The notes beneath the pieces are model-generated. The model searched no databases. It saw only the letters and a program-made list of their open reading frames with translations, and was not told the DNA's origin. The position numbers were made by a program, and so were the translations under genes. DNA of 64,000 nucleotides, taken from sequence record OZ556245.1. One strand, given 5' to 3'. Origin of the DNA: a phage. Numbering within the stretch: the first letter of the stretch is position 1; every line of letters starts with the position of its first letter. Shown one piece after another: positions 1 to 64,000 of this stretch.

Positions 1-603
1 CAATGGTTCCGAGATAGATGTTTTGAGGCAGGTAGTGCACCTATAGTGTTTAATATCACTGGAGATTTAGTATCATATTCTAAAGATGTTCCTTTATTCT
101 TTATGTACGGAGATACACCGAATGAATATGTTCAGTTGAACATACATGGTGTAACGATGTATGGCCGTGGCGGGAATGGCGGTAGCAATAGTCCTGGCTC
201 AGCTGGGGGTCATTGTATTCAAAATGATATTGGTGGGAGACTAAGAATTAATAATGGCGGAGCTATTGCTGGCGGCGGTGGCGGCGGTGGCGGCGGGTAT
301 TATTCTCCTTTTTCACAAATGAGATTGACCTTTGGCGGTGGCGGCGGTCGTCCGTTTGGCGCACCGGGCGGATCTATTAATATGCAATCAGGAGCAACTG
401 CTGGTACTATTTCTGCGCCAGGCGCAGGGTCTGTGAACGGTATCTACAACGGCGGGTCTGGTGGTGAAGTTGGCTCCGCAGGAGGTAGATGTAATATTCG
501 TGGTCAAGGATATGAATACGATGGCGGAGCTGCTGGTTATGCCGTCATAGGGTCTACACCGACATGGCAAAACGTTGGAGCAATATATGGTCCAAGAGTA
601 TAA
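1..603 (+). CDS. 38: Tail-fibre receptor-recognising adhesin gp38, C-terminal part (5' end lies outside window)
   Basis: Frame is open from base 1 (ORF-track start at 46 is an internal GTG); glycine-rich blocks ([38 protein letters not shown]) alternate with variable segments as in T2/T6-type gp38; holin t follows immediately as in T-even genomes. Confidence 0.7.
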
Positions 604-609
604 TTTTTG

Positions 610-617
610 AATAAATA
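610..617 (+). promoter_or_regulatory. Possible late promoter for t (AATAAATA, one mismatch to TATAAATA)
   Basis: aataaata about 19 nt upstream of the t start codon; weak match. Confidence 0.25.
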
Positions 618-635
618 CCCTTAAAAGGAGGGTCT

Positions 636-1292
636 ATGACAGCACCTAGAATATCATTTTCGCCCTCTGATATTCTGTTTGGTGTTCTAGATCGCTTGTT
701 CAAAGATAATGCTACCGGGGAAGTTCTTGCTTCCAGGGTAGCTGTCGTAATTCTTTTGTTTATAATGGCGATTGTTTGGTATAGGGGAGATAGTTTCTTT
801 GAGTACTATAAGCAATCAAAGTATGAAACATACAGTGAAATTATTGAAAAGGAAAGAAATGCACGCTTTGAATCTGTCGCCCTGGAACAACTCCAGATAG
901 TTCATATATCATCTGAGGCAGACTTTAGTGCGGTGTATTCTTTCCGCCCTAAAAACTTAAACTATTTTGTTGATATTATAGCATACGAAGGAAAACTACC
1001 TTCAACAATAAGTGAAAAATCACTTGGAGGATATCCTGTTGATAAAACTATGGATGAATATGCAGTTCATTTAAATGGACGTCATTATTATTCAAACTCA
1101 AAATTTGCTTTTTTACCAACTAAAAAGCCTACTCCCGAAATAAATTACATGTACAGTTGTCCATATTTTAATTTGGATAATATCTATGCTGGAACAATAA
1201 CCATGTACTGGTATAGAAATGATCATATAAGTAATGACCGCCTTGAATCAATATGTGCTCAGGCGGCCAGAATATTAGGAAGGGCTAAATAA
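636..1292 (+). CDS. t: Holin T (lysis timing)
   Basis: 218 aa, same length as T4 holin; N-terminal TM segment (VAVVILLFIMAIVWY) and large C-terminal domain; strong RBS aaggaggg 4 nt upstream of ATG; synteny after gene 38. Confidence 0.9.
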   Translation: MTAPRISFSPSDILFGVLDRLFKDNATGEVLASRVAVVILLFIMAIVWYRGDSFFEYYKQSKYETYSEIIEKERNARFESVALEQLQIVHISSEADFSAVYSFRPKNLNYFVDIIAYEGKLPSTISEKSLGGYPVDKTMDEYAVHLNGRHYYSNSKFAFLPTKKPTPEINYMYSCPYFNLDNIYAGTITMYWYRNDHISNDRLESICAQAARILGRAK

Positions 1293-1565
1293 TTATTTGT
1301 TTGTATACATTTCTAGATATCGATATACACCCTCAAAACCCTCGTTGAATTCGTCGATGAGGGTTTTCTTATCTTCTTGAGTTAATTCAGAAACAATTTT
1401 ACGGAATGAATTCTGATTTAACTTTCTACCTTCATGCGTTACTCCAATCTCATTCAGAAATGCAATAAAATTAGCACGATTCTCAACAATATCTTCTCTG
1501 GAAAATTTAATCAAAATAGACGCAACAGTAATAATTTCACGAACTGTATCAATATTTTTATTCAT
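1293..1565 (-). CDS. asiA: Anti-sigma-70 factor AsiA
   Basis: 90 aa starting MNKNIDTVREIITVASILIKFSRED, recognised as T4 AsiA; ATG verified at 1565. Confidence 0.9.
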   Translation of the reverse strand: MNKNIDTVREIITVASILIKFSREDIVENRANFIAFLNEIGVTHEGRKLNQNSFRKIVSELTQEDKKTLIDEFNEGFEGVYRYLEMYTNK

Positions 1566-1577
1566 TAACTATACCAC

Positions 1578-1730
1578 TCAATTAGTTGACTTTGTTATAA
1601 TATCATCAGACGCTTGATTTGTAAACTGGTCTGTGGTATTTTCTTCAAAAATTTTTTCTACGAATTCCTTGAACGACTTACGTTCCTGAGCTACATTATG
1701 CTCGATTACTTTTTCAAGATTATGACTCAT
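1578..1730 (-). CDS. Small hypothetical protein (asiA.1-like position)
   Basis: 50-codon ORF MSHNLEKVIEH...; its ATG overlaps the arn stop (ATGA). Confidence 0.35.
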   Translation of the reverse strand: MSHNLEKVIEHNVAQERKSFKEFVEKIFEENTTDQFTNQASDDIITKSTN

Positions 1731-2005
1731 TCGAAATAATCTTCAATTTCATAATCAAGGACATAAATCATTATAGTTTTTAATACATCATCAATACTTT
1801 TTCCTGGAGCTGGAATTACGTAAAAATATCCCGCCTTTGAGTTATCTTTATAAGTTCCAATCAAGAAATCATTATTCCCAAGATGTAGTTCTTCAACTAA
1901 TTCATTAACAATTGAGTGGTATAAATTTGGTAGAAACTTGTATAGCTTTTCTAGAATATCAATTTTGATTGTGTATTGAACCACAGACTGAGAATCAATA
2001 ATCAT
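1727..2005 (-). CDS. arn: Anti-restriction nuclease Arn (anti-McrBC)
   Basis: 92 aa, acidic, T4 Arn length and position between asiA and motA. Confidence 0.8.
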   Translation of the reverse strand: MIIDSQSVVQYTIKIDILEKLYKFLPNLYHSIVNELVEELHLGNNDFLIGTYKDNSKAGYFYVIPAPGKSIDDVLKTIMIYVLDYEIEDYFE

Positions 2006-2088
2006 AGACCTTCCCCTTATGTTTCTGTTTGCGATTAGATTCTTTAAACGCTTTCTTCTTATCCTTATGGACAGAAGCTTTATTAAAA

Positions 2089-2307
2089 TTATGTTTTGCG
2101 ACTAAATTGTTCATAGTGCTGAATTACCTCTCTTAGACATTTGCATGTGAATGAAAACTTTTTAGCTACACCACATTCAAATATATGTTCTCTTAAATCA
2201 CGCGTGTCAGTATATCCCATCTCAACAATAAAATGTCTTATTAGATTTTTATCTTTATCATTGAGAGAATTAAAATAATCGGATTTTGAATTAATTTCCC
2301 TGGCCAA
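2089..2307 (-). CDS. Hypothetical early protein (arn.x-like)
   Basis: 72-aa ORF in the arn-motA interval. Confidence 0.4.
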   Translation of the reverse strand: MAREINSKSDYFNSLNDKDKNLIRHFIVEMGYTDTRDLREHIFECGVAKKFSFTCKCLREVIQHYEQFSRKT

Positions 2308-2587
2308 ATTGAATAACCTTTAGTTGACGTTTTAGTTCTTTTATCATTTCTTCGTTCATCGCAATATAAAGATCGCGTAAAGCAGGTTTTAGCATTCCAT
2401 TTACTGGAGAACTAAATGGACATACATAATCTTTTCCTACGAGCTTTTTGGTGAATTCCATATCACAGAACTGAAATGCCGGTTCATTGGCATAAATTCC
2501 CCAATTAGTTGACATCATTTTATTGGCATATTCCAACGCCTGGATTTGATTCTTAATTCCATCAATTTGAAACTTTTTAATATTCAT
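2291..2587 (-). CDS. Hypothetical early protein (arn.x-like)
   Basis: 98-aa ORF, head-to-tail with neighbours. Confidence 0.4.
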   Translation of the reverse strand: MNIKKFQIDGIKNQIQALEYANKMMSTNWGIYANEPAFQFCDMEFTKKLVGKDYVCPFSSPVNGMLKPALRDLYIAMNEEMIKELKRQLKVIQFGQGN

Positions 2588-3048
2588 TAGTAAAGGTCCT
2601 CAGAGTAAAGTTCTTTTTCACTACCACCGCGTTCAATACGTACTTGTCCGGCGTAAGTTGCAATAATCATTGCTTCTTCACGTGTCCAGTAATTGCTATA
2701 CTGATCAATAAACCCTTGGTCATCATCACAAACTTGCTGAGTAACTAATTGGGGTTTAACTACATCTAAAACTTCTGCCATATCTTTAGAATAATGACGA
2801 GCACCTGGAATAACAAGAGTTCGTCCATCTTTTAATTTAAAACGGTTGGCGGCACAAACAATTCGTCGTTGATACTTTTGGTTTTCATCCCAGTATGCGG
2901 TCTGCCAACAGATTTCAGGAACTTCTTTCAGAATATCTTCTTCTGTGCATTTATAACCATGTGCTTTAAATTTTTCAACAAGACTTTCTGGAGTTTCACG
3001 AGATAAAGGAACATTCAGCATTTTTAAACGATTAATAAATGGGTTCAT
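2587..3048 (-). CDS. Hypothetical early protein (arn.x-like)
   Basis: 153-aa ORF with overlapping stop/start against both neighbours. Confidence 0.45.
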
Positions 3049-3389
3049 TTAAACCATCCTTTAATACGCTGCCACAGAGTTTTCTGTTGAGCTTTGTTAA
3101 CACCAATTGAGCGAATAACTGGTTGAGATTCCTGGAATTCTTTATAATCAGCAAGGTAAATTTCGTAAGCCGATTGAACAAAGGTACTAATCGCTGCCAT
3201 GAAGTTTTTACGTACACCGCCAGGAGCTACTCCGTTAGGTAATTCAGAATTTTCACGAATAATTAAATATAGCCCAGTTCTAACTTTAACAATAGTTCCA
3301 AGATAAGCTCCATGATACCAGATATCCCACCCCTCTTGAGTGGGTTCTGCACAACGACGAAGTTCATTAACAATTTCTAACTTGTTCAT
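3045..3389 (-). CDS. Hypothetical early protein (arn.x-like)
   Basis: 114-aa ORF immediately downstream of motA. Confidence 0.45.
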
Positions 3390-3399
3390 TATTTATTCC

Positions 3400-4035
3400 T
3401 CACAGTTCAGATGCTACGGTGATTACTGCTTCAATGTTTTCTGCCGAGCGTTTAATGTCAAGATACACATTGCCGTTTTTAGCGATTTTACATGACATTC
3501 CGATATCAGTAAATTTCTGAATATGATGTTCCATCATTTTGTATCCAAAAATTCGCATATTTCCATTGTTATTAATTTCAAAATTACGAATTCCGTGAGT
3601 GCGTTTTTCTAAAATAGCAAGATAGTTACTGCGGTAAGTTTCAACCTTTTTAAGAACAAATCCATTTTCATCTAAAAGTTTTAGCATGAGGTCTTTATCT
3701 TCTTCCATATCGGAAGTAATCTCACGAGCTTTACGAGTTGCTCGTTTTTTCAGCAGTTCAGGAGCATTTTCCTGTGCATATAAAGTTGCCGCATTTGAAA
3801 TAATATCCTGAGCTTCACCTGTAATGATCAATCCATCACCAGATTTCTCCACCAGGCCTTTTTTAATCAATACCCCAATATTACTATTAACTACTGCATT
3901 ACCTAAATCTGGATGCACCTCACGAACTTCTGCGGCTGTAATGAAATCTTTCTTAGCAATGGTAATTAAAATCGCAGCAGTTTTTTCATTCAGAACATCG
4001 TTAGAAGCTTTGATGATGTAAGTTACTTTAGACAT
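3400..4035 (-). CDS. motA: Middle-transcription activator MotA
   Basis: 211 aa, MSKVTYIIKASNDVLNEKTAAILITIAKKDFITAAEVREVHPDLGNAV recognised as MotA; RBS ggag 7 nt upstream. Confidence 0.9.
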   Translation of the reverse strand: MSKVTYIIKASNDVLNEKTAAILITIAKKDFITAAEVREVHPDLGNAVVNSNIGVLIKKGLVEKSGDGLIITGEAQDIISNAATLYAQENAPELLKKRATRKAREITSDMEEDKDLMLKLLDENGFVLKKVETYRSNYLAILEKRTHGIRNFEINNNGNMRIFGYKMMEHHIQKFTDIGMSCKIAKNGNVYLDIKRSAENIEAVITVASEL

Positions 4036-4072
4036 TTTAATCTCCGTTTCAGTTCATTTATTTGATAGGTCT

Positions 4073-4101
4073 ATAGTATCATGTTTAAAGCAGAAGTAAA
4101 C
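4073..4101 (-). promoter_or_regulatory. T4-type early promoter driving motA
   Basis: Minus strand reads GTTTAC - 17 nt - TACTAT, upstream of motA. Confidence 0.6.
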
Positions 4102-4140
4102 ACTTTTTTGCACTCTTTTTCAAGAGCTCTAATAAAGTAC

Positions 4141-4368
4141 TTACTTAATGTTCAGATTACGAACTTCGATTTCGTCTTCATGGGCAAAATCAAACTGTTT
4201 GAATTCTGTGTCACCTTTAAATTTAAAAATCATTGTGAAGAAAGTCAGAACACCAGGTTTTTCTTCACGAACTCCACAGATATCATATTCAATACCATCT
4301 ACAACCAGTTTGTTAGCAGTCAGAGCATTTTTAGCTTTAACGATTTCGTTTTCGATTTTAAATTTCAT
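4141..4368 (-). CDS. Hypothetical early protein (motA.1-like)
   Basis: 75-aa ORF between two early promoters. Confidence 0.45.
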   Translation of the reverse strand: MKFKIENEIVKAKNALTANKLVVDGIEYDICGVREEKPGVLTFFTMIFKFKGDTEFKQFDFAHEDEIEVRNLNIK

Positions 4369-4417
4369 TTTTTGTATCTCCGGGTTGTTTGTTTCAGTTC
4401 ATTTATTTGATAGTTGT

Positions 4418-4447
4418 ATAGTACCATAAAGCTTTATGCTTGTAAAC
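4418..4447 (-). promoter_or_regulatory. T4-type early promoter
   Basis: Minus strand GTTTACA - 17 nt - TACTAT; lies inside the 76-bp repeat 4407-4482. Confidence 0.6.
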
Positions 4448-4464
4448 CGTTTTGTGAAAAAATT

Positions 4465-4497
4465 TTGAAATAAAAAAGGGAGAGCCTCGGCTCTCCC
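4465..4497 (-). terminator. Rho-independent terminator after the gene 52 operon
   Basis: Stem gggagag/ctctccc with 6-nt loop, followed on the minus strand by UUUUUUAUUUC. Confidence 0.6.
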
Positions 4498-4502
4498 TAA
4501 AA

Positions 4503-4652
4503 TTACTGCATGACTGTGATAACTGTCATGATAACACGTTGAATTCCGAACGCAAGAAGACCTCCTGCTACGGCAGGAACAACACCTAAACCCGCCAGTA
4601 AAATGCCACCAGATACTAATGCAGCGCTTGTAATACCTATGAATGGACTCAT
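4503..4652 (-). CDS. Small membrane protein
   Basis: 49 codons, MSPFIGITSAALVSGGILLAGLGVVPAVAGG..., ATG overlaps gene 52 stop (ATGA). Confidence 0.4.
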   Translation of the reverse strand: MSPFIGITSAALVSGGILLAGLGVVPAVAGGLLAFGIQRVIMTVITVMQ

Positions 4653-5977
4653 TTGATTTCCTCTAAATCTTTGGTGTATTCTGTAACTACATCAGTAGTT
4701 TTCCAATATTCGTTTTCTTCTTTTTTAGCTTTAGCTTCTTCAGCAAGTTTCTTTGCTTCGTCGGAAGTCATATGAAAAATATTCATTCCAACTAGTTTAT
4801 CAACATAAGAAGAATACATATCAATTTTAGAAAGTTCTTCGGTCAGTTCTTTGCGAGTTTTACCTTGTACAACAATTTCACCTGAAATTACTTTCTTAAT
4901 GAAATGTGCCTTGGCAAAGGCTAAACGAAATGCTGATTCAGTTTCTTTGATTTTGTTATCAATTCGTTTTTGGACATAAGTTTTACGAACTTCAACGAAG
5001 TCTTTGATTAAATCAACTACGTTATCGTAAACTTGTAGTTTTCCTTTCTCATTAATAACGGTAATATTCTGGGAACGACGCTCAATCAACCCGAAGTCTT
5101 TCATAATTTTTGCATGGCGTTCTTCTTCGTTATCGCTTAAGGAATATTCTTTACGGAATTTAACTTTGAAGCCAAAACCATGCTCACCGCAAGCATCATC
5201 CCACGTAATGAAACCTTTATCTTCAAGCGGGTCTAAGATTTTACTCACATAAGTTTCACGATCATACTTATACGGAATCTCAGTGATATGCATTTGAGTT
5301 CGCGAAGTAAACTTGTACGTTCCACGAATTTCATATTGACCGTCAATTTCAACGACTTCACCACGAAATTCTGGGAATTCTACCTTAGGTTTAGTTACTT
5401 TCTTTCCTTGAAGAGCTTGCAATACAGCTTTCTTGACAGAAGAAACACTATGAGGAAGAATGTAAGTTGCATAACCAGTTGCAATACCGGAAACACCATT
5501 AAGAAGAACAGTAGGAATAATAGGCAAATAGAAAGCAGGCGGAATGTGTTCTTTATCTTGATGTACCGGAGCATATTCAGTATCTTTATATACGTTATAG
5601 AAATTTTTACTTACACGAGCAAAAATATAACGACTTGCCGCTGCTTTTTGAACGGTACGAGAACCAAAGTTTCCTTGACCATCTAACAGAGGAAAGTTAT
5701 TATTCCAAGTATTAGCCATCAAAGCACCTGCGTCTTGTGCAGAGTTTTCACCATGATGATATCCAAGGTCTGCTACACCACCTGCAATAGAAGCGAGTTT
5801 GTGAAACTTATCTTTATTTCCTCGTGCCAAATCAAGAGCTCGAGCAATAACAAATCGTTGAACTGGCTTAAATCCATCAATCATATTTGGGATAGCACGA
5901 TTTTCAACCGTGTACATAGCATAAGCCAATGCTTCGTTATCAATGATACTTTTTAAATCGCGATTATTCAGTTGCAT
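4649..5977 (-). CDS. 52: DNA topoisomerase II medium subunit gp52 (GyrA-like)
   Basis: 442 aa, T4 gp52 length; ATG verified; synteny. Confidence 0.9.
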   Translation of the reverse strand: MQLNNRDLKSIIDNEALAYAMYTVENRAIPNMIDGFKPVQRFVIARALDLARGNKDKFHKLASIAGGVADLGYHHGENSAQDAGALMANTWNNNFPLLDGQGNFGSRTVQKAAASRYIFARVSKNFYNVYKDTEYAPVHQDKEHIPPAFYLPIIPTVLLNGVSGIATGYATYILPHSVSSVKKAVLQALQGKKVTKPKVEFPEFRGEVVEIDGQYEIRGTYKFTSRTQMHITEIPYKYDRETYVSKILDPLEDKGFITWDDACGEHGFGFKVKFRKEYSLSDNEEERHAKIMKDFGLIERRSQNITVINEKGKLQVYDNVVDLIKDFVEVRKTYVQKRIDNKIKETESAFRLAFAKAHFIKKVISGEIVVQGKTRKELTEELSKIDMYSSYVDKLVGMNIFHMTSDEAKKLAEEAKAKKEENEYWKTTDVVTEYTKDLEEIK

Positions 5978-5981
5978 AAAT

Positions 5982-6122
5982 TTACCATACTAGTGAATGT
6001 AGTGCCATAATAACATCAGAAATGAAAAGCACGACTTGAATTAATCCGAACATTACTCCATAATATAGTGCTACCAATAAAGTAGCAAGGGCTAATGAAT
6101 AGCCCAAGATTTTCTTAATCAT
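5982..6122 (-). CDS. Small hydrophobic membrane peptide
   Basis: 46 codons [33 protein letters not shown]...; below ORF-track cutoff, translated by hand. Confidence 0.35.
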   Translation of the reverse strand: MIKKILGYSLALATLLVALYYGVMFGLIQVVLFISDVIMALHSLVW

Positions 6123-6273
6123 TAGTAGATAACAACACAAATGTTAAATATGCACACATACCCTGAGATAAAGCTTGTGAAAACACGCTGTTAGCATCGG
6201 TGCAGATAGTTAAAACACATGCTACTATCCAACAAATCATTGAAATAATTCCAATAATTTTCGTAATATTCAT
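6115..6273 (-). CDS. Small hydrophobic membrane peptide (ac-like position)
   Basis: 52 codons [26 protein letters not shown]...; preceded by RBS GAGGAG; same region as T4 ac (51 aa). Confidence 0.4.
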
Positions 6274-6370
6274 AATATTCTCCTCGATTGTTTTTAAAAC
6301 CTAAAACACCGAAATTTTTAAGATTGTTACGATAGAACTGCATCACATGTTCGTTATGGAAATTACTCAT
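6191..6370 (-). CDS. stp: Stp-like peptide, C-terminally extended
   Basis: Hand translation [18 protein letters not shown]... matches the first 18 residues of T4 Stp as I recall it, but continues to 59 codons; start overlaps ndd stop (TAATG). Confidence 0.5.
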
Positions 6371-6822
6371 TAGTATACCTGCAAAACAAATTTAAAGTTA
6401 TCAGCCAACATACGGTTCATTTCTTCAAGTGTTTGATACTCAGAATGATGATTACGAGTAAACGCTAAAGCTAACTGACCTTTTCCAAATCCTGTCGTCA
6501 AAGGTTTCATCTTAGAAGCAGGCAAATAAAATACTGCGTATGGAACATTATTATTTGCAATAGTGCGCGCGAGCTGAGACCGACGTTGACGAATATGACT
6601 TAGAACTGCACTGAATCCTTGTTTAGAACGCTGATTACCTACATAAAATCGTGCAGATACGCATGAACCATATGAACCATCGAATTCGCTTATTAAAAAG
6701 TAAAATCCAGGTTTAGATAAAATATCTTTGTGCGGAGTTCCCAAAAACCATTCACCGCCCTTGATTGTACCAATAACAGTAGCACCTGCATTATTCAGAT
6801 CAGTAACAGTCATGTATTTCAT
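6370..6822 (-). CDS. ndd: Nucleoid disruption protein Ndd
   Basis: 150 aa, position upstream of stp, T4 Ndd-like size. Confidence 0.7.
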
Positions 6823-6881
6823 ATTAATTTCCTCTAATTATTTTCTACTCCAAGGCCGCATGAATACACACGGCCGATAAA

Positions 6882-7097
6882 TTAATCGTCGCAGTCGACG
6901 CTCAATTCCCAGAACTCTTCTACGGTATAAGTTTCAGTATCATTTTCAATACAGAAACGTTCATTACTGTTGTTTGCTAAAGTAGCATTAACTGTCATTT
7001 TCTCGCTAGTGCTCTTAAGAGGTGAAATACGAATTAACTGATCACCACTATCTAAGCAAAAAATTTCGCCAACTTTTACATCTTTAAAAATTTTCAT
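6882..7097 (-). CDS. Hypothetical protein (ndd.x-like)
   Basis: 71-aa ORF. Confidence 0.4.
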   Translation of the reverse strand: MKIFKDVKVGEIFCLDSGDQLIRISPLKSTSEKMTVNATLANNSNERFCIENDTETYTVEEFWELSVDCDD

Positions 7098-7212
7098 AAT
7101 TCACCTCAGGGAGTATAAAATCCAAATGCAGTTGTTGACCATCCCATCCAATACGGAAAATTTGCACCGACGTAAAACATGAGAATATAAAACCAACCAC
7201 TCAATAAATTCA

Positions 7213-7431
7213 TCATTTTACACCATTCCAAATTGTTTCAACCACAGATTTTAAGCCATTTTGATGAATGTCCATTCCGACAACTGCCATCAAATAAATT
7301 CCAACTACAACTGAACCTAAGGCAAAAATCAGCATGAAAATGAATAAAGCCGGAAAAATATTATCGAAAAACCATTCAATAAATGTAAAAGCACTGCGTT
7401 TACGCTTCATATTTTCCTCACATAAATCCAA
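7213..7431 (-). CDS. Small membrane protein
   Basis: 72 aa with hydrophobic core FPALFIFMLIFALGSVVVGIYLMAVV. Confidence 0.4.
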   Translation of the reverse strand: MDLCEENMKRKRSAFTFIEWFFDNIFPALFIFMLIFALGSVVVGIYLMAVVGMDIHQNGLKSVVETIWNGVK

Positions 7432-7531
7432 AGTAAGCGTTTAATACATCAATCATTAAAACGATTGGGAATATACTCAAAACTACTAGTATTATAACTA
7501 CATTCCATATAGCTTTAACAATCTTTTTCAT
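7418..7531 (-). CDS. Small membrane peptide
   Basis: ORF-track ORF trimmed to the ATG downstream of the promoter at 7559-7589; MKKIVKAIWNVVIILVVLSIFPIVLMIDVLNAYFGFM; RBS cctcc. Confidence 0.35.
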   Translation of the reverse strand: MKKIVKAIWNVVIILVVLSIFPIVLMIDVLNAYFGFM

Positions 7532-7558
7532 TTTCTGTTCCTCCGTAGTTGATAGTTG

Positions 7559-7589
7559 TATAGTACCACAAAGGAACAGTCTTGTAAAC
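7559..7589 (-). promoter_or_regulatory. T4-type early promoter
   Basis: Minus strand GTTTACA - spacer - TACTATAC; part of the recurring cassette. Confidence 0.55.
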
Positions 7590-7805
7590 AACTTTTTAAA
7601 AATATTCGTAATAAATGTGAATACCAATCACCACTGCCGAAACTTGTGCAACCCACCATGCACAAGCAATAAGTACAGAATTCAAAATTTTCATAATAAC
7701 CTCATTACAAAAGTAAATGTTAAACAAATTAATGGAATACTAACTAACCAAACAAAACACCACCACAATGAACTCATAGTTCAATCTCAACGATTTTCAT
7801 TTTAC

Positions 7806-8012
7806 TCAATAATCCGCTAAAAGATCGACGATTGTATCACGAAGACATTTATTCGCGATACGTTTAAGAGCAATTTCAGTTTCTGGAGCATTTTGAATAA
7901 TCATTGAATTCAATTCAGCTTCAGCAAACTGAAGTTCTTTAACTAATTCAGCTTTATATTTTCCTTGCCCTTTCTTAGCTTTTGCTCGTTTTAATTCAGC
8001 TGTAGTAAACAT
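7806..8012 (-). CDS. Hypothetical protein
   Basis: ORF-track start is TTG; trimmed to ATG at 8012 preceded by GGAGA. Confidence 0.4.
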   Translation of the reverse strand: MFTTAELKRAKAKKGQGKYKAELVKELQFAEAELNSMIIQNAPETEIALKRIANKCLRDTIVDLLADY

Positions 8013-8045
8013 TTTATTCTCCAAATCCGTATCAGTTGATAGTTG

Positions 8046-8076
8046 TATAATACCACAGTCCTTGTGGTATGTAAAC
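8046..8076 (-). promoter_or_regulatory. T4-type early promoter
   Basis: Minus strand GTTTAC - spacer - TATTATACA. Confidence 0.55.
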
Positions 8077-8093
8077 CATTTTGTGAAAATTTT

Positions 8094-8651
8094 TTAAATG
8101 GAAAGATACCATCCGTTGTAGTTGCTTTTTCTTACAACCTTACGAAGGTCTTCTCTATCACCGATGAACTTCGGAGTGTACTGGATGACACCTGGATGAA
8201 TTTCTTTAGTGTTGAATATAATTATACAGTCAGCGACCTGATGATTCAGAATGGGCCCTAGATTTATTCCAGAACCGTATGGATACTCTCCGCTGCATCC
8301 TGTTGTTACAGAAATCCAACGCGAGTCAGTTTGATGTGTCTTAACTTCTACGCGAAGCCCGCAGTATCTTGGATGCGCCAATACATCCCATGCGTATGTA
8401 TACGGGTCATTAACATCCTCTTGGCCTTTGTTAACATACCCGCTTAGCCAATCTGCTACAAAAAACTCTGCGTACACCGCGATACGACATCTTTCAATAA
8501 CTTCTGCTTTATCCTGGTTCGGGTTTTGTTTTAAAGAGTATCTTGCTGTATCAGCAATTTTGACCTTCATTTCACTAGTCAAGTCACTGTTCGATAGGGT
8601 AAATGTCGGAATCTGAAATAGTCTCTGTAAACCCGGATTCGTTTTCTGCAT
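8094..8651 (-). CDS. denB: Endonuclease IV DenB
   Basis: 185 aa, T4 DenB length, located downstream of rIIB. Confidence 0.7.
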   Translation of the reverse strand: MQKTNPGLQRLFQIPTFTLSNSDLTSEMKVKIADTARYSLKQNPNQDKAEVIERCRIAVYAEFFVADWLSGYVNKGQEDVNDPYTYAWDVLAHPRYCGLRVEVKTHQTDSRWISVTTGCSGEYPYGSGINLGPILNHQVADCIIIFNTKEIHPGVIQYTPKFIGDREDLRKVVRKSNYNGWYLSI

Positions 8652-8913
8652 TTAGACTTTCCTTTTTACCGCTGAGATAAGCGTTATATACTTTAAGAGT
8701 GCCGTAATAAATTCGGTCATTTTCATCTAAAGACTCACGGTCAAGTTCATCGAGTTCCTTTTTATCCATGACTATAACATCATTGCAGTAAAGAAACCCA
8801 AGTTTTTCGTGACCAAACTCAAATTTATTGCAGTACACAATATTAGCGTGATGATTTCCGTGTAGATTAATCTCTTTTATGTCGGAATCACCGATATTCA
8901 TACAATAAATCAT
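8584..8913 (-). CDS. Hypothetical protein (start/extent uncertain)
   Basis: 109-aa ORF overlapping the denB 5' end by 68 nt in another frame. Confidence 0.3.
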   Translation of the reverse strand: MIYCMNIGDSDIKEINLHGNHHANIVYCNKFEFGHEKLGFLYCNDVIVMDKKELDELDRESLDENDRIYYGTLKVYNAYLSGKKESLNAENESGFTETISDSDIYPIEQ

Positions 8914-8933
8914 AATTTTTCCTTAAAACAAAA

Positions 8934-8945
8934 GGGCCGAAGCCC
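8934..8945 (-). terminator. GC hairpin with UUCG loop at gene boundary
   Basis: gggc-cgaa-gccc on plus strand, so the minus transcript has a UUCG tetraloop. Confidence 0.35.
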
Positions 8946-8951
8946 CTTATT

Positions 8952-9146
8952 TTATTTGAATTGTGCAATTCTTTTTTCTAAACAATCTGCGTAAGATTTC
9001 ATTGAGATGAATTGTGAAAGCAGTAATTCTTGCTCAACTTCATTAATCATTAGAAACTTTGTGCTTTCTAAAAATTTGCTCAGTGCATTAATTTTGAGCA
9101 TTAATTGATCGTATTCTTCTTTTACTCGTGCTTGATAACCTAACAT
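8952..9146 (-). CDS. Hypothetical protein
   Basis: 64-aa ORF between rIIB and denB. Confidence 0.4.
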   Translation of the reverse strand: MLGYQARVKEEYDQLMLKINALSKFLESTKFLMINEVEQELLLSQFISMKSYADCLEKRIAQFK

Positions 9147-9160
9147 AATTTTCCTTAGTT

Positions 9161-9176
9161 AAGGGCCGAAGCCCTT
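9161..9176 (-). terminator. GC hairpin with UUCG loop overlapping the rIIB stop codon
   Basis: aagggc-cgaa-gccctt, 6-bp stem. Confidence 0.4.
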
Positions 9177-10113
9177 ATTTAAATTGTTCAGTAACGTCTT
9201 CAACTACTTCGTATTGGCAGGTACGCATTTTAGCATCGTTGTAATCAATCGGAATTGATACTACATCACGCGGATGCACTTTAACTTTTACAACTCGACT
9301 GGTTGAACTGCCAAAGTGACGAATATAAGATTTAGAACACACATGCAGACCACGAGAACAAGTTTGTGTATCATCGTCATTCACACGAGTACGTGGCATT
9401 TTAACTACTTTACCAGGACTGTTATCAAAAGTATTTGAATGACAGTCAAAGTAATTGCTGCGAACTACTTTCCAAGCATAGAAGTAGCCATCTTCTGTAA
9501 TTTCAATATCGTTTGCTACCAAGAAATCAAAGAGTCGAGATACCGCTTTTTGGCTTGGGTTTTCCAACAGATTTTCCAAGAACGGAAAATAAAATTCAAA
9601 GTTTTCGCCTTTTTCCATCGAATCGAGAATACGATCAACTAAACCAGACCGCAATTCAATATTTTGATAGAACAAGCTTCCACCTTCAATTCGAACATCA
9701 CCGGAAATATATTTTTCAACGGCGCGACGAACATTAATTTTTTGTGCCGCTTCTTCCAATTTATCTGCAACAAGCAGATTAAGAATTTCCTGGAAGTTTG
9801 AATGAGTATTAGGAGTTGCGTTATAAGTTACACCATCAACAGTAATTGAAATGAATTTTTTAGATGCATTCCAAATAATGTCAGATTTAGCAACTGGAGC
9901 GATAGTTGTATCGCTATTAACTTTAACCGTAATGTCACCGCTAATGGTAACTTTGGAACGCTCAGCTTCTTCAGCATTTTTCAAAACACGACGGATTGTG
10001 TCAACCGATACACCTTGCCAATCAGCCAATTCCTGTTGGGTGTAATTACCACTTGAATACAGTTTGACAATTTCAGCTTGTTCGTTTTTGGTCAGGCATT
10101 TAATATTGTACAT
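9175..10113 (-). CDS. rIIB: rIIB membrane-associated protein
   Basis: 312 aa, T4 rIIB length; immediately downstream of rIIA; ATG verified. Confidence 0.9.
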   Translation of the reverse strand: MYNIKCLTKNEQAEIVKLYSSGNYTQQELADWQGVSVDTIRRVLKNAEEAERSKVTISGDITVKVNSDTTIAPVAKSDIIWNASKKFISITVDGVTYNATPNTHSNFQEILNLLVADKLEEAAQKINVRRAVEKYISGDVRIEGGSLFYQNIELRSGLVDRILDSMEKGENFEFYFPFLENLLENPSQKAVSRLFDFLVANDIEITEDGYFYAWKVVRSNYFDCHSNTFDNSPGKVVKMPRTRVNDDDTQTCSRGLHVCSKSYIRHFGSSTSRVVKVKVHPRDVVSIPIDYNDAKMRTCQYEVVEDVTEQFK

Positions 10114-10124
10114 AATTTTCCTTA

Positions 10125-12302
10125 TTAGGCCGCAAGGGCCTTCATAGTTTTAGCGATTTGGGAAACTTCATCATCACTTAAAGAGTTGCGATAACCGATG
10201 AAGTCGGAAACAATACGGAATTTCTTGGTAAACTCAGCAACCATTTTATCACTGTTTTTTGAAGCATTATTTGATAATACATCAAAAAGATTAGTTACTG
10301 TCCAGATGTCATGACCGATGGTACCTTTTCCACCGTTGAAATATATACCCTGCAATGAACTAACCATATTACCAAGGCGAGTATATTCTTCAGAAACTTC
10401 ATCTACACTGAAGTACTTCATCATAAAATCTAACTCAGGATACTTGATAATTTTATCAATATATCGTTTAGCTGAACTTGAATAACCTACATACTTATCA
10501 TAATCTACAGCATCAAAAGCATCTACATATAAATCACGTAGAGTTTCAAAAATACATTGGCACTGACCGAGTTCTTTTACCTTTTTCTGCAAAAGCGGAC
10601 GAATAACATAAAATTCATTAATGCCAATAAGATTAGCCATACGAGTCAAAATACTCGTAGATGGATGACAAAGCGATGTAGTACCATCCATAGAGAAAAT
10701 ATCAGAACGATGCATGTATGCTACATAACCAGTAATTTCATCTGCTTCTGATGTGAGTGTAAACAGTTCCTCTTTTTCCCAGCGTCCGTCTTTAATTTCA
10801 AACTTAAATGCAGTAGCAGCTTTAGGACGAGGAGCTTTACTTTTAACTACCTTCGGAATATAACTTTTAACTAAAGCTTCAATTTCTGACAAATAATGAA
10901 TGTTAACTTCATCACTTTCAAACATCGCAATAATATCAGGAAGTAAATCAATCTGCGATTCTACTTCCGGGTTAATAAACAGAAGACGCTCATTATGATG
11001 AATATTTAAAGTGTTATTAAATTCACTATCATCTAACGCATGTGCTAATCCACGGACAATATTAACACGATTTTTAATATCATCAATAACGATATTAATT
11101 TTTGTTGTATTAATACCGAACAGACGATAGCTTGATGCAACGGCTGAAGTTTCATGGCTTTGCTTAATGCGTTTCAGTCGAGGGTCAAGATTTACTTCAT
11201 ACACAACCCCTGCATTACATAACTTACTATCAGGTTCAAACATGCTCTGCATCTTCTTATATGACAAATTTTTAGTCGTGAATTTGACTGAATTACTAAT
11301 CATATAATCTCGAGCAGAATACCCCATCTTCATCAATTCGCGATATGTGTGACGAGGAGATGTAGATTCTTTAAATCGTTTTACATCTTCATTAAATGCT
11401 TGCTCACTAAGTTCTTTAACTCGTTCAATAATATTTTTACGAGTACGATCATCCAGTGAAAGAGCCTCGCGAGATGGAGCAATATCAAGTGAACCCATTG
11501 GAAACTTAATGTAATTCACTTCATTACGAATGCTTAGCCAGTTACGCTCTCTAATAACACCATCAATAGGATAAACAATACCGCCATAGATGGCATACAA
11601 TCCACCACGATCAGGCCAATATCTTTCTGGATTTACGCCATAGTAGTCATCAAAATCCGGAAAATAATCAATTTCACGGTCAAGACCATTGATGATAGCC
11701 AAATCTTTGAATGGCCGCATGATATAAGAAACTTCATAAGCAAAGTTTCTAAAGTCTTTTTCTTCAACTGGAACTACGATTTCAATACCAGTTTTATCAT
11801 CTGGGCCCATTTCTTTTACAAATGTAGGTTTAATTTGTGGACCATCGCCATCCATATAAGCTACATAACCACGAATTTCGCCTTTATGATACGAAGTAAT
11901 ACTAAACGTATCAGTATAACTAAATGGAGATTTAGAACCTAAACCAAATCCGCCAATGAAATCGTTGGATTCGGCTTTAGATGAACTGAAGTATGAATTA
12001 TACAGACCAGGAGAATTATCATCACCTTGAATATCAAAATCGCTCATACCCGGACCAAAATCTCGGCAAACAAATCGCGGATCTAATCGTCCTGGAACTT
12101 GAATGATAAATTTTTCATGATTTCCATTGAGAGCATGGGCGTCAATCATGTTGGTAATCAATTCACGGACTACTGCGCGAATCTTGTTTGTATACAAATC
12201 AGATGACAGAATTTTAAATACTTTAGGAGATGCTGTGATGCTAAATGCTTTTGATTTAGAACCATTACCAAGAATTGTTTCTTTTTCAGTGGTGATAATC
12301 AT
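10125..12302 (-). CDS. rIIA: rIIA protein
   Basis: 725 aa, T4 rIIA length; ATG verified; synteny rIIA-rIIB-denB. Confidence 0.9.
10127..10141 (-). terminator. GC hairpin at rIIA-rIIB junction
   Basis: aggcc-gcaag-ggcct immediately after the rIIA stop. Confidence 0.35.
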
Positions 12303-12312
12303 AATTTCCTCA

Positions 12313-12516
12313 TTAATTCATATTGCGTTTAATAACTTCAGCAACTTCTAGTAGTTCATCTTTAGTTGCGGTGTCGGATTGAATTTTATCTCTAATATCC
12401 TTAAAGCGGTTTTTAAACTCTTCGGCTTCTCCCATATCGAAAAAGCGTTGAATGATTCTATATTCTCGATGAACTGCTTTATCAAAAAGTTCTAAATTTA
12501 CTTTATATGATTTCAT
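12313..12516 (-). CDS. Hypothetical protein (rIIA.1-like)
   Basis: 67-aa ORF between gene 39 and rIIA. Confidence 0.45.
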
Positions 12517-12541
12517 TTCAATATCCTCATTTGCCCAATTA

Positions 12542-12571
12542 ATTATACCACATCCTTGTGGTAAAGTAAAC
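12542..12571 (-). promoter_or_regulatory. T4-type early promoter overlapping the gene 39 stop codon
   Basis: Minus strand AGTTTAC - spacer - TATAAT (consensus -10). Confidence 0.6.
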
Positions 12572-14388
12572 TATTGGCTCATCCATTCTTTACGAAGGTC
12601 AGCATTATCTCCCATGAGCATTTCAAAAAGCTCTTTCCAGTTCTCAGGAAGTTTAACAACATCATATACTGGGTTTTGAATCATCTCACGGTATTCAGAT
12701 TTTTCCAAAGAGCCAAGTCCCTTAATATAACGGATGCTATGTTTAGGTAGAGCATCTTTGGCACTCTCATATTCAGCGACTGTATAAAACCATTCTTGTT
12801 TTTTACCGACCTGAGCGATGATTACAGGAGTTTTGACGAAGCGAATTCTTCCTTGTTCAAACAGTTCTGGCCAATTACTAAAAAATCCGAGCAGAGAAGG
12901 ATAAATGCTTCCTAGACCATCATGGTCGGCATCGGTCATAATTGCAATATTATGATAATTCAAGTTTTCAGCCTTTTCACCAAGAACTAATCCAGTGATT
13001 GCGCAAATATCAAACAGTTCTTTGTTTTTAAGCATATCAGCATATGACATACCCCAGCTGTTAAGAACTTTACCGCGTAATGGATAACCACCATGAAGTT
13101 CTTTATCACGAACATCAATAAGATATCCGATAGCCGAATCACCCTCAGTCAAGAAAAGAGTAGTGTCAGCATCTTTACCACAAAGATTCGCTTTAATATG
13201 TTTATGAACCTTAGCTTTAGAAGCCTTTTTAGCTGCTTTAGTTTCTGCTGCCTTTTCTGCAGCCAATTTACGAGCCAAAGCAGCTTCAATAATTGGCATT
13301 AAAATTGCTTCATTGTTTAAAATAGCGCGTGAAATCTTTTTAGCATCAAGCTGAATATGACTACGAATTTCACCAAATGGAGAAGTCAAACGCTCTTTAG
13401 TTTGAGAATCAAATCGCATGTTTTTCATATCACGAACAAACATGACGATAGTCAAACATTCTTTAACACGTGCTTTAGTTACATCAATTTTGAACTTGCG
13501 TTTGATTTGTGGAATAAGGTCTTCACAAATATCATCCATAACACAGTCAATGTGATGACCACCATTCTTAGTATGAATGTTATTAACGTATGTTAATTGA
13601 CGAAAACCATCCGGTGAACGACCAACCGCAATAGAACAATTTTCTTGTTCTTGAACAATAGCATGCTCATCATATTGGCGTGCGTATTTCTTAAAATTAC
13701 CCTGAACCTTTTTACCATTAAAGGTAAATTGAATATCAGGATAAACTACTGCAAGTGTCTGGAGACGATCTAGTGTAATGTCAAGATAAACTTGAGATAG
13801 CTCATTAGTTTCAAATGACATAAAATCAGGAATGAAAGTAACACGTGTTCCTTTCCATTTTCCAGGAATATCTTCCCATGATTTATTTTCCATGCCATTT
13901 GAACAACGAACTACAATATTATTTTGACCGTCGCCAGTTTCACCGATAAACATCACAGAAAAAATGTTAGTTAAACTAGAACCAACACCGTTCATACCGC
14001 CAGTGACGCGTTCTTTGTCATCACCAAAGTTACCACCTGCTTTTGGAATAGTCCAGGCAGCAACAGGACCAGGAATTTCTTCACCAGTAGGTGTTTTAAC
14101 CATCGCTTGTGGAATACCACGACCGTTATCTTCAACTGTTACTTGATTGTTTTTGATAGTAACATTAATTTTATTCGCGAATTTAAACTTAGTACGAATA
14201 CCTTCATCTACCGAGTTATCGATAATTTCATCAATAAGCTTAACAAGACCAGGTACATACTGAACACTTTCCCATTTACCAAACAGAAAGCGCTCATGCA
14301 TTTCATTAGCGGAAGAGCCAATGTACATGCCGCTACGCTTTTTGATATGTTCAATATCGCTCAGAATTTTAATTTCATTCTTAATCAT
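12571..14388 (-). CDS. 39: DNA topoisomerase II large subunit gp39 (GyrB-like ATPase plus Toprim), unsplit 39/60 form
   Basis: ORF-track start is GTG; ATG at 14388 gives 605 aa MIKNEIKIL...; motifs GMYIGS, EIIDNSVDE, Toprim LFLTEGDSA; continuous frame with no gap. Confidence 0.9.
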   Translation of the reverse strand: MIKNEIKILSDIEHIKKRSGMYIGSSANEMHERFLFGKWESVQYVPGLVKLIDEIIDNSVDEGIRTKFKFANKINVTIKNNQVTVEDNGRGIPQAMVKTPTGEEIPGPVAAWTIPKAGGNFGDDKERVTGGMNGVGSSLTNIFSVMFIGETGDGQNNIVVRCSNGMENKSWEDIPGKWKGTRVTFIPDFMSFETNELSQVYLDITLDRLQTLAVVYPDIQFTFNGKKVQGNFKKYARQYDEHAIVQEQENCSIAVGRSPDGFRQLTYVNNIHTKNGGHHIDCVMDDICEDLIPQIKRKFKIDVTKARVKECLTIVMFVRDMKNMRFDSQTKERLTSPFGEIRSHIQLDAKKISRAILNNEAILMPIIEAALARKLAAEKAAETKAAKKASKAKVHKHIKANLCGKDADTTLFLTEGDSAIGYLIDVRDKELHGGYPLRGKVLNSWGMSYADMLKNKELFDICAITGLVLGEKAENLNYHNIAIMTDADHDGLGSIYPSLLGFFSNWPELFEQGRIRFVKTPVIIAQVGKKQEWFYTVAEYESAKDALPKHSIRYIKGLGSLEKSEYREMIQNPVYDVVKLPENWKELFEMLMGDNADLRKEWMSQ

Positions 14389-14442
14389 CACTTATCCTCG
14401 TTTGGTTTCGGGAATATTATACTCCGGTAATCATAAAGCTAA

Positions 14443-14456
14443 AGGCCCGAAGGCCT
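14443..14456 (-). terminator. GC hairpin with UUCG loop
   Basis: aggcc-cgaa-ggcct immediately after the stop of the 14458-14727 gene. Confidence 0.35.
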
Positions 14457-14457
14457 T

Positions 14458-14727
14458 TTATTTAAAACGGATAGTCGAATCCTTGAAGAATAGACCAGAA
14501 CACACGGTTCCTTCTACTTTCTGCCCAGTAGGTCCAATAGCACGAAATCCAGTATGTTGAAAATCATTTTCAGAGCAACCGAACCAGTTGTATCCAGTGA
14601 TTTCAATATTAGTAAAACCACTTGAAGACAAAACTTTGGTTGCATTATCAGCATCAGTACATCCTGCTAAAGACACTGCTAATACTAATGCTGCGATAGA
14701 ACGATTAATATATTTCATAGTTTTCAC
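14458..14727 (-). CDS. Putative lipoprotein
   Basis: Signal peptide with lipobox LAGC (MKTMKYINRSIAALVLAVSLAGCTD). Confidence 0.5.
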   Translation of the reverse strand: MKTMKYINRSIAALVLAVSLAGCTDADNATKVLSSSGFTNIEITGYNWFGCSENDFQHTGFRAIGPTGQKVEGTVCSGLFFKDSTIRFK

Positions 14728-15101
14728 TTAAATTTAATGGCTTGAAGGAGACTAATAATTCTCAAGCGACTTCTTTCATCTTTAACTGTAAATGAAAGAG
14801 GGTCACCAGATTTCATAGTGATAGTGCATTCAAAATCAAAACCTTCGGGGACTTCTTCGAATAGGTCAAATTCTTCATCATATATTAGAACATTACTCTG
14901 AAAACTGTGAAGAATTTTTCCATCATTTCCAGATGCTGTACTAATCATTGTAACATTATGGCCTTTCATATCTTCAACGATAAATTCGCTTGTAGATATT
15001 ACGGCATTAATAGAACCATTCCTATAAATAGAAGAAAGTAGATATTTCTTTTCTTCACCTTCGCGAACACGATATTTCTTACCGATTTTAAACATAATCA
15101 C
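14724..15101 (-). CDS. Hypothetical protein
   Basis: 125-aa ORF. Confidence 0.4.
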   Translation of the reverse strand: MIMFKIGKKYRVREGEEKKYLLSSIYRNGSINAVISTSEFIVEDMKGHNVTMISTASGNDGKILHSFQSNVLIYDEEFDLFEEVPEGFDFECTITMKSGDPLSFTVKDERSRLRIISLLQAIKFK

Positions 15102-15274
15102 CCTTTAAGTAAGTCGTAAAAACCACCATTCACATGCTTAGGAGCAGAAGGCCGACGAGTAGACAGACGATGACATTTAGGGCAAACATCATTTTCTCGT
15201 TCAGAAATCTTTTTAATTTTTTCATATTCATGCCCACAATCTTCGGATTGGCATTTATAATCATACATTGGCAT
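15098..15274 (-). CDS. Small zinc-ribbon protein
   Basis: 58 codons by hand translation: MPMYDYKCQSEDCGHEYEKIKKISERENDVCPKCHRL..., i.e. CxxxxC...CxxC. Confidence 0.4.
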   Translation of the reverse strand: MPMYDYKCQSEDCGHEYEKIKKISERENDVCPKCHRLSTRRPSAPKHVNGGFYDLLKG

Positions 15275-15276
15275 AA

Positions 15277-15696
15277 TTATTCCTTAAAGTGTGCTTTCAA
15301 CATCTGATACAAGGACCATGCCTGTTCATTATTTTCAATAGTGACTTTCATTACCGGGAATTCTGTGAAATCTTCTATTTGTTCTTGCTCTTCCTGCTCT
15401 TGTTCTTCAGCAGCCTGATATGGATTTTCCACTTCATCAAAGAATTCAGCTTCATTCGATGAAAGCCAAATAAAATCTTCATCCAAAATATCTTTACCAG
15501 AAGATAGTACTAAATTTCCAGCAAATGACATAATTTTAATAGGACGCCCAAGAGCATCCACATCTAAAATTTTAAAAGGATGCATACCTAAACGCCGCGC
15601 ATAGATTCCGTTATCAGTATGGTCTTTAATAAAATTTTCTTGAGCTTGTTTATTTTTAAATTGATACCATTTATTAACTTCAAATTTAATAGCCAT
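15277..15696 (-). CDS. Hypothetical acidic protein (goF-like position)
   Basis: 139 aa with acidic tract [10 protein letters not shown]. Confidence 0.4.
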
Positions 15697-15911
15697 TAAT
15701 AAATTTCCTTCCAGTAAGTTGTACCGTCTTCAGTGATTTCACGAAATACACCGTAAATTGGTTGTTTATCCCCAACCTTTTCATACACATAAACCGAAGT
15801 CAAGTGAGTAAACTTAGCAGTGTGTTCCTTTTGAACTACTACCAAATCTGGATCGAATAACACATCTTCAAATTCGTCATTAGTGCAGTTCTGAACAATT
15901 TTACGTTTCAT
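15696..15911 (-). CDS. Hypothetical protein (cef-like position)
   Basis: 71-aa ORF. Confidence 0.35.
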
Positions 15912-16082
15912 TACAATTTCCTCATTAATTGAACATTGGAGCGATGCGTTTCAGAAGAGTAGCAGCACCTTTGGCAAATTTTCCATTTTATTCTCCAAGT
16001 TATTTTCTGTATCAGTAGTTGATATTGATATAGTACCATAATCAACTACTGATGTATATAGTTTTATGAAAAATTTTAAACT

Positions 16083-16574
16083 TTATGCATAGCGAGCTTT
16101 GCTATAGTGTTTAATCCAACTTTCAGGAATGACTTTGTATGTTCCTAAAAATACCACATTGTACAACTTAACGCCATCTTCTACCCATTGATCTGTAATG
16201 TATGCACACATAGCGCGAGTACGATGAGGAAGTGGTTGTCCACCTTCAGTAAATTCAAACTCATAAGGAGCAACGAACTTAATAGCTTGACCGAGTTTCC
16301 ACTTAAAGTCTACACCTACATGCGAAGTATCAATCGTTTCAATTCCTTTAGCAGGAACAGCTTTCAAAAACGCAGATTCAAGAAATTTCGCGCGAACATA
16401 ACCAAACTGAGGTTTAGACTTTCCATCTTTAGGAATGATACGAACTTTTACTTCAGAATCTTCATCTTTAACACCATGCTTAAGCTGAATGCTTACAATT
16501 TCGACCAATTTTCCTGCTGCTTTAGAACGGGATTTATCAGATACACGAGCTAATTCACCAATATTAATAATCAT
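16083..16574 (-). CDS. motB: MotB-like early protein
   Basis: 163 aa; position between gene 39 region and dexA matches T4 motB; ATG verified. Confidence 0.5.
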   Translation of the reverse strand: MIINIGELARVSDKSRSKAAGKLVEIVSIQLKHGVKDEDSEVKVRIIPKDGKSKPQFGYVRAKFLESAFLKAVPAKGIETIDTSHVGVDFKWKLGQAIKFVAPYEFEFTEGGQPLPHRTRAMCAYITDQWVEDGVKLYNVVFLGTYKVIPESWIKHYSKARYA

Positions 16575-16650
16575 AGTTATCTCTCACTTGTTAAAAAGAT
16601 TTTATACTCCGCGGGACCATTATACTCTGGTCCCAAGAGTTTGTAAACTA

Positions 16651-17190
16651 TTAATTCAAAATAGCTACCACCGCACTACGAGGTACTACACTAAAATCAC
16701 CTGCATGAACAACGTTCAGAAGTTCAACACCATCTTCAATCCACTGGTCTGTTACCCAACCACAGACCGAAACAAATGGGGTCTTGATAGCTACAGCACA
16801 AGTCAAAAGGTCAGTAGGATCGCATTCTTGAAAGAGGATAAGCTCTGCTTCAAAGACTATAGTTTTAATTACTTCATCATTATCTAAGCGTTGTGCTCGA
16901 ATCACATAAGCTTTATTCTTATCATGCCAATTACTTTTTGAAAAACTTTTAACCACAAACTCGCCTTCACCAAAAACACTAGTCAATGCTTTATAACCCA
17001 AACTTAGTTCAGTAGTTTTAATTTCAGTTTCAACCAGTTTGTAGGTTTTGCCGATTTCAATAGCGGTAGTCATAGTAGGTTCCTTAATTTCTAGTGGTTT
17101 AACAGGGCATACATAAGTGCTTACAACATCAAAATCAATCAGTTTAGCTACCGGATTTGGTGTGTATTCAGGATTATAATTAAATTTCAT
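16651..17190 (-). CDS. Paralog of the MotB-like protein
   Basis: 179 aa; C-terminal block VCGWVTDQWIEDGVELLNVVHAG aligns with CAYITDQWVEDGVKLYNVVFLG of the adjacent gene. Confidence 0.45.
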   Translation of the reverse strand: MKFNYNPEYTPNPVAKLIDFDVVSTYVCPVKPLEIKEPTMTTAIEIGKTYKLVETEIKTTELSLGYKALTSVFGEGEFVVKSFSKSNWHDKNKAYVIRAQRLDNDEVIKTIVFEAELILFQECDPTDLLTCAVAIKTPFVSVCGWVTDQWIEDGVELLNVVHAGDFSVVPRSAVVAILN

Positions 17191-17192
17191 AA

Positions 17193-17693
17193 TTATCTCA
17201 TTTCAATAAAATCTATAAGTTCAGCATGGGATTTACGGAACATTACTTGATGTCCGCCAATGATAACTTGGTCATCTGGCACTTCGTATACAGCAAGATA
17301 AAATCCTTTAGAAGATAATTCTTCACGCTCTTCTCGTGTGAACCATCTCATCATATCATATTCACTAGCGAAAGCAAAATGATAAAGAGCTATAAACCAT
17401 CCTGGAATATGATATTCTACTCCAACATAATCTTTCTTGAACTTAGTATTAATTACTATATTAGCGTTTTTAACTAATAGTTTATCTTCATGTGGTACAG
17501 GAATTCTTTTATTATCATCGCTATGATGCATAAAATTAGGTCTACTATAACCTACACGTAATAGCCACTCTTCGCTCCATGAATCTATTATACTCCTGTA
17601 CGGCGTTATTTGAACACAAAGATTTCGACGTATTGTTATAGCATCTTCATAATCAAGAATACTAAACGATGATTCAACACGATAAATTTTCAT
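17193..17693 (-). CDS. Hypothetical protein
   Basis: Trimmed to the ATG (MKIYRVESS...) downstream of the promoter at 17719-17750; RBS cctc. Confidence 0.4.
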   Translation of the reverse strand: MKIYRVESSFSILDYEDAITIRRNLCVQITPYRSIIDSWSEEWLLRVGYSRPNFMHHSDDNKRIPVPHEDKLLVKNANIVINTKFKKDYVGVEYHIPGWFIALYHFAFASEYDMMRWFTREEREELSSKGFYLAVYEVPDDQVIIGGHQVMFRKSHAELIDFIEMR

Positions 17694-17718
17694 TTTATTA
17701 TCCTCAGTAGCTATGGTG

Positions 17719-17750
17719 TTATAATACCACAACTAACCGAGGAAGTAAAC
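17719..17750 (-). promoter_or_regulatory. T4-type early promoter
   Basis: Minus strand GTTTAC - spacer - TATTATAA. Confidence 0.6.
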
Positions 17751-17756
17751 AACTTT

Positions 17757-18440
17757 TTATCGTTTTGTTGGAAGAGACAGAGGATCGCACTCTTCCTCTG
17801 ACGGAGCATCTTCAAGACCCATAGCATATCGCAAAGCATACTTCATCATCAGGATGTCTTTCGCACAGTCATGAATAGAATCATGCGCAACGAATCCGTC
17901 TAAAGTTCCCTTTGGAAGAGGACATGTAGTCATATCACGAACAAGCAGAAGTGCTTCAATTCTGGTACGAATATCACGCTGATTCCAGAATTTACATGGT
18001 TCTAACTTAAATGTATCAAGCTCATTCTCAGAAACGCCGTTAAAACGTTGAATATCACGAATGAGATCGACTAAAATTGGAAAATCAAACGACATTCCAC
18101 GGCACCAGCCTTGAGATTTCCAAGGATCAATGTTATGTGCATTGATGTAATCATTAAATTTTGCAATACCGTCGATAGTGCTTACATCTTCATCTGATGG
18201 CGCAATATTTTTTCGAGCTTCAGGAGATTGATTTTTCCACCATTCGATAGTGCTTTTAGTAAAAAGACGATGTCCTTTTTGGCTTTTTAAATCAAACTTG
18301 ATTTTAATGCCGCGTGAAACTAATTCATCAAATGTTTCAACTACTTCTGGGTTAGGATCAAAGGCAATAACAGCTAAGTCAATAACAGCTGCTTTTTCAC
18401 CGCTTCCCATTGTTTCAAAATCTATAATAAAATCAAACAT
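17757..18440 (-). CDS. dexA: Exonuclease A DexA (DnaQ-like 3'-5' exonuclease)
   Basis: 227 aa, T4 DexA length; Exo I motif FDFIIDFETMG. Confidence 0.8.
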   Translation of the reverse strand: MFDFIIDFETMGSGEKAAVIDLAVIAFDPNPEVVETFDELVSRGIKIKFDLKSQKGHRLFTKSTIEWWKNQSPEARKNIAPSDEDVSTIDGIAKFNDYINAHNIDPWKSQGWCRGMSFDFPILVDLIRDIQRFNGVSENELDTFKLEPCKFWNQRDIRTRIEALLLVRDMTTCPLPKGTLDGFVAHDSIHDCAKDILMMKYALRYAMGLEDAPSEEECDPLSLPTKR

Positions 18441-18715
18441 TAAATTTTCCTCGCTAAATCGCGAATTTGACCTACAGTATAATCTTGGATATAAACTTTA
18501 TTAACGGGCTCATCAATAAATTTTGCCATAGATTCAATATCTTTTTGTATCTCTTCAAGACTGTATACTATCTTTAAAGCTTTTTCGCGAATAGTAACAT
18601 TATCAGGTCCTGGATTTTCTTGAATGACAGCTTTAACATTTGCCATAAGAGATTTAAACTGATGCAAACTCAATTCAATCATTAATAACCGCCTTATAAA
18701 GATGGCTAATTTCAC
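18440..18715 (-). CDS. Hypothetical protein
   Basis: 91-aa ORF. Confidence 0.35.
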   Translation of the reverse strand: MKLAIFIRRLLMIELSLHQFKSLMANVKAVIQENPGPDNVTIREKALKIVYSLEEIQKDIESMAKFIDEPVNKVYIQDYTVGQIRDLARKI

Positions 18716-18935
18716 CTAAAATATAATCACTGATTGTAACAGTTTTCACTTCACCGCAAAAGAATTCTAACGCAATCAAATCTCGTTCAATTTCTTCCAA
18801 TTGAAGCATTAACTTGCCTGATTCAATTTTTACATTTGTACGATTTTTACTATAAGCTATTTCATAAATTTCGCTCACTTTATCTTGAAGCAGATAAAAC
18901 TGGTCTTTAGTTATTTCCACGAATAGCTTCCTCAA
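18675..18935 (-). CDS. Hypothetical protein
   Basis: 86-aa ORF; start uncertain. Confidence 0.35.
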   Translation of the reverse strand: MRKLFVEITKDQFYLLQDKVSEIYEIAYSKNRTNVKIESGKLMLQLEEIERDLIALEFFCGEVKTVTISDYILGEISHLYKAVIND

Positions 18936-19167
18936 ATTTAATTAGTAATTTACAGACACTTTCATCTAGCGTAATTACCGTATCTGTATTACTGTGATAT
19001 GATTGTTTTTCAATTCGTTTAATTGCTAGTATAGTATCACTTATAAGATTAAGCTTATAAAGGAGCTCAGCTCCTGTTACCATAACACTGAGGTTATCTT
19101 GCTTATCAGTGTGCTTCTTTATACCATCTATTAGACGATTTAAATATTTTGAATTGATGTTAATCAT
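18907..19167 (-). CDS. Hypothetical protein
   Basis: 86-aa ORF. Confidence 0.35.
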   Translation of the reverse strand: MININSKYLNRLIDGIKKHTDKQDNLSVMVTGAELLYKLNLISDTILAIKRIEKQSYHSNTDTVITLDESVCKLLIKFEEAIRGNN

Positions 19168-19173
19168 ATATCC

Positions 19174-20493
19174 TCACACATAAAACACATCATAACGACC
19201 ACGAGTGACACCAACATAAAGAAGCTGCTGAGCCAATTCAGCGTCTGCATAATGAATACAAGGCGTATAGATGAAAGCACGGTCTACAGACATACCCTGC
19301 GCTTTATGGAACGTTGATGCAGGAAGTGCTTTCACTTTACTAAACTGTGATTTAGCATCCCAAAAATCACTCCACGGAGCTTTTCCACCTTTATTCCAAT
19401 TTTTATAAGTTTCTGCTGTTTTACCTAAAAATAGGTTAAACTTATACAGCTCTTCATCAGATGAAATTATTTTAATCTTTTCACGATAATATTCATCATC
19501 GCCGTAAGTTTCTACTGTTAAATCCCAATGACGAATTAGATATTCTCCAGAAACACCACGAGCTTTAACAAATGTTGATGTATACTCTGCTTCTATAATA
19601 CGAACTAATTGTCCGTTATTAAAAATAATTTCTGACACAGGCTTTCCATCAATTTTATATGTTTTAATTAATGGTTCCTGCATTACAATAATTTCACCAA
19701 CGATAAAATCTTTATCAGTTTCAAAAATCTTTTTGCGAATAATGCTATTTAACTTATCAACAGATTTATTCGTAAATGCCATTACGCGATTTTCAAACAA
19801 ATCATCTAGTGATTTTACGATTGAAAAATAATTTACCATAAAATCGCGTAAAGCGGTATCACCAGTAAATCCACGTACTCCATGGCCGTCAACAACTTTA
19901 TCATAAATCCACTTACCGTTGCGAACATCAGTAGCTACATCAATAATAGGAGCATTACTGCGTTTAACTTCAGTGAGTTCACACTGATAAAAATCTTTAT
20001 GTGTAAAGAATGGACTGATATAAGCAGTGTTTTCTCCTGGGTCAACAGGTCTAATTTGCTTATTATCCCCTATTCCAATTATAGTACACCATGGCGGGAT
20101 AGTTGAAAGTAGAATTTTGAATAGCTTTCTATCATACATTGACACTTCGTCGCAGATTAATACTCTGCATTTAGCTAAATCCGGTACTTCTTTTTGTTCA
20201 AAAAGAACGTTTTCTTCATATGTTACTGGGTTAATTTTAAGAATACTGTGAATAGTACTCGCTTCTTTCCCTGACAGTTTTGAAAGAATCTTTTTAGCTG
20301 CATGTGTAGGAGCTGCTAAAATAATGCCAGTTTCGCCTGTAGATATTAAGGCTTCAATGATAAACTTGGTAAGAGTAGTCTTACCAGTACCGGCAGGTCC
20401 ATTAATAGTCACATGATGTTTCTTTTCTTTGATAGCCCTCATAACAATGTTAAAGGCATTTTTCTGACCTTCGGTCAAATCATCAAATGTCAT
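19174..20493 (-). CDS. dda: Dda DNA helicase (SF1)
   Basis: 439 aa, T4 Dda length; Walker A GPAGTGKTT; ATG verified. Confidence 0.9.
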   Translation of the reverse strand: MTFDDLTEGQKNAFNIVMRAIKEKKHHVTINGPAGTGKTTLTKFIIEALISTGETGIILAAPTHAAKKILSKLSGKEASTIHSILKINPVTYEENVLFEQKEVPDLAKCRVLICDEVSMYDRKLFKILLSTIPPWCTIIGIGDNKQIRPVDPGENTAYISPFFTHKDFYQCELTEVKRSNAPIIDVATDVRNGKWIYDKVVDGHGVRGFTGDTALRDFMVNYFSIVKSLDDLFENRVMAFTNKSVDKLNSIIRKKIFETDKDFIVGEIIVMQEPLIKTYKIDGKPVSEIIFNNGQLVRIIEAEYTSTFVKARGVSGEYLIRHWDLTVETYGDDEYYREKIKIISSDEELYKFNLFLGKTAETYKNWNKGGKAPWSDFWDAKSQFSKVKALPASTFHKAQGMSVDRAFIYTPCIHYADAELAQQLLYVGVTRGRYDVFYV

Positions 20494-20801
20494 CGTAAAT
20501 TCCCTGCAATTGGTATACTAACAATACGCCCAGTATCTAAAATTCGCCGATATAATCTTTGTGTGTCTACATCAGGCTTAACACGTTTAACTTCTATTTT
20601 ATTAAACCAAAACTTGCGTGGAGTCTCAACTAATCTCGGAATTCCCATACCTAAAGCTAGTCGATACTGCTCTTTAAGAGTAGTAAATACTTTATCAGCA
20701 ATCTCCCTTTCAAAAAATACAGCAGGGCGATGTTCATCAAGCGGAACTGGCGCCGTAAATCCATCTTTATCTCTATAAACTATCGCATATACATAAAACA
20801 T
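20490..20801 (-). CDS. Hypothetical protein (dda.1-like)
   Basis: 103-aa ORF coupled to dda. Confidence 0.45.
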   Translation of the reverse strand: MFYVYAIVYRDKDGFTAPVPLDEHRPAVFFEREIADKVFTTLKEQYRLALGMGIPRLVETPRKFWFNKIEVKRVKPDVDTQRLYRRILDTGRIVSIPIAGNLR

Positions 20802-20802
20802 A

Positions 20803-21549
20803 TTATCCTCGGATAAGTTTAAAAATTGAACAATTTAGCGGGTATCCTCTTTTCAGTTTAAGTTTATCAATAAAAGACAAGTTTTGATACCGCTCTACAC
20901 CTTGAATAATTTTATCACACATATCATATTGCATTTCTGCTTCTGACAACTTTTTCACAGTTTTCCAATCCGAGCCTTTAAGAAGAACGTTCAATTTAAC
21001 AACTTCAGCGCCTTCTGCTATACGAGAACCATCAATACGAGCTTTGAGTGCTACAATCGTTAGCTTAATATCAGAGGTTTGTTTTGATTTAGAAAGCTGA
21101 GAAATGTGTTCAATTCTGTTTTCACGTTTTTTCTGTATAGCTTTAATTTGATTATAAGTCTTTTTGATTTTAGCCCATTTCTTTTCATCTAAATTTAATT
21201 TATGAACTTTTTTCGCAGATGAACGACCAATTCGCAAAGCAAATAAATCACGCTTTTCAATCAACTCTTCTAAAGTATAATCAGAACGAAATGTATTGTA
21301 CTTTTTCTTTACTGCAATAACATTCCCTTTAATGTATCCAACGTTATTATCAAAACGTTCTAATGATAATTTCTCTCCTTCAATATGGTTATCAAAAGGT
21401 TCTCCCGAGTAAGCGCAAACTTTCTGATCTAAAATGTTCTTAATGTAATTGAAGTCTAAGTTAAAATCTTTAGAACGTCTTTTGGCAGATGCCTGAGTGT
21501 GCTCTAGACGACGTGTAATTTTACGAATTTGATTTTTAGACAGTTTCAT
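20803..21549 (-). CDS. Hypothetical basic protein in the srd position; possible degenerate HNH-like segment
   Basis: 248 aa between dda and modA; CAYSGEPFDNHIEGEKLSLERFDNNVGYIKGNV loosely resembles an HNH core. Confidence 0.4.
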   Translation of the reverse strand: MKLSKNQIRKITRRLEHTQASAKRRSKDFNLDFNYIKNILDQKVCAYSGEPFDNHIEGEKLSLERFDNNVGYIKGNVIAVKKKYNTFRSDYTLEELIEKRDLFALRIGRSSAKKVHKLNLDEKKWAKIKKTYNQIKAIQKKRENRIEHISQLSKSKQTSDIKLTIVALKARIDGSRIAEGAEVVKLNVLLKGSDWKTVKKLSEAEMQYDMCDKIIQGVERYQNLSFIDKLKLKRGYPLNCSIFKLIRG

Positions 21550-21579
21550 ATTTTTCTCACGGACGGGTTAACTACTTAT

Positions 21580-21609
21580 ACTATAACATTTTTACTTCAG
21601 TTTGTAAAC
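21580..21609 (-). promoter_or_regulatory. T4-type early promoter
   Basis: Minus strand GTTTACA - spacer - TATAGT. Confidence 0.5.
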
Positions 21610-21665
21610 AACTTTATGAAAAATGCTTTAAAACTTTCGTGGTATAATGAATCTAAGTCCTTCCA

Positions 21666-22268
21666 TTATAGATTAAATCCTTCAAAATCAAGAGTATAGA
21701 TAGTGTATGTTGAATACTTTTTATACTCGTATCTATCCGCAATTCTAAATACACTTCCAGCTGGTATCATTACTTCTTGTTCATCTGAAACTAATTCCAT
21801 ATTACGATAGCGATGGCTATCTGGAAACTTAAAACTTGGACTATATTCTTTACAGCGTAGAGCTTTTATAGCATACTCCTGGAAATTAAACACCATAGGA
21901 GCTTTGAATTCAAAAATAACTTGTGTATTGTATTCTAATCCAGAAGCAAAATGTAGAGCTATATTTTTATCATATGAAGCTGATACTACTTTATCAAATG
22001 TAATAATATCAATTCCTTGATTTAACACCTGTTTAGTCTCAACTGGAACACCTCTCCAAAGAGGTTTATCGTTTGGTTCCAAACGAGATTTGATTATTTC
22101 ATTTAACCAAGAATGATCGTCTGGTTTATTAGTAATACAATGAATTAAAAGTTCAATTTCAGATAAATTAAATCCTTCGGAAAGTAATTCTTCACGAATA
22201 GAAGCACGCACCGATGCATCCATTGATTTGATTTTAAAATCTTTTAATTGCATTGCTGAATATTTCAT
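21666..22268 (-). CDS. modA: ADP-ribosyltransferase ModA
   Basis: 200 aa, T4 ModA length; catalytic-type EQEVMIPAG motif; paralog of the adjacent gene. Confidence 0.7.
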   Translation of the reverse strand: MKYSAMQLKDFKIKSMDASVRASIREELLSEGFNLSEIELLIHCITNKPDDHSWLNEIIKSRLEPNDKPLWRGVPVETKQVLNQGIDIITFDKVVSASYDKNIALHFASGLEYNTQVIFEFKAPMVFNFQEYAIKALRCKEYSPSFKFPDSHRYRNMELVSDEQEVMIPAGSVFRIADRYEYKKYSTYTIYTLDFEGFNL

Positions 22269-22888
22269 TCAACTACCTCAATATCATACACTTTAAATGT
22301 TCCAAATGAATCATGTAATTTTTCTTTTGAAATAGAAGTTATTTTATACTTTCCAATTGGAATCATCCATTCTTGTTCACGTACAATCATCATTAAGTTA
22401 TCAGTACGTTCTGAATCTAATCCATCAGTATCTTCATATGTATACTTAAACTCAGTATTAGGAGAAGAAAGTATAATATCGCTGATATGGTCAGAATAAT
22501 TAAAAGCTTTATCAGTTTTTAAGCGAAATATTATTTCAGTGGAATATTCAACATAAGAAAAATCACAAGCTGTGTGCAAACTAGTAGTAAATGAATCTAC
22601 TCTGTTCGTTGAAAACACTTCTCCGATTTGTAAATCTTTAATGAGTTCTTTTGTCGATTTTGATATACCACGATATAGCTGATAAGGCGATTTAGTTAAA
22701 TGCTTTTTAACGATTTTATTCAACTGCTGATGAAGAGCTTCATTCTTTTTGGCTTCCATACATTGCCAAAGAATTGACTGTTCAAAGTCAGTAAATTTTT
22801 CACAGACCTTTTTATACATATCATATTGAAAATCGACACTTTCAGCTTTTATAGATAACTGTTCAACATCTGCGAGATTAATAATCAT
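22265..22888 (-). CDS. modB: ADP-ribosyltransferase ModB
   Basis: Trimmed to ATG at 22888 (207 aa, T4 ModB length) with RBS GGAGG; EQEWMIPIG motif. Confidence 0.7.
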   Translation of the reverse strand: MIINLADVEQLSIKAESVDFQYDMYKKVCEKFTDFEQSILWQCMEAKKNEALHQQLNKIVKKHLTKSPYQLYRGISKSTKELIKDLQIGEVFSTNRVDSFTTSLHTACDFSYVEYSTEIIFRLKTDKAFNYSDHISDIILSSPNTEFKYTYEDTDGLDSERTDNLMMIVREQEWMIPIGKYKITSISKEKLHDSFGTFKVYDIEVVE

Positions 22889-22914
22889 GATAGCCTCCAT
22901 ATACTTCAGAAGCT

Positions 22915-22944
22915 ATCATATCATTGTTAGGAAGGAAAGTAAAC
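22915..22944 (-). promoter_or_regulatory. T4-type early promoter for modB/modA
   Basis: Minus strand GTTTAC - spacer - TATGAT. Confidence 0.5.
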
Positions 22945-22955
22945 AACTTTTTGAA

Positions 22956-23138
22956 TTATTTTGCCCAGGGAGCCCAAGGCGGAGGGTCAAGATGGTATGA
23001 AGCTAGTTCTTCTAGAAGAGCATCTGGGGCTTCAATTCCATAATTCTGTAATACTATACGGTACTCTTTCTTATAATCACTAGAATCATTCTGGATATTC
23101 GTAGAATGATTATCTTCTAACATCTCAAATAAATCCAT
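22956..23138 (-). CDS. Hypothetical protein
   Basis: 60-aa ORF. Confidence 0.3.
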   Translation of the reverse strand: MDLFEMLEDNHSTNIQNDSSDYKKEYRIVLQNYGIEAPDALLEELASYHLDPPPWAPWAK

Positions 23139-23146
23139 ATTAATTC

Positions 23147-23629
23147 CTAGCGATAAAAACCAAAATAACGATTAGCTTCAATAATCTTTCTTTCTTCTTC
23201 AGATATTCTCCAGCGTAGTCCAACATCAAAATGAGCCCAGACCATCTTAACAAATGCATTTATATCTTTAATATCTTCAATAATGAATGTTTTACTTTTA
23301 GAAGGTTGACCTGCTAAATTAAGTGCTAATTTAACTTTATCGTCTTCAAACAGGGCAAAAAGACCATATTCATGAGCTCTTTTATAGCCTTTAATAGTTA
23401 AAGCTTCAGAAGAAGAAAACGGTGAATCAGTATTCTGTAAAATATCTTCAGTATGCTTTATAATTAGAATAACATTTTCTGGATATTTTCTTTCTTTTAT
23501 ATCTTTAATTAAAAGATCCGGATTTTCTGCTAAAGGAATAATTAATGAGCATTTTTTATCAAGTGCATTTACTGATTTACCTTCTTTAGACATAAATTCT
23601 ATTGAATAATGTTTTGCTACTTCAATCAT
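23147..23629 (-). CDS. Hypothetical protein (mrh-like position)
   Basis: 160-aa ORF. Confidence 0.4.
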
Positions 23630-23782
23630 GTGATTTCCTTTTGCCTACTAATGGACCGTCAGGAATTTTGTTTTCCTGGATATATTTCTCATTTTCTTCC
23701 ATCATTTTACTGCCAATTTTAAGAAGCAAATCCATTGCTTCATTTGCTTTAGCTTTAGCCTCTTCTAATGTCATATCTCTGT

Positions 23783-23986
23783 TCATGATTTATCCCCATA
23801 GATATCTCTCATCAATTTAAGCGCTGAGCGTTCTAATTTCTTTTCTTTCTCAGCACTAATCATTGATTTCATCAATTCTTCTGATTCGTTCTGCATTTCT
23901 TTATTTACCTGTTCAACCCAACCATCGTCAATGTACATTGAGTTTGGTCTATTGAACCATTCAAGCATCTTCTTCAGAACTTTCAC
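23783..23986 (-). CDS. Hypothetical protein
   Basis: 67-aa ORF. Confidence 0.3.
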
Positions 23987-24458
23987 TTGTTTTACCTAAA
24001 ACAATAGTAGGAGCATCGTCAAATTCATGAATTTTTAGCAATTTTGGATTTAAATTATTCCATACATAATAAATGAAGTATGATAAAGCATCTTCACTCG
24101 CAATTATAAATTTATTTCCTTTATCTATTTTCCAGTCATATACTGAATCATATGAATATAATGGCAATGGTTTATTGTTATAATATGATTCAGCAACATC
24201 AATATAGTTAGATTTAGTAAATGCTTGAATTGACATAAATGGAGAATTTCGTACAGTTTCAATAATTCCGATCTTTTTAAGTTTTATTTCAACATCTTCT
24301 GGAACTGGCATTGAAATAAAATCTTCTACTAGATACATGTTATTATCATATCTTTTATCAATTATTACTGCTACTGTAATTGGAATATCTTTAGCAAATG
24401 CCATGCTATCACTGCTAATATACATTTCAAACAAAATTGCTTCCATAATTTTCCTCAA
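23961..24458 (-). CDS. Hypothetical protein
   Basis: 165-aa ORF. Confidence 0.35.
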
Positions 24459-24793
24459 TCACAAGATGTAGATGAACAACTAGAATCACAAGAACTTCCA
24501 CATGAATCGCCCGTCCACACATGAACAGGAACATTAGTATCATATGAATCAGAACTAGACTGTGTATTCTGCGTATTAGATGATGTAGGTGTTGACCAAC
24601 GCCAAGGATTTTTATAATATTCCTGGGCTTCTTCATAAGTCATAGTAACTGCTTCTACTGTTCCATCTCCCATATAAACATATTCAACTACAGTTAAAGG
24701 AAGGTAGTCATTTGAAATAGGAACTACACCTTCTCCGGGAGTCGTAGAGAAAAAATCCGTAAAGAAACTTTTAAACCAATTAAAGATAAACAT
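24455..24793 (-). CDS. Hypothetical protein with Cys/Ser-rich C-terminus
   Basis: 112 aa ending [15 protein letters not shown]. Confidence 0.35.
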
Positions 24794-25005
24794 TACAAAA
24801 AGCCTCTTTGAAATTCGACTCTTTGAAATCCACCCCAGTCAGTGTATCGCATTTCAGCATTGAACTCGACTGAACCATCTGCATGCATCATGAATGAATG
24901 CGTGACGATATCACAATCCCAGCTTTTCATACCCCATTTATCAGAGATAGCTTTATCAAGAACCTTCTGGAGGTCTTCATTTGGTTTAATCCAGCGATTT
25001 AACAT
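24793..25005 (-). CDS. Hypothetical protein
   Basis: 70-aa ORF downstream of the early promoter at 25032-25061. Confidence 0.4.
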   Translation of the reverse strand: MLNRWIKPNEDLQKVLDKAISDKWGMKSWDCDIVTHSFMMHADGSVEFNAEMRYTDWGGFQRVEFQRGFL

Positions 25006-25031
25006 AGTGCTCTCCTCTATAAGATAATTTT

Positions 25032-25061
25032 ATTATACCATACTTGTTTTGGAAAGTAAAC
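25032..25061 (-). promoter_or_regulatory. T4-type early promoter
   Basis: Minus strand GTTTAC - spacer - TATAAT. Confidence 0.55.
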
Positions 25062-25071
25062 CGGTAAAATG

Positions 25072-25095
25072 AAAAAAGGACTCCCGGAGGAGTCC
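25072..25095 (-). terminator. Rho-independent terminator after soc
   Basis: Stem ggactcc/ggagtcc, loop cgga, followed by U6 on the minus strand; 8 nt after the soc stop. Confidence 0.6.
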
Positions 25096-25103
25096 TTGAA
25101 TTA

Positions 25104-25349
25104 TTAACCACCAGTTACTTTCCACAAATCTTCGTTTGCAGTAATCCATGCATCACGTTGATTTTCTTCGTATACAGTAGTATATGCTGCTTTTTCTGAA
25201 GGGAATGTCTGGTAATGAGCACCAGAAATTTTGTGAACGTCAGAATAAAGAGGGAAAGCTACAGAAATTTCCTTTCCTTCAATTTTCTTATTTCCATCTA
25301 ATTTTTGCTCAAATGTTTTAATATTAACATAACCGCGAGTACTAGCCAT
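25104..25349 (-). CDS. soc: Small outer capsid protein Soc
   Basis: 81 codons MASTRGYVNIKTFEQKLDGNKKIEGKEISVAFPLYSDVHKISGAHYQTF, recognised as Soc. Confidence 0.9.
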   Translation of the reverse strand: MASTRGYVNIKTFEQKLDGNKKIEGKEISVAFPLYSDVHKISGAHYQTFPSEKAAYTTVYEENQRDAWITANEDLWKVTGG

Positions 25350-25365
25350 GTAATTCTCCTTTTAT

Positions 25366-25575
25366 TTAAATTACATGACTATTTATAATAAATTCTTGCG
25401 GAACGTTAAAATACCCAATTTTAGTTAATATAACAACATCACCGTTAATAATTACCGGAGAATAATCGGCTGGAGCATTAAACTTCCAATGAGCTCTAAT
25501 ATTATATCCATCAGAACCAAATGCTCGACTAGCCGGTTTCCCGGCTTTTTGCCATGCATAAAAATCAAATTTCAT
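25366..25575 (-). CDS. Hypothetical protein
   Basis: 69-aa ORF in the slot where T4 carries segF. Confidence 0.4.
   Translation of the reverse strand: MKFDFYAWQKAGKPASRAFGSDGYNIRAHWKFNAPADYSPVIINGDVVILTKIGYFNVPQEFIINSHVI
25380..25387 (-). promoter_or_regulatory. Late promoter TATAAATA upstream of soc
   Basis: Exact TATAAATA on the minus strand about 30 nt upstream of the soc ATG. Confidence 0.5.
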
Positions 25576-25772
25576 TTTGAATGCTCTATAATTAATTTTA
25601 AGGCTTCTTCATGCACCTTACCTAATTGTATATGTCCAGTTTTAATTGTGTAAGCTTTGTGGAGCTGATTAGATAAGAGCTCACATACGAGCTCTTTGTC
25701 ATAATTTTTAAATAGCTGGTCAATACGTTTCTTGTGGGCTTTCTTAAGCTGGCGTTTATTTAAACGAGCCAT
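25572..25772 (-). CDS. Hypothetical basic protein
   Basis: 66-aa ORF. Confidence 0.4.
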   Translation of the reverse strand: MARLNKRQLKKAHKKRIDQLFKNYDKELVCELLSNQLHKAYTIKTGHIQLGKVHEEALKLIIEHSK

Positions 25773-26290
25773 TAATAACCTCGGTCTTGACGAGCGAAGT
25801 TTTCAGCATTTTTCAGATAATAAAGTTTAAAGATTTCTTCAGCCGTAAGACCGAGACCTTGGAACATGTTCAGAACGAAATGAAGAATATCAATCATTTC
25901 GAATTTAATTTCCAACTGGTCTTGTGGAGACAAATCAGTAATCAGAGTTTCACGTCGTTCACCATGCTGAGCTTTCCAAGGCTTCCATACAGCAGATGCA
26001 TCTTTTTCACCATTGCTCATACCACCAAGAGAAGTCAATAGTTCGCGGAATTCATCATCAATATAATCTTTCTGATTACGCAGCCAATCAACAACTTCAC
26101 CCGCAGTAGCCAAATCATCAGGATGACGGTTATATTCAGGTTTATCTTTAGCTAAACGAACCTGCAGAGATTTCTGCATATCAAGCATAACCTGCAGCGG
26201 GTCTTTTTCATCACCGAGAATATCCCAGTATTCATTTTGAGCTTTATCAGCGCCTTCAATCAGTTGTGAACATTCATTAAAGTATGCCAT
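25772..26290 (-). CDS. 56: dCTP pyrophosphatase gp56 (MazG-like)
   Basis: ORF trimmed to the internal ATG (MAYFNECSQLIEGADKAQNEYWDILGDE...) giving about 172 aa, T4 gp56 size. Confidence 0.8.
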   Translation of the reverse strand: MAYFNECSQLIEGADKAQNEYWDILGDEKDPLQVMLDMQKSLQVRLAKDKPEYNRHPDDLATAGEVVDWLRNQKDYIDDEFRELLTSLGGMSNGEKDASAVWKPWKAQHGERRETLITDLSPQDQLEIKFEMIDILHFVLNMFQGLGLTAEEIFKLYYLKNAENFARQDRGY

Positions 26291-26361
26291 TATTTTTCCT
26301 TTCAATTCATGGGTTAGTAGATTAATTATACAATAAATATATAAAGCAATAAGGAGGATAT

Positions 26362-26457
26362 ATGGTACAAAAATTAATGGCACTTGTCGATGCCATAAAA
26401 GGTAATAAAAAACGTATAGCTTTTACTATTTCTGTTATGATAGGAATTTTACTCTGA
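26362..26457 (+). CDS. Possible small plus-strand membrane peptide
   Basis: RBS aaggagg then ATG; MVQKLMALVDAIKGNKKRIAFTISVMIGILL; in-frame TGA followed by 34 more sense codons. Confidence 0.25.
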   Translation: MVQKLMALVDAIKGNKKRIAFTISVMIGILL

Positions 26458-26558
26458 AATTTTGTTTTATCACCAATTGCTATTGCTCATGGTGTTAATA
26501 TTCCGGTAATTACTCTTGATACATTCGTAGATTTAGCATTTGCTTTGGTTGGGTTAAT

Positions 26559-27587
26559 TTAAATCTTAGCATATTTAGATAGCCGCATTTTAGCCATCAA
26601 CCCTTGGGCAATATTATTTTTCATATATTCCATAATTTGTTTAGGGGTTGCACCTTCCTTTCTAATCATATCATTAACATCTTTTGATTTCCAGGGAGAT
26701 TTGTCCCAAAACATAACCCTTTCTCCTGCATCAACTAATTTAGTCATTCGTTTAATAGTGTCAGGATGACGAGGTTCATTATCTAAAACCCATACACGTC
26801 TATCTTTAAATGGAACAATTTCTAGGTCTAATTGACCACCCGTAATAGCTATACCATTTTCAATAAAAAGTGAATCTATAGGTCCTTCTAGAACATATAC
26901 ATCACCATCTTTGACTCGTTCGACTCCATAGATTTTTGTTGCCTCAGGATAAGCTTTGATGGTGATATATTTTTGAGGAGCATCTTTCTTTAATGCACGT
27001 CCTTGAAAAGACTCGGCTTTTCCGTTAGCATTATAAATTGGAATAACAAGACGAGGCTCAGGTATTTCCTTTTTATATGTTCCTGGCGCTATGCTATTAA
27101 CTAATTTAGGCCATTCGGTTGTAAACCAAAGATATTTCCATTTATTCTTTGGAATACAACGAGCTTTTACATATTTTATAATTGGATGGTCTTCCGCCAG
27201 TTTATCTAATCTAATGCATGACGGAAGAGATTTAATTATTTTCTTCTCAGGTTGTTTAGGAAGTTCTTTAGGTTTTTCTACTGGACGACTTTTACCTTTT
27301 TCTTTTCTTATTTCAAAGATATACTCACGATATAAATCAGGTTCAAACTCCTTTAAATATATTCCGATTGGTGCATGATAGTTGCAGTTATAACAATGAA
27401 TATTTCCTTCATTATTATCACCATAATACCATCCACGGGCTTTATTTTGGTCGGTTTTTGAATCTCCACAAACAGGGCATCTAAACCGTAATTTAAAAGT
27501 TGAACTATTATTTACTTGTGTGAATTTAGGTAAATGAGCTAATGCACGGTATGCAAACTCATTATCAATCCAAGGTATTGATGACAT
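26559..27587 (-). CDS. 61: DNA primase gp61
   Basis: 342 aa, T4 gp61 length; N-terminal zinc ribbon CPVCGDS...CYNC; Toprim-like region. Confidence 0.9.
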   Translation of the reverse strand: MSSIPWIDNEFAYRALAHLPKFTQVNNSSTFKLRFRCPVCGDSKTDQNKARGWYYGDNNEGNIHCYNCNYHAPIGIYLKEFEPDLYREYIFEIRKEKGKSRPVEKPKELPKQPEKKIIKSLPSCIRLDKLAEDHPIIKYVKARCIPKNKWKYLWFTTEWPKLVNSIAPGTYKKEIPEPRLVIPIYNANGKAESFQGRALKKDAPQKYITIKAYPEATKIYGVERVKDGDVYVLEGPIDSLFIENGIAITGGQLDLEIVPFKDRRVWVLDNEPRHPDTIKRMTKLVDAGERVMFWDKSPWKSKDVNDMIRKEGATPKQIMEYMKNNIAQGLMAKMRLSKYAKI

Positions 27588-27589
27588 TT

Positions 27590-27754
27590 TTACTCTTCTT
27601 TTTCTTTAGATTCCTCTTTTTTCTTTTTAGGAATCTGTTCAGGACCTTTATTTACTACAGCGCCTGATGTTGTTCCAGTGGAGATATTTTCAGGATTACC
27701 ACCTGAATCTCCAGCTACCATATCTTCTTTAATAAATTCTTTATATGTTTTCAT
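27590..27754 (-). CDS. Small hypothetical protein (61.1-like)
   Basis: 54 codons MKTYKEFIKEDMVAGDSGGNPENISTG..., hand-translated. Confidence 0.3.
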   Translation of the reverse strand: MKTYKEFIKEDMVAGDSGGNPENISTGTTSGAVVNKGPEQIPKKKKEESKEKEE

Positions 27755-27755
27755 A

Positions 27756-28112
27756 TTAACCTCTATTCATAAAAGCATTAAAAATTTGGTCATCAATCGA
27801 TGGAACAGCAACCTTTTCGGCATCATTTAGCAAATCATTAATTTCATCAGATAGCATAACGCATGTACCTTTATTTCCTGTAATTGTTACTGCACAATTA
27901 CGAACGTTTTCTTTATCAAATTTTAGGTTAATATTTTCGTAGTGAAAATCCTTTAATGCCGAATATATTTTTAAAATGAAATTGTCTTTTACTGCAATAA
28001 ACCCAACTTCACTATTAAAACGTGGTTCATGGAAACTGTAATAAACCTTTTCATCTATAAAATCGTATGAAATTTTTTCCATTTTTAAATATGAAAATTC
28101 AGAACTGTACAT
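27756..28112 (-). CDS. Hypothetical protein (61.2-like position)
   Basis: 118-aa ORF between sp and 61. Confidence 0.45.
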   Translation of the reverse strand: MYSSEFSYLKMEKISYDFIDEKVYYSFHEPRFNSEVGFIAVKDNFILKIYSALKDFHYENINLKFDKENVRNCAVTITGNKGTCVMLSDEINDLLNDAEKVAVPSIDDQIFNAFMNRG

Positions 28113-28124
28113 ACTAACCTCTAA

Positions 28125-28418
28125 TTACTCACCTACCACTTCAGCGATGATATTTTTATTATTAAAGTTTTTATCGCAATACAGAACATAATTATACTGC
28201 ATTACACCGCCAGACTTAAGCTGTTTTTGCACTTCAGCTTTCATTTCAGGACGATCACGCTCAACGATATTCATAATATCTGCTTCAATTTGAGTTTCAA
28301 CTTCAGTCTGATCTGCAGTCATAGACCATTCACACAAATCTTTGTCATAACCCGCCATAGCAGGCTGAGCAGCGCAAGAAGATAAAGCAAAAATTGTAGC
28401 AAAGATAAATTTTTTCAT
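28125..28418 (-). CDS. sp: Periplasmic spackle protein Sp
   Basis: 97 aa with N-terminal signal peptide MKKFIFATIFALSSCAAQPAMA; T4 Sp length and position. Confidence 0.65.
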   Translation of the reverse strand: MKKFIFATIFALSSCAAQPAMAGYDKDLCEWSMTADQTEVETQIEADIMNIVERDRPEMKAEVQKQLKSGGVMQYNYVLYCDKNFNNKNIIAEVVGE

Positions 28419-28476
28419 GATAATCTCCTCAGTAGTTTATGTTTATAGTATCTCAATTTCCAATAAAAGTAAACAG

Positions 28477-28776
28477 CTATTTTAAAACTTCTGCATAATC
28501 ACATGTTACAAACTGTTTCTCTAACTTGGCGATTTTACGAAAGTATCTTTTGCATTGACGAATCTGTCGCTTCGTAGGGCGCACAGCAAACTTAATAAAT
28601 TCCACTCGACCAAATGGAGGACTTTCTTCTGCTGGAATATCTAATACCAATTCCCACGTATCTACAATAAGTGCTTTGAATTGAGTATTTTTCCTGACAT
28701 TATACGGAGTAGGTTTAAATAAAACAATATGCATATTATCCTCGGCAATCCACTTCACATACTTTCTTGTCATCAA
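28477..28776 (-). CDS. Hypothetical basic protein (61.4-like)
   Basis: 99-aa ORF. Confidence 0.4.
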   Translation of the reverse strand: MMTRKYVKWIAEDNMHIVLFKPTPYNVRKNTQFKALIVDTWELVLDIPAEESPPFGRVEFIKFAVRPTKRQIRQCKRYFRKIAKLEKQFVTCDYAEVLK

Positions 28777-28918
28777 TGAAAGCTTTAACTAATGCTTTAT
28801 TAACTTCAGCGTATTGATTAGTAGCCCATTGAACGTCATCTTTCATCATTGTGATTTCTTTAGTAAACATGCTTTCGTTCTTAAACCACCCCATAAAAAC
28901 TACCTTTACCAATTCCAT
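28736..28918 (-). CDS. dmd: Dmd antitoxin-like protein (inhibitor of RnlA/LsoA)
   Basis: 60 aa, immediately downstream of gene 41 as in T4. Confidence 0.6.
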   Translation of the reverse strand: MELVKVVFMGWFKNESMFTKEITMMKDDVQWATNQYAEVNKALVKAFIDDKKVCEVDCRG

Positions 28919-28976
28919 AACAATCTCCTCATTTAACCAACAAGACTACTATACCATAGTCTTGTTGGCTTGTAAA

Positions 28977-30404
28977 CTAAAATTTTAATTCATTTGCCAA
29001 AGCATCTAACTGAGCTCGAGCAGATTCGTTTCTTTGATAGCGATTCTGTTCAGCCTGAATCTGCTGTGAACCTGCTACTTCGTTCACTTCAGTTGGAGTA
29101 GAATCTTGTTCAATTTCTACCCATTTCTGATTTCCTTTTTGAACACCCATCAAAAACTTATTCCATTTATTCTTATCACCGTATCGTGATTTGATTTGCT
29201 TAATGAGTTGTTGTTCAGCAGCTGCTAACTCCTCGGTTTCAATGACCGCAAGCATAAAATCGGCTGTTGCTGGAAGACCGGCAGATTCTGCGATATCGCT
29301 CATGTTAACATCAGAAGAATCCCAAGCTTGTTTACCAACCTGTGCTGCAGTCCAAAGAACAGTTTCAGTTTCAACAGCCAGAGCACGCAATTCCTCTGCG
29401 ATAGCTTTAACAGTTGTGTAACTATTTTCTGAGTAAACTCTGATGCGGCAAGATTTACAAATACCCAGATAGTCAACAATAATGATTGTTGGAACAAAAT
29501 TCTTCTTGAGCTTCAATTCATTCAAGAGAGACCTGAATGTATTAGCGTCTGCTCCACCAGTAGGATACTGTTTAACGATTAAACGGCCGAGAGTAGATTT
29601 CTCACGCCATTTTTCCATTTTTCCTTTATACTCAGCGTAAGAAATATGCCCATCATCAATGTCATCAAGAGAAACATCAAGCATATTAGCGTCAATACGC
29701 TTAGCACAGACTTCTTCTGCCATTTCCATGGAAATGTAAAGAACATTATGTCCGAGCTGCAAATAATCTGCTGCCAATGAACACAGACCTAATGACTTAC
29801 CGACGTTAACACCAGCCATTAAAACGTTCAGTGTTCCAGTTTCAGCTCCGCCTTTAGTAATTTTATTTAGAATTTTGAGTTTAAATGGAACCTTACGAGC
29901 TTTATTCATATAAGATAGCCAACGTGCTTCGTAGTCATCTATCCAATCATGACCAACGTAACTATCAAATGAAATTGATAATGCTTGGCGCATGATGTCA
30001 GGAATAGCACCTACATCTGGCATTTTCTTATTTCGTTTTTCTGGAGGAAGCTCAGCATTAGTTTGAATTTCAATTATTTTAGACGTAGCATTAAACATCG
30101 CCCTTTGCTGAACATATTTTTCTGTTTCTTTTACTAACCAGCTGTGGTCTTCCGGAGAATCGGCTAGTTTTGAAATAAGTGTTTTTACACCAGAATATTC
30201 TGTTTCAGTAAATGAACTATTTTCTAATGCAACATTTAACGCATTAATAGATGGAACGCTATGGTATTCATTAACATGAGATTTAATTAATTTGAATGTA
30301 TTTTTAGCTGGACCACTTTCAAAATATTCTGAATCCATATATGGCCAAACTTTTGAAAAATAAGCTTGATCAAATATGAGATGGGAAAGAATAATTTCTA
30401 CCAC
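28977..30404 (-). CDS. 41: Replicative DNA helicase gp41 (DnaB-like)
   Basis: 475 aa, T4 gp41 length; Walker A GVNVGKS; start codon at 30404 is GTG. Confidence 0.9.
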   Translation of the reverse strand: MVEIILSHLIFDQAYFSKVWPYMDSEYFESGPAKNTFKLIKSHVNEYHSVPSINALNVALENSSFTETEYSGVKTLISKLADSPEDHSWLVKETEKYVQQRAMFNATSKIIEIQTNAELPPEKRNKKMPDVGAIPDIMRQALSISFDSYVGHDWIDDYEARWLSYMNKARKVPFKLKILNKITKGGAETGTLNVLMAGVNVGKSLGLCSLAADYLQLGHNVLYISMEMAEEVCAKRIDANMLDVSLDDIDDGHISYAEYKGKMEKWREKSTLGRLIVKQYPTGGADANTFRSLLNELKLKKNFVPTIIIVDYLGICKSCRIRVYSENSYTTVKAIAEELRALAVETETVLWTAAQVGKQAWDSSDVNMSDIAESAGLPATADFMLAVIETEELAAAEQQLIKQIKSRYGDKNKWNKFLMGVQKGNQKWVEIEQDSTPTEVNEVAGSQQIQAEQNRYQRNESARAQLDALANELKF

Positions 30405-30413
30405 ACTTACTCC

Positions 30414-30776
30414 TTAAAAGAATTTAAATTTTTTCTTTGACCTTTTATTAAATGCATCTTGTAGTTGCATTGTAATACATTTTTCTACATGAGGAGCTAA
30501 CTCAGCTTTTCTTTCTTGGTCAAGAACAGCAAAGTCCATTACGACTTTTCCATCAACCCAATCTAATTTTGTCACATACACAATGTGTGTAGAACCATCT
30601 TCTAGTTTAATGACAATCTCCTGGATAACATTTTCCATGGCAGATTTAATTATCTTAAGAGATTCATTAAAAAGACGTTCTTTTCTTTCTTCTTCCCCCT
30701 CCGAAGAGGGGGATTCATCGATAATTTCTAGATCTAAATCTAAATCATCTTTATTCATTAAATTCTTCCATATCAC
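30414..30776 (-). CDS. 40: gp40-like head assembly protein
   Basis: 120-aa ORF between uvsX and 41; start is GTG, alternative ATG at 30758. Confidence 0.5.
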   Translation of the reverse strand: MIWKNLMNKDDLDLDLEIIDESPSSEGEEERKERLFNESLKIIKSAMENVIQEIVIKLEDGSTHIVYVTKLDWVDGKVVMDFAVLDQERKAELAPHVEKCITMQLQDAFNKRSKKKFKFF

Positions 30777-31932
30777 TTAACTGATCTAGGTCAGTTTCTA
30801 AATCAGCTGCTGATTTACTTTTGCTTTCTGGAGATTTAAATTTTTCAACCTTTGAGTTAATCAATTCATCAACTTCAGCTTCAACAATTTCATTACTATC
30901 AATAGCACCTAACTGATAAGCACGTTTAATAGCGTCTCGGAATGGTTGATGCTTAAATAAAGGACCCCAGAATGTAGTGCAGTTGGTATCTTTTGCACGC
31001 CAAGATTTTTCTTCTCGAATCATCTCGCCAGTTTCTTCGTCAAGAAATTCACGAGCATACCAGCCATTTTTAGGTTTTACCACAAATCCTAATTCAAGAG
31101 CCATATCTAACAATCCAGAATAAGGATCGATACCACCGTCAAATTTAACATCAATAAAGAATTTACTTTTTTCTTTAACGGTACGAGATTTTTCTACATT
31201 TAGAACAAATTGATACCCCTGAAGATCAGAACCATCTTTAATCTGGCGCTTACCGATAATGAATACAGTATCAGCCGAATACATTACGCCTGTACCACCT
31301 GTCATCACGGTTTTACTGAACATTTCAATTGTTTCAATTGTATGGTTAACCGCAACGCATGGAATGTTTTTAATACTAAAATAAGGAGTAACAATACGGA
31401 ATAATGACTTCAGTGATTTAGCACGAGTCATATCTGCCACAGATTTTTCATTCAAGGCATCTTCCGTTTCTTTCTTAGAAGCCATATTACCGATTGAGTC
31501 GATGAATACAATAACTTTTTCACCACGCTCAATAGCTTCAAGCTGATTCACCATATCAATTTTCAGCTGTTCAACTGACTGAATTGGTGTATGAATTACT
31601 CGTTCCGGGTCAACTCCCATGGATCGCAAATAAGCTGGAGTAATACCAAATTCGCTATCATAAAATAGACATACCGCGTCAGGATATTTGTTCAAATACG
31701 CCGCAACCATAGTCAAAGACATATTTGATTTAAAGTGTTTAGAAGGACCTGCAAAAATGGTTAAACCAGACTGCATTCCACCATCAATCGCACCTGAAAT
31801 AGCGATATTAAGCATTGGGATTTTTGTACGGATTACATCCTTTTCATTAAAGAATTTAGATGTAGTCAGTTCAGCAGTCATTTTAGAAGTGGAAGCTTTA
31901 ATCAAACGGGATTTTAAATCTGCAATAGACAT
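30751..31932 (-). CDS. uvsX: UvsX recombinase (RecA-like)
   Basis: 393 aa; P-loop GPSKHFKS; synteny. Confidence 0.9.
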   Translation of the reverse strand: MSIADLKSRLIKASTSKMTAELTTSKFFNEKDVIRTKIPMLNIAISGAIDGGMQSGLTIFAGPSKHFKSNMSLTMVAAYLNKYPDAVCLFYDSEFGITPAYLRSMGVDPERVIHTPIQSVEQLKIDMVNQLEAIERGEKVIVFIDSIGNMASKKETEDALNEKSVADMTRAKSLKSLFRIVTPYFSIKNIPCVAVNHTIETIEMFSKTVMTGGTGVMYSADTVFIIGKRQIKDGSDLQGYQFVLNVEKSRTVKEKSKFFIDVKFDGGIDPYSGLLDMALELGFVVKPKNGWYAREFLDEETGEMIREEKSWRAKDTNCTTFWGPLFKHQPFRDAIKRAYQLGAIDSNEIVEAEVDELINSKVEKFKSPESKSKSAADLETDLDQLSDMEEFNE

Positions 31933-32009
31933 TCATTTTTTCCATAGGCATCATTATATTTTCCTCACTGGTTAAAGATAGAGTAATTATAACACAATAA
32001 ATTTAGGCA

Positions 32010-32852
32010 TTAATCAACTGCTATTGGATGAATAGCATTAAACTTATGAAACGCTTCTGATTTTTCTTTGCGCGAAACACACATGCGAAGAACCTTTAAT
32101 GGCTCGTCTTCTTCACCCAACGATTTTCTCTTTTCAATATTCGATGTTTTCCAACGAGCTTGCTCTGGAAACTCTCTATTGATTTGCTCAAGAGCTCTAT
32201 TATGTTTTGAATTACTACGAATTGAACTACATCCGCCAGGAGCCTGTGCTTTTCCAGACACAACTAGATATTTGAACAGGGCCAAATGCGGATAACCTTG
32301 ATTAATTAAATTGAGAAATGCATACATATCTTCGCATAAATCAATTTTTCCATACCCAATTTGTTCTGTCGTGAGTTTTCCGAGGTCATACCAAGTATTC
32401 GTGAATCCATATGAATTTTCACGATAATTACCCCAAGATGAAGTAATTTTAAAAATTGGTAAACGAGCATGACCATGATAATACCCACAATCCATGGCAT
32501 CTTCAACGTATTGAATCAATTCATAGAACTGTTCACGAGTTAACTGATTAATTTTATCTACGCAGCGACGATCATCTTTCTTTCGCATTGAACTCATACG
32601 AATAGTAGTATCATCATCAATCATCCAAATTCGTTGACCTGCATACATATCAGTAATTGCTTTACGAGTACCAGCAATTCCATTAACATCATCAGGAATA
32701 GTTATAATTTTGGCTCTAGACCCGTAAGCGTCATAATAAGCTTTTTCTTCGTGTTCACGTACTACAATATGCGGTTCATAATCAGATGGAAACATATCAA
32801 GGGCAGAAACTGCCCCTACGCGTTGATAGCTTGGAATTACGAATTGAATCAT
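32010..32852 (-). CDS. Glycosyltransferase in the beta-gt locus (candidate T2/T6-type HMC glucosyl modifier)
   Basis: 280 aa from ATG at 32852; IPSYQR and MIDDD motifs suggest a GT-A fold; occupies the slot between uvsX and 42 where T4 has the 351-aa beta-gt; coupled ATGA to gene 42. Confidence 0.5.
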   Translation of the reverse strand: MIQFVIPSYQRVGAVSALDMFPSDYEPHIVVREHEEKAYYDAYGSRAKIITIPDDVNGIAGTRKAITDMYAGQRIWMIDDDTTIRMSSMRKKDDRRCVDKINQLTREQFYELIQYVEDAMDCGYYHGHARLPIFKITSSWGNYRENSYGFTNTWYDLGKLTTEQIGYGKIDLCEDMYAFLNLINQGYPHLALFKYLVVSGKAQAPGGCSSIRSNSKHNRALEQINREFPEQARWKTSNIEKRKSLGEEDEPLKVLRMCVSRKEKSEAFHKFNAIHPIAVD

Positions 32853-33589
32853 TTCCACTCACCGTTATAATCTTTTTTCGCAATATGAGTTTCGCCAGTT
32901 TTCCACCAATGGTCAACCAAATAAAAATGACGGGAATACACATGAAGGCTTCCGACATTCCATATAATGGAACCTGCTTTATACTGACGAGTTGAATCAC
33001 CTGCATTCAAATCAGATACTAATTTATCTAGTACGTATTTTTGCCATGCATAATCATTACGGAATCCGAAGACCACGTCATTTGAACGCATGCTTACTAC
33101 TGCATTGACTTTCTTATCACGAATCAGGTACTGTACTGTATTCGTACACATGAAATCTGACATACCGTCTTTATTGTAGTCAAACTGCATGGATGGACGA
33201 GTATAAATCATGATACCACGTCGAGAATCAGGATTTTGACCAAGTTCAGCTAAACACATATCATACTGGGCATAGTTATCTTCTGACCAGATGGCCCAAC
33301 CATAATTCGAGTTAATTTCGCCTTTAGAAGATGCTACCTGCTGCCAAATCTTCGGTGTTTCACCCGGAATATCTTTAACAAACAAACTTTTAGATTTATA
33401 CCATTCAAGTTCATGTTGAATGTATTCATCATTAAGAGCGCCAAAAATAAACGGTTCATCTGCTACAAATGATGCACCAATAATTTCAATAGTTTTAACA
33501 CCAGTTTTATCAACTACGAAATCTTTTTCCTTTAATGCAAGCCCCAAATGAAGACGGATTTCTTCAACTGTCATAGAGTCACTAATCAT
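32849..33589 (-). CDS. 42: dCMP hydroxymethylase gp42
   Basis: 246 aa, MISDSMTVEEIRLHLGLALKEKDFVVDKTG recognised as gp42. Confidence 0.9.
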   Translation of the reverse strand: MISDSMTVEEIRLHLGLALKEKDFVVDKTGVKTIEIIGASFVADEPFIFGALNDEYIQHELEWYKSKSLFVKDIPGETPKIWQQVASSKGEINSNYGWAIWSEDNYAQYDMCLAELGQNPDSRRGIMIYTRPSMQFDYNKDGMSDFMCTNTVQYLIRDKKVNAVVSMRSNDVVFGFRNDYAWQKYVLDKLVSDLNAGDSTRQYKAGSIIWNVGSLHVYSRHFYLVDHWWKTGETHIAKKDYNGEWK

Positions 33590-33742
33590 TTAAACCTCAA
33601 TTGATACATTCATATTTAACTTGTAACAGTAATAAACCCCAACCTATAATAAGTGTCGGAATCATAAGAGGAACTGTTACGCTATAGTATATACTTATTA
33701 TAATCATCAAGATTAAAAGCAATACTGCTAAAATTTTGCTTT

Positions 33743-33994
33743 TCATTCCTTCTCTCTGATGATAATTACTTGGTTTTGCTGTGCAGATTTTTTAGTTTCA
33801 CCCGCAATTGACCAAATAAATGTAATAAACCAACCAATGATTGACCAGTTAAACAGTAAAGATGTGAAAAAGATTCCTACTGTCGATTTTGACCCACGCA
33901 TCAAGGCGATGAACCACGGAAGCATGTATATAATAATAGCCAACACGCCTGAAACTAAAACCATAAAAATTGAACCTGCTACTAAAGTTTCCAT
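33743..33994 (-). CDS. imm: Immunity protein Imm (superinfection exclusion)
   Basis: 83 aa, two hydrophobic helices, T4 Imm length and position. Confidence 0.8.
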   Translation of the reverse strand: METLVAGSIFMVLVSGVLAIIIYMLPWFIALMRGSKSTVGIFFTSLLFNWSIIGWFITFIWSIAGETKKSAQQNQVIIIREKE

Positions 33995-34001
33995 GTTTTC
34001 C

Positions 34002-34382
34002 TCACTTAGTCAAATTTTTTACGCATGAATTATAAGAATTCACTACATACTCCATTGGAGCATTTTTACCAGTACGCCATTGGTAATTATTAGCCCAATT
34101 AGCCCAAAGTTCGGCGCAGTAGTTTTCAATTTTTTCTTCGCGTGTAATTACATCCGAATTACGATATGCTTGGGCAGATTCATCTGGACGAATAGCTTCA
34201 TCAAAATTCGCCTGCATTTGTTCTACTGTCTGTTTTGGAGCTTCTTTATAACACTTGACGTTAGGATTATAAAATTTGCTTGAACAGTTTACAATTTTTC
34301 CTACATCAGACTGATTTACTACCGGTCCTTGAGCTACACAGCCAGTAAGACCTAATGCAATAACCAAAATAGCAATTTTCAT
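34002..34382 (-). CDS. Putative lipoprotein (imm.1-like)
   Basis: Signal peptide with lipobox LTGC. Confidence 0.5.
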   Translation of the reverse strand: MKIAILVIALGLTGCVAQGPVVNQSDVGKIVNCSSKFYNPNVKCYKEAPKQTVEQMQANFDEAIRPDESAQAYRNSDVITREEKIENYCAELWANWANNYQWRTGKNAPMEYVVNSYNSCVKNLTK

Positions 34383-34392
34383 AATAATTTCC

Positions 34393-34650
34393 TCAAATAC
34401 AAGTAGTAATTACTCCAGTAGTGCTTACACAGGTATTACCTAATTGAACACCAAGCGTTCCATTAGTATTCATATGAAGATTATCATCAATTTTTGTTGA
34501 TACTTTACCATTCATGTGAATAACAGTATTAGATTCAATCACATTCTGAGTGTCATTTTCAATATCAATAAATGGAACAGCTGCTAATGCAACTAGAACA
34601 ACTGCTAATGCAACTAAACACGCTGCTAAACAACCATAAACAATTTTCAT
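34393..34650 (-). CDS. Small secreted/membrane protein
   Basis: Trimmed to the ATG downstream of the promoter; MKIVYGCLAACLVALAVVLVALAAVPF... Confidence 0.4.
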   Translation of the reverse strand: MKIVYGCLAACLVALAVVLVALAAVPFIDIENDTQNVIESNTVIHMNGKVSTKIDDNLHMNTNGTLGVQLGNTCVSTTGVITTCI

Positions 34651-34683
34651 TTTATTCTCCAAATCCGTATCAGTTGATAGTTG

Positions 34684-34714
34684 TATAGTACCACGGAAGA
34701 ACAGGGATGTAAAT
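34684..34714 (-). promoter_or_regulatory. T4-type early promoter (weaker -35 ATTTAC)
   Basis: Cassette shared with 8046-8076 and 61337-61366. Confidence 0.45.
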
Positions 34715-34797
34715 AGTTTTGTGAAAAAATTTTTAATGAATTTACAGGACCTAGAATCATCTATTTTTATTAAGTATAGATTTATATTACTTGTATG

Positions 34798-34818
34798 AAA
34801 AAGGGACCCGGAGGTCCC
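34798..34818 (-). terminator. Rho-independent terminator after gene 43
   Basis: gggacc-cgga-ggtccc followed by U5 on the minus strand. Confidence 0.6.
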
Positions 34819-34831
34819 TAGATTTATTCTA

Positions 34832-37528
34832 TCAGCCAAACAGGAAGTCTAACGAAGCTTTTTCTTCATAGTCCATACCCGCCGATTCACACATGCCCGC
34901 AAGCGGTTTAACAAACGATTTTTGGAACAAAGTTGAGTAGTCAATCCAAGACAGTACATCAGAACGAATTTCTTTTGGAAGTTCTGTGCCTGATGGCCAA
35001 GCAATGCACTTGTCACCAAATGGATTTCCTTCACGTAATGGAAGAACCATTACCTTATTTCCATCCAAAATTGGAGCTACACCTAAACCGCTAACAGCTC
35101 GACGATAAGTTAGCACACCACGAATATGGAACGGACATTTAAATCCTGGCCAACCTTTATCATCATATTTCGCTATATCGTTCGCAGTTTTTACTTCAGC
35201 AATAACTTTATAGTCAAGTTGACGATATTCTTTCTCAAAGTTCTTGTAGTATTCTTGGACAGACTCTTCGCCTTCCTGAAGAATACGACGAATACTTTCT
35301 TCGAGAGCTTCTTGTACTGCTTTTGGTGTTGAACTCTGCTGAGTTTCCATACCCATGATTTTTAGATGTGGTTCAGCAAATCGCTTATCTTCCATATCAT
35401 AAACGTTCAGAGCATAACGTTTTTTCGCTTTCCAAAATCCACCAACACCCTTTGAACCAAGCGGAGGACAAGAAATAGCTTCACGGTCCATATGCATCAG
35501 ATGCTCGCGGTTATTCATATAATCACATAACTCACGATATGCAACATCAATCATAGGTTCCATCTTTTTCTTACCAAACTGATTCATGAATTCAACTAAA
35601 TCATTTTGTTCTTTAAAGCGATCAAGACCTACTTTTTCAATTACTTTATCTACACAAACATATACCGAATCAGTATCACCTGCTGCGATGAAATCTTCAC
35701 CATTAGTTCCACACACTTTATTTAGATATTCATTAATTTTGCGAGCAATCCACTGAATACCGACTTGACCGAAAATTGTGATAGCAGTAGCATTTCGCAA
35801 ATCATAGTAACGGAAATGAATATTACCAAGAGCGCCATAAAGACTGTTAATAAGAATTTTACGGTTCAGCTGATTTGTGTTAGCAAGTGTAGCAGCTTTT
35901 TCACATTCTTCAATCAGACTGTTAAGAACAGATTCGGTGTAATTCGATAATTCGTTTAAGAAATCATCACTGAACTTAACATATCGTTCAACTTCTGGTT
36001 TAGTTGAGCAAGACCCTGCACCTTTCATAATAATCTTTTTAATAGATTCGGCATTCATTTCTTCCGCGAACATTTTCTTTTTCCAATCTTTACGCTGGAA
36101 AAATACTTTAGCGATTTCCTTTGGAATGATACCTTCTTGGTGCTTATCATACATCCATCCATTCGGAGAGCAAGAATATTCATCACTTGGCTTAGGAGCT
36201 GTTCCTGCGATATATTCATGAATTGGATGAACTTTAAACTGCCCGCGAATAGTCTCAGGACTAATGTTAACCTGACGAATAATGCTAGGATACAGAGACG
36301 TCAAGTCAAAACTCATAATGTATCGACGAGCAATCGGTTTAGGTTCAAACACAAATGCACCTGGAAAACTCTGTTTAACGTGCGAACCTTGTTGAGGAAT
36401 AACCTTATGTTCACCTTTCAGTGAGTTAAAAATAATAGCGTCCCAAGTTTTAATAGGACTCATTACACCAGAAAAAGGCATTTTAGCGTAATAAGACATA
36501 CTTAAAACTAGATCGATAAACCCACGAATTTTATCAATTGCTTGAACTGATTCTACGTCAATGATGTTATAACTAATGTATCGTTGATGATTAGTCTCAC
36601 GAAGTTTATTAATAGGACCATCGTACGGCAATTTACCTTTTTTGGTTTCATGTTGAGCAACTGATTCCAAAGAGAACGATGGCAAATTAGTAAATGCGAA
36701 TTTCTTGTACAAATCTAAATAATCAAGAATAGATACGCCATCAATAGAATAAATTTCTTTACTACCGTACATATTTTGAATTAGTTTAGATTTTACTCGA
36801 CCGATTGGAGAGAAGCGTTTCATACTACGTTCACCGAGAACCATTTTAACACGATTCATGATATACGGAACGTCAAATCCCTCAATATTCCAACCAGTAA
36901 AAATAGCAGGTCGTTTCTGTTCCCAGAGATTGATATATTCCATGAGCATATCACGCTCATTATCGAATGGCATATAAATTACTCGGTCAAGAATTTCTTG
37001 AGGAACTTCATCACCACCTTCACAGTCAAGCTTAGCAGCTAACTTTGCATCCCATTTTGATACTGAACCGTACATTGAATTCAACAAATCAAAGACGTAA
37101 AAACGATCATCAATTGAATCATAATGAGTGATAGCATCAATTTCATATTCTGCTTTCATTGGGTCAGGAAATTTATCACCAGTAACCTCAATGTCGCAGT
37201 TAGCTACACGAACAAATTTTCGGTCATAAACAATTTCTGAACCATATGTATCACTGATATAAGCGAGTTTAAAATCGTTCATACCGAGAGCTTCGAGACC
37301 GATGTCTTCCATTCGCTTCATCCAGTCTCGTGCATCTTTCATTGATGGAAATTTTTGAGGAGCACAATTTTTACCATAAATGTCTTTGTATTTTGACTCT
37401 TCCTTACAATGCCTAAACATAGTCGGAAGATATTCTACTTCACGGGTACGTTCCTTTCCATTTTCATCAATATAACGTTCAACAATATTATTTCCGACTG
37501 TTTCGATAGAGATATAAAATTCTTTCAT
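34832..37528 (-). CDS. 43: DNA polymerase gp43 (family B)
   Basis: 898 aa; exo motif DIE, polymerase motif DTDS; T4 gp43 length. Confidence 0.95.
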   Translation of the reverse strand: MKEFYISIETVGNNIVERYIDENGKERTREVEYLPTMFRHCKEESKYKDIYGKNCAPQKFPSMKDARDWMKRMEDIGLEALGMNDFKLAYISDTYGSEIVYDRKFVRVANCDIEVTGDKFPDPMKAEYEIDAITHYDSIDDRFYVFDLLNSMYGSVSKWDAKLAAKLDCEGGDEVPQEILDRVIYMPFDNERDMLMEYINLWEQKRPAIFTGWNIEGFDVPYIMNRVKMVLGERSMKRFSPIGRVKSKLIQNMYGSKEIYSIDGVSILDYLDLYKKFAFTNLPSFSLESVAQHETKKGKLPYDGPINKLRETNHQRYISYNIIDVESVQAIDKIRGFIDLVLSMSYYAKMPFSGVMSPIKTWDAIIFNSLKGEHKVIPQQGSHVKQSFPGAFVFEPKPIARRYIMSFDLTSLYPSIIRQVNISPETIRGQFKVHPIHEYIAGTAPKPSDEYSCSPNGWMYDKHQEGIIPKEIAKVFFQRKDWKKKMFAEEMNAESIKKIIMKGAGSCSTKPEVERYVKFSDDFLNELSNYTESVLNSLIEECEKAATLANTNQLNRKILINSLYGALGNIHFRYYDLRNATAITIFGQVGIQWIARKINEYLNKVCGTNGEDFIAAGDTDSVYVCVDKVIEKVGLDRFKEQNDLVEFMNQFGKKKMEPMIDVAYRELCDYMNNREHLMHMDREAISCPPLGSKGVGGFWKAKKRYALNVYDMEDKRFAEPHLKIMGMETQQSSTPKAVQEALEESIRRILQEGEESVQEYYKNFEKEYRQLDYKVIAEVKTANDIAKYDDKGWPGFKCPFHIRGVLTYRRAVSGLGVAPILDGNKVMVLPLREGNPFGDKCIAWPSGTELPKEIRSDVLSWIDYSTLFQKSFVKPLAGMCESAGMDYEEKASLDFLFG

Positions 37529-37587
37529 AGATATTCCTTAGTTTATAGCCCGAGTTATTAGGCTCTTGATATATTATACTCCAAATA

Positions 37588-37603
37588 AGGGGCCGAAGCC
37601 CCT
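37588..37603 (-). terminator. GC hairpin with UUCG loop between regA and 43
   Basis: aggggc-cgaa-gcccct. Confidence 0.4.
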
Positions 37604-37606
37604 TGC

Positions 37607-37975
37607 TTAATTACCAATCGTATATTTTGGAACGAGTTTCCATTCATGTTTTTGTTTAAAAGAAATAACTCGGAAGTTATTGGTTAAATCTTTCATAAAA
37701 GTTCTTTGACCAGGAACGATTTCAATCAGTCCCCAATCTTCTAACAGCCACGCAATCGAATCACGACGAACTTCATCTTCTTCTGTCATTTCAACCTGAC
37801 GGCCATCCATACGAAGCATTTCTTTAAAATGAACGATATAGTATAGTCCTTTTTTCTGAAGAATATGACAGGACTGATACAGAACTTTATCTTTATTATT
37901 AGCAATTCCCATACGAGTCAAGGTTTCTTTTACTTTCAGAAAATCTTCAGGTTTTTTAAGAGTAATTTCAATCAT
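37607..37975 (-). CDS. regA: Translational repressor RegA
   Basis: 122 aa, T4 RegA length; synteny. Confidence 0.9.
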   Translation of the reverse strand: MIEITLKKPEDFLKVKETLTRMGIANNKDKVLYQSCHILQKKGLYYIVHFKEMLRMDGRQVEMTEEDEVRRDSIAWLLEDWGLIEIVPGQRTFMKDLTNNFRVISFKQKHEWKLVPKYTIGN

Positions 37976-37976
37976 T

Positions 37977-38540
37977 TTACCATTCCAATGCTAGTTTTTT
38001 GAATTGTTTCTGTTCTTTTACATTCTTAGTCACTTCTTTTAAAAAATCATCCGTGACTAAACCTTTTAGTTCTTTTAATACTAAAGGAAGTTTTCCATTT
38101 TTAGCAAGAATTGATTTATAGTTAATTGCATCATTTGTATTAACTTGATACCGCTTAGCAAGTAACTTAATAATCAATACTTCAGTAGAATCTTCAACCA
38201 GTTTTGCCCATTTACCATATCTTTTACCACGAGGAACAGCAGCCATTAGATAATTAAAATGAGCTTCATCGCTTAAACCTGATCCAATTAAATTCATAGC
38301 ATATACAGCTGGCATGCACTCAGGAAATTGTGATAATGCATTCTCAACCATGTATTTTGAATAATCTTTTTGAGCAATAGAGCATTTAGTTTTATTATTA
38401 ATAGCTCCAATTATTTCAAAAAATTCATTTTCAGCTTTTTCCTTAAAAGAATCAGCAGCAGATTGGACAGCTGTCCAATCTTTTGAATACCAAGCAACTT
38501 GATGCTCGTTTAATTGAATATCATCTTCAAATAAGCTCAT
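37977..38540 (-). CDS. 62: Clamp loader small subunit gp62
   Basis: 187 aa; synteny. Confidence 0.9.
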
Positions 38541-38541
38541 A

Positions 38542-39501
38542 TCACTTCCACTGCATTTCGCATGCTAATTGAATGAAAAGATATGCTAAATGTAATTCCG
38601 TATTAGCCGCAATTCCATGATACTGGTTATTTTCACCAACAATTTCATACATACGAATAATACTTTGCGGAGTTACGCGTGTATAGATTTCTTCGGCAAG
38701 TTTACCTACGAACCACGAATAATCAGCTGCATATTTTGGTGCTAAAGCTCTGAGCTGTTTAACATCTTTATTTTTGAGAGACTCAAGAACATCATCAATA
38801 GCACCACGATCGTTAGTAACCAGTGATAAAATACCAGCATCCAAAACACCTTTAGATGAATAACTATCGAGCTCGCCGATAGTTTTACGAAAATCAGGAA
38901 AATTCTTTTTAACCAAAGCTGCTACAACTTTCATATCAGCTATAGCAATTCCTTCATGCTTGCAGATTTCAGTCAATCGACGAATCATCTGCTTCATCAT
39001 TTCAATTTTATCTTCATCGGTCGGTTGACCGAATGTAATAACACGACAGCGTGACTGAAGCGGTTTAATAATACCATCAATATTGTTAGCAGTAATAATA
39101 ATACTGCAGTTTGAACTATAAGCTTCCATAAAGGAACGAAGATGTCGCTGAGACTCTGCTAACCCTGAGCGGTCAAATTCATCAATAACGATTACTTTTT
39201 GACGACCATCAAATGAAGCTGCACTAGCAAAATTAGTCAAAGGACCACGAACGAAATCAATTTTACAATCTGATCCATTCACAAACATCATATCAGCATT
39301 TACATCATGACACAATGCTTTTGCTACAGTTGTTTTACCTGTTCCTGGAGAAGGAGAATGAAGAATAATATGTGGAATCTTACCTTTACTTGTAATAGAT
39401 TTAAAGGTTTCTTTATCAAAGGCGGGAAGAATACATTCATCGATAGTAGATGGACGATATTTTTGTTCAAGAATGTGTTCTTTTTCATTTACAGTAATCA
39501 T
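38542..39501 (-). CDS. 44: Clamp loader ATPase gp44 (AAA+)
   Basis: ORF-track start is TTG; ATG at 39501 gives 319 aa; Walker [10 protein letters not shown]. Confidence 0.9.
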
Positions 39502-39532
39502 AATTTCCTCATTCAAGTTTTAGTGTAAATTT

Positions 39533-39548
39533 AAGGGCCGAAGCCCTT
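39533..39548 (-). terminator. GC hairpin with UUCG loop after gene 45
   Basis: aagggc-cgaa-gccctt, 3 nt from the gp45 stop. Confidence 0.4.
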
Positions 39549-39550
39549 TA

Positions 39551-40237
39551 TTAAAAGTCGTGGGTAGAATCAGCTTCAAGAGCTACTACATAATTCGCGT
39601 GTTCACCTTCAAATTTAGCAGCACCTTGTTTACCTTTTGCCCAGAGCAGAAGTTTATAATTTCCTGGTTGCATTTTCATATTTGCCATATTGATAATGAA
39701 ATTAAATGTATTTTCACCATCATAATCACCAAGAGTCAAAGAATATTTAACACGGGTCAAAGCAGAATCTTCTACTTTATTAAAACCGTTAATTACGATT
39801 TTTCCTTCTTTTACTGTGATAGCAATTGTATCAATCTGCAGACCACGAGATACACGCAACAGCTGTTGAAGGTCTTCAGCTTTAATTTCAGTAACAACAG
39901 ATGCTACCGGGAATGGAATTGGTTTATTAGGAGCAACTACTGTACTTGGATCGGCTGCTGGCCAAAAAATTGTTGAACGAGCATCAGCAATTTTAATATT
40001 TCCATCTTCTGACTGGGAAATTTCTGCATCGTCATTAACTAGGGACAGAATACCGAGAAAACCGTTCAAATCGTAAATTGCTACATCAAAATCAATAGTG
40101 TCAGAAATATTTGCTTCCGCATAAGTTGTACCATTAACTGCGCGAGTCATAATAAATTGACCAGATTTAAGCATAATACCAGAGTTAATAGTAGCGAAAT
40201 TTTTAAGCAGAGCAGTAGTATCTTTAGACAGTTTCAT
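39551..40237 (-). CDS. 45: Sliding clamp gp45
   Basis: 228 aa; synteny. Confidence 0.9.
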   Translation of the reverse strand: MKLSKDTTALLKNFATINSGIMLKSGQFIMTRAVNGTTYAEANISDTIDFDVAIYDLNGFLGILSLVNDDAEISQSEDGNIKIADARSTIFWPAADPSTVVAPNKPIPFPVASVVTEIKAEDLQQLLRVSRGLQIDTIAITVKEGKIVINGFNKVEDSALTRVKYSLTLGDYDGENTFNFIINMANMKMQPGNYKLLLWAKGKQGAAKFEGEHANYVVALEADSTHDF

Positions 40238-40261
40238 GTAATTTCCTTCAATTCAAATGAG

Positions 40262-40292
40262 ATTTAATTTTATAACTAATTTAATAAAGCAA
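40262..40292 (-). promoter_or_regulatory. Candidate MotA-dependent middle promoter for gene 45
   Basis: Minus strand TTGCTTTA (MotA box) about 12 nt upstream of TAAAAT. Confidence 0.35.
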
Positions 40293-40682
40293 TTAACGAT
40301 TAAAATCGGCAGCAATTGTTTCCGCAACAATTTGAGCAGCGACAATTAGGCGTTCATCTGCATTACCACAATAATCGTCTTCAAGGCGTTCACCGCATGA
40401 AGTCATAATAAATTTAGCACCAGCATTTAAAGATTCTGTCGTATGTTTGCGCATTAGTTCAATCCATTTATTACTTACTTCGCGATCGATAGCTTCATAA
40501 TACGCATGACGAGCAGGTGCAGATTTAATTTTGCTCTGAATAACTTCCATCGCGTTATCAGAAAGAGACAAAACCCATGCTCGACGAATTTTATTTTGGT
40601 TTTGTGGATTTGAATCAGAACGCACGTGTTTTGGCTGAATATCTTTTACATCAACAGTATAATTCACAGTAATTTTAGTCAT
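40293..40682 (-). CDS. rpbA: RNA polymerase binding protein RpbA
   Basis: 129 aa; synteny. Confidence 0.8.
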
Positions 40683-40691
40683 AATACACCT

Positions 40692-40880
40692 TTAGTCATA
40701 ATAATCAGTAACAGTCCAAGCTTCATTTCTGTTGGACATTATTTTCGTATATTCTGCTTTAAATGCATTCTTAAGCATAGATTCAGTAACTATATGCTCT
40801 TCATTAGAAAAATTATTTCTCAGAATATATCGTTTTATTTCAGGAATAGTTAATAGATGCTGTCCAGTTGAATATTCCAT
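40692..40880 (-). CDS. Hypothetical protein (45.2-like)
   Basis: 62-aa ORF. Confidence 0.45.
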   Translation of the reverse strand: MEYSTGQHLLTIPEIKRYILRNNFSNEEHIVTESMLKNAFKAEYTKIMSNRNEAWTVTDYYD

Positions 40881-40935
40881 GTTTTTCCTCCATAGAGATT
40901 ATACTCTAATAAATTAAAGCATAATCTCTTATAAA

Positions 40936-42618
40936 TTAAACCATTACAGTAAATCGACCAACTTTCTTCATTTGAAGATGCTGACCATATTCTTGTGGGT
41001 CATGGTCTTTATGTGAAATTATAAAAACATTAGTATTTTTCATTGAATTTATAATATTAGCTACACCTTTAATACCTTCGGCATCAAATGACCCATCAAA
41101 CACTTCATCGAGTATTAATGTACTAATACTAACACCAGATACAATAGAAGCAATATCACGCCAAGTAAATAAAAGAGCAATATCAATTCGTGCTTTTTCA
41201 CCTTCACTAAATGAAGCATAACTAAAATCTTCACGACCACGGGATTTAATTGTCTCATTAAATTCTTCATCTAATGTAAACACATAATCCGCTTCCATTA
41301 TTTTAAGATAATGGTTAATCTGCTTATTAAATAATGGAATGTACTTTTTAATAATAGCACCTTTAATACCAGAATCTTTGAGCATATCAGTCAAAATTCC
41401 TCTGTGGTATTTTTCCATTACCAAATTAGTTTTTGTCTTAACAATTTTATCAAGTTCTTCTTGAAGCAGTGCTATTTCATCAGCATGGTCAATAAACTCA
41501 GATGATGCTTTTTCTATAGCTGCTTTAACTTTTTTAGCTTTATCTACCGTCGTGATTAGAGATTGCTTTTTATTGCGAATATCATTCGCCAACGTCTGCT
41601 GGGTTTTAATATTATCTCTGTATTCATCAACAAGAACTTTTAAATTATCACGATGTGTTGAAAGCTGTTCAAACGAATGTGTGCATTCAGAAACTTTATC
41701 TTTAATTTTAGAAACAACTTTATCACCGGAACTTAATTGTGACAAACAGGTTGGACATAATCCACCTTCGTGATACATATTAATGACTTTATTATACGAG
41801 TCAATTTTTGATTTAATTAAAAATGCTTCTTGACCGATTTTATTAAATGCATCAGTCGGGTCTTCATCCAAAACAATATTAACTAATCTTTCATTAGCTT
41901 CTTCTATTTCCGATTTTAACGTTCTAGCTTCTTTTGCCAAATCATCATACATATTCTGCAGACGAGTAAGGTTATCACCGGTTAATTTTTTCTGGCGTTC
42001 AACGTTATCATTATATATTTTAATTTGCTGGATAATACTATCTTTTTTAACATCAAGCACTTGGTTTTGTGAATTTAATTCACGTATTAGTGCTTTATTA
42101 AGCTTATCCATTTCAGCTAATGTTCCTACCTCGAGCAAGTCTTCGACGAGTTTTCTTCTTGCAGGAGTGGATAGGCCCATAAAAGGGGTATATCCAGCCG
42201 TGCCGAGTACGACGATTTGTTTGAAACTGGCATATGACATTCCGATAAGCTGTTCAAATTCTGCTTGGAAATCTTTACTGCTGGCAGATTCATTAAGACG
42301 TGTACCGTTAACGGTGATTTCGAAAACATTCGGTTTTTGTCCTCTTTTGATATAGTACTTTTTCTCATCATATTCCATCCACAGTTCAACTAAAAGTTCT
42401 TTCTTATTTGTGCTGTTTATTAATTGACCTTTCTTTACATCACGAAATGGCTTGCCAAAAAGCCCAAATGTGATGGCTTCTAACATAGTAGACTTACCAC
42501 CGCCATTTCGTCCAGTAATAAGAGTTTTTTGAACCTTATCTAGTTGAATGTCAATAGGATTTCCACCTACTGACATTATATTTTGATACCTAACTCGGTT
42601 TAGTTTAAAATTCTTCAC
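40936..42618 (-). CDS. 46: Recombination nuclease subunit gp46 (Rad50/SbcC-like)
   Basis: 560 aa; Walker A GRNGGGKST, central coiled coil, CPTC zinc hook; start codon at 42618 is GTG. Confidence 0.9.
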   Translation of the reverse strand: MKNFKLNRVRYQNIMSVGGNPIDIQLDKVQKTLITGRNGGGKSTMLEAITFGLFGKPFRDVKKGQLINSTNKKELLVELWMEYDEKKYYIKRGQKPNVFEITVNGTRLNESASSKDFQAEFEQLIGMSYASFKQIVVLGTAGYTPFMGLSTPARRKLVEDLLEVGTLAEMDKLNKALIRELNSQNQVLDVKKDSIIQQIKIYNDNVERQKKLTGDNLTRLQNMYDDLAKEARTLKSEIEEANERLVNIVLDEDPTDAFNKIGQEAFLIKSKIDSYNKVINMYHEGGLCPTCLSQLSSGDKVVSKIKDKVSECTHSFEQLSTHRDNLKVLVDEYRDNIKTQQTLANDIRNKKQSLITTVDKAKKVKAAIEKASSEFIDHADEIALLQEELDKIVKTKTNLVMEKYHRGILTDMLKDSGIKGAIIKKYIPLFNKQINHYLKIMEADYVFTLDEEFNETIKSRGREDFSYASFSEGEKARIDIALLFTWRDIASIVSGVSISTLILDEVFDGSFDAEGIKGVANIINSMKNTNVFIISHKDHDPQEYGQHLQMKKVGRFTVMV

Positions 42619-42878
42619 AAAAGATTCCTTTTAATGTATCTTTTAGACCATTCTATCATATCATCATAATCTAAAAAGTATTCATCAAATTCAGCCATGC
42701 AAACAACACCTTGCGCTGCTTTTGATGTGATATAAATTATTCCAACATATCTAGAATCTTCTTCGGTGTAATCAATATTTGCTACGAATTCATCGTTAAT
42801 GTCAAATGTCGAAAACTTCACAGTATGCATCCTTAATACAAGATACAGCCATATCTTGTAATGATTTAGGTGTGTCAT
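42615..42878 (-). CDS. Hypothetical protein (46.1-like)
   Basis: 87-aa ORF. Confidence 0.35.
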   Translation of the reverse strand: MTHLNHYKIWLYLVLRMHTVKFSTFDINDEFVANIDYTEEDSRYVGIIYITSKAAQGVVCMAEFDEYFLDYDDMIEWSKRYIKRNLL

Positions 42879-43065
42879 TATCTAAAATGTTGAAGTTAAA
42901 AGATACAGCCCAGTCAGTGCAGACCGTAACCTTTTTAATACAATTATCTTCAACCTCTAGCGGTTCAAACCAATATTCAATAATTTCTTTATGCCCAATA
43001 TCATCTTTTACTTCGCATTCAAAATGCTGACTCATCATAACATTTTTAAATTCATCAAAAGTCAT
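42802..43065 (-). CDS. Hypothetical protein (46.2-like)
   Basis: 87-aa ORF. Confidence 0.35.
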   Translation of the reverse strand: MTFDEFKNVMMSQHFECEVKDDIGHKEIIEYWFEPLEVEDNCIKKVTVCTDWAVSFNFNILDNDTPKSLQDMAVSCIKDAYCEVFDI

Positions 43066-44081
43066 TGTGTTGCCTCTACATATAACTGGTTTGCATATTG
43101 AATAAGTGCTTCGCGATCAGAATCAGTGATGTCTGGAATTGCATTAATGTATTCTTCCATTAACGTCTGAAGTGATTGAACTTCAACTTCTTCACTATCA
43201 TCTGACTCGACAGAGTTATCAATCTTTGACACAACTCGTAATGAATGCACAACTTTTTCTAGTTCAGATTCGAACTTCGTTAGATTTTTGTCTACTTCAG
43301 TTACTATAACACGCACTGATAGATTTGTAAAATCTTTATAGTCAATTTTTCCCTTAAATGGATATTGAATTCGACGATGCCAGGTAGTGTTGTTTGGAAT
43401 AAATTCCATTCGTTCTGTTTCTGTATCAAACATCCAGAACCCACGAGGGTCATTCTCGTCACCCGCAGTTAGTGTCCATGGTGTCCCAATATATCTGACG
43501 TTAGCAGCCTCAGAGATAGTATGGAAGTGACCAGACCACACCTCTTTATAAGTCTTAAGGAAATCAGGTTCAAGACCGTGAGATTTCATTCCTTTATAAA
43601 AATAAAATCCATTCAGTTCCCAGTGACCAACACAAAAAGAAGCAGATGAAGTTTTAATATGTTCAAGAATTTCACCAGTATTTTCTTCACACATCCAAGG
43701 AATTAAATCAATCAAACATCCGTCAAAATCTACTGTAGTAGGCTTATCATATACTTTAACATTAGGATATTTAGCCAAAAGCTCAGTAGAAGCATTTGGA
43801 GTTAAAGTATTTTTAAAGTGCATATCATGGTTTCCTACGACAGTATGTAGGGTAATACCAGCATCATCAAGCATTTGAACTATTTCACGAGCGAACTCCA
43901 TAGTTTTATGCGTAATTGCTTTTCGCACATCAAAAATATCGCCGTATTGAATCCATGTAGTAATTCCGTTTTTCTTAGAATATTCTATTGCTTGTTTAAT
44001 TCCATCCAACTGAATGGATTGAACCCATTCATCGTCGGCTTTAACACCTAAATGCCAATCACCTAAATTTAAAATTTTCAT
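43062..44081 (-). CDS. 47: Recombination nuclease subunit gp47 (Mre11/SbcD-like)
   Basis: 339 aa; phosphoesterase motifs GDWHLG and GNHD. Confidence 0.9.
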   Translation of the reverse strand: MKILNLGDWHLGVKADDEWVQSIQLDGIKQAIEYSKKNGITTWIQYGDIFDVRKAITHKTMEFAREIVQMLDDAGITLHTVVGNHDMHFKNTLTPNASTELLAKYPNVKVYDKPTTVDFDGCLIDLIPWMCEENTGEILEHIKTSSASFCVGHWELNGFYFYKGMKSHGLEPDFLKTYKEVWSGHFHTISEAANVRYIGTPWTLTAGDENDPRGFWMFDTETERMEFIPNNTTWHRRIQYPFKGKIDYKDFTNLSVRVIVTEVDKNLTKFESELEKVVHSLRVVSKIDNSVESDDSEEVEVQSLQTLMEEYINAIPDITDSDREALIQYANQLYVEATQ

Positions 44082-44241
44082 ATATCAAGAACCGTCATTG
44101 AAATGCAAAATAAAATTATTGAAATAAATCCATCTGGAGTGCTAAAGAACCCAATCCAACATGCTCTAGTGAATAGATAAAACGCGAGAAAAAGTACCAC
44201 ATATCCAAGAAATATCATTATATCAAACTCCGTATAAAGCT

Positions 44242-44259
44242 AAAGGGCCGAAGCCCTTT
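44242..44259 (-). terminator. GC hairpin with UUCG loop overlapping the alpha-gt stop
   Basis: aaagggc-cgaa-gcccttt, 7-bp stem. Confidence 0.4.
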
Positions 44260-45460
44260 ATTTTGTAATAATGTCAAACTGTTCTTTAAAGCAGAAGCTT
44301 GAATCTTGATGCTGATACAAAAATTCATAAGCTTTTTCGCGTTCACGGTCATAAAGAGCTCGGTCAGATGACAGTTCTTTAATACGTTCAAATGTTGATT
44401 CCATGTCATTTTCATCAAACCAAACGATACCGCTATCATGAGAAATTAACGGAGTATTATCAACACGGAATTTTAAATTTTCGCCAGTAGATTTCCAAAA
44501 TACCGGAATTGTTCCACACGCACCAAGCTCGAGATGAGTATATTCTAAAGAACGTTGTAGATATTTTTTATCCAACTTACTCAGCTGATAACCAAATCCG
44601 GATTTACTCATGCGTTCAAGCATTTCGCTATTTACATAACGGTCGAGAATTTGCGTCGGCAAATTAGGAGCAATTTTAATTTGGTCTACTTGATGAAGAC
44701 GATAATATTCGTATGGAATTCCTTTTTCTTTAATAGGAATGAACGCTGGAGAACGTTCCAGACCTTCCATAATAGTACTTAATCCCGCAGGTTTAAGATG
44801 TTTTTCGTGAAAATCAAACATCTGATAAAAACCTTTCCATGTAGTCGTACGACCGATCCAACGGTTGACATTCATATTAATTTCAGAAACATCTTTCCAG
44901 TAGGTTGATCGAACCTTCGCAATATCCATAGGAGGCTGAAAGTTGTATACAGTCGGTGCTTCTTCAATATCATCAAACAGAGAAACTGTTTCTGGATACC
45001 ATTCTTTCATCAAAACTTTATTAAAATCGCCATTATCAGAATGACTAAAAATAACATCAGCTCGACGAACAGTTTCTTCTAATCCCAAATTTCGGCGCAA
45101 AGAAAGAGAAGAATGGTCATGTTGATAAACTACAACACGAACCGAAGGTTTAATGTTATCAATAATTTTTTTATAGTTATTAATAGTGTCTTCTTCGACT
45201 GAAGTAGCAGGAACTGAATTGATAATTAGAATATCACAATCATTTACCAGCTTAAGTGTTTTATCGTATTCTTTTGCCAATAAAACCGGAATTGAAAATG
45301 ATTTATAATCATGCGCACAATTACGGGTAAATGATTTATCTTTAGCATAAACCAAAGTTACTTCATGACCATTTTTAATAAACCAATCACGTTGCTCGAG
45401 AGAAAATTTAGTTACGCCGCAACCTTCAAGACCTCGAGCCATAAAAATGCATACTTTCAT
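44258..45460 (-). CDS. agt: DNA alpha-glucosyltransferase
   Basis: 400 aa, T4 alpha-gt length; position between 47 and 55. Confidence 0.8.
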   Translation of the reverse strand: MKVCIFMARGLEGCGVTKFSLEQRDWFIKNGHEVTLVYAKDKSFTRNCAHDYKSFSIPVLLAKEYDKTLKLVNDCDILIINSVPATSVEEDTINNYKKIIDNIKPSVRVVVYQHDHSSLSLRRNLGLEETVRRADVIFSHSDNGDFNKVLMKEWYPETVSLFDDIEEAPTVYNFQPPMDIAKVRSTYWKDVSEINMNVNRWIGRTTTWKGFYQMFDFHEKHLKPAGLSTIMEGLERSPAFIPIKEKGIPYEYYRLHQVDQIKIAPNLPTQILDRYVNSEMLERMSKSGFGYQLSKLDKKYLQRSLEYTHLELGACGTIPVFWKSTGENLKFRVDNTPLISHDSGIVWFDENDMESTFERIKELSSDRALYDREREKAYEFLYQHQDSSFCFKEQFDIITK

Positions 45461-45510
45461 TTAATATCCTCATTGTTTTGGTTTATTTTACCAAAAATTT
45501 ATAAAGCAAT

Positions 45511-45530
45511 ATAGGAGCCGAAGCTCCTAT
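45511..45530 (-). terminator. GC hairpin with UUCG loop
   Basis: ataggagc-cgaa-gctcctat, 8-bp stem. Confidence 0.35.
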
Positions 45531-45700
45531 CCGCATAATACACCATACAGAGGCTCATTAGAGCTTCTAAATTTTATACGCTTATATGTTATAGTTCCTT
45601 CTGCTTTAGCTTTATCATGAGACTCTTTAAAGCGTCTCATCATTTCTGCTTTAGAGGAACGAATTTTATTATAATCTATTTCAGAAGTCTGGGTGTTCAT
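45527..45700 (-). CDS. Small hypothetical basic protein
   Basis: 57 codons by hand translation MNTQTSEIDYNKIRSSKAEMMRRFKESHDKAK... Confidence 0.3.
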   Translation of the reverse strand: MNTQTSEIDYNKIRSSKAEMMRRFKESHDKAKAEGTITYKRIKFRSSNEPLYGVLCG

Positions 45701-45703
45701 CTT

Positions 45704-45910
45704 TCACAGTTGCCACCATTTTTTGACTTGATAGGAATCAACCCACACTTTCATATTAGGGTCTGCTCTTACAATAGGAGGATTAACTTCTTTAATTGAA
45801 CTATCATGGTATTCTTTTTCAGAAATTTTCACACAAAGATGACCGTTCAAAGATTCAGTAAATCCTGCATTAATTTTAAGACGCTTGAATTTTACGTTTG
45901 TAAGCATCAA
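45704..45910 (-). CDS. Hypothetical protein
   Basis: 68-aa ORF. Confidence 0.35.
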   Translation of the reverse strand: MMLTNVKFKRLKINAGFTESLNGHLCVKISEKEYHDSSIKEVNPPIVRADPNMKVWVDSYQVKKWWQL

Positions 45911-46193
45911 TCATATCCTCAATCTGCGATCTAGTAGTCTTCCAAAGAATACTAATGAGTTCATCGTTATATGGCTGTTTTAGAATATCCCGACTTTTCT
46001 TGATAGCATATTCGTATTGAGCAAAATTATTGTTTTCAGCTGCAATCTGAGCGTGCTTATAAAGACGGTTCAGTTCGCGTTTGTTTTTAGACAATAACTT
46101 ATTTGCTTTTCTTTCTGCTTCAAGACGGTTCTTTTCTTCAATAGAAGAAATAAGCTTTTCCACTTCATCATTAATTTCGGGTTTATCAGTCAT
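45876..46193 (-). CDS. Hypothetical coiled-coil protein
   Basis: 105-aa ORF. Confidence 0.4.
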   Translation of the reverse strand: MTDKPEINDEVEKLISSIEEKNRLEAERKANKLLSKNKRELNRLYKHAQIAAENNNFAQYEYAIKKSRDILKQPYNDELISILWKTTRSQIEDMIDAYKRKIQAS

Positions 46194-46194
46194 A

Positions 46195-46413
46195 TTATTT
46201 CTCTAATATAAAATAAAAATCATCATCTGTTAAATGATACCGATAGTTTAATTCTACACCATTAGATTTAAAAGCGGTATCATACGGATTTTCTGGATCA
46301 ATATCAATGTCAAGAGCTAAAACTTCCCTGAGATACATTTTAAGTAAATAGGGAATAGCTTCAACTTCAGGTATTTCTTCCAAGAATCCGGAGAGGTTAA
46401 TCGTTAGCCTCAT
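46195..46413 (-). CDS. Hypothetical protein
   Basis: 72-aa ORF coupled to gene 55. Confidence 0.4.
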
Positions 46414-46954
46414 ATAAAAAATCCAAACTAGGAGAATCGTCTACAACACTTTTCTTTTCAGCCCCCGGTGTTCTATAGGTTGATTCTTCGTAATGCGTCA
46501 TTTTATCGTAGATGTCTTGAATAAAAGTTTCATCTACTAACGCAACCATATCGTCGTCACGACTGTCATAGACATTGTGAACGAAGTAACTGTATTTCTT
46601 TGCAACTTCCTTACGTTCTTTTTTAATACGTTGGACGAATGCATTAAAACAAGCTTGAGTTATATATGCATGCGGGTTTTTATATTTCGTTTCATCAAAA
46701 TTATGAAGCCCCTTAATAGAAGCTTCTATACCATCTGCAATCATTTCTTGTTTCCAGGATTGGGTGTATCCTGAAAAGTTGAAACGTTTAGATAAGCCTT
46801 CTGCAATAAGCATAATGGCTAATCCGATAGTATCATTCTGACGAACTACTTTATTTGGGTCTTTATTATTTGCTAATTCTGTTTTCCAATCAATAATAGC
46901 TTGTAAAAGCTCTTTATTGTTTACGTAATTATATTTAGGCTTAGTTTCTGACAT
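46397..46954 (-). CDS. 55: Late-transcription sigma factor gp55
   Basis: ORF-track start is GTG; ATG at 46954 gives 185 aa ([17 protein letters not shown]...), T4 gp55 length. Confidence 0.85.
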
Positions 46955-47032
46955 TTTCACCTCTTAGCTCAATTCATAGATCTATTATATCATAATATTT
47001 GAAGATCTATCTTAAAGCATAGAGGATATCAG

Positions 47033-47302
47033 TTATCTAAGTAAGCAGTATGCTTGGAACACTTTCTCCATCATCTTTTTAAATTCATGAATATCTATGT
47101 AATGACTAGTTAAATCAGCGTGATATAAAAAGTCTAAAAACTTTTCATGCGTGCTAACATATTCGCTTTCATTTAATTCAGAAACATGGCTTTCCCAATA
47201 TCCAACACCAGTCTTATTTGGGAAAAATGAAATTTTCATGTATTGATCAACATAGAAAATGCCATAATTTTCAATAGTAATAGAAATATTAATAAATTTC
47301 AT
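47033..47302 (-). CDS. Hypothetical protein
   Basis: 89-aa ORF. Confidence 0.35.
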   Translation of the reverse strand: MKFINISITIENYGIFYVDQYMKISFFPNKTGVGYWESHVSELNESEYVSTHEKFLDFLYHADLTSHYIDIHEFKKMMEKVFQAYCLLR

Positions 47303-47520
47303 GCATTCATCAACTTAGCCGCTTCAAGAGCTGCATCTAGTGAATCAAACTGGTCAACATATTCAATCAATTCGCCGTAATTAGCGTATAACCACCATTG
47401 GCTAAATTCATACTCAAGGATGAATCCATTTCCTTCAATTTGAGTTAAACCAATGCCATTTGTATTTACTTCATATCCGGCAAGACGTAAATCGTTAATA
47501 AGAGCTTCGTTCATATTCAT
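47299..47520 (-). CDS. Hypothetical protein
   Basis: 73-aa ORF. Confidence 0.35.
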   Translation of the reverse strand: MNMNEALINDLRLAGYEVNTNGIGLTQIEGNGFILEYEFSQWWLYANYGELIEYVDQFDSLDAALEAAKLMNA

Positions 47521-47843
47521 ACCTTAGCAATTTTCAGGTCAGCAAATTTTTTCTTGCGTTGATTTTTCATACGACGAATAGTTTTATCGGAAATTTCATG
47601 CTTTTGATAAGCTTTAGATTCTACACCAAAAGCTTTAACATCAAATTCTGACAAGATATATTGAACCAACAATTCGCGGACAGTATTGCGTCCAATCTTC
47701 TGATCGTTTTGTTTCATCGTCTGATGAAGCTCTTTTTCCCATTTATCCAAAATTTGAGGAGTTACAATATCGCCTTTTTCTAGCAAAGAAACCACTTTAT
47801 CATATGCGTAAGAATTGATGGCGTTTTTAATTTGAATAGTCAT
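47517..47843 (-). CDS. Hypothetical protein
   Basis: 108-aa ORF. Confidence 0.4.
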   Translation of the reverse strand: MTIQIKNAINSYAYDKVVSLLEKGDIVTPQILDKWEKELHQTMKQNDQKIGRNTVRELLVQYILSEFDVKAFGVESKAYQKHEISDKTIRRMKNQRKKKFADLKIAKV

Positions 47844-47878
47844 ACATTATCCTCAATTGCGTTAAAATTTTATTATCC

Positions 47879-47897
47879 AAAAAGGGCCGAAGCCCTT
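47879..47897 (-). terminator. Rho-independent terminator
   Basis: aagggc-cgaa-gccctt followed by U5 on the minus strand. Confidence 0.55.
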
Positions 47898-48096
47898 AGC
47901 TAAACTGTTTGGCGCCCTTCCAGCCTTCGTACATCATTGCGGCTGATATTAATATTGCTCCTGAGCAACTTGAATATTTGTGATTCCAAAACCAGTTTAG
48001 AAAAACTTCGTCATCAATACCTTGAGCTATCATATTTTCAAAGAACTGACGACGAGCTTCAGCAATTCGTTGCGATAATTTAGATTCAGGATTCAT
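47896..48096 (-). CDS. Hypothetical protein
   Basis: 66-aa ORF. Confidence 0.35.
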   Translation of the reverse strand: MNPESKLSQRIAEARRQFFENMIAQGIDDEVFLNWFWNHKYSSCSGAILISAAMMYEGWKGAKQFS

Positions 48097-48312
48097 TTAA
48101 ATTTTCCAGTTACCATTTTCATCAATAAATTTAATCCAGTCATTTACTGACCACTTGGTCGTATCGCCTTTTGGAGCAACATTTAAAGTGTATAATCCTT
48201 GTTTAAAAAGCATGCGTTTGATATTCATATTTTCCTCAGCTGTAACGATAGCACTCGTTTGATTTACGCTTAGCAACTCGTTGAGAAGTATTGTAATCAA
48301 AATCATCGTCAA
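48097..48312 (-). CDS. Hypothetical protein
   Basis: 71-aa ORF. Confidence 0.35.
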   Translation of the reverse strand: MTMILITILLNELLSVNQTSAIVTAEENMNIKRMLFKQGLYTLNVAPKGDTTKWSVNDWIKFIDENGNWKI

Positions 48313-48574
48313 TGTAAACTGATTTTTTCAACTTTCTTACTTCACCACGTAATTGGCGATTTAACTCATCTTTAACTTCTGAATCAATGCCTTTCATTCT
48401 ACGCCATTTATCAGAGCGAAAAATGTTTTCGACCATATCTTTATGACTTACACCATCAGGAGCTTTACGCTTTCCAAAATAGTCATAATCACGCACTTTT
48501 AAATCTTTACGACGATACGTTTTACCCATGGAGTTTAATTTCCTTAGCAACTGAACTAAATACAGCACGATCAC
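48236..48574 (-). CDS. Hypothetical basic protein (start uncertain)
   Basis: 112-aa ORF overlapping its neighbour. Confidence 0.3.
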   Translation of the reverse strand: MIVLYLVQLLRKLNSMGKTYRRKDLKVRDYDYFGKRKAPDGVSHKDMVENIFRSDKWRRMKGIDSEVKDELNRQLRGEVRKLKKSVYIDDDFDYNTSQRVAKRKSNECYRYS

Positions 48575-48704
48575 AAATCATCTGTTTATGTAACTTGAGT
48601 ATAAGATAATAAACTTCAAAGCCGTTTACATAAGTAACACGAACAACATTACCATTAATAAAATAATACTGTCCCTTTTTAATTTCTTTATCAACCACAA
48701 CCAT
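48522..48704 (-). CDS. Hypothetical protein
   Basis: 60-aa ORF downstream of the promoter at 48734-48764. Confidence 0.35.
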   Translation of the reverse strand: MVVVDKEIKKGQYYFINGNVVRVTYVNGFEVYYLILKLHKQMICDRAVFSSVAKEIKLHG

Positions 48705-48733
48705 ATCAATTCCTCAAAGGCAATTCATGTGTT

Positions 48734-48764
48734 AATAATACCACAGTTTGAACTTCTTGTAAAC
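48734..48764 (-). promoter_or_regulatory. T4-type early promoter
   Basis: Minus strand GTTTACA - spacer - TATTATTA. Confidence 0.5.
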
Positions 48765-48843
48765 AACTTTGTGAAAATTATTTTAGGGAATGATAAGAAG
48801 GGAACGATAGTTAGAATGGTAATATACAGAATGTGAGAAAGAA

Positions 48844-48857
48844 AGGCCCAGAGGGCC
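48844..48857 (-). terminator. GC hairpin after the nrdH-like gene
   Basis: ggccc-aga-gggcc. Confidence 0.3.
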
Positions 48858-48861
48858 CATC

Positions 48862-49170
48862 TTAGTCTTCTATGATATCTCTATCATATCCAAGTGAAAT
48901 GAGAGTTTCTTTGAACTGTTTAATGTTCTTTTGTCTAGAATCATTAATGAAAATGACTGGATACCGAATGTTAAGAGATGTGAATCCAGCACGTTTAGCA
49001 AGAGATACAATCAGTGGACGATCATACTCAATCTTACCATTATTTGTAAGAACTTTATAGAAAGTAAAAGGAGCATTGAGCTCCTTTAAAAGTTTTGTAA
49101 CTGATTGACATCCAGGACAACGACCTACTTCATCTGGAATTCCATAGACTTCAATCTTGTTCTGTTTCAC
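48862..49170 (-). CDS. nrdH: Glutaredoxin-like protein NrdH
   Basis: 102 aa with CPGC redox motif; adjacent to nrdG/nrdD. Confidence 0.6.
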   Translation of the reverse strand: MKQNKIEVYGIPDEVGRCPGCQSVTKLLKELNAPFTFYKVLTNNGKIEYDRPLIVSLAKRAGFTSLNIRYPVIFINDSRQKNIKQFKETLISLGYDRDIIED

Positions 49171-49172
49171 AA

Positions 49173-49385
49173 CTATTCCTTACTAAGAGCAGCATTCAGT
49201 TTATTAGTAATTTTATCCAGACGCTCATTGAACTCGCTAGAAGACAGTCCTTTTTCTGGAGAAATCAAACTAATCACGAAAAATATAGCAATAAAAGGAA
49301 TAAGAAAAATAGCACCAACTGCCATAAACAAAAAGAACGTTACAGTTGTAAGAAAATCAGCTAAACCTTTACGAAATTTATACAT
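49173..49385 (-). CDS. Small membrane protein
   Basis: 70 aa with one long hydrophobic segment. Confidence 0.4.
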   Translation of the reverse strand: MYKFRKGLADFLTTVTFFLFMAVGAIFLIPFIAIFFVISLISPEKGLSSSEFNERLDKITNKLNAALSKE

Positions 49386-49500
49386 ATTTTATCCTTAATT
49401 GATTAACCAAGCATTGATAAGCACTAAACTATATTGTGAATAAAATTCTGGACCAAAATGAAAAATCATATCATTTATAGTGTCCATAATATAATTCAAT

Positions 49501-49971
49501 TTAATCATGTTTCCACACCCCATCGGTATTTGACCAAAGTCGCTGATTATCTGATCCTCGCCACAGCTTTTTGGTCGGAAGATTTTTCTCATACTTCCCA
49601 TCAATAATAACATCAACATATTTAAGCATTTCTAGTTGTTTAATATCCTCAAACTTATATCCTGTCCACAACCAAATGCTTTTATTTGGATAAAGATTTT
49701 TTACTGTTTGAACAATGCAATGAATAACATCTCGGTTATCAGGATAGAGAGGGTCTCCTCCAGTTATAGTCAATCCTTCTATATAATCATTATTCAAACA
49801 TTCAATTAATTGTTCCAGTGTTTCACCAGTGAATGGAACGCCATTTCTAGCATTCCATGTTGATTTATTATAACACCCTTCGCATTTATGCAAACAACCT
49901 GTAACGAAAAGAACGACCCTGCATCCAGGGCCATTCACAAAATCACAAGGATAAAATCTATCATAATTCAT
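49501..49971 (-). CDS. nrdG: Anaerobic ribonucleotide reductase activating protein NrdG (radical SAM)
   Basis: 156 aa; cysteine cluster CDFVNGPGCR...GCLHKCEGC; overlaps nrdD stop. Confidence 0.85.
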   Translation of the reverse strand: MNYDRFYPCDFVNGPGCRVVLFVTGCLHKCEGCYNKSTWNARNGVPFTGETLEQLIECLNNDYIEGLTITGGDPLYPDNRDVIHCIVQTVKNLYPNKSIWLWTGYKFEDIKQLEMLKYVDVIIDGKYEKNLPTKKLWRGSDNQRLWSNTDGVWKHD

Positions 49972-51785
49972 CGGTGTTTAACCCTATGCATGATTTCTTT
50001 ATTTTTTCCAAGATTAAATCCGCGTTCATTCGGATTTCCCAAATAACCACAAGTTCTTCTTATTGTGTTCATCTTTTTAGGATCAGTTTCTCCACAAATA
50101 GAACAAACAAACCCGTTTTCAGTAGGAGTCATTTCATGGGTACTTCCGCATGTAAAACATTTATCTACTGGCATATTAACACCAAAATAATCTAAATGTT
50201 GTGCAGCATAATCCCATACAGCCTCAAGACCTTTTAGGTTATTTTTCATATCAGGAAGTTCAACATAAGAAATGTGACCACCTGTCGCAATGAAATGATA
50301 TGGGGCTTCGCGAGAAATCTTTTCAAACGGAGTAATATTTTCTTCTACTGAAACATGGAAACTATTAGTGTACCAGCCTTTATCAGTAACATCCTTTACA
50401 CTTCCATATTTCTCAGTATCAAGTTTACAGAAGCGATAGCACAGGTTTTCAGCAGGAGTAGAATACAAGCTAAAAGCAAAACCGGTTCTTTCAGTCCACT
50501 GCTTAAGACGAGCATTCATTTTAGTTAAAATTTCCTGTCCAATATCACGACCGACAAGAATATTCAATTCGTGAATACCAATGTATCCTAAGGACACTGA
50601 ACTTCTACCGTTTTTAAATAACTCAATTATGTCGTCATCAGGTTTAAGACGAACCCCAAATGCACCTTCTTGGTAAAGAATAGGAGCAACAGTCGCTTTA
50701 ACTCCTTTTAAGGAACTAATTCTACACATCAAAGCTTCAAAACACAAATCCATTCGTTCATTGAACAATTCAGCAAATTTCTGTTCATTGAACTGTGTTC
50801 CAATATAAGAATCTAACGCAATGCGAGGAAGATTCAGTGTTACAACGCCAAGATTATTACGTCCATCAAGAATTTCATTACCAGTCGAATCTTTCCATAC
50901 GCTCAAGAAACTACGGCAACCCATTGGAGAAACAGGAATAGATGAGCCGGTGATAACTTTATTGTTCTTAGCTGAAATAATATCAGGATACATTCTTTTG
51001 CTTGCACACTCTAAAGCAAGCTGCTTAATATCATAGTTCGGATCGTCCTTATAAAGATTAACACCTTCTTCAACGAACATAACAAGTTTAGGGAAAATAG
51101 GAGTTATCCCATCACGGCCAAGGCCTTTAATACGATTTTTCAGAATTGCTTTCTGAATCATTCGTTCAGTCCAGTCAGTTCCCGTACCAAATGTAATTGT
51201 TACAAAAGGCGTTTGTCCGTTTGAACTAAAGAGAGTATTTACTTCATATTCATAAGCTTGGAATGCATCGTATACGTCTTTTTCTGTTTTAGATTGGGCA
51301 TAATTCAATGCATCGGCGATTTGCCATTTTTCTGCATCCTCAATATGTTTTGCATAGGTGCGTTTAACATAAGGAGAAAGTACTTTATCTACATTCGCAA
51401 AAGTCGTTCCGCCATATTGATGAGAAGCAACCTGCGCAGTAATTTGTGCCATAATTGCAGTAGCAACGCCGATTGATTTAGGAGTTTCAATCTGCGCATT
51501 ACCGAGCTTAAATCCGTTCTCAAGCATTCCTTTTAAATCTACTAAACAGCAATTAGTAAATGGAAGAGCAGGGGAATAATCAATATCGTGGAAATGGATA
51601 ATTCCGCTTTCATGCGCTTTCATAATAAAAGACGGGACCATATTTTTGGCAATGTGTTTAGACACAATACCAGCCATAAGGTCCCGTTGAGTTGGAAAAA
51701 CACGAGAATCTTTATTAGCATTCTCGTTTAAAAGGTCTTTATTAGTTTTATGAATCAATCCTTCAATTTCTTTTTCAATTGTCAT
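49968..51785 (-). CDS. nrdD: Anaerobic ribonucleotide reductase NrdD, intron-less
   Basis: 605 aa continuous; glycyl-radical motif RRTCGYLGN; C-terminal zinc ribbon CFTCGS...CSICGE. Confidence 0.9.
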   Translation of the reverse strand: MTIEKEIEGLIHKTNKDLLNENANKDSRVFPTQRDLMAGIVSKHIAKNMVPSFIMKAHESGIIHFHDIDYSPALPFTNCCLVDLKGMLENGFKLGNAQIETPKSIGVATAIMAQITAQVASHQYGGTTFANVDKVLSPYVKRTYAKHIEDAEKWQIADALNYAQSKTEKDVYDAFQAYEYEVNTLFSSNGQTPFVTITFGTGTDWTERMIQKAILKNRIKGLGRDGITPIFPKLVMFVEEGVNLYKDDPNYDIKQLALECASKRMYPDIISAKNNKVITGSSIPVSPMGCRSFLSVWKDSTGNEILDGRNNLGVVTLNLPRIALDSYIGTQFNEQKFAELFNERMDLCFEALMCRISSLKGVKATVAPILYQEGAFGVRLKPDDDIIELFKNGRSSVSLGYIGIHELNILVGRDIGQEILTKMNARLKQWTERTGFAFSLYSTPAENLCYRFCKLDTEKYGSVKDVTDKGWYTNSFHVSVEENITPFEKISREAPYHFIATGGHISYVELPDMKNNLKGLEAVWDYAAQHLDYFGVNMPVDKCFTCGSTHEMTPTENGFVCSICGETDPKKMNTIRRTCGYLGNPNERGFNLGKNKEIMHRVKHR

Positions 51786-52255
51786 TTTAAACTCTTTCTA
51801 AGCTGCTTCTTAAATGAAGCTATTAATTGTGTTTTAGTGTCAGATTCATTATATTCAAATCCTCTTTGAAGCATCTCAGCCATCATTTCCTCTTTTCCCA
51901 AACGAGAAAATTCCTTTGATTTATCTCCAACGAAGTTAGGGTGAATATTATTTTGGGTGTAATCGGATTTTAAATAAGTAAGTAAATTTTCTAACCATTC
52001 AAGATAATCAACGCCTTGCCCCTTTAAGCCAGAACGATTAAATTTGTGTTTCATTTGACCTTCCGCTGCATTGCAAAGATTACAGAGCAATCCACGTACC
52101 TTTCCTGCTTTTGGTCCATTTAATTCATGGTCATGGTCAAGGTGATTAGCTTGAACATCAGGATTTAGTTCTCGTTGGCAAATTAAGCATTTACCGTTTT
52201 GTGCGTTATAAAATTTCTGTTTTTCTTCTTTATATAATTTGCCAGTCAATAACAT
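51782..52255 (-). CDS. 49: Endonuclease VII gp49 (Holliday junction resolvase)
   Basis: 157 aa; zinc/H-N-H region CLICQRELN...DHDHELNG. Confidence 0.85.
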   Translation of the reverse strand: MLLTGKLYKEEKQKFYNAQNGKCLICQRELNPDVQANHLDHDHELNGPKAGKVRGLLCNLCNAAEGQMKHKFNRSGLKGQGVDYLEWLENLLTYLKSDYTQNNIHPNFVGDKSKEFSRLGKEEMMAEMLQRGFEYNESDTKTQLIASFKKQLRKSLK

Positions 52256-52296
52256 AATAAACCCTTACCTTAAATAGATAAGGGTATTTATTATTT

Positions 52297-52782
52297 TCAA
52301 GTATTGTAAAACATTTGATGCAATCGCTTATATTGCCGAATCTTTTGGTCAGAAAAAGAAATTTGAGTTTCAAGCCATTCAATATATTCTGCTGCAGCTT
52401 GCATCAAATTTCCTTCATAACCATCATTATTTTCTTGTGCAGCTAATTTAGCTAATGCATATGAAATACGTTCACCTTGAAAAGCGGCTTTAGGTTTATG
52501 AAGAGCTTGATCAACTCGTTCTACAACTTCTTCAATTTCGCCATTTTCCGCTGATTCAGTATTCCACAAGCACCAATACGTAATTGGCTTATCATAGATG
52601 TTAATAATCTTTCCATCAGAAAGTTCAATTTCAATAATTCCAGTATCAGGTTCTATATCATCTTCGCATTCTTTTGCAAGTTCACGAACTTTAAAGACAG
52701 TACCTGCACTAAGTTCCGGCCAGTAATTACACAGCCCTTTATCAGCACGATTAATTCTAAACCACTTATCTACTGCAATCAT
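52297..52782 (-). CDS. pin: Pin-like protein (inhibitor of host Lon protease)
   Basis: Trimmed to ATG at 52782 giving 161 aa, T4 Pin length; position after gene 49. Confidence 0.5.
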   Translation of the reverse strand: MIAVDKWFRINRADKGLCNYWPELSAGTVFKVRELAKECEDDIEPDTGIIEIELSDGKIINIYDKPITYWCLWNTESAENGEIEEVVERVDQALHKPKAAFQGERISYALAKLAAQENNDGYEGNLMQAAAEYIEWLETQISFSDQKIRQYKRLHQMFYNT

Positions 52783-52905
52783 GTCCCATCTCCATATCAA
52801 TTAAGTCGTTTATCGTCGGTTCATTATATACTGTTTCTTCATCAGTGTAAACCGGTTCTTCCGGCTCTGGCTCTACTGTTTCCCATCTAGCCGCCCACCA
52901 AGGTT

Positions 52906-53226
52906 TTATAGCGTAATCCATTCTCGTACTGTCTGAGTTACTACACGTTCACGGGGCTCGACTAGTTCAACAGTCGGAACTGCATAATACCAGTCAGAAT
53001 GGTAAGAACCTGAGCGAGTTTCATTTACAGACACATGAACGTTATGTTTTGGACTAAAATAAACACACTGACGATAATGGCATTTACCATCTTGTACCCA
53101 ATCTTCTATTTCGATAGGTTTAAGATAATCCGAAAAATCGAAATCATAATTTTCTGAAAATGCATCATGGTCTTCGATGATTTCACTCAGAACTGCATCA
53201 ACATCTAATTTATTTTCAATAGTCAT
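52906..53226 (-). CDS. Hypothetical protein
   Basis: 106-aa ORF. Confidence 0.35.
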   Translation of the reverse strand: MTIENKLDVDAVLSEIIEDHDAFSENYDFDFSDYLKPIEIEDWVQDGKCHYRQCVYFSPKHNVHVSVNETRSGSYHSDWYYAVPTVELVEPRERVVTQTVREWITL

Positions 53227-53236
53227 TTTTCACCAA

Positions 53237-53446
53237 TTAATTTCGCAATTTATTAAGTTCTTCATAATCAATCCAGGATTCTAGTCCTGATGGCAAATCA
53301 GATTCAATTTCCCAAAGAAGTTCTTCAATTTTCTGAAGACGATCTAATTCTTCAGCAGGAATAGTAACCATTGACGGAGTTCTTGATACGCTAATATCGT
53401 AAATCATATTTACCCCAGTTTGACCATACAATCGCCATATTTCCAT
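53237..53446 (-). CDS. Hypothetical protein
   Basis: 69-aa ORF. Confidence 0.35.
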   Translation of the reverse strand: MEIWRLYGQTGVNMIYDISVSRTPSMVTIPAEELDRLQKIEELLWEIESDLPSGLESWIDYEELNKLRN

Positions 53447-53625
53447 TTAGAAATAGACTTTTCACCATTAGAATAATAAACTTCAAGTTTAGCACGATTA
53501 TTTTTAATTTGAATAACCTTTGCTGTCATCAAAGTTCCATACCCATAATAAACTGCAACCTCATCACCTACATATACCGCGCTTCCGCGGTAGTCATGGA
53601 TATAATCAGTTCCTTCGAGCATCAT
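53410..53625 (-). CDS. Hypothetical protein
   Basis: 71-aa ORF. Confidence 0.35.
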   Translation of the reverse strand: MMLEGTDYIHDYRGSAVYVGDEVAVYYGYGTLMTAKVIQIKNNRAKLEVYYSNGEKSISKWKYGDCMVKLG

Positions 53626-53885
53626 TTAAAGTATTCCCGCAATTGGTCAAATCCACCAATATGACTTCCATCAGGAGCAAATACTTGCGGCATTGTCAAA
53701 CCAATTTGAGTATCACGACCTAGTTTCGTCAGAAGCTCAGCGATTTTCTCATCATCAAAAACACCTTTTTCCGGCATAATGTTGATAAATTCAAACGGCT
53801 GTTTCTTCACAGTCAAAAGACGTTTTGCATTATCACAATACACGCATTTATGGATACTGCTATCATAACCATATACTTTAAACAT
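53622..53885 (-). CDS. nrdC: Thioredoxin/glutaredoxin NrdC
   Basis: 87 aa [24 protein letters not shown]..., recognised as T4 thioredoxin; CVYC motif. Confidence 0.9.
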
Positions 53886-54129
53886 AATATTCCTTAATTC
53901 CTAGTACTTGTTTAAAAGTCTCGTCGTAATCAAGACTTTGGCCCGTTTGTTCTTTATGTTTGTATATAATATCACTTACTTCTGATAGCATATTTTTATA
54001 TGAACGAGTTAAAGCAGATTTAAGCACGCTGTATCTATCAGGAAATTTACCATGTTCATAATAATAAGCTATTGCTAATTCACGGACTGCCTTTTCAGCA
54101 GTCTCCATATATTCTTTACGCTTTGTCAT
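53878..54129 (-). CDS. Hypothetical protein (nrdC.1-like)
   Basis: 83-aa ORF. Confidence 0.4.
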
Positions 54130-54433
54130 TTTCTTCTCGGTTAAATCGGTGTTTGCAATGACGGCATTTATAACGAAGATTACTAGTCTGCCAATGGACT
54201 AATTGAACCTGTTCAGTACCGCATTCAGGACAATTAGGAACGCTTTTAGAAGCCCTTTCGCGACGTTCAACCATAGCCATAATGGCATCCCAAGCTGGAG
54301 GTTTAAAATCTAAATCATCGCAACCATGAATCTTTCCACACATTTCCAGATCGTCTTCTTCACCAGCCATAATAATTTTAATTAGACTGGAATTACTTGA
54401 AGCTGCAATATCTTCTAATAAGCGCTTTTTCAT
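54116..54433 (-). CDS. Hypothetical zinc-ribbon protein
   Basis: 105 aa with CPECG...CRHCKHRF. Confidence 0.4.
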
Positions 54434-55359
54434 TTCAATACCTCAATAGCATTACGTAAACCATTTGCTTTTGCATTAAGAGCTTTTAACAATTTGGTGT
54501 GTTCGGCAATCTGGGCTTCAACTTCAATTAAACGAGCATTGAGATATTCACGTTCTTCGCTCAGGTTATCAACCTTTTCTACTTTAGGTTCTTTTACAGC
54601 TGTCTTATATGTATTAGGGTTCTTCAGTTTAATTAGAATGCGTGAACTGTATAACATTGAACCATTATCTTCGGTTTCGTCATACATTTCTACTACGTCC
54701 ATGATTTTTAACATCATGCGGAGTTTATAAGACAACGAACGAATAGTTTTGTTGTGCTTATTAATTTCTCTAGAGTTCATGGTGCCGAGATTACGTGAGT
54801 AATAATAAGGAACCTGGATATTAATTAGCACTGATGAACCACCTGGCTTATGTGTTACTTCATCAGCAATAACCCAGTCCTTAACATGAACTGTATTTGT
54901 ACGGTCATCACCAGCAGTAAATAGTTTGCGAGCATGCTTAAAAAGCATATTCACTTGGGTATTGAATTGACAAGCAAATTTATCAGCAAATTTAGTTTCA
55001 GGAATGGTAGATAACCAATCAGCCAAATGGGTCTTTTTAACATCGTTAACAATAGTAAATTCAACCAAATCGGTTATAGATGTCGTAGATTTAATGAAGC
55101 TCGGCTTCATAAAGTTTTTAATGTTATCGCGAGCTACAGTAGAAGATAACATACGAGAACGTTTAAACCATTCAAGCAAATTGCCTAACGAATGAGAATA
55201 AGCGTTTTGAGTATCTTTACAGATATGATTTTCCTGGCCAACATATTGAAGGAAATCACGAAGAATATTATTGATTACTGCTCTGTGTCCGATATTATAA
55301 TTACGGTGTTTAGTAATAAGGCTGTCAAAATAATCAATATAATGTTTACGAGTTTTCAT
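54430..55359 (-). CDS. Coiled-coil paralog family member 1
   Basis: 309 aa; C-terminal heptad-rich tail; shares ...FKHARKLF... block with members 2-4. Confidence 0.45.
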   Translation of the reverse strand: MKTRKHYIDYFDSLITKHRNYNIGHRAVINNILRDFLQYVGQENHICKDTQNAYSHSLGNLLEWFKRSRMLSSTVARDNIKNFMKPSFIKSTTSITDLVEFTIVNDVKKTHLADWLSTIPETKFADKFACQFNTQVNMLFKHARKLFTAGDDRTNTVHVKDWVIADEVTHKPGGSSVLINIQVPYYYSRNLGTMNSREINKHNKTIRSLSYKLRMMLKIMDVVEMYDETEDNGSMLYSSRILIKLKNPNTYKTAVKEPKVEKVDNLSEEREYLNARLIEVEAQIAEHTKLLKALNAKANGLRNAIEVLK

Positions 55360-55411
55360 GTTCTTCTCACTTGGTTAATGATTTATACTCCGAGCCATCC
55401 TTGGCTTTAAA

Positions 55412-56413
55412 TTACTTAATTAACTGTAAAGCTTGTTCAAGACGATCCAGGCGATTAACAGATTCTTCCCAAATCCTTTTAGCTTGCTCATATTCTTTCT
55501 GCGCTTTATTAGAAATTTCTAGAACTTCTTTATAAGCTTTTTCTAATGCAATAACTTCTGGACGAATTTCTACCGGTTCAGGTGAATCGTCAAGACATTC
55601 CATTAGTTTCTCAAGGGTAGTTTCTTCTTTAGGAGTATTCACAATTTCTTCACATTTTTGTTGATAAATTTCTTTATCAGTCGGTGAGTACGCACACTTT
55701 ACTTCACGGAGACTAACTACAATTTTATATCCTTCCCAACCGCATATATTCTTAAAAGGATAAGTATGAATATTTTCTACTGTTTCCATACAAAGTAATG
55801 CGGTCTCTAACTGACGAGTTATATCGCTAGCAATTGAGAAAAATTTATTAATGTTCTTTTGATTAGCTTCTGGTGTAAAAAATTCATAATTCACAAAAAT
55901 AGCTGCTTTATTTTTATCAAGTTCATATTCTTTTATGATAATCATATCAGAAGCCCAAGGATGAATTTGACGATAATCGCCATAGCATAATTTAGAAGCT
56001 GATTTTAGAATTTGCTTTTTGAAAAGTCTGAAATTACTAATCCAACGACGAGTAAAAATATTCTCAGGGTCTTCTTTATTATTAAGATGATATGAATTAA
56101 CATCACCGAACCAATTATATCCTACTACATCTTTAGTTCGTTTAATTTCTTTCCCAAATTTACCGAGAATATCTTGGTTAACTAAATATGAAAGAAGACG
56201 AGAACCTTTGAAGGTTTCCTTAATATCATCTTTATATTCGCGACTAGAAATTTTATGAACTTCATGAATAAATTTGTTGGAAGAGACAATACTTGCATCA
56301 GTATTATTGAGCCATTGATTGATAATGGAAATAACACTATTCTGACTAGACACAGGTTTAACTTTATCATCAATAACGCTATTGAATGATTTGATATATT
56401 CGTTACGAGTCAT
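55412..56413 (-). CDS. Coiled-coil paralog family member 2
   Basis: Trimmed to the ATG (MTRNEYIK...) downstream of the promoter at 56442-56471; block FTRRWISNFRLFKKQILKSASKL. Confidence 0.45.
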   Translation of the reverse strand: MTRNEYIKSFNSVIDDKVKPVSSQNSVISIINQWLNNTDASIVSSNKFIHEVHKISSREYKDDIKETFKGSRLLSYLVNQDILGKFGKEIKRTKDVVGYNWFGDVNSYHLNNKEDPENIFTRRWISNFRLFKKQILKSASKLCYGDYRQIHPWASDMIIIKEYELDKNKAAIFVNYEFFTPEANQKNINKFFSIASDITRQLETALLCMETVENIHTYPFKNICGWEGYKIVVSLREVKCAYSPTDKEIYQQKCEEIVNTPKEETTLEKLMECLDDSPEPVEIRPEVIALEKAYKEVLEISNKAQKEYEQAKRIWEESVNRLDRLEQALQLIK

Positions 56414-56441
56414 ATTAATCTCCTCAGTAGAAAGTAAGAAC

Positions 56442-56471
56442 ATTATACCACATCCTTGTGGCAAAGTAAAC
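56442..56471 (-). promoter_or_regulatory. T4-type early promoter overlapping the upstream stop codon
   Basis: Near-identical to the promoter at 12542-12571 (attataccacatccttgtggNaaagtaaact). Confidence 0.55.
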
Positions 56472-57493
56472 TAGTTTAGTGCATTTAGTGCATTGTTCAG
56501 TTTAGAACGTTGCTTCGTAAGATTTTTGACTTTTTCTTGAGCTTTTTCTAGCATCTTTTCAGCTTCTAACACTTCATTAGTTGCTTTAACGAGTTCATCA
56601 TCTACTGCCTTGATAGACTTCTCAATCGCATCCGCATGCCATTTTTCAACAGGTTTAAGACTCGGATTTTCAACAGGAAGAAAATTCACTTTATTGAATT
56701 TCCATGCATCTTTATTACTTGAACTATACATCCAAAATTTAGGATCGTTTGATGAGTAATTGGATAAATTTAAGTTATCTTGCACTTCCTGCTTTTTCTC
56801 TTGTGGGACTTCGTCCTTTCTCAAAAAATCGTATTTAAATGAAACGATCATATCAAGTTCATACGTTGTTGTATGTTCCCAATTTCGCTCAAAATGAGGT
56901 AAAATCTTAGACTGAACAGCGGCAACAACATCCATATACTTAAATGCTTCTGTCAACTGTGATTTAAGGCATTCGCAAATTGAAAGAGAATTTTTTGTAT
57001 TAGGTTTAAAGCTAATTCGCGCAGTTCTGTTATTTTCTTTTAATGGTCTTACTTCCATCTGAAGAGTATAATCATCAAATTTCAGATTCTTTAAGTTAAT
57101 ATCAGAACCTTTTAATCGACTCGCAATTGATAAAATTTGTTTTAATTGTTTACGGAATAGAGCAATAAATCTCCATTCAATACGATAATGATTTGGATTG
57201 AAAAATCCAGATGATAAATCGACCTTACTTTGACCAACGCCTTGAACAAATAGAGGATTTTTATAATCAATAGTTTTACAGAAATCGGTGAGCTGCTCAC
57301 GAGCAGTCATTTGTGTAATATATCCTGCTTGGTTAAAATTGCGCACCCATTCACTGCTGTTCAGATGTTTAAAGGCATGAATGGAACAATTAACTTTACC
57401 AAGGTCTAAATTATTTTCACACAAAAACGTCATAGCATCACGAGTATAGCTGGCATTACGAACCATATCTTCAATTTGAGAACGAGTTTTCAT
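56471..57493 (-). CDS. Coiled-coil paralog family member 3
   Basis: 340 aa; block YRIEWRFIALFRKQLKQILSIASRL; C-terminal coiled coil. Confidence 0.45.
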   Translation of the reverse strand: MKTRSQIEDMVRNASYTRDAMTFLCENNLDLGKVNCSIHAFKHLNSSEWVRNFNQAGYITQMTAREQLTDFCKTIDYKNPLFVQGVGQSKVDLSSGFFNPNHYRIEWRFIALFRKQLKQILSIASRLKGSDINLKNLKFDDYTLQMEVRPLKENNRTARISFKPNTKNSLSICECLKSQLTEAFKYMDVVAAVQSKILPHFERNWEHTTTYELDMIVSFKYDFLRKDEVPQEKKQEVQDNLNLSNYSSNDPKFWMYSSSNKDAWKFNKVNFLPVENPSLKPVEKWHADAIEKSIKAVDDELVKATNEVLEAEKMLEKAQEKVKNLTKQRSKLNNALNALN

Positions 57494-57501
57494 GGTGTTC
57501 C

Positions 57502-58392
57502 TTAAGATTTAAGTAAATCGACAATTTTAATTAACTTTTCACGCTCAGATTTAGCTTTACTACTCAGTCCAGATAGTCTGAAAATTTCATCATCATATTG
57601 TTGAATAGAAATATTCAGCTCTTCAATTTGCTTATTAAAATAATCAATTTGTTCAGAATGTTTTTCGTTACTACGAACTGGTACAGGTTTCGTAGGCAAT
57701 GTAGTTGAACTGGATTCATCCGGGCGGTAAATTAAAATACAACTTGAACCAATAGGGCATTTTGCACCAGATGAATATTCTAATGTTCCAGATTCTTTTA
57801 AAACTTCAAAAGCTAAACAGAGATGATGCCCCATATTAATATAATCTGTAGAGCGAGCTCTGATGTAATAATCATCGCCACGAATACTAAATTTAAAGCA
57901 TTTAAGGTCTTCTGTATTATTGGTCTTAAAAATCATTTGTTTATCTAGACCTTTAGCTAATCGAGCGCCTAATGCTAATAATCGTCTTTGATTTTCCCAC
58001 AAATCCGCAATCATTTGATCGAATGATAATTTTGGCATCAGTCGACCATAAAGGTCATATCCTTTATTATAATTACGAAGGATTTCATTCGCGTTAATAC
58101 GAGACAATGCTCCAATTTTATTAAGGGCTTTCATAATGCGATTAGATAAACTCATTCCAGATCCGTTTGTTCGCTGCAAATGTTTTTCTAATCCAAATCC
58201 AATATCAACTTTAAACTTATCTAAAATTTCTGCATGAACATCTCTGTCGATAACATTCAAATCCAAAGTTGAGTTAAATCTATGAAAAAATTTATCTGGC
58301 TCTGCACTGCGAAATACAGTCCATTCATTCATCATTTTTTTATTAACTAAAGATTTAATTACTGCATTGACATTATTAATTACTACTGACAT
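57502..58392 (-). CDS. Coiled-coil paralog family member 4
   Basis: ORF-track start is TTG; ATG at 58392 with RBS GAGG; block LWENQRRLLALGARLAKG. Confidence 0.4.
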   Translation of the reverse strand: MSVVINNVNAVIKSLVNKKMMNEWTVFRSAEPDKFFHRFNSTLDLNVIDRDVHAEILDKFKVDIGFGLEKHLQRTNGSGMSLSNRIMKALNKIGALSRINANEILRNYNKGYDLYGRLMPKLSFDQMIADLWENQRRLLALGARLAKGLDKQMIFKTNNTEDLKCFKFSIRGDDYYIRARSTDYINMGHHLCLAFEVLKESGTLEYSSGAKCPIGSSCILIYRPDESSSTTLPTKPVPVRSNEKHSEQIDYFNKQIEELNISIQQYDDEIFRLSGLSSKAKSEREKLIKIVDLLKS

Positions 58393-58399
58393 ATTTTCC

Positions 58400-58807
58400 T
58401 CACTCAATTTCAATTTTACTAAATATACAGAATAAGATGGAACAGACTATATAAGCACCACACACAGATTGAACTAATACCATTCCAAAGAACCAAACAA
58501 TATTATCAAACAATGTCTGTTTTACGTCGAAAGGACGTAAACTTACAGTAATATTATCACCTTTTTCTATTGAAGAATACATCTCTGGGGAAATATATTC
58601 ACTAAATCTATAACCGTCTTTTAGTTCATATACGGCAATAAACGATAAACTAGACCCTTTTCCTTGTGTTCCTGTAATGGTATTAACTACAGTAACATCA
58701 TAATCTTTATAATGCATATAATCATTAATTGCGTAATAACCATATGCAATTACTACACATAAACAACATATCAATAAATTCAATCTTTTAATTATCAACT
58801 GTTTCAT
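58400..58807 (-). CDS. Membrane protein
   Basis: 135 aa with N- and C-terminal hydrophobic helices. Confidence 0.4.
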   Translation of the reverse strand: MKQLIIKRLNLLICCLCVVIAYGYYAINDYMHYKDYDVTVVNTITGTQGKGSSLSFIAVYELKDGYRFSEYISPEMYSSIEKGDNITVSLRPFDVKQTLFDNIVWFFGMVLVQSVCGAYIVCSILFCIFSKIEIE

Positions 58808-58862
58808 AATAATCTCAATTAAAAGGGCTTAGAACCATTATACCATCCTTGGTATAAAGCGG

Positions 58863-59390
58863 TTATGCGAGTACCGTCTTTAACCGTTCTTCAAACTTCC
58901 GAAGAGTATTTTGGCGTTCAGCTCTTTGCTTTTTGTAAGTTTCAATACGCTCTGAAATGAGAGAGTATCGTTCATTTACTGATTCTTTCATAAAATCAGG
59001 AATTTCACGAGAAGCTTTAATCTCGTCAAATTTATCAATAACAGCCTGCTCTTCAGCAATTAAGTTATCATACATTAAAATATCTTTCTTGATGAACTCA
59101 ATATCTTCTTGAGTTACACGAGATAATTTAGATGCTTTATCCTTTTTGTACTGTTCGTTAGTATCACGAGACCAGTGTAATGTACGATTTTTATTCGTAT
59201 TTTTGTAAATTTCTACAATACCGATCTCATCGATAATAACGATCCAATTCCAACGGGATTTGTAAATTTGTCCTCCATCAACAGTGATTTCACCTCCAAT
59301 TGAGATGTCATTAAAGAACTTGCTTTGCGCTTCAGATTTAAATTTACCATCGTTGTAATTTACCAAGTTGAAAATATCTTTAGCGTTCAT
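58863..59390 (-). CDS. Hypothetical protein with C-terminal coiled coil
   Basis: 175 aa; first gene after the early promoter at 59419-59448. Confidence 0.4.
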   Translation of the reverse strand: MNAKDIFNLVNYNDGKFKSEAQSKFFNDISIGGEITVDGGQIYKSRWNWIVIIDEIGIVEIYKNTNKNRTLHWSRDTNEQYKKDKASKLSRVTQEDIEFIKKDILMYDNLIAEEQAVIDKFDEIKASREIPDFMKESVNERYSLISERIETYKKQRAERQNTLRKFEERLKTVLA

Positions 59391-59418
59391 TTTGTGTTCC
59401 TCCGTAGTTGATAGTTGT

Positions 59419-59448
59419 ATAGTACCACAGAGGAACAGTCTTGTAAAC
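59419..59448 (-). promoter_or_regulatory. T4-type early promoter
   Basis: Minus strand GTTTACA - spacer - TACTATAC; cassette shared with 7559-7589. Confidence 0.55.
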
Positions 59449-59450
59449 CA

Positions 59451-59765
59451 CTAAAAGAAACTTCTTTCACATTTTTTTCCACTGAACCATGCACTTACCG
59501 CTTTCTTGGTCTCAGGAGCAGTGTTATCCATAAACCATTCAAAGGCAGCCTTTTTATGATTCTGGAGGGCTTCTCGGGCTTTAATCTGCTCACGGTCTAT
59601 TAACACTAACATATGAGCCTTTCTTGTCACCATGGGCTTCTTATGATTTTTTGAATACTCCCAGTCATTTGTCCATCGCATTGTCGTTGCGAACTGAAAT
59701 ACTGCTTCTTTAATTTTAGTTTCGTAAATTTCACGAGCCTTTGAGTATAACATCACTACCTCCAT
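59451..59765 (-). CDS. Hypothetical protein
   Basis: 104-aa ORF. Confidence 0.35.
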   Translation of the reverse strand: MEVVMLYSKAREIYETKIKEAVFQFATTMRWTNDWEYSKNHKKPMVTRKAHMLVLIDREQIKAREALQNHKKAAFEWFMDNTAPETKKAVSAWFSGKKCERSFF

Positions 59766-59854
59766 TCACCAGTTTAATTCTAGTCATCTTTTTAATGGCA
59801 GTCCATATAATCTATTTCTGAACTGCCTTTTTGTCATAGAAGTCCTCTTATGAA

Positions 59855-60823
59855 TTATTTCAGAAGAGTAACCTCAGCAATTTCTTCCCAACCGTTTTTG
59901 TCGGTCATAATAAAGTCAGCAAGATAAAGAGCAGTACGCAGTGAAACATTGCGTAAACGATTAACATTAACTTTCATCCATGATAATGCTTTATAAGTTT
60001 CTTCATCAGAAAGACCGCGCTTTTGCATCATGTCAGTTGAAAGAATAACATCTTCAACCCTGACCATAATTTCTTCATTAGTGTGAACACCCAAATCTAA
60101 ATAAACCGAGCGGGACACTAATGCTTGTAAATGTGGAGCAAGTTTAGTACCACGGTCTAATTCGCGGTCAATGTCAACGTTTGTGATAAAAACAATCGTT
60201 CCTTTAAATTCAAACTCACGCTCAATGCCTTTTTCTTCTAAGTAAGAAGACGCAGTGCTCCAGCAGACTTTACGGGTCTCTCCAGTGTCCAGAGCGGCTT
60301 TTAGAAGATTAAGAATATCCATATCAGAGAAAACATCCACATCATCAATCAAAAGGACAGAATTCTCTTCACGATTATTCCAAAGCTGCTCATAAAGACC
60401 AATACCAGAGATTTTACCATTAATGCTTTTATATTCAATGTATCCAATATCATTTGCTTTATTCAAAGCTTTATCTAAAGAATACGTTTTACCAATACCT
60501 GCTGCGCCAGAGATAATTAATGAACGAATATTTCCATTAATAATACCATTCGTCATCATTCCCATAACATTAAATCTTTTATTAATGCGGGTTTTCATAT
60601 CTTCATATGATTCTTTAACTTCTTCAACTTTTACACCATCATATGAAATATCTGATTTGTAAACCCAAACACCGCGACGCTTACCGTCAATTTCAACAAA
60701 AACTTTACCATCTCCTTGTGCATCTACCGGAGCATTATCTGGGAACCATTCGCCTAAGAGCTCAAAAGTTCCAGAGATTTCTTTACCGAAGTAGATACCC
60801 TTATTGATAGTTACAGTTTTCAT
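59855..60823 (-). CDS. P-loop NTPase (AAA-like ATPase)
   Basis: ORF-track start is GTG; ATG at 60823 with RBS GGAGAA; Walker A ISGAAGIGKTYS, Walker B VLLIDDVD. Confidence 0.5.
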   Translation of the reverse strand: MKTVTINKGIYFGKEISGTFELLGEWFPDNAPVDAQGDGKVFVEIDGKRRGVWVYKSDISYDGVKVEEVKESYEDMKTRINKRFNVMGMMTNGIINGNIRSLIISGAAGIGKTYSLDKALNKANDIGYIEYKSINGKISGIGLYEQLWNNREENSVLLIDDVDVFSDMDILNLLKAALDTGETRKVCWSTASSYLEEKGIEREFEFKGTIVFITNVDIDRELDRGTKLAPHLQALVSRSVYLDLGVHTNEEIMVRVEDVILSTDMMQKRGLSDEETYKALSWMKVNVNRLRNVSLRTALYLADFIMTDKNGWEEIAEVTLLK

Positions 60824-60859
60824 TTTATTCTCCAATTTCACATTTGTTTTGATAGGGTA

Positions 60860-60889
60860 ATAGTATCACACTACTACCCTACTGTAAAC
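60860..60889 (-). promoter_or_regulatory. T4-type early promoter
   Basis: Minus strand GTTTACA - spacer - TACTAT. Confidence 0.5.
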
Positions 60890-60892
60890 AAT

Positions 60893-61156
60893 TTATTTTA
60901 ATGTTTGCCAAATTTTTACTGCTTCGCGACGAGATACTTCTACAGCTCCAAGTTCTACGGCTTTTTGGCGTCGGCGAGCATGTAAGTCATAATGTTTAAT
61001 GCGTTTATCTTGAAACCAAGAACGTTTCATTCCTATTGCTTCTGCCATTTTATGAAGCTCTTCAATATCTCCATCAGTGAACATATGACAATTTTTAGTT
61101 GGATGACCGCGAAGTTTCCATCCATGATTCATTAAAACATCTACGTAAACTGTCAT
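60893..61156 (-). CDS. Hypothetical protein (nrdC.11-like)
   Basis: 87-aa ORF. Confidence 0.4.
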   Translation of the reverse strand: MTVYVDVLMNHGWKLRGHPTKNCHMFTDGDIEELHKMAEAIGMKRSWFQDKRIKHYDLHARRRQKAVELGAVEVSRREAVKIWQTLK

Positions 61157-61302
61157 TGATTCTGCTCCAAATATGTTTCTATAATTTTCTGAGCGAGATA
61201 AACTGCGTTATCTTCAGTTGCATCTTCTAAGAAATTTTCAAAATAAACTGAAATTTCTTCTGTGTCAATCAACTTTTTTACTTCAATTAACGTAGTTTTC
61301 AT
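61153..61302 (-). CDS. Small acidic protein
   Basis: 49 codons MKTTLIEVKKLIDTEEISVYFENFLEDATEDNAVYLAQK..., coupled ATGA to the next gene. Confidence 0.35.
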   Translation of the reverse strand: MKTTLIEVKKLIDTEEISVYFENFLEDATEDNAVYLAQKIIETYLEQNQ

Positions 61303-61336
61303 TTTATTCCCCAAATCCGTATCAGTTGATAGTTGT

Positions 61337-61366
61337 ATAGTACCATAAAGCTTTATGCTTGTAAAC
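61337..61366 (-). promoter_or_regulatory. T4-type early promoter inside the 76-bp repeat
   Basis: Identical to 4418-4447. Confidence 0.55.
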
Positions 61367-61390
61367 CGTTTTGTGAAAAAATTTTGAAAT

Positions 61391-61414
61391 AAAAAAGGGA
61401 GCCCGAAGGCTCCC
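61391..61414 (-). terminator. Rho-independent terminator after the NTase-like gene
   Basis: gggagcc-cgaa-ggctccc followed by U6 on the minus strand. Confidence 0.6.
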
Positions 61415-61416
61415 TA

Positions 61417-62430
61417 TCATTTATAATAACTTCGATGGTTTTCAAGATAAACCCTCTCAAGGAAGTCATCCCAAAAACACATGTCTACTTTTTGCTGCAT
61501 ACCGTTCTTAGAAGCTTCAATGGATGCTGCTTCTACTTGATCGACCACATCTTCCAAAAACTCTTGAACAGTTTTAAATGGATGTTTACCCAACTTCACG
61601 TCGAGAATAAATGGAGCGTCTTGAAGTGGATAGACTAAGTCACCAGTTTTGTAAATTTCCAATAGTTGGAGTCCACCACGGCAAGCATGACTCAGAGCTT
61701 TCCAGTCAATGCCCTCATTAGCTTCGGCCTTACGAGCGCGTTCGCCGTATTCAGCATCAAGTTTATTCAAAGATTGCTTAAGCTCGATAAGAGAAAGCGT
61801 TGTTTGATATTTACGACCCAACACGGTGTAGAACGTTTGTGGGCCTGTTTTCTCATGATTATGGAATACCCATTCACAGAATTCGTTCTCTGGAAGACGA
61901 TGCTTAATATCTTCAACTTTAGTTCGACGCTGCTTAATGGAACCGTCTTCTTGGTAATCAACCCATTGCTCAGGGATTTGATTAACTACTTTCAATACAT
62001 CACGTAATGCGGCCAAACGAGAACCCTTAACACCGTATTTAGAAGCTTGCTTGCGAACATATCCTAAATAGGATTTCATGTTAGTCGTATAAAAACGAGA
62101 ACGATTGTCTTGAATAAACTTCCATACATCAGGCAAATCAGATTTAACCACTAGTTCCGGTGGAGTGTGGAGCATATCCAATGCTACAGTTTCACCATCT
62201 GCAGCTAATTTAAAGAAATACTTAAGACTATATAGTTCATGGTCAATATCATCTTTAGTGTTTTTAGATGATGTGTTGTTAGTGTTTTTACTCATATGCT
62301 CTTTAACATTTCCGATAAGAATATCGCGAGCAGGAGGAACAAAGATTTCTTTAAAATCTACATCAGATTCTGGAGTAGAAGTTCCATAAAGATGACTACC
62401 AAAATAGCTTTTCATTACTGTTTTCATCAT
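61417..62430 (-). CDS. Putative Pol-beta-superfamily nucleotidyltransferase-like protein
   Basis: 337 aa; N-terminal YFGSHLYGTSTPESDVDF matches the G[SG]-x9-D-x-D NTase signature; coupled ATGA to the upstream membrane-protein gene. Confidence 0.4.
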   Translation of the reverse strand: MMKTVMKSYFGSHLYGTSTPESDVDFKEIFVPPARDILIGNVKEHMSKNTNNTSSKNTKDDIDHELYSLKYFFKLAADGETVALDMLHTPPELVVKSDLPDVWKFIQDNRSRFYTTNMKSYLGYVRKQASKYGVKGSRLAALRDVLKVVNQIPEQWVDYQEDGSIKQRRTKVEDIKHRLPENEFCEWVFHNHEKTGPQTFYTVLGRKYQTTLSLIELKQSLNKLDAEYGERARKAEANEGIDWKALSHACRGGLQLLEIYKTGDLVYPLQDAPFILDVKLGKHPFKTVQEFLEDVVDQVEAASIEASKNGMQQKVDMCFWDDFLERVYLENHRSYYK

Positions 62431-62912
62431 TCAGCCTTATATTCAATAACAGGACATACTTTAGCTTTACGCGCTTTTAAAAATTCGACGATAATAGATT
62501 TCTTGGGTTGAATAGGCTCAAGTCCATTTTTGATTCGTTCTTCGTTTTGTACAATGAGCTCAATTTCTTTATTGAGCTTTCGGTCGTTATATTTGTCTAA
62601 CAACCAGGAAGGACCAATTACCGCCCCGACAGCAATAAGAACCATGACCGATAATGCTAAAATGCCTATACCAATTGAAGCCGGAACTAATGTCCATAGG
62701 CTACTAAAGACAAAGAATTTAATTAAAATTTCTTGGCCAATTATTGCGGTACCCGCTAAAGTTGCAAATCCAACAATTGAAACAGCTAATACCGGGAGAA
62801 ACGTTTTCCAAAAATAAGCACATAACGTTTTTGGACGATTCCATGTGCTGTTAAATGCCGAGTAAATTTTATAGTGCCAAGAGTTTTCATTAATAACCAT
62901 AATTATAATCAT
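62427..62912 (-). CDS. Multi-pass membrane protein
   Basis: 161 aa with hydrophobic helices (FLPVLAVSIVGFATLAGTAIIG; IGILALSVMVLIAVGAVIG). Confidence 0.45.
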   Translation of the reverse strand: MIIIMVINENSWHYKIYSAFNSTWNRPKTLCAYFWKTFLPVLAVSIVGFATLAGTAIIGQEILIKFFVFSSLWTLVPASIGIGILALSVMVLIAVGAVIGPSWLLDKYNDRKLNKEIELIVQNEERIKNGLEPIQPKKSIIVEFLKARKAKVCPVIEYKAE

Positions 62913-63430
62913 CCTTTCATTGAAGGTGTAACAGTTGTTAAATACTTAATCATAGCTTCAGCTTCTGATTTTGATAATGAAATTTCTCCATTGTTTTGAC
63001 GAATAGAAATAAAATCCGGATGACGGTCACCACCAGCTTTTAAAACACACATATAAGTATCAGTTTCATCTTCAATATCTGAAATGATTGAAGCAGTTCC
63101 ACATGAATGTGGTTTTTGATAAATCAATGCAGCTTTTCTTCCACCGTTTGACTGTTCATAAACTTTTAACACATCAAACAAATCACTTCTTTTGTCAATA
63201 GCTAAGATGTTGTTTTCATCTTCAATGTTAAATCCTTCGGATACTTCATAAAGTGTCACCCATAAATCACCTATATCAATAACAGCGTTCACTTTTCCAT
63301 GACTTTCAAGAGCATGACAAATTTTCTTGATTTCATCATAACTCATTTTAATAATATCATCTCCTTGAATAAGAAAGATGTCATTTTTAAATTCAACACG
63401 AATTAAACCGCTTTCACTTGAAATAAACAT
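62909..63430 (-). CDS. Hypothetical protein, paralog of the 63437-64000 ORF
   Basis: 173 aa; C-terminus SKSEAEAMIKYLTTVTPSM resembles TKDEAIALKTYLDSVIPTM of the upstream ORF. Confidence 0.4.
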   Translation of the reverse strand: MFISSESGLIRVEFKNDIFLIQGDDIIKMSYDEIKKICHALESHGKVNAVIDIGDLWVTLYEVSEGFNIEDENNILAIDKRSDLFDVLKVYEQSNGGRKAALIYQKPHSCGTASIISDIEDETDTYMCVLKAGGDRHPDFISIRQNNGEISLSKSEAEAMIKYLTTVTPSMKG

Positions 63431-63436
63431 ATTTCC

Positions 63437-64000
63437 TCACTTTGAAATCATAGTTGGAATGACAGAATCGAGATAAGTCTTTAGCGCAATAGCTTCGTCT
63501 TTGGTAAATGTGACAATATGTGAACGAAAATCATCAATTTGACGAATAGTTAAGACATCTCCATCTTCATAGCATTTTGACACATTTAAAACAGTTTCAT
63601 CATTTTGATCGCACTGATCGCAAGCGTTAGTAATAATAGCATTGCAATTTTTGAGCCATTTTAAACTATGTTTTCTTTCATTAGAATAATAAAAATATTT
63701 AATCTTATCTATAAAACTATCCCAATGGATAACTGATAAACACATTGACTCACTTTTAATATTAAATCCTGGACATGAAGAATAAAAATGAATTTTGTGC
63801 TCATCATTGATGCTTACTATTTTATCAGTATAAGGATATTCAATTTGGGTTAAATGAATGATTTCGCTAGGAGTAAAATATAGCATATCATCTTCTTGTG
63901 TCAAGCGATACATGTTATTTACTTTTTCTATAGCCAATTCACCAAAAAGCGGACTAACTTCTAATACTAATCGTTTCATATTAATCCTTTTTACTGACAT
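63437..64000 (-). CDS. Hypothetical protein (ATG at window edge; may extend upstream)
   Basis: 187-aa ORF whose ATG is the last three bases of the window. Confidence 0.35.
   Translation of the reverse strand: MSVKRINMKRLVLEVSPLFGELAIEKVNNMYRLTQEDDMLYFTPSEIIHLTQIEYPYTDKIVSINDEHKIHFYSSCPGFNIKSESMCLSVIHWDSFIDKIKYFYYSNERKHSLKWLKNCNAIITNACDQCDQNDETVLNVSKCYEDGDVLTIRQIDDFRSHIVTFTKDEAIALKTYLDSVIPTMISK

Follow-up and report, generated by a model that had tools for sequence, protein, structure and literature searches.

Two early-promoter and terminator cassettes 57 kb apart, identical over 76 bp, in a T4-like phage

Genetic context of the repeated element

The window, that is, the whole stretch of DNA analysed here, comprises 64,000 nucleotides of a phage sequence (record OZ556245.1), which BLAST of both neighbourhoods described below assigns to Tequatrovirus as a T4-like phage, with LF73P3, VIPECOOM01-03, L14, vB_SsoM_113, and UGKSEcP1/2 as the best matches. 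A 76-bp element occurs in it twice, once downstream of motA.1 and once downstream of nrdC.11. Since all genes around both copies lie on the minus strand, the element is to be read as its reverse complement; the initial annotation had described it on the plus strand, whereas its components function on the minus strand. In the direction of transcription, the features around copy 1 are the following:

4503..4652, minus strand: motA.1 (49 aa), located after gene 52; its transcript is predicted to end at the copy-1 hairpin
4477..4498, minus strand: predicted intrinsic terminator hairpin of motA.1, AGGGAGAGC-CGAG-GCUCUCCCU, with its U-tract at 4467-4476
4407..4482, minus strand: repeat copy 1, a promoter-early stem-loop (PeSL) between motA.1 and the inserted ORF75
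4418..4446, minus strand: copy-1 early promoter, with -35 TTTACA at 4441-4446 and -10 TACTAT at 4418-4423
4424-4440, minus strand: copy-1 spacer of 17 nt, AGCATAAAGCTTTATGG, of the nrdC.10 type and containing the 14-bp palindrome CATAAAGCTTTATG
4141..4368, minus strand: ORF75 (75 aa, phrog_10955, function unknown), absent from T4, between the motA.1 PeSL and motA
4073..4100, minus strand: second early promoter, TTTACT-N16-TACTAT, now predicted to drive motA
3400..4035, minus strand: motA, the middle-transcription activator (Pfam MotA_activ and MotCF)

T4 is devoid of ORF75 and has motA immediately after motA.1. The -10 and leader of the second promoter (4046-4082) repeat those of the ORF75 leader (4391-4427) at 34 of 37 positions, and ORF75 is thus bracketed by direct repeats. 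The gene is present in 168 phage records and behaves as a travelling module. An ORF75 with 98.7% protein identity is also found in a phage of another genus, Dhakavirus JS10, between two copies of a single promoter and leader, which gives it the look of a one-gene cassette transferred recently. Pfam returned no match for ORF75, ORF53 (listed below), or motA.1, and PHROGs matched them to families of unknown function only.

The second copy lies in the following setting:

61417..62430, minus strand: nrdC.11, a nucleotidyltransferase gene (Pfam RlaP); its transcript is predicted to end at the copy-2 hairpin
61396..61415, minus strand: predicted intrinsic terminator hairpin of nrdC.11, AGGGAGCC-UUCG-GGCUCCCU, with its U-tract at 61386-61395
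61326..61401, minus strand: repeat copy 2, a PeSL between nrdC.11 and ORF53, an orthologue of the T4 'early promoter 54.4' element with the same sequence
61337..61365, minus strand: copy-2 early promoter, with -35, spacer, and -10 as in copy 1
60893..61302, minus strand: two-gene module absent from T4, made up of ORF53 and a DUF4031 protein gene
61153-61302, minus strand: ORF53 (49 aa, as listed from a TTG start; phrog_6888)
60893-61156, minus strand: DUF4031 protein gene (87 aa), within the inserted module
60860..60888, minus strand: extra early promoter, now predicted to drive nrdC.10
59855-60832, minus strand: nrdC.10, which in T4 is directly downstream of the copy-2 element

The ORF53/DUF4031 module is bracketed by the direct repeat GGRGAATAAAATGAAAACT. 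Given that ORF75 at copy 1 and ORF53 and the DUF4031 gene at copy 2 are all missing from T4, both copies border modules that distinguish the window from T4. Further indels are found at copy 2 in LF73P3 and in Shigella phage CT01. LF73P3 has an extra 161-aa ORF (locus 829-1314) between nrdC.11 and ORF53, which matches the RNA polymerase ADP-ribosylase family phrog_832, has a PeSL of its own (promoter and terminator), and adjoins the swapped spacer arrangement described below. In CT01, the ORF53/DUF4031 region (locus 554-849) is approximately 150 bp longer, the additional segment being annotated as a second 150-bp ORF; judged by its sequence, this segment looks like a tandem partial duplication, that is, a further indel at the copy-2 hotspot.

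Architecture of the promoter and terminator

On the minus strand, both copies read CTCCC-UUUUUUAUUUC-AAAATTTTTTCACAAAACG-GTTTAC-A-AGCATAAAGCTTTATGG-TACTAT-ACAACTATCAA, which begins with the five 3' bases of a terminator stem and the U-tract, continues with an A/T-rich tract and the -35 element, and closes with the 17-nt spacer, the -10 element, and a conserved start region. In both copies, the A/T-rich tract that precedes the -35 is TTTTTTATTTCAAAATTTTTTCACAAAACG, and the spacer ends in the extended -10 motif TGG, which immediately precedes TACTAT. Consensus scans return TTTACA-N17-TACTAT, with TG before the -10, at both copies. The leaders that follow end in GGAGATACAAAAAATG for ORF75 and in GGGGAATAAAATG for ORF53, each with a Shine-Dalgarno sequence and start codon at the 3' end. 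Across the window, the class consensus TTTACW-N17-TAYWAT has 17 matches on the minus strand, which is the gene-coding strand, and none on the plus strand; strand and position of these matches fit early transcription units, and their spacers have a median of 6 of 17 nt in common.

At both copies, a G+C-rich hairpin followed by a U-run lies downstream of a stop codon, as in intrinsic terminators, and both terminators were called with ARNOLD in the annotation of the related phage D5505. The predicted copy-1 hairpin has 9 bp and a CGAG loop (-17.6 kcal/mol, z ~ -4), and that of copy 2 has 8 bp and a UUCG loop (-17.7 kcal/mol, z ~ -4). Past the end of the repeat, the sequences of the hairpins diverge within common outer GGGAG/CTCCC pairs. 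The early promoter and the U-tract and stem bases of the upstream terminator that the initial annotation had placed in each copy are borne out by the consensus scans, the folding, and the annotation of the T4 record U76612. Its further reading of the hairpins holds in part: both differ and still pair when folded, but a single stem kept by compensatory change, which was considered and rejected, is contradicted by the conservation of each hairpin at its own site in T4. Given that the motA.1 and nrdC.11 terminators are separate, site-specific, and conserved in T4, the repeat merely ends inside them, and no compensatory stem is involved.

Each copy would thus end transcription of the upstream gene and then restart strong early transcription into the next small ORF; we infer such promoter and terminator activity in this particular phage from the sequence features. 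For annotation purposes, the 76-mer is best labeled as a terminator and early promoter, not as a mobile element.

Extent and rank of the identity

The identity of 4407-4482 with 61326-61401, in the same orientation, extends over 76 bp without a mismatch, and a pattern search of the 64-kb window tolerating up to 3 mismatches (<=3) finds exactly these two matches. Thus, the perfect 76-bp identity over a distance of 57 kb with which the work began is confirmed both by reading the sequences and by this search. None of 100 dinucleotide-preserving shuffles matched the 76-mer, and the identity is far above chance. When the window is compared with itself, a check that had been proposed at the outset, the 76-bp pair comes out as its longest exact direct repeat; the runners-up, of 40, 35, and 35 bp, are again parts of early promoters or leaders. 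If the 17 strict early promoters are set in the same 76-nt frame, the pair agrees at 76/76 positions and the next pair at 55/76, while the median over all 136 pairs is 34/76.

T4 orthologues and alleles in relatives

The nrdC.11/nrdC.10 site of T4 carries the identical 76-mer: T4 55321-55434 agrees with window 61303-61416 at 113 of 114 positions and at 76 of 76 over the repeat. This orthologue of copy 2 is annotated in the T4 record U76612 with the -35 and -10 of 'early promoter 54.4' and with a terminator. The 'terminator' feature of that record (1267-1294) covers the U-tract and the A/T tract and misses the real hairpin by approximately 20 nt, which looks like a coordinate slip in an old record. 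At the motA.1/motA site, T4 agrees with copy 1 in the hairpin, A/T tract, -35, -10, and start region, save that its A/T tract has one different base and one extra A (TTTTAAAAA vs TTTCAAAA); its spacer is ACCAAAGCATACTGTGG. The two T4 elements are therefore themselves paralogues, with approximately 38 bp upstream and 20 bp downstream in common and a divergent spacer between, and both hairpins, that of motA.1 and that of nrdC.11, are present in T4.

Alleles were compared in 11 phages, namely 10 Tequatrovirus genomes and Dhakavirus JS10. The spacer types at the two sites are as follows:

T4: motA type at the motA.1 site; nrdC.10 type at the nrdC.11 site
D5505: motA type at the motA.1 site; nrdC.10 type at the nrdC.11 site
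PYps47T and OES_C-3: motA type at the motA.1 site
Window: nrdC.10 type at both sites, identical over 76 bp
VIPECOOM01 and vB_SsoM_113: nrdC.10 type at both sites
KK4: nrdC.10 type at the motA.1 site
LF73P3: nrdC.10 type at the motA.1 site; motA type at the nrdC.11 site (swapped)
L14: nrdC.10 type at both sites, with 88 bp shared into a chimeric hairpin

Presence of ORF75 does not go with one spacer, as D5505, PYps47T, and OES_C-3 bear the gene and have retained a copy-1 spacer of the motA type. Conservation of the nrdC.10-type spacer extends over several hundred genomes; at the motA.1 site this spacer is found in approximately 13 database records besides the window, and most relatives differ there. 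With copy 1 as the query, 127 records cover its full length; identity to the window reaches 97% or more in 13 of them and does not exceed 94% in the others, among the matches listed. These population counts are drawn from the GenBank phage collection. In IMG/VR, a 26-nt core recovers 5 loci, 3 of which are readable across the spacer and all of the motA type, too few for population counts.

L14 holds the exact 76-mer at both sites, and its two cassettes have 88 exact bp in common. Its nrdC.11-site hairpin (locus ~3484-3575) is chimeric (GGGAGCC-TCGGCTCTCCC; GGGAGCCTCGGCTCTCCC) and has a weakened stem, which places one end point of the exchange inside the hairpin. The loop of the motA.1 hairpin varies as well, being CGAG in the window, T4, and D5505 and its mirror CUCG in OES_C-3, KK4, and L14, which amounts to an inversion of the loop within a perfect palindromic stem. 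When loop type is tabulated against spacer type at the motA.1 site, all four combinations occur.

Membership of the PeSL class

PeSLs are composite elements that include a T4/PST class, in which a promoter with the consensus TTTACW-N17-TAYWAT has a stem-loop just upstream (Arbiol 2010, PMC2839356; Comeau 2014, PMC4122927). They have been proposed to serve as sites of homologous recombination at which adjacent ORFs are inserted, deleted, or swapped, with less than 50 bp of homology being enough for T4 recombination (PMC2839356; PMC4122927). To judge from sequence, both copies are members of this known class, and the window fits the model in every respect that sequence can test. The initial annotation had recognized neither the class nor the presence of the copy-2 76-mer in T4. 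Each copy has an early promoter that matches the class consensus, a stable predicted stem-loop directly upstream of it, an A/T tract preceding the -35, and, at the 3' end, the start codon of the downstream ORF with its Shine-Dalgarno sequence; copy 2 is, in addition, orthologous to the annotated T4 early promoter 54.4. The location is plastic, the adjoining ORFs not being the same in close relatives, and chimeric elements occur, namely the LF73P3 swap, the L14 88-bp tract with its hairpin, and the four combinations of loop and spacer. Published PeSLs have the same terminator, A/T tract, promoter, and small-ORF start, and likewise lie in hyperplastic regions with chimeras in relatives. The stress in the published cases is on exchanges between nearby elements (mini-circles) and on indels of modules, whereas the pair in the window involves homogenization and swapping of spacers 57 kb apart, across an essential replication module.

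Compared with their T4 counterparts, the two cassettes have changed their targets. Copy 2 equals the T4 promoter P_E 54.4 of nrdC.10 base for base over 76 bp, but here it drives ORF53/DUF4031 instead of nrdC.10. Copy 1 has the terminator, A/T tract, -35, -10, and start region of the T4 motA early promoter; unlike that promoter, it has the nrdC.10-type spacer and drives ORF75, not motA.

Origin of the identity

The two paralogous PeSL cassettes have very probably been made identical by ectopic homologous exchange or gene conversion. The ancestral state would be that of T4, with paralogous cassettes at the motA.1/motA and nrdC.11/nrdC.10 junctions. This polarity is suggested by the motA-type copy-1 spacer of the ORF75-bearing relatives D5505, PYps47T, and OES_C-3 and by the small share of records that closely match the window at copy 1. 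In the lineage of the window, the flanking identities would guide homologous recombination, by which the nrdC.10-type spacer, together with the exact lengths of the A-runs and T-runs, would be copied into the motA.1 element, such ectopic short-patch conversion or exchange producing the perfect 76-bp repeat. The conserved blocks would, at the same time, act as portable homology for the swapping of neighboring modules and of segments within promoters. Convergence or functional constraint was rejected as the source of the identity, given the median spacer sharing of 6/17 among the 17 promoters and the differences among copy-1 orthologues; since spacers vary freely, constraint does not explain why two of them are the same. 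The LF73P3 swap and the L14 88-bp tract together point to exchange in both directions with differing end points.

We infer recombination between the two sites from the mosaic alleles in the 11 sampled phages, from which the phage recombination machinery as the agent and the direction and number of events are likewise deduced. Their order is argued from parsimony. Conversion may have taken place once in an ancestor and then spread by allelic recombination, rather than in this phage. It could also be that ORF75 arrived together with the nrdC.10-type promoter and that the majority motA type was restored by allelic recombination with T4-like phages. Differences in homopolymer length among the alleles could be sequencing or slippage noise, not end points of tracts.

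On the first interpretation, recombination between the copies would delete or duplicate the 57 kb that separate them, or shuffle promoter-proximal genes. That the chief importance of the repeat lies in such deletion or duplication is very improbable. Direct repeats of 76 bp do exceed the homology required by T4 recombination (Arbiol 2010, PMC2839356, citing Singer 1982), and amplifications and deletions between short homologies do arise in T4 (Srikant et al. 2022), but the interval encodes the DNA polymerase, helicase, primase, clamp, clamp loader, gp46/47, topoisomerase, UvsX, and rIIA, and a deletion of these replication genes would be lethal and thus not heritable. A duplication would add 57 kb to a genome of approximately 167 kb, and the resulting unit of approximately 225 kb exceeds the headful and would not be heritable either: the T4 headful is 172 kb, or 102% of the genome, gains of a few kb need compensating deletions, and the viable size changes observed are 0.7-6 kb, with compensation (Srikant et al. 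2022). In line with this, no 57-kb rearrangement was found among the relatives recovered by BLAST of both neighbourhoods and the listed copy-1 records. Molecules with such deletions or duplications may form in the replicating pool, yet they would be dead ends. Gene shuffling near the promoters, on the other hand, stands, as seen in the chimeric elements and adjacent module indels of relatives; the heritable rearrangement of 57 kb does not, in view of the essential genes and the headful. What the genomes show, as read from their sequences, is conversion or exchange of short patches together with local insertion and turnover of modules. Selection for co-regulation has also to be considered, with the 14-bp spacer palindrome CATAAAGCTTTATG as an operator for a dimeric regulator of ORF75-motA and the nrdC.10 region. 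A perfect palindrome does lie between the -35 and -10, and the spacer that contains it is kept in several hundred genomes and has reached a second promoter in several isolates. However, a different copy-1 spacer works in most ORF75-bearing phages and the two spacers are swapped in LF73P3, so that no site needs a particular spacer, and no candidate regulator for the palindrome was identified. To our knowledge, shut-off of the early promoters in T4 relies on AsiA, Alc, and ADP-ribosylation and does not involve operators. Spacer palindromes are, moreover, a generic feature of PeSLs that has already been described (Arbiol 2010; Comeau 2014). Selection of this kind is accordingly an improbable source of the identity.

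A dedicated site-specific recombinase or a homing-endonuclease-type, integron-like system could in principle move the cassettes, and a dedicated recombination system was left open by Arbiol 2010 (PMC2839356). Homing endonuclease genes lie near the site in relatives, with mobD beside nrdC.11 in T4 and another after nrdC.10 in VIPECOOM01, and a nearby double-strand break could prompt repair from an ectopic template. Against such a system, the end points vary between isolates and fall anywhere within the shared blocks, as is expected of homology-driven exchange and not of a fixed crossover site. Pfam and PHROGs searches of the ORFs flanking either copy found no integrase or recombinase domain, and the element has neither the adjacent integrase or transposase nor the fixed crossover of attC-like integron sites and transposable elements; the involvement of a dedicated system is thus highly doubtful. 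The repeat might, finally, have been made by assembly or polishing that copied one promoter over the other, since consensus polishing can homogenize short repeats. The nrdC.10-type spacer at the motA.1 site, however, recurs in independent isolates from several countries (LF73P3, VIPECOOM01-03, L14, KK4, vB_SsoM_113, OE5505, GADU22, and fFiEco06), and L14 holds the exact 76-mer at both sites, which makes an artefact next to inconceivable.

Relation to known systems and significance

Ectopic exchange between paralogous PeSLs makes the pair a clear example of a known mechanism, not a new one. Concerted evolution of dispersed repeats, as in bacterial rrn operons (PMC8022953), likewise homogenizes same-orientation paralogues by non-reciprocal exchange. 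Unlike in rrn operons (PMC8022953), the tract is tiny (17-76 bp), the homogenized units are regulatory cassettes instead of genes, and the homogenized state is that of a minority of related genomes. Botstein-Campbell linkers and lambdoid morons also resemble the present case in that conserved intergenic sequences let modules bearing promoters and terminators swap in; entry of lambdoid morons is thought to occur by illegitimate recombination, whereas in the window the regulatory cassette itself supplies the homology. No paper on this specific pair was found when the literature was searched for ectopic gene conversion between early promoters of T4. The modest novelty lies only in the base-level documentation of homogenization and swapping between cassettes 57 kb apart, and, as the mechanism was proposed in 2010-2014, no new question is opened. 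What the pair provides is a natural, base-level example of the terminator-promoter cassettes of T4-type phages as portable homology: the same two cassettes occur across isolates in native, homogenized, swapped, or hairpin-fused form, and both adjoin modules absent from T4. In phage engineering, unwanted ectopic exchange is likely to occur where early-promoter cassettes are identical.

Other early-promoter pairs

Two further pairs of early promoters in the window are nearly identical. The segments 7527-7593 and 59386-59452 agree at 64 of 67 positions and 12542-12573 and 56442-56473 at 31 of 32, the spacers agreeing at 16/17 in each case. These additional pairs suggest that the same exchange process has acted on other promoters. 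Together with the 76-bp repeat, the three pairs join a plastic region at 4-13 kb to the nrdC.x region at 56-61 kb in nested order. An ancient duplication or inversion behind them was considered and rejected, because the combination of direct orientation and nested order fits neither, and the nesting is probably due to chance.

A more general proposition is that T4-like early-promoter cassettes evolve in concert, segments within promoters (spacer, A/T tract, hairpin arm) being swapped over tens of kb, sometimes reciprocally as in LF73P3, and often enough for continual ectopic joints in replicating pools, with the palindromic spacer perhaps itself a spreading functional unit (operator or structure). 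In this full form the proposition is speculative and rather unlikely.

The promoters at 59419-59447 and 7560-7588 have one more property, in that each leader has the Shine-Dalgarno region GAGGAAC, to which the segment GTTCCTC of its promoter spacer is complementary. With such complementarity, read-through transcripts from upstream could hide the ribosome-binding site, and transcripts initiated at the promoter could not. This pairing between spacer and leader resembles the known control of the T4 e/soc type.

What the first reader, a model, noticed from the sequence alone, without database searches (positions are those of the whole stretch)
6191..6370. stp-like ORF lacks the expected stop and runs 59 codons into the next gene
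Hand translation from the ATG overlapping the ndd stop gives [18 protein letters not shown], matching the first 18 residues of the 26-aa T4 Stp peptide as I recall it. It then diverges ([25 protein letters not shown]...) with no stop until codon 60, reading through the RBS and first 26 codons of the downstream small membrane gene in another frame. Stp is the peptide that triggers the PrrC anticodon nuclease, so a C-terminal change could alter that interaction.
Basis: partly seen in the sequence, partly recalled or inferred. Interest (0 to 1): 0.4.

Follow-up and report, generated by a model that had tools for sequence, protein, structure and literature searches.

The report
Stop-loss, extended Stp peptide allele
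In this T4-like phage a single T-to-C change removes the stop codon of the tiny stp gene, whose peptide blocks a host restriction enzyme and trips a host tRNA-cutting defence, so the peptide grows from 28 to 59 residues by reading out of frame into the next gene; it is a real but rare natural variant whose effect is untested.

Summary
On the minus strand, 6370..6191 encodes a 59-codon ORF. Its first 18 residues are identical to T4 Stp (26 aa), and it matches Pfam PF08133 (E=8e-14).

Residues 19-28 ([10 protein letters not shown]) are not a new divergence. They are the known T6/Ox2-type Stp tail (NFGILGFKNS, 28 aa).

The only real change is at codon 29. Every other T4-like allele examined reads TGA, embedded in the ac Shine-Dalgarno sequence (TGAGGAG). 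This haplotype reads CGA. Translation therefore continues 31 codons, in the -1 frame over the ac SD, start codon and first 27 codons, to TAA at 6193..6191.

It is not a sequencing error. The identical 270-nt stp-ac block occurs in 6 of about 590 GenBank Tequatrovirus genomes, one metagenome contig and three other assemblies, on two ndd backgrounds 6.5% apart.

Published mutagenesis places Stp activity in the N-proximal 18 residues, with the C-terminus largely dispensable. The long form therefore most likely remains an active type IC restriction inhibitor and PrrC trigger carrying a passenger tail. This is inferred, not shown.

The feature is a minor new variant of a known peptide and of modest interest. 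Five annotated phage genomes leave stp unannotated.

The parts
6370..6822 (-). ndd (nucleoid disruption protein, 150 aa); its TAA stop overlaps the stp ATG (TAATG)
   Evidence: ORF list; Pfam PF06591 E=5.9e-88
6191..6370 (-). extended stp ORF, 59 codons plus TAA stop
   Evidence: PF08133 E=8.4e-14; PHROG 6763 E=3e-17
6317..6370 (-). stp codons 1-18, the N-proximal effector region; 18/18 residues identical to T4 Stp
   Evidence: functional mapping from PMC3014915
6287..6316 (-). stp codons 19-28 ([10 protein letters not shown]), a T6/Ox2-type tail differing at 2 residues from T6 NFGILGFKNS
6284..6286 (-). codon 29 = CGA (Arg) where all other T4-like alleles have TGA; this is the stop-loss site
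   Evidence: alignments; 25 of 25 non-haplotype T4-like loci have T here and 7 of 7 haplotype loci (window included) have C
6280..6285 (-). ac Shine-Dalgarno GAGGAG, now inside the stp reading frame
   Evidence: sequence; conserved TGAGGA[AG] context
6194..6283 (-). stp codons 30-59, an extension with no family match. Codons 33-59 read in the -1 frame of ac. With Arg29 the added tail is acidic (pI 4.5) and 32% aromatic.
6191..6193 (-). new stp stop codon TAA, formed across ac codons Ala27-Asn28 (GCT AAC)
6115..6273 (-). ac (acridine sensitivity membrane protein, 52 aa), intact; its first 83 nt are overlapped by stp
   Evidence: PHROG 2501 E=1.7e-22, residues 2-51
5982..6122 (-). 52.1 (46 aa from the ATG at 6122; the ORF list's TTG start at 6140 is an upstream extension)
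   Evidence: PF24129 DUF7396 E=5e-23, residues 7-52 of the TTG ORF; T4 annotation
4649..5977 (-). gene 52, topoisomerase II medium subunit (context)

Best explanation
This is a naturally circulating stop-loss allele of the phage anti-restriction and anticodon-nuclease-activator gene stp.

Shown: in a T6/Ox2-type stp (normally 28 aa), the stop codon TGA, which in all other T4-like phages examined sits inside the ac Shine-Dalgarno sequence (TGAGGAG), is CGA here. Nothing in the sequence ends translation before the TAA at 6193..6191.

It follows from the sequence that ribosomes starting at the stp ATG (overlapping the ndd stop) will insert Arg at codon 29. They will then continue across the ac SD and AUG in the -1 frame of ac, giving a 59-residue peptide. 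That peptide has an unchanged basic N-terminal effector segment (residues 1-18 identical to T4) plus a 31-residue acidic, Tyr/Asn-rich tail. The tail is simply the out-of-frame reading of the 5' end of a membrane-protein gene.

Inferred: the residues needed both for inhibiting type IC restriction (EcoprrI, EcoR124I) and for unmasking PrrC lie in the N-proximal 18 residues, and the C-terminus is dispensable and polymorphic. The long peptide therefore most likely still binds the type IC R-M complex and works like ordinary Stp. On this reading the tail is a neutral or mildly costly passenger. A likely side effect is that termination-reinitiation coupling into ac is replaced by ribosome traffic across the ac start site.
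For: Sequence and translation.

Family and position: T4 Stp identity over residues 1-18; PF08133 and PHROG 6763 hits; canonical ndd-stp-ac-52.1-52 order.

The change: a single T-to-C difference at the stop against fFiEco06, Paracelsus, T6, JK23 and T4. T is present at this position in 25 of 25 other T4-like loci.

Not an error: the exact 53-mer with CGA is in six GenBank phages, including isolates from Egypt (inferred from the ZCEC name; the record gives no country), Pakistan and Lebanon. It is also in metagenome contig L012 and three further assemblies.

Persistence: the haplotype lies on two ndd backgrounds 6.5% apart, while the roughly 630-720 nt compared from stp to the 5' end of gene 52 are identical or differ at 1 base. 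It has therefore persisted and recombined.

Functional mapping: PMC3014915.

Other support: ac is intact. The carrier EPIMAM01 keeps pseT and RNA ligase 1, the counter-measures to PrrC. C-terminal fusions of Stp arose independently elsewhere, including a 74-aa fusion on 20 Kagunavirus-like contigs.
Against: No experiment or expression data bear on the long form. Adding 31 residues is not the same as deleting 8. The tail moves the peptide's pI from 9.7 to 6.2, and it could mask the N-terminal helix or cause aggregation or proteolysis. The AF2 model is unreliable (pLDDT 58). All carriers are identical over 270 nt, so there is no within-haplotype variation to show purifying selection on either part. 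At about 1% of Tequatrovirus records the allele is rare, which is also what a mildly deleterious allele would look like.
Confidence: 0.6

Rival explanations
1. Functional knock-out or escape allele. The 31-residue tail destabilises or sterically blocks Stp, so the phage no longer trips PrrC and loses type IC anti-restriction. The loss would matter little for a T-even phage, whose glucosyl-hydroxymethylcytosine DNA resists type I enzymes (general knowledge of T-even DNA modification).
For: stp null mutants of T4 are viable and are selected on prr+ hosts in pnk-/rli- backgrounds (PMC3014915). The tail reverses the peptide's net charge. The allele is rare.
Against: The N-terminal 54 nt are untouched, and no other disruptive stp allele (N-terminal frameshift, early stop or deletion) appeared among about 40 loci examined. 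This argues that Stp is under purifying selection rather than freely lost. The known suppressor mutations map to residues 4-14, not the C-terminus. Carriers keep pseT and rnl1.
Confidence: 0.25
2. The selected effect is on ac, not on Stp. Changing TGA to CGA abolishes termination just upstream of the ac start, so elongating ribosomes cross the ac SD and AUG and change ac translation. The longer peptide is a by-product.
For: The stop normally lies 13 to 11 nt upstream of the ac ATG, inside its SD, in all T4-like alleles; even alleles that end earlier with TAA keep the TGAGGA. The C makes a G-C instead of a G-U pair in a weak hairpin that includes part of the SD (-9.8 against -7.8 kcal/mol).
Against: The predicted folds are no better than shuffled sequence (z = 0.06 and 0.81). 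The SD core and spacing are unchanged. ac is non-essential and is broken outright in T2, so subtle regulation seems an unlikely target. There is no direct evidence.
Confidence: 0.1
3. Sequencing or assembly error at the stop codon.
For: None beyond prior plausibility for a single-base difference.
Against: The identical allele occurs in six independently deposited phage genomes, one metagenome contig and three other assemblies, from different laboratories and countries, on two different ndd backgrounds. The change is a substitution, not a homopolymer indel.
Confidence: 0.01

Closest known systems
T6/Ox2-type Stp (28 aa; AXN58297.1 from T6, CAA86960.1 'Baker variant' from Ox2; also fFiEco06, Paracelsus, JK23)
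   Same: Same locus and same start overlapping the ndd stop. Residues 1-18 are identical to T6, fFiEco06 and JK23; the Ox2 variant has D15 in place of N15. The tail is of the same type (NFG[IV]LG[FS]KN[SN]), and the ac SD has the same spacing.
   Different: Codon 29 is CGA instead of TGA. There are also two tail substitutions (I22V, S28N) and several synonymous changes. The product is 59 aa rather than 28 aa and overlaps ac by 83 nt.
T4 Stp (26 aa, NP_049878.1), activator of PrrC and inhibitor of type IC restriction (Penner et al. 1995, via PMC3014915 and PMC12707154)
   Same: 18/18 N-terminal residues, where the functionally mapped residues lie. Same gene order and the same TGA-in-SD architecture in the ancestor.
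   Different: The T4 tail is TKGVFGRQ and is encoded by a GC-rich hairpin. T4 has no extension.
Other C-terminally extended Stp forms: the 74-aa Stp fused to the downstream ORF in Kagunavirus-like siphoviruses (P0002/P0003), and the 81-aa Stp(1-18)-Ac in-frame fusion (P0004)
   Same: The N-terminal 18 residues are intact and extra C-terminal sequence comes from loss of the normal stop.
   Different: Those arise by 1-nt indels that fuse Stp in frame to a real downstream protein. Here a substitution reads the downstream gene out of frame (overprinting). P0004 rests on a single contig.
Overprinting / stop-loss C-terminal extension in compact viral genomes (general phenomenon)
   Same: New coding sequence is created by reading an existing gene in another frame after the stop is lost.
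   Different: There is no evidence here that the overprinted part is functional or under selection. The frame staying open for 31 codons has p of about 0.09 under synonymous recoding of ac.

Membership tests
Stp / Pfam PF08133 (anticodon nuclease activator family) | Profile match above the curated threshold | tested here: met
   PF08133 scores 51.3 bits against a cut-off of 25, E=8.4e-14, residues 1-24 of 26 profile positions. PHROG 6763 E=3.1e-17.
Stp / Pfam PF08133 (anticodon nuclease activator family) | Near-invariant N-proximal 18 residues [18 protein letters not shown], the region that carries both activities | tested here: met
   18/18 identical to T4. The segment is identical in 40 of 42 stp-bearing sequences (window included), the exceptions being L025 (L17F) here and the Ox2 protein P0008 (N15D). 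Functional mapping from PMC3014915.
Stp / Pfam PF08133 (anticodon nuclease activator family) | Genomic position between ndd and ac in T-even phages, with the start overlapping the ndd stop | tested here: met
   Window order is ndd 6822..6370, stp 6370..6191, ac 6273..6115, 52.1, 52. T4, T6, fFiEco06 and Paracelsus show the same order.
Stp / Pfam PF08133 (anticodon nuclease activator family) | Very short peptide (25-28 aa) terminated at or before the TGA in the SD of the downstream gene | tested here: not met
   The product is 59 aa because the TGA is replaced by CGA. This is a difference of length only; homology is not in doubt.
Stp / Pfam PF08133 (anticodon nuclease activator family) | Inhibits type IC restriction (EcoprrI, EcoR124I) and activates latent PrrC anticodon nuclease | not testable with these tools
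   Needs in vivo or in vitro assays. No solved structure or complex exists to model against, and the AF2 model is of low confidence.

The most novel reading that the evidence does not exclude
The acidic, aromatic-rich 31-residue tail is not a passenger but changes what Stp does. One possibility is that it keeps type IC anti-restriction while no longer unmasking PrrC, which would be an escape from abortive infection that point mutations in the N-terminus cannot achieve, because both activities share the same residues. Another is that it extends inhibition to other R-M or defence complexes. Either would make this haplotype a natural separation-of-function allele for a peptide whose mechanism is still described as unknown in 2025 (PMC12707154).
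Probability: 0.08. Interest if true: 0.6.

Novelty: new variant of a known kind. Interest (0 to 1): 0.27.

Why it matters
Stp is the classic example of a phage anti-restriction factor that a host has turned into an alarm signal for abortive infection (PrrC). How a 26-residue peptide does this is still unknown.

A circulating allele that more than doubles the peptide's length while leaving the mapped effector segment intact is a ready-made natural test of how much C-terminal cargo Stp tolerates. It also tests whether anti-restriction and PrrC activation can be uncoupled.

There is a practical point as well. Annotation pipelines handle the locus badly. Five annotated carrier phage genomes omit stp. 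Three bacterial or metagenome assemblies call the 59-aa ORF, and NCBI names it 'hypothetical protein' in Shigella flexneri assemblies. Two of those three assemblies drop ac altogether and one truncates it.

If, as seems most likely, the tail is a neutral passenger, the finding is an ordinary polymorphism.

Tried and rejected
(1) Sequencing error: rejected, because 11 independent sequences carry the allele.

(2) Frameshift origin: rejected. The haplotype has the same length and frame as the T6 type, and the only change at the stop is T to C.

(3) A TGA 'twin' of the haplotype with otherwise identical flanks: none in the phage collection. The immediate ancestor was therefore not sampled. The nearest short alleles, JK23 and T6, are 91-93% identical over 133 nt.

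(4) CGA versions of the T4-type and T6-type junctions: none. Controls with TGA found 434 and 7 records.

(5) RNA structure around the ac start: folds are not better than shuffles.

(6) Structure prediction of the 59-aa peptide: pLDDT 58, pTM 0.29, two helices (4-23 and 31-56). This is too weak to use, so no fold search was run.

(7) PDB sequence search: nothing.

(8) Family searches of the 31-residue tail alone: nothing.

(9) Exhaustive representative search: only one 28-aa relative, so there are no deeper homologues.

(10) Whether the overlapping frame being open is itself special: 8.9% of synonymous recodings of ac keep it open as far, so it is not significant. The frame is also open in most other haplotypes.

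(11) Programmed frameshifting at the TTTAAAAA run: considered from the sequence and rejected. The heptamer is not in a slippery register, and a -1 shift would not enter the ac frame.

(12) Primary papers (Penner 1995; Amitsur 1989) are not in the held library. The functional mapping is cited through the review PMC3014915.

Full report
**What is in the sequence**

The finding's coordinates hold a minus-strand ORF. Its ATG is at 6370..6368, and the A of that ATG is the last base of the ndd stop (TAATG). There are 59 sense codons and a TAA stop at 6193..6191.

The window is a Tequatrovirus (T4-like phage). A 901-nt stretch around the locus matches 565 phage records, the best being Tequatrovirus LF73P3 at 99.7%. 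The gene order on the minus strand is the canonical one:
- ndd: 6822..6370
- stp: 6370..6191
- ac: 6273..6115
- 52.1: 6122..5982
- gene 52: 5977..4649

**Is it stp?**

T4's annotated stp (NC_000866 165505-165585) translates to [26 protein letters not shown], 26 aa. The first 18 residues are identical to the window ORF. The ORF scores 51.3 bits (cut-off 25, E=8.4e-14) against Pfam PF08133, the anticodon nuclease activator family, over residues 1-24. It scores E=3e-17 against PHROG 6763. Homology is not in doubt.

**What exactly changed**

Residues 19-28 ([10 protein letters not shown]) are in fact the ordinary second tail type of T-even Stp:
- T6 and JK23: NFGILGFKNS, 28 aa
- Ox2 'Baker variant': same tail NFGILGFKNS, 28 aa, with D15 in place of N15 in the N-terminal segment
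- fFiEco06 and Paracelsus: NFGILGSKNS, 28 aa
- T2: NFGILGFKK, 27 aa

In every T4-like allele I could read, the stop or the codon after it is a TGA lying inside the ac Shine-Dalgarno sequence, TGAGGA[AG], 13-11 nt upstream of the ac ATG. This held for 25 of 25 loci outside this haplotype. In the window the same position reads CGAGGAG (CGA at 6286..6284). There is no indel, and the frame and spacing are those of T6.

A single T-to-C substitution has therefore removed the stop. Translation continues for 31 more codons. From codon 33 it is in the -1 frame of ac, and it ends at a TAA formed across ac codons 27/28 (GCT AAC). The overlap with ac is 83 nt. ac itself is intact at 52 aa (PHROG 2501, E=1.7e-22).

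**Real allele or error?**

A 53-mer centred on the C, built so that a mismatch at that base leaves no 28-nt seed, finds six GenBank phage genomes at 100%:
- ZCEC15 (wastewater)
- PBM-1 (poultry bedding, Pakistan)
- EPIMAM01 (sewage, Lebanon)
- UGKSEcP1
- UGKSEcP2
- LF73P3

A degenerate pattern scan found one more copy on a metagenome contig (L012, OARM01001950.1).

The exact 59-aa protein is in NCBI as 'hypothetical protein [Shigella flexneri]' (EFW4640025.1, EPC0611320.1). It is encoded on three further assemblies, with the 270-nt stp-ac block identical to the window.

The carriers are not clones. Window, LF73P3 and L042 share one ndd allele. ZCEC15, EPIMAM01, UGKSEcP1 and PBM-1 have an ndd that differs at 29-30 of 452 positions. 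In contrast, the roughly 630-720 nt compared from stp to the 5' end of gene 52 are identical, or differ at one base in ZCEC15. The allele has been circulating and recombining. It is not an artefact.

**Frequency**

- The T4-type junction with TGA is in at least 434 records.
- The exact T6-type junction is in 7 records.
- CGA versions of those two junctions are in none.
- A TGA twin of the window haplotype is in none.

The long allele is thus about 1% of roughly 590 Tequatrovirus records. On my rough count from the hit list, it is about one in seven of the T6-like tail class.

**What the product looks like**

Residues 1-28 are basic (pI 9.7), like T4 and T6 Stp. The added 31 residues are acidic (pI 4.5) and 32% aromatic, bringing the whole peptide to pI 6.2.

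The tail matches no protein family and no solved structure. The exhaustive representative search finds only a 28-aa Stp. An AlphaFold2 model gives two helices (4-23 and 31-56) at pLDDT 58 and pTM 0.29, which is too weak to interpret.

The tail's composition is what one expects from reading an AT-rich membrane-protein gene one base out of frame. That frame is open in most other haplotypes too. Under synonymous recoding of ac it stays open this far in 8.9% of trials. Nothing suggests a pre-existing hidden gene.

**How it most likely works**

The mapped biology of Stp is summarised in PMC3014915:
- The peptide is necessary and sufficient to activate the latent PrrC anticodon nuclease.
- It does so by targeting the type IC enzyme EcoprrI. 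It also inhibits EcoR124I.
- Suppressor mutations cluster at residues 4-14.
- Deleting the last eight codons only moderately lowers both activities.
- The 18 N-terminal residues are almost invariant among T4-like phages, while the rest is polymorphic.

A 2025 review still calls the inhibitory mechanism unknown (PMC12707154).

The effector segment is untouched here and the C-terminus is the tolerant end. My best reading (confidence about 0.6) is therefore that Stp-59 still acts as Stp and that the tail is a neutral or mildly costly passenger.

Three observations are consistent with this:
- Stp with extra C-terminal sequence has arisen independently. One case is a 74-aa in-frame fusion to the downstream ORF on 20 Kagunavirus-like contigs. 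Another is an 81-aa Stp(1-18)-Ac fusion on one T4-like contig.
- No N-terminally disrupted stp was seen among about 40 loci.
- A carrier genome keeps full-length pseT and RNA ligase 1, the enzymes that repair PrrC damage.

**Rivals**

- The tail may inactivate Stp and so avoid PrrC triggering (about 0.25). This is plausible because stp is dispensable and the tail reverses the net charge. However, the known escape mutations are N-terminal, and nothing else suggests that stp decays freely.
- The selected effect may be on ac translation (about 0.1). The stop normally sits in the ac SD, and its loss replaces termination-reinitiation with read-through traffic. The predicted RNA folds are no better than shuffles, and ac is expendable, being broken in T2.
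- Sequencing error is excluded.

**Verdict**

The feature is a rare natural length variant of a known peptide, made by a one-base stop loss and overprinting of ac. It is of modest interest as a natural C-terminal-tolerance experiment and as an annotation trap. It is not a new kind of system.

Noticed in passing
L011 3031-3108; L013, L014, L027-L030; L040 and L041 1501-1725: Stp is not confined to T4-like phages. Siphovirus contigs of about 43-45 kb encode [25 protein letters not shown] (24 of its 25 residues identical to T4 Stp) with quite different codons. The flanking DNA of one of them (L040) matches Kagunavirus genomes at about 90%; in L040/L041 the gene lies about 350 nt downstream of the endolysin. 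In the L040/L041 variant (20 contigs) it is fused in frame to the next ORF, giving a 74-aa product. An E. coli genome copy (P0001) also exists.
   Followed up: partly
L039 1501-1746: A T4-like contig has a 1-nt deletion in the AAAA run after stp codon 18. This fuses Stp(1-18) in frame to the whole Ac protein (81 aa; Pfam Nuclease_act plus Phage_T4_Ac). It is a single Logan contig, so an assembly error is not excluded.
   Followed up: partly
L006 about 3009-3024 (T4 stp tail, minus strand): The T4-type Stp tail (KGVFGRQ) is encoded by a perfect GC-rich hairpin with a UUCG loop (GGCGUC-UUCG-GACGCC) immediately 5' of the ac SD. The T6-type tail and the window haplotype lack it. The two tail types may reflect RNA-level rather than peptide-level differences.
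   Followed up: no
window 6371-6822 versus L003, L036, L037, L038: The long-stp haplotype sits next to two ndd alleles 6.5% apart, while everything from stp to the 5' end of gene 52 is identical or differs at one base. This implies a recombination breakpoint at or near the ndd/stp junction.
   Followed up: partly
L034 403-656 (phage T2): T2 has an extra A in the A-run of the stp tail (27 aa, ending at TAG). Its ac is interrupted by an in-frame TAA, and the record annotates only a 42-nt 'ac'. T6 carries an extra G near the 3' end of ac.
   Followed up: no
L035 about 490-950; also sb1, PST, ECML-134 and vB_SsoM_113: Many Tequatroviruses have an insertion of about 156 nt between stp and ac that appears to encode another small hydrophobic protein (MKFVHGIAFFCWFFLCVG...). 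The stp-ac junction is therefore a variable spot.
   Followed up: no
L032 235-408 (Shigella phage JK23): JK23 has an extra 57-aa ORF inserted between ndd and stp, and its stp is not annotated.
   Followed up: no
L042 3001-3394; L043 3001-3256; L044 247-640; GenBank records: Gene callers treat the overlapping pair inconsistently. Five annotated phage records call ac and omit stp. Two assemblies (L042, L044) call the 59-aa stp and drop ac. One (L043) calls stp and truncates ac to 41 aa from an internal start.
   Followed up: yes
window 5982-6140: The mechanical ORF list gives 52.1 a TTG start at 6140 (52 aa). The Pfam DUF7396 match (residues 7-52) and the T4 annotation put the real start at the ATG at 6122, which overlaps the end of ac (AATGATTAA).
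   Followed up: yes

Follow-up and report, generated by a model that had tools for sequence, protein, structure and literature searches.

Why should unrelated small genes of one phage begin with the same promoter, leader and start codon? The question is raised by a module found twice within a short distance near the ndd gene, and again elsewhere in the window, the stretch of 64,000 nucleotides of sequence record OZ556245.1 that was analysed. A preliminary description had regarded it as a portable expression cassette spread by recombination. The repeats are very probably T4-type immediate-early cassettes of the class known as promoter-early stem-loops (PeSLs), serving as homology for the turnover of small genes. 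Such cassettes have been described before in this group of phages, the ndd locus itself included.

Genomic context and published background

Judged by its sequence, the window is part of a T4-like phage (Tequatrovirus). The 2 kb around the locus are 94-99% identical to several hundred Tequatrovirus genomes, among them T4, T2, RB14 and ime09. By BLASTN the whole window is collinear with T4, running from 160.2 kb to the end of the T4 genome and on to 57.8 kb. The gene order is t, asiA, motA, ndd, denB, rIIB, rIIA, 39, dexA, dda, 41, uvsX, 43, 55 and nrdC.x. The motif is read on the reverse complement because all the genes concerned are on the minus strand, as are all the cassettes and inserts described below.

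The PeSL was introduced by Arbiol et al. (2010, PMC2839356) and treated further by Comeau et al. (2014, PMC4122927). It was defined in RB49 and phi1, where promoter and terminator activity were measured and mini-circles were shown (PMC2839356). In the T4/PST pair, PeSLs have the consensus TTTACW-N17-TAYWAT, and the ndd.4/ndd.5 locus depicted in Fig. 6A of that study is the locus of the present finding (PMC4122927). No promoter features are annotated in the T4 GenBank and RefSeq records, nothing usable on these promoters was found in the T4 transcription-start-site literature, and an Rfam scan of the whole window matched no family.

Recurrence of the module

The five full copies of the preliminary description all lie on the minus strand where it had placed them, at 8076-8010 (cassette A), 7589-7529 (B), 34714-34648 (C), 59448-59388 (D) and 61366-61300 (E). 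The range given for D had stopped at 59402, short of its Shine-Dalgarno sequence (SD) and ATG. The list was also incomplete, as a strong sixth copy at 4447-4366 (F) had been overlooked. Two sites thought to carry the leader alone do not stand alone: the sequence at 60835-60821 follows its own promoter, of another subtype (cassette H, 60889-60860), and that at 15998-15984 follows a diverged full cassette (I). The hexamer GTTTAC is found in the full copies except C, which has ATTTAC. The reported spacer of 17 nt holds when counted from the sigma-70 hexamer TTTACA; counted from GTTTAC, it is 18 nt.

Chance recurrence is excluded. The core GGTAYTATACAACTATCAACT has seven matches with up to three mismatches, against 0.00 expected from 100 shuffles, and the common SD-ATG segment TTGGAGAATAAAATG has six against 0.74 expected. 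The alignment extends well past the -35 and -10 hexamers, the longest exact common runs being 76 nt between E and F, 40 nt between A and C, and 35 nt for both B/D and C/E. TTTACA-17-TAYTAT with TG before the -10 box is present in all copies, as is TGGTAYTATACAACTATCAAC. The UP element AAAATTTTTTCACAAAA is common to A, C, E and F. In the six core copies A+T is 77-87% over the 30 nt that precede the -35 box, as in an A/T-rich UP element. A, C and E have the whole leader in common, with one G change in E.

The genes that follow include the 68-aa ORF, ndd.4, an 85-aa membrane ORF, nrdC.8, a 49-aa ORF, a 75-aa ORF, motA and nrdC.10. The cassettes lie in the ndd-denB, motA, imm and nrdC.x regions, and the downstream ORFs, of 37-175 aa, are mostly of unknown function. 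That one transcription and translation initiation module is common to unrelated genes is borne out by the first products, among which no BLASTP pair has E < 0.04. Paralogous duplication of a gene together with its promoter was ruled out because the downstream proteins are unrelated.

The same cassettes are held by T4 at the collinear, orthologous positions 27080, 53943, 55384, 163673, 166807 and 167086, with further copies at 70696 and 146875, and the TTTACA-17-TAYTAT promoters fit the T4 early type. T4 early promoters are known as 'uber' sigma-70 promoters, which match the UP, -35, TGn and -10 consensus and have additional consensus regions (Hinton 2010, PMC2988021). All of these elements are found here, and the copies have orthologous promoter-like counterparts at matching places on the T4 map. 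The promoter concept differs in that it leaves out the common 5' UTR, SD and ATG and the role in gene turnover.

Some likeness in UP, -35, TGn and -10 is to be expected from selection for a strong promoter alone (PMC2988021). It could be argued further that the copies are alike only through selection towards one polymerase and ribosome optimum, and that recombination has no role in their turnover. The consensus features of T4 early promoters would agree with such a view, but the exact runs of 35-76 nt also cover spacers and 5' UTR, for which no polymerase or ribosome contact is known. Constraint as the whole explanation is unlikely, also in the light of the mosaic cassettes and bordered inserts described below.

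Anatomy of the cassettes

As read from the sequence, the composite of A/T-rich region, early promoter, SD and downstream start codon is present. Each cassette consists of an UP element, a -35 hexamer GTTTAC(A), a 17-nt spacer, TGn, a -10 box TAYTAT, a leader of about 30 nt, a GGAG-type SD in an A-rich context and an ATG. Most cassettes also have a stem-loop, either a terminator that precedes the promoter or a hairpin, which lies in the spacer or surrounds the -10 box.

Cassette A (8010-8106) contains an A/T-rich UP element, the -35 GTTTAC (8076-8071), TGn with the -10 box TATTAT (8052-8047), the leader ACAACTATCAACTGATACGGATTTGGAGAATAAA and the ATG (8012-8010) of the 68-aa ORF. The palindrome ATACCACA-AGGAC-TGTGGTAT is contained in its 18-nt spacer, and the T4 orthologue of the cassette is the promoter at 167086, which precedes ndd.6. 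Cassette B (7529-7619; -35 at 7589-7584, -10 TACTAT at 7565-7560, ATG at 7531-7529) has the leader ACAACTATCAACTACGGAGGAACAGAAA and is orthologous to T4 166807. Its first gene is the ndd.4 homologue of 37 aa, and its spacer CTGTTCCTTTGTGGT is complementary to ACTACGGAGGAACAG in the leader.

Cassette C (34648-34819) begins with a terminator-like stem-loop at 34819-34802 and an UP element, followed by ATTTAC (34714-34709), the -10 box (34690-34685), the same leader as A and the ATG (34650-34648). Its 85-aa ORF is absent from T4; the cassette itself has its T4 orthologue in the promoter at 27080, ahead of imm.1. Cassette D (59388-59480; -35 at 59448-59443, -10 at 59424-59419, ATG at 59390-59388) has a small A/T-rich stem-loop, GAAAGAAGTTTCTTT, and the leader SD GGAGGAACAC, and its spacer and SD can form a 14-bp helix. 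It precedes the nrdC.8 homologue (175 aa) and is orthologous to T4 53943.

Cassette E (61300-61415) has a terminator at 61415-61396, an UP element, the -35 at 61366-61361, the -10 box at 61342-61337, the G-changed form of the leader of A, and the ATG of the 49-aa ORF at 61302-61300. It is orthologous to T4 55384, where nrdC.10 comes directly after. Cassette F (4366-4498) has its terminator at 4498-4477, -35 at 4447-4442, -10 box at 4423-4418 and ATG at 4368-4366. Over 76 nt its UP element and promoter equal those of E, but the leader differs; its 75-aa ORF is absent from T4. Cassette G (4033-4101, ATG at 4035-4033) carries the motA-proximal promoter and has a 23-nt leader segment, CTATCAAATAAATGAACTGAAAC, in common with F.

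The remaining cassettes deviate further. Cassette H (60821-60889) joins a promoter of another subtype to the common SD-ATG and would drive nrdC.10, the inverted repeat TAGGGTA / TACCCTA flanking its -10 box. Cassette I (15984-16062) has a degenerate -35, TATATAC, a -10 box at 16035-16030, surrounded by a perfect 13-bp inverted repeat (ATCAGTAGTTGAT / ATCAACTACTGAT), and the common SD-ATG with the ATG at 15986. Conserved in T4, it is followed by an ORF of 11 codons that precedes cef.

A second-type promoter occurs as a near-identical pair, as had been reported, at 12571-12542 and 56471-56442; in each, GTTTAC starts on the final G of the TAG stop codon of the preceding gene. The first promoter contains the spacer hairpin CCACA-AGGA-TGTGG and overlaps the stop of the fused gene 39/60 ORF. 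Its twin overlaps that of a 340-aa ORF and is orthologous to T4 50973.

From T4 biology, we infer that the promoters are active in this genome. Host sigma-70 RNA polymerase would fire them right after infection, with a predicted start about 7 nt past the -10 box, and the common leader would allow efficient and strong initiation of translation. The leader GGAGAAUAAAAUG, in which GGAG is followed by an A-rich tract, appears to fit the published RegB/S1 target; RegB cleaves at GGAG with an A-rich 3' context (PMC3014915).

Mosaic cassettes

Two of the cassettes are composites of others. Cassette F consists of the terminator, UP element and promoter of E joined to the leader of G; in cassette H, a promoter of the T4 frd.2 type is followed by the SD and ATG of E. 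The spacers fall into discrete common types that are paired with differing leaders, which counts against constraint as the only cause of the likeness.

The cassettes of ndd.4 and nrdC.8 were compared in 13 sequences from several phages. They contain three variable blocks, namely the spacer variant, a discriminator of either ACAACTATC or TACCCTATC, and an SD end of AACAG or AACAC. Most combinations are seen at both loci, a pattern that would be expected of ectopic exchange. A pattern scan of IMG/VR with the B/D leader covered nine closely similar loci, in which reassortment of the variant blocks is visible. It is probable, then, that cassettes at separate loci swap segments.

Inserts relative to T4

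Between the window and T4 there are 19 indels or replacements of at least 100 bp, seven of which involve homing-endonuclease genes or an intron. Four of the 19 are gene-sized inserts that start at a cassette leader or ATG.

The insert at 4082-4403 contains the 75-aa ORF and a second promoter, is bordered by the 23-nt direct repeat formed by the leader segment common to F and G, and is found in 142 records. That at about 7806-8009 places the 68-aa ORF, equivalent to RB32ORF266c of RB14, between the 10-nt repeats GAGAATAAAATG and GAGTAAAATG. It occurs in 118 phage records, whereas the 2 kb around it occur in 512. RB14 carries one more gene inserted at this TAAAATGAAA junction ahead of ndd.6, so that a single site is seen in three configurations, in T4, in this phage and in RB14. 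The third insert, 34383-34642, brings the 85-aa predicted membrane ORF between cassette C and imm.1, with the 8-nt junction repeat ATGAAAAT (319 records). The fourth, 60836-61293, comprises the 49-aa ORF, an 87-aa ORF annotated as DUF4031 in other phage records, and promoter H, and is flanked by the 21-nt sequence TTGGrGAATAAAATGAAAACT. It is found in 155 records, compared with 621 that have the nrdC.10 flank, and also occurs in Enterobacter Karamvirus phages at 90% identity. All four inserts are thus polymorphic across the phage collection, with 118-319 records compared to 512-621 for the flanks.

A breakpoint was taken to coincide with a cassette when it lay within 12 nt of the cassette ATG. 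Four of 19 gives P of about 9e-6 against a null of random positions, but P of about 0.3, which is not significant, against a null of gene boundaries (18 cassettes among some 123 gene starts). When the endonuclease events are left out, four of 12 gives P of about 0.09 under the latter null. As a stand-alone proof the coincidence was over-optimistic, being significant against random positions only, and the lack of significant enrichment under the gene-boundary null is a point in favour of pure constraint. The real evidence is therefore the contrast in repeat length, together with the mosaics and the published experiments. Junction repeats measure 23, 10, 8 and 21 nt at the four cassette inserts and 1-6 nt at four inserts elsewhere, a comparison of four events with four. 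That the inserts are bordered by repeats of 8-23 nt is difficult to reconcile with constraint alone, as are the PeSL-to-PeSL crossovers sequenced in RB49 and phi1, which fall in the interval from the -10 box to the SD or ATG (PMC2839356).

Precise insertion at a conserved motif is also what would be seen if the cassettes were attachment sites of a dedicated site-specific recombinase, and an analogy with integrons has been published (PMC2839356). The junction repeats, however, vary in length and have no fixed place between the discriminator and the first codons, which is what exchange driven by homology would produce, and no integrase-type gene is known in T4-like genomes according to the same study. 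An integron-like mobile element is therefore highly improbable.

Under the PeSL explanation, homologous recombination of the phage would use the repeated cassettes as portable homology, because 35-76 nt of each cassette recurs around the genome. Small genes could therefore be inserted, deleted and replaced precisely at the leader, SD and ATG. In T4, short patches of homology suffice for homologous recombination (PMC2839356). The spread by recombination put forward in the preliminary description is supported by the mosaics, the repeat-flanked inserts and the reassorted blocks; the direction of spread and the actual crossovers in this genome are what we infer from these patterns. The idea was right, yet it is not new, as it corresponds to the published PeSL model (PMC2839356, PMC4122927).

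Comparison with known systems

The cassettes resemble PeSLs in almost every respect. The composite of A/T-rich region, early promoter, stem-loop, SD and start codon is the same, and the T4/PST consensus fits every copy. Like PeSLs, the cassettes stand upstream of small non-essential ORFs, in hyperplastic regions. They may also be like PeSLs in adjoining indels between close relatives, and the crossover interval, as deduced here from sequence, would likewise run from the -10 box to the SD or ATG. There is no essential difference. The stem-loops of T4/PST lie just upstream of the promoter (PMC4122927), whereas several of those described here lie in the spacer or bracket the -10 box, positions already catalogued for the PeSLs of RB49 and phi1 (PMC2839356).

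Lambdoid morons and integron cassettes are similar in that they, too, are small accessory genes that move together with expression signals of their own or insert behind them. Regulatory sequences are not believed to be the vehicle by which morons move, whereas here the promoter-leader itself is the homology. Integrons have attC sites and an integrase, in contrast to the present cassettes, for which no dedicated recombinase is known.

Stem-loops and translation

Stem-loops are not uniform among the cassettes. GC-rich, terminator-like stem-loops stand upstream of the promoter in C, E and F, only three of the six core copies, which counts against the PeSL assignment. Spacer hairpins are found in A and in the 12571/56471 pair. 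In B, D, H and I the hairpin surrounds the -10 box (z between -4.5 and -5.4). Taken alone, A, E and F fold no better than shuffled sequences.

In RNA that reads through cassette B from upstream, a 15-bp helix of -20.5 kcal/mol is predicted (z = -4.6), and in that of D a 14-bp helix of -20.2 kcal/mol (z = -5.2); neither value was reached in 200 shuffles. The promoter spacer supplies the 5' arm and the leader the 3' arm, with GGAGG inside the helix and the -10 box in the loop. The SD also lies within a predicted helix of the long transcript at T4 ndd.4, the range over B, D and this gene being -17 to -20.5 kcal/mol, with 0/200 shuffles. In B and D RNA beginning at the predicted own start, the SD is unpaired. 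As an intrinsic terminator the B/D hairpin was rejected, since AAAAUGAAAAAG comes next, without a U tract.

These folds point to a tentative addition to the PeSL explanation. The inverted repeat around the -10 box may be a conserved and selected part of the early cassettes of the Tevenvirinae, working as a translational insulator. Read-through RNA would fold and hide the ribosome-binding site (RBS), and RNA from the cassette's own promoter, which does not include the 5' arm, would be translated. Translation of each small gene would then be confined to transcripts begun at its own promoter. We regard this as possible but doubtful.

Beyond B and D, complementarity between spacer and leader is found among 25 T4 early promoters, with a mean duplex of -10.9 kcal/mol against -7.3 kcal/mol when permuted. 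None of 2000 permutations reaches the mean, and ten of the 25 promoters have z < -2. The orthologous promoters of nrdC.8 and nrdC.10 keep a strong -10 hairpin with quite different arm sequences in the relatives sampled (two Mosigvirus phages, a Dhakavirus, a Karamvirus and an unclassified phage), which argues that structure rather than sequence is selected. In the Dhakavirus QL01 the hairpin again covers the SD. A precedent exists in the RBS-sequestering hairpins of T4 e, soc, 49 and I-TevI (reviewed in PMC3014915). As in these genes, the predicted 5' arm of B and D is upstream of the start of the proximal promoter and the 3' arm lies over the SD. The difference is that the proximal promoter there is late and the control temporal, whereas here it is of the early sigma-70 type.

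Several observations weigh against occlusion of the RBS. The SD is within the helix at some promoters only; at others the 3' arm corresponds to the -10 box itself or to roughly the first ten bases of the transcript. The changes among close relatives are all one-sided, C/U opposite G, and one breaks a terminal pair. The authors of the PeSL model assign the stem-loops to termination or attenuation, and terminator-like activity has been shown for one of them (PMC2839356). A role of the inverted repeat at the DNA level is also conceivable. No reading of the PeSL stem-loop as occluding the RBS of T4 early genes was found in the PeSL and T4 early-promoter literature examined.

Implications

The analysis re-derives a published idea from raw sequence, namely that repeated promoter-leader cassettes express accessory genes and supply the homology by which these are shuffled. 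With the three configurations at a single junction, it offers a clean worked example and adds no new principle. The hairpin around the -10 box is the only part that could matter further. If the hairpin does hide the RBS in read-through RNA, this would explain the independence of densely packed early cassettes, and it might also bear on the shut-off of early gene expression.

Differences from T4 and gene-sized inserts

The phage is T4-like with most of the T4 homing endonucleases missing. Differences from T4 lie at window positions 26330/26351, 12906/12971, 25388-25808, 45451/45476, 49951-49972, 51247/51250 and 62432-63411. The genes mobB and mobC and the I-TevII intron of T4 are all absent, as is 60.1/mobA, and the places of the segF- and mobD-bearing stretches are occupied by different sequence. 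The dam methyltransferase region (T4 16826-17724) is also lacking. Where 60.1/mobA is missing, a 606-aa ORF (12571-14391) extends across T4 gene 39 together with the 3′ portion of gene 60. Four stretches do not align to T4: 31921-32866, 53234-53620, 16764-17204 and 27801-28123, the T4 counterparts of which are segA/beta-glucosyltransferase, 49.3, motB.1 and 61.2. A 49.2/49.3 exchange has also been mentioned for phage PST (PMC4122927).

Compared with T4, the window has two more gene-sized inserts that fall precisely on gene boundaries, one at 14720-15092 after GGGTGATTATG and the other at 18943-19173 inside an overlapping ATGA, with junction repeats of only 1-4 nt. No early promoter is found at either insert; start-codon-precise insertion is therefore not confined to the cassettes, the repeated units of early promoter, leader, Shine-Dalgarno sequence (SD) and ATG. 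On the minus strand, a 109-aa ORF (8584-8913), known in RB14 as RB32ORF268c, overlaps the 5′ end of denB; 207 bp of this ORF (8666-8872) are missing in T4, with a junction repeat of 6 nt.

Leader ORFs and promoter hairpins

An 8-codon mini-ORF, MKIVEIEL (7800-7774, minus strand), is located between the 68-aa ORF and ndd.6, and its TGA stop overlaps the ATG of ndd.6 (ATGA). The T4 version of this mini-ORF starts at the cassette's own ATG. The product appears to be a leader peptide for translational coupling, retained through gene insertions upstream. A second short ORF, of 11 codons (MENLPKVLLLF), follows cassette I, the copy upstream of cef (16062-15951 with the ORF, minus strand), and is present in T4 too with several amino-acid changes.

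The -35 box of cassette I is degenerate (TATATAC), and its -10 box is bracketed by a perfect 13-bp inverted repeat (-20.2 kcal/mol, z = -5.4). Across the T4 genome (loci L001 and L003-L006), the -35/-10 spacer is significantly complementary to the leader in 10 of 25 early promoters. These include the regB, dexA, ipII, ndd.4 and nrdC.8 promoters, at which the SD lies within the 3′, leader-side arm. The hairpin is retained in orthologous promoters of other Tevenvirinae genera (loci L017-L021), with arms of differing sequence.

A module common to Karamvirus

The module of a 49-aa ORF and a DUF4031 protein shares 90% identity between this Tequatrovirus and Karamvirus phages, and is found in Enterobacter phage PG7 at 1499-1908 of locus L017. 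This identity, together with the far fewer Enterobacter phage records matched by the adjoining nrdC.10, suggests that the two genes moved recently between genera.

Follow-up and report, generated by a model that had tools for sequence, protein, structure and literature searches.

Four consecutive minus-strand genes in a 64,000-nt stretch of sequence record OZ556245.1 (hereafter the window) had been described as a tandem family of paralogous early proteins with coiled-coil tails, raising the question of whether they descend from one gene and what they might do for the phage. The window comes from a Tequatrovirus (T4-like) genome, and its open reading frames bore out the coordinates and lengths given for the four genes (296–340 aa). 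The genes are already known as T4 nrdC.3 to nrdC.6, one of which has a published anti-defence phenotype. Gene A (54430..55359, 309 aa) is the nrdC.3 orthologue (phrog_1435, E=7e-116) and an RB69-like allele, with 76% identity to RB69 nrdC.3 and only 60% to T4 nrdC.3; gene B (55412..56413, 333 aa) is the orthologue of T4 nrdC.4 (phrog_1435, E=1e-165) and a clear paralogue of A. Gene C (56471..57493, 340 aa) was assigned to T4 nrdC.5 by sequence and synteny: it shares 91% identity with T4 NrdC.5 over residues 1–331 (331 residues), lies between nrdC.4 and nrdC.6 as in T4 and carries the same DUF7235 domain (PF23882; E=4.7e-126 against a cut-off of 30 bits, residues 1–340 covered; phrog_2351, E=6e-167), differing in the last ~9 residues and at some internal positions. 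Gene D (57502..58392, 296 aa) is the T4 nrdC.6 orthologue (phrog_2257, E=4e-151). All four orthologues are annotated as hypothetical. Pfam and the PHROGs place A and B in Phage_T4_Y04OP (PF26897, present in 63 of 63 homologues of B; phrog_1435), C in DUF7235 (phrog_2351) and D in Phage_T4_Y05B (PF26899, present in 105 of 105 homologues of D; phrog_2257), three families that the databases treat as unrelated and of unknown function and that we join here, Y05B tentatively.

The claim of four paralogues proved to hold to different degrees. On sequence evidence, A and B are certain paralogues (BLASTP E=6e-8; HMM E=1.3e-17; common phrog_1435), and they are the only pair for which ordinary sequence tests demonstrate the relationship. 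C required profile methods: HMMER alone did not connect it significantly to the A–B profile (E=0.25), whereas hhalign did so at P=9.5e-6, improving to 1.8e-6, with 90% probability over 147 collinear columns. When the 66 window proteins were ranked against the A–B profile, C came third behind B and A, making it the best non-self match, and PHROG cross-matches of B and C-family proteins met at phrog_26858. These results support nrdC.5, at the profile level only, as a distant homologue of nrdC.3 and nrdC.4. For D the evidence was weak but consistent. D reached no significance against A, B or C in BLASTP, HMMER, single-sequence hhalign ranking among the 66 window proteins or PHROG cross-matches, and its hhalign probabilities were 1–7% (P=0.006–0.04), the C3–D2 comparison reaching P=0.006 across both conserved blocks described below.

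Such values, together with Pfam's separation of three families, would suit an alternative in which the genes do not form a single family: relatedness would be limited to nrdC.3 and nrdC.4, perhaps with nrdC.5, and nrdC.6 would be an unrelated gene of similar size with a helical tail, a composition common in small phage proteins, so that any shared motifs would reflect post hoc pattern fitting. We consider this unlikely. Profile scores of D exceeded those of 30 of 30 block-shuffled, composition-matched decoys both against A–B and against C, although in a third decoy test, of the A family against D, 4 of 30 decoys reached the real score. The alignments of D were collinear and transitively consistent, with its two blocks in the same register in three independent pairwise alignments. 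The RB69 nrdC.6 protein has a linker similar to the B-family consensus, and it matched the A–B HMM (E=5e-4, four-sequence database); D also adjoins the other three genes. Homology of nrdC.6 to A, B and C is thus probable, not proven.

The proteins also appear to follow a common plan: a pair of conserved blocks, a small alpha/beta core of variable sequence, and a linker leading to a C-terminal helix of 50–60 residues. The shared internal block to which the initial annotation had drawn attention is real, and corresponds to an amphipathic helix that precedes the beta-sheet in both AlphaFold models (residues 100–126 in C and 124–145 in D) and ends in A-(S/R)-(K/R)-L-x-x-G-x-D. A second shared block, F/L-K/N-x-x-G/R-x-h-S/T...A-x-E/D-x-L-x-x-F/Y, had been overlooked; this 19-residue pattern, defined post hoc by inspecting the four proteins, occurred in only A, B, C and D among the 187 window ORFs. 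Within-family variability peaked in the first 45–80 residues and in the central alpha/beta core, the block helix, the other block and the tail being conserved. Divergence of the N-terminal halves, as originally described, therefore applies to the extreme N-terminus and not to the half as a whole, in which the second block is conserved; the central core varies as well. The AlphaFold models of C and D present helices and strands in the same order, a further point against an unrelated D, and share a Serratia phage CBH8 protein as BFVD neighbour, although fold matches of the C model carry little weight because the model is poor (pLDDT 55). The D model matched full-length proteins of 304–346 aa from many T4-like genera (E=1e-7 to 1e-3), one of which, Acj9p122, sits at the syntenic position. 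Beyond the Pfam and PHROG families, the architecture thereby extends to structurally similar proteins of Acinetobacter, Klebsiella, Serratia, Pectobacterium and Yersinia T4-like phages. Searches of A–D for an enzymatic motif or family, a defence family or a solved structural relative found none, an absence that is compatible with binding proteins but does not prove a binding function.

The C-terminal tails provided the second common feature. In A, B, C, D and the nearby nrdC.8 product alike, the best 35-residue heptad window fell within the ~60 C-terminal residues, and the tails of A–D read as long, proline-free helices with the heptad periodicity expected of coiled coils. Compared with shuffled sequences, this signal was significant for A (z=3.1), C (z=4.5) and D (z=3.6), modest for NrdC.8 (z=2.3) and only weak for B (z=1.2). 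Heptad scans and the terminal motif placed the A helix at residues ~256–309 (54430..54591, minus strand), ending in LRNAIEVLK; adding the models placed the C helix at residues ~279–340 (281–339 in AlphaFold; 56471..56656, minus strand), ending in LNNALNALN, and a pair of D helices at residues 243–272 and 278–295 (AlphaFold pLDDT 70–91; 57502..57663, minus strand), ending in LIKIVDLLKS. A terminal motif, L-x-x-A-h-x-h-L-K, closes the helix in A–D. In the form L..[AI][LIV].[LVAI][LI][KN], a pattern likewise defined after the four proteins had been inspected, it had only four matches among 25,670 ORF residues, which sit at the very C-termini of A, B, C and D. That it and the second-block pattern lie at equivalent positions in the four proteins and nowhere else in these residues also argues against treating D as an outsider. 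The 175-aa product of the nrdC.8 orthologue (58863..59390, minus strand) had been credited with a similar tail. That C-terminus is indeed a helix of modest heptad character, but the terminal motif is absent and homology to A–D was undetectable, including in the ranking among the 66 window proteins; homology, heptad and motif tests thus left its membership of the family unsupported.

Expression of the array appears to begin early. As the initial annotation proposed, gene B has its own early promoter, GTTTAC-N18-(TG)TATAAT (56442..56471, minus strand), which conforms to the T4-type early consensus, has a TG immediately 5' of the -10 element and would drive B and A; five such sites were present in the window against 0.14 expected. 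The spacer contains a hairpin, CCACA-AGGA-TGTGG (CCACAAGGATGTGG), that also scores as terminator-like, making the site a PeSL-type composite cassette, and a promoter copy identical at 29 of 30 positions lies 44 kb away at 12542–12571. The site thus pairs an early promoter with a stem-loop and is repeated in the genome, as in the PeSL cassettes of T4-like phages (Arbiol 2010; Comeau 2014), and it fits the published T4/PST PeSL promoter consensus, TTTACW-N17-TAYWAT (PMC4122927), except that here the hairpin is within the promoter spacer and not clearly upstream of the promoter. Upstream of D and C lies the nrdC.7 orthologue (58400..58807, minus strand), which encodes a predicted membrane protein of 135 aa outside the family; because the gaps between nrdC.7, D and C are only 7–8 nt, nrdC.7 is probably co-transcribed with both. 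T4 nrdC.5 has been described as an early gene (PMC9391042).

What the array does is suggested by nrdC.5, the one member of four with an experimental phenotype, established by genetic complementation. T4 nrdC.5 counteracts the SIR2 defence gene Dsr1 (Srikant et al. 2022, eLife, PMC9391042), and when expressed alone from a plasmid it restores the plating of a multi-kilobase deletion phage on Dsr1 cells (PMC9391042). As C is the orthologue of T4 NrdC.5, anti-Dsr1 activity is expected for C, and the reported disarming of Dsr1 makes nrdC.3, nrdC.4 and nrdC.6 good candidates for anti-defence factors, a role that we infer for them. The array is also variable and dispensable. Copy number ranges across T4-like genera from 4 through 3, 3, 3 and 1 to 0, with RB69 lacking nrdC.4, Bp7 lacking nrdC.3, and RB49 lacking the array altogether together with nrdC.10 at the locus. 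Central cores are mosaic in nrdC.3 and replaced in RB69 nrdC.6. Natural variants include frameshifted copies, deletions and one duplication, with single members frameshifted in viable phages. Laboratory hosts can be infected without these genes, and evolved phages that lost them stayed viable (PMC9391042). The dN/dS of the array (0.12–0.27) was 3–10 times that of neighbouring genes (0.01–0.06), although the gene-wide values are below 1 and positive selection is therefore not demonstrated. With nrdC.5 overcoming Dsr1, these indicators of variability largely support the earlier view of the array as an arms-race expansion, to which the Dsr1 phenotype, the fall in copy number from 4 to 0, the mosaic cores, the raised dN/dS and the gene lesions all contribute; its premise of a variable N-terminal half holds only in part, and the paralogy is graded.

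We lean modestly towards a host-range or anti-defence tandem array derived from one ancestral gene, whose products would be non-enzymatic, oligomeric, stoichiometric binders. It starts from what is observed of the gene set, its graded homology, architecture, nrdC.4 promoter, variability and dispensability. nrdC.3 to nrdC.6 would be accessory genes descended from a single ancestor, their products built from a helical N-terminal region that carries the second block, followed by the block helix, a fast-changing alpha/beta core, a disordered linker and the C-terminal helix. Early in infection, each paralogue would neutralise its own target among the host's immunity proteins. Target specificity would come from the variable core and N-terminus, and the conserved tail may provide oligomerization, and hence avidity, or common docking. 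Binding would be direct, for NrdC.5 most simply to the TPR sensor domain of Dsr1, which recognizes the major capsid protein (PMC12803255). If this is true, nrdC.3, nrdC.4 and nrdC.6 would be undiscovered anti-defence factors.

The proteins could alternatively be basic, oligomeric, early host-takeover factors that act by binding nucleic acid or parts of the host machinery, such as those of the nucleoid, transcription or RNA metabolism. The effect of NrdC.5 on Dsr1 would then be indirect, for example through NAD metabolism or through a capsid trigger altered in its timing or level. Their charge is in keeping with this (pI 9.0–9.5 for A, C and D; central domains with a net +4 to +7), as are the promoter of nrdC.4 and the lack of a published mechanism for nrdC.5. 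Residues 30–86 of A also bear a weak resemblance to the DNA-binding, SAM-like domain at the N-terminus of tyrosine recombinases (NCBIfam E=1e-3, Pfam 0.08), but these matches fall far below curated cut-offs. We assign this reading a low probability, given that the genes can be dispensed with or lost both in the laboratory and in natural phages, that RB49 does without the array, that the sole phenotype known is confined to a single defence system, and that variable copy number and mosaic cores suit target-chasing better than housekeeping takeover.

A hetero-oligomeric machine, in which the similar tails build one mixed coiled-coil complex, possibly with NrdC.10 (an AAA/STAND-like NTPase) and NrdC.11 (an RlaP-type nucleotidyltransferase) as partners, appears very unlikely. 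The terminal motif common to the tails would fit such a complex, as would the presence of nrdC.10 and nrdC.11 alongside the array in T4, RB69, Bp7, L010 and Acj9 and the joint absence of the array and nrdC.10 from the RB49 locus. Yet plasmid-borne nrdC.5 is sufficient for rescue, the members present differ by genus, as in RB69 and Bp7, and the tolerance of single-member frameshifts in viable phages disfavours an obligate complex.

Among known anti-defence systems, the array of direct binders that we favour has a possible functional parallel in DSAD1 of phage SPbeta, a protein directed against a defence-associated sirtuin, the SIR2 NADase DSR2, whose activation it is reported to inhibit. NrdC.5 may act on Dsr1 in a mode analogous to that of DSAD1 on DSR2, although similarity to DSAD1 in sequence or fold was not found. 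The accessory T4 anti-defence genes tifA, dmd, adfA/61.2 and ipI–III, which lie in hyperplastic regions, offer a second comparison. Their products are small proteins of one domain each, no relationship to the nrdC.3–nrdC.6 family is detectable, and none of them makes a four-member paralogue array with a common tail. Like these genes, which are non-essential, host-strain-specific, located in variable regions and readily deleted (PMC9391042), the array is a non-essential, host-strain-specific cluster in a variable region from which genes are readily deleted.

The ORFs flanking the array correspond to T4 endonuclease VII and NrdC glutaredoxin, and the surrounding 5.5 kb shares 99% identity with sequenced Tequatrovirus phages and ~84–97% with T4-group genomes. 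Comparison with the annotated T4 record identified the four minus-strand genes as orthologues of nrdC.3 (54430–55359), nrdC.4 (55412–56413), nrdC.5 (56471–57493) and nrdC.6 (57502–58392). These are already known T4 ORFs, one of which has a published anti-defence phenotype; all four are labelled hypothetical in the T4 record. Next in order come nrdC.7 (a membrane protein), nrdC.8, nrdC.9, nrdC.10 (59855–60841; sub-threshold Pfam matches to an AAA/STAND-like NTPase) and nrdC.11 (61417–62430; RlaP-type nucleotidyltransferase, E=3e-11). Many GenBank phage records wrongly label nrdC.1 to nrdC.9 as 'thioredoxin', apparently through propagation of the locus name; no thioredoxin signature was detected in the products of nrdC.3–nrdC.6. 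Between 49.2 and nrdC, the window also carries a 71-aa minus-strand ORF (53410–53625) that shows 100% conservation across three related loci; at this place the T4 reference carries 49.3 and no equivalent of the ORF.

The initial annotation had described the four proteins as obvious paralogues, which by BLASTP and HMMER holds for nrdC.3 and nrdC.4 and for no other pair, so that we do not accept the claim as stated. At the sequence level, nrdC.3 and nrdC.4 are unambiguously paralogous: BLASTP aligned them at E=6e-8 (26% identity over 226 residues), the nrdC.4-family HMM detected nrdC.3 at E=1.3e-17, and both belong to phrog_1435 and Pfam Phage_T4_Y04OP. Neither BLAST nor HMMER detected significant similarity between nrdC.5 (DUF7235) and the other array proteins. 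The nrdC.5 profile was widened with three divergent homologues retrieved by exhaustive HMMER search (P0225, P0228 and P0235) and with the RB69 and Bp7 versions; a search of viral contigs for related loci returned only near-identical T4-like loci and left this diversity unchanged. Profile–profile comparison of the joint nrdC.3/nrdC.4 profile with the nrdC.5 profile gave P=1.8e-6 (90% probability, 147 collinear columns; P=9.5e-6 in another run). When the joint profile was compared with all 66 real-sized window proteins as single sequences, nrdC.5 ranked third after nrdC.4 and nrdC.3 with a 158-column alignment, against 16 columns for the best background match. Weak matches to phrog_26858 were common to nrdC.4 and nrdC.5-family proteins.

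Similarity of nrdC.6 to the other members was not significant by BLAST, HMMER, single-sequence ranking among the 66 window proteins or PHROG cross-hits. Profile–profile P-values were 0.006 against nrdC.5, 0.04 against the joint profile and 0.005 against the nrdC.3 subfamily, and the alignments were collinear and mutually consistent. Real scores exceeded those of all 30 block-shuffled decoys against both the joint profile (21.8 versus 15.7±2.0) and nrdC.5 (24.5 versus 16.1±2.3). Weighing these comparisons against the alternative that nrdC.6, at least, is unrelated and resembles the others by convergence, we consider it probable that nrdC.6 belongs to the same family, as the weak link of the four. 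A retrieved protein that fuses nrdC.5 to nrdC.3 (P0056) was considered as a product of paralogue recombination at homologous positions and rejected: its junction joins nrdC.5 residue ~272 to nrdC.3 residue ~137, so it represents an illegitimate deletion, uninformative on homology, in which nrdC.4 was lost.

An internal block noted in the initial annotation proved real, corresponding to a long amphipathic helix in the AlphaFold models of both nrdC.5 (residues 100–126) and nrdC.6 (124–145). In these models, the helix is followed by a β-hairpin, a helix, a second β-hairpin, a disordered linker and a long C-terminal helix (nrdC.5, 281–339; nrdC.6, 243–272 plus 278–295). The nrdC.6 model is usable (pLDDT 78, pTM 0.65); that of nrdC.5 is poor (pLDDT 55, shallow alignment) and permits no fold assignment, so that its Foldseek matches are weak corroboration only. 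A second conserved block, overlooked initially, lies ~40–70 residues upstream of the first in all four proteins (FKRSRMLSSTVARDNIKNF in nrdC.3, FKGSRLLSYLVNQDILGKF in nrdC.4, FNQAGYITQMTAREQLTDF in nrdC.5 and LNKIGALSRINANEILRNY in nrdC.6), and the pattern derived from it matched no other protein among 187 window ORFs. All four proteins close with the motif L-x-x-(A/I)-h-x-h-(L/I)-(K/N), whose four occurrences in 25,670 ORF residues all fall at the extreme C-terminus of array members. Both patterns were written after inspection of the proteins and hence serve as corroboration rather than independent tests. By a simple heptad score, the best 35-residue window lay in the C-terminal tail of every member, with z-scores against shuffles of 3.1, 1.2, 4.5 and 3.6 for nrdC.3, nrdC.4, nrdC.5 and nrdC.6, respectively. 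The tail of nrdC.8 is also helical, with a modest heptad signal (z=2.3); lacking the terminal motif and detectable homology, nrdC.8 was rejected as a fifth member.

Two retrieved proteins resemble nrdC.5 only at the tail. P0230 joins the last 53 residues of nrdC.5 to unrelated N-terminal sequence; its source is an 803-bp metagenome contig in which the match to T4-like DNA begins only at the tail. In P0236 the tail is matched likewise (81% over 32 residues), and the N-terminal two-thirds are unrelated. These are either true tail-module swaps or assembly chimeras; the P0230 contig may be chimeric, and both proteins were set aside as evidence for a mobile tail module.

The proposal that N-terminal halves diverge while the tail is conserved describes differences between paralogues; within families, the hot spot is instead the central core. 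In comparisons with divergent orthologues, conservation was highest in the second block, block helix and tail (59%, 74% and 65% identity in nrdC.6) and lowest in the first 45–80 residues and the α/β core (19% and 33% in nrdC.6). In RB69 nrdC.6, the block region and tail are kept, and the core is unalignable. Window nrdC.3 (54430–55359) is 60% identical to T4 nrdC.3 overall, with ~85% identity at both ends and ~35–40% in the middle, and is 76% identical to its counterpart in RB69, a phage of another genus (Mosigvirus). This pattern suggests cross-genus exchange of a central module, as judged from these alignments. The adjoining nrdC.2 is likewise unusually variable (64–87% identity).

Natural lesions in array genes are frequent. 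Reference T4 nrdC.6 (8000–8130 of the locus retrieved from NC_000866) and reference RB69 nrdC.5 (11020–11400 of the RB69 locus) are both frameshifted shortly ahead of the C-terminal helix, with the ancestral tail intact in another frame, reflecting either laboratory-passage loss or old sequencing error. In one phage nrdC.4 is split or truncated (8084–8620 of locus L005), another carries the deletion that fuses nrdC.5 to nrdC.3 (P0056), and Shigella phage Sf25 nrdC.6 (P0120) contains an 82-residue internal tandem duplication. Relative to four close relatives, dN/dS was 0.12–0.27 for array genes and 0.01–0.06 for 49, nrdC, nrdC.8, nrdC.9, nrdC.10 and nrdC.11. The array values, all below 0.3, show relaxed or locally diversifying constraint; no gene-wide positive selection was found in this comparison.

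The number of array members varies between T4-like genera. T4 and the window phage (Tequatrovirus) have four, RB69 three (nrdC.3, nrdC.5 and nrdC.6), Bp7 (Dhakavirus) three (nrdC.4, an nrdC.5-like gene and nrdC.6), a metagenomic relative (L010) three (Y04OP, DUF7235 and Y05B), Acinetobacter phage Acj9 one and RB49 (Krischvirus) none at this locus. The Acj9 member, Acj9p122 (325 aa), occupies the syntenic place between gene 49 and nrdC.10; we equate it, by equal length and syntenic place only, with the 325-aa Acj9 entry matched by the nrdC.6 model (E=7e-5). The nrdC.6 model also matched full-length proteins of 304–346 aa from T4-like phages of Enterobacter, Pectobacterium, Klebsiella, Yersinia and Serratia, among them the Serratia CBH8 protein that was the best match of the nrdC.5 model (pLDDT 55). 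nrdC.10 and nrdC.11 accompany the array in T4, RB69, Bp7, L010 and Acj9; the RB49 locus lacks both array and nrdC.10 and keeps only a shorter nrdC.11.

The initial observation is confirmed in part, and its likening of the array to arms-race factors is largely borne out. In the only relevant experiments on array genes that we found in the searchable literature, deletion of the defence gene dsr1 from the host restored infection, and T4 nrdC.5 expressed from a plasmid did so for MG1655 carrying dsr1 (Srikant et al., PMC9391042). Dsr1 is a SIR2-domain protein suggested to block phage replication by NAD+ disruption (PMC9391042); its TPR sensor is reported to recognise the phage major capsid protein (2026 preprint, PMC12803255), and a 2026 paper still calls DSR1 poorly characterised. 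Our search of the same literature returned no mechanism for nrdC.5. The array proteins matched no enzymatic family, defence family or solved structure, and PDB sequence searches, NCBIfam and PADLOC gave nothing significant. Residues 30–86 of nrdC.3 gave weak matches to the N-terminal SAM-like (core-binding) domain of tyrosine recombinases (NCBIfam E=1e-3, Pfam E=0.08), both far under curated cut-offs.

Positions conserved across paralogues seem, by inspection of the aligned blocks, mostly hydrophobic or structural; together with the absence of enzymatic, defence or structural matches, this makes a binding role the best-supported reading. nrdC.3–nrdC.6 would then form a set of early, dispensable, oligomeric binders, each with a fast-evolving recognition module on a conserved scaffold and tail; nrdC.5 would be directed at Dsr1, and nrdC.3, nrdC.4 and nrdC.6 at other targets. 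Direct binding and oligomerisation are inferences, as are the roles of these last three. The isoelectric points of three of the four proteins (pI 9.0–9.5) would also suit basic proteins that take over the host or bind nucleic acid and that affect Dsr1 indirectly. Another possibility, that the tails join the paralogues in a single complex, perhaps together with nrdC.10 and nrdC.11, is made less likely by complementation with a single gene and by the differences in member composition. Extending the binder reading, we raise tentatively and at low confidence that nrdC.3–nrdC.6 and the structurally similar 300–350-aa proteins encoded at this locus by T4-like phages of Acinetobacter, Klebsiella, Serratia, Pectobacterium and Yersinia may constitute one previously unrecognised modular superfamily of immune antagonists, with a conserved oligomerising tail and scaffold, a rapidly swapped central recognition module and a different host sensor for each paralogue. 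If so, Dsr1 would be only the first example, other repeat-type sensors would be plausible targets, and the phage would hold in the array a repertoire that mirrors how diverse bacterial pattern-recognition receptors are.

We found no description anywhere of the three database families joined in one modular architecture, nor of the second conserved block, the terminal motif, the variable-core pattern or the extension to other T4-like genera. Although no phage has been studied better than T4, around half of its genes are without known function. One modular design in four adjacent ORFans, among them the published anti-Dsr1 factor, makes the other three 'hypothetical proteins' concrete candidates for new anti-defence activities, and suggests the variable core as the possible seat of specificity and the tail as that of the common function. 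The results argue for merging the three Pfam and PHROG families and correct the widespread 'thioredoxin' mis-annotation; their interest, which we judge moderate, lies in having three easily testable candidates in so well-studied a phage.

The early promoter proposed for nrdC.4 was recovered: upstream lies GTTTAC-N18-TATAAT with TG directly before the −10 element, on sequence grounds a textbook T4 early promoter, and five such sites were observed in the window versus 0.14 expected. Only 7–8 nt separate nrdC.5 and nrdC.6 from their upstream genes, which makes their co-transcription with nrdC.7 and nrdC.8 probable; the latter two have promoter-like sites of their own. Before nrdC.7, the arrangement GCTTTA-12 nt-TATAAT (58837–58860, minus strand) looks more like a MotA-box middle promoter than an early one. 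The nrdC.4 promoter belongs to a cassette, GTTTACTTT(G/A)CCACAAGGATGTGGTATAAT, found on the minus strand at 56442–56471 and again, 44 kb apart and 29/30 identical, at 12542–12571. In both copies the spacer forms a hairpin that is also terminator-like by score; related hairpins (CCAAGGATGG) occur upstream of nrdC.3 (55360–55411) and nrdC.7 (58808–58862). Published work links promoter/stem-loop (PeSL) cassettes to the modular shuffling of hyperplastic regions in T4-like phages (PMC4122927). The nrdC.4 cassette matches these published elements, and the pair represents a PeSL-type element and potential mediator of recombination.
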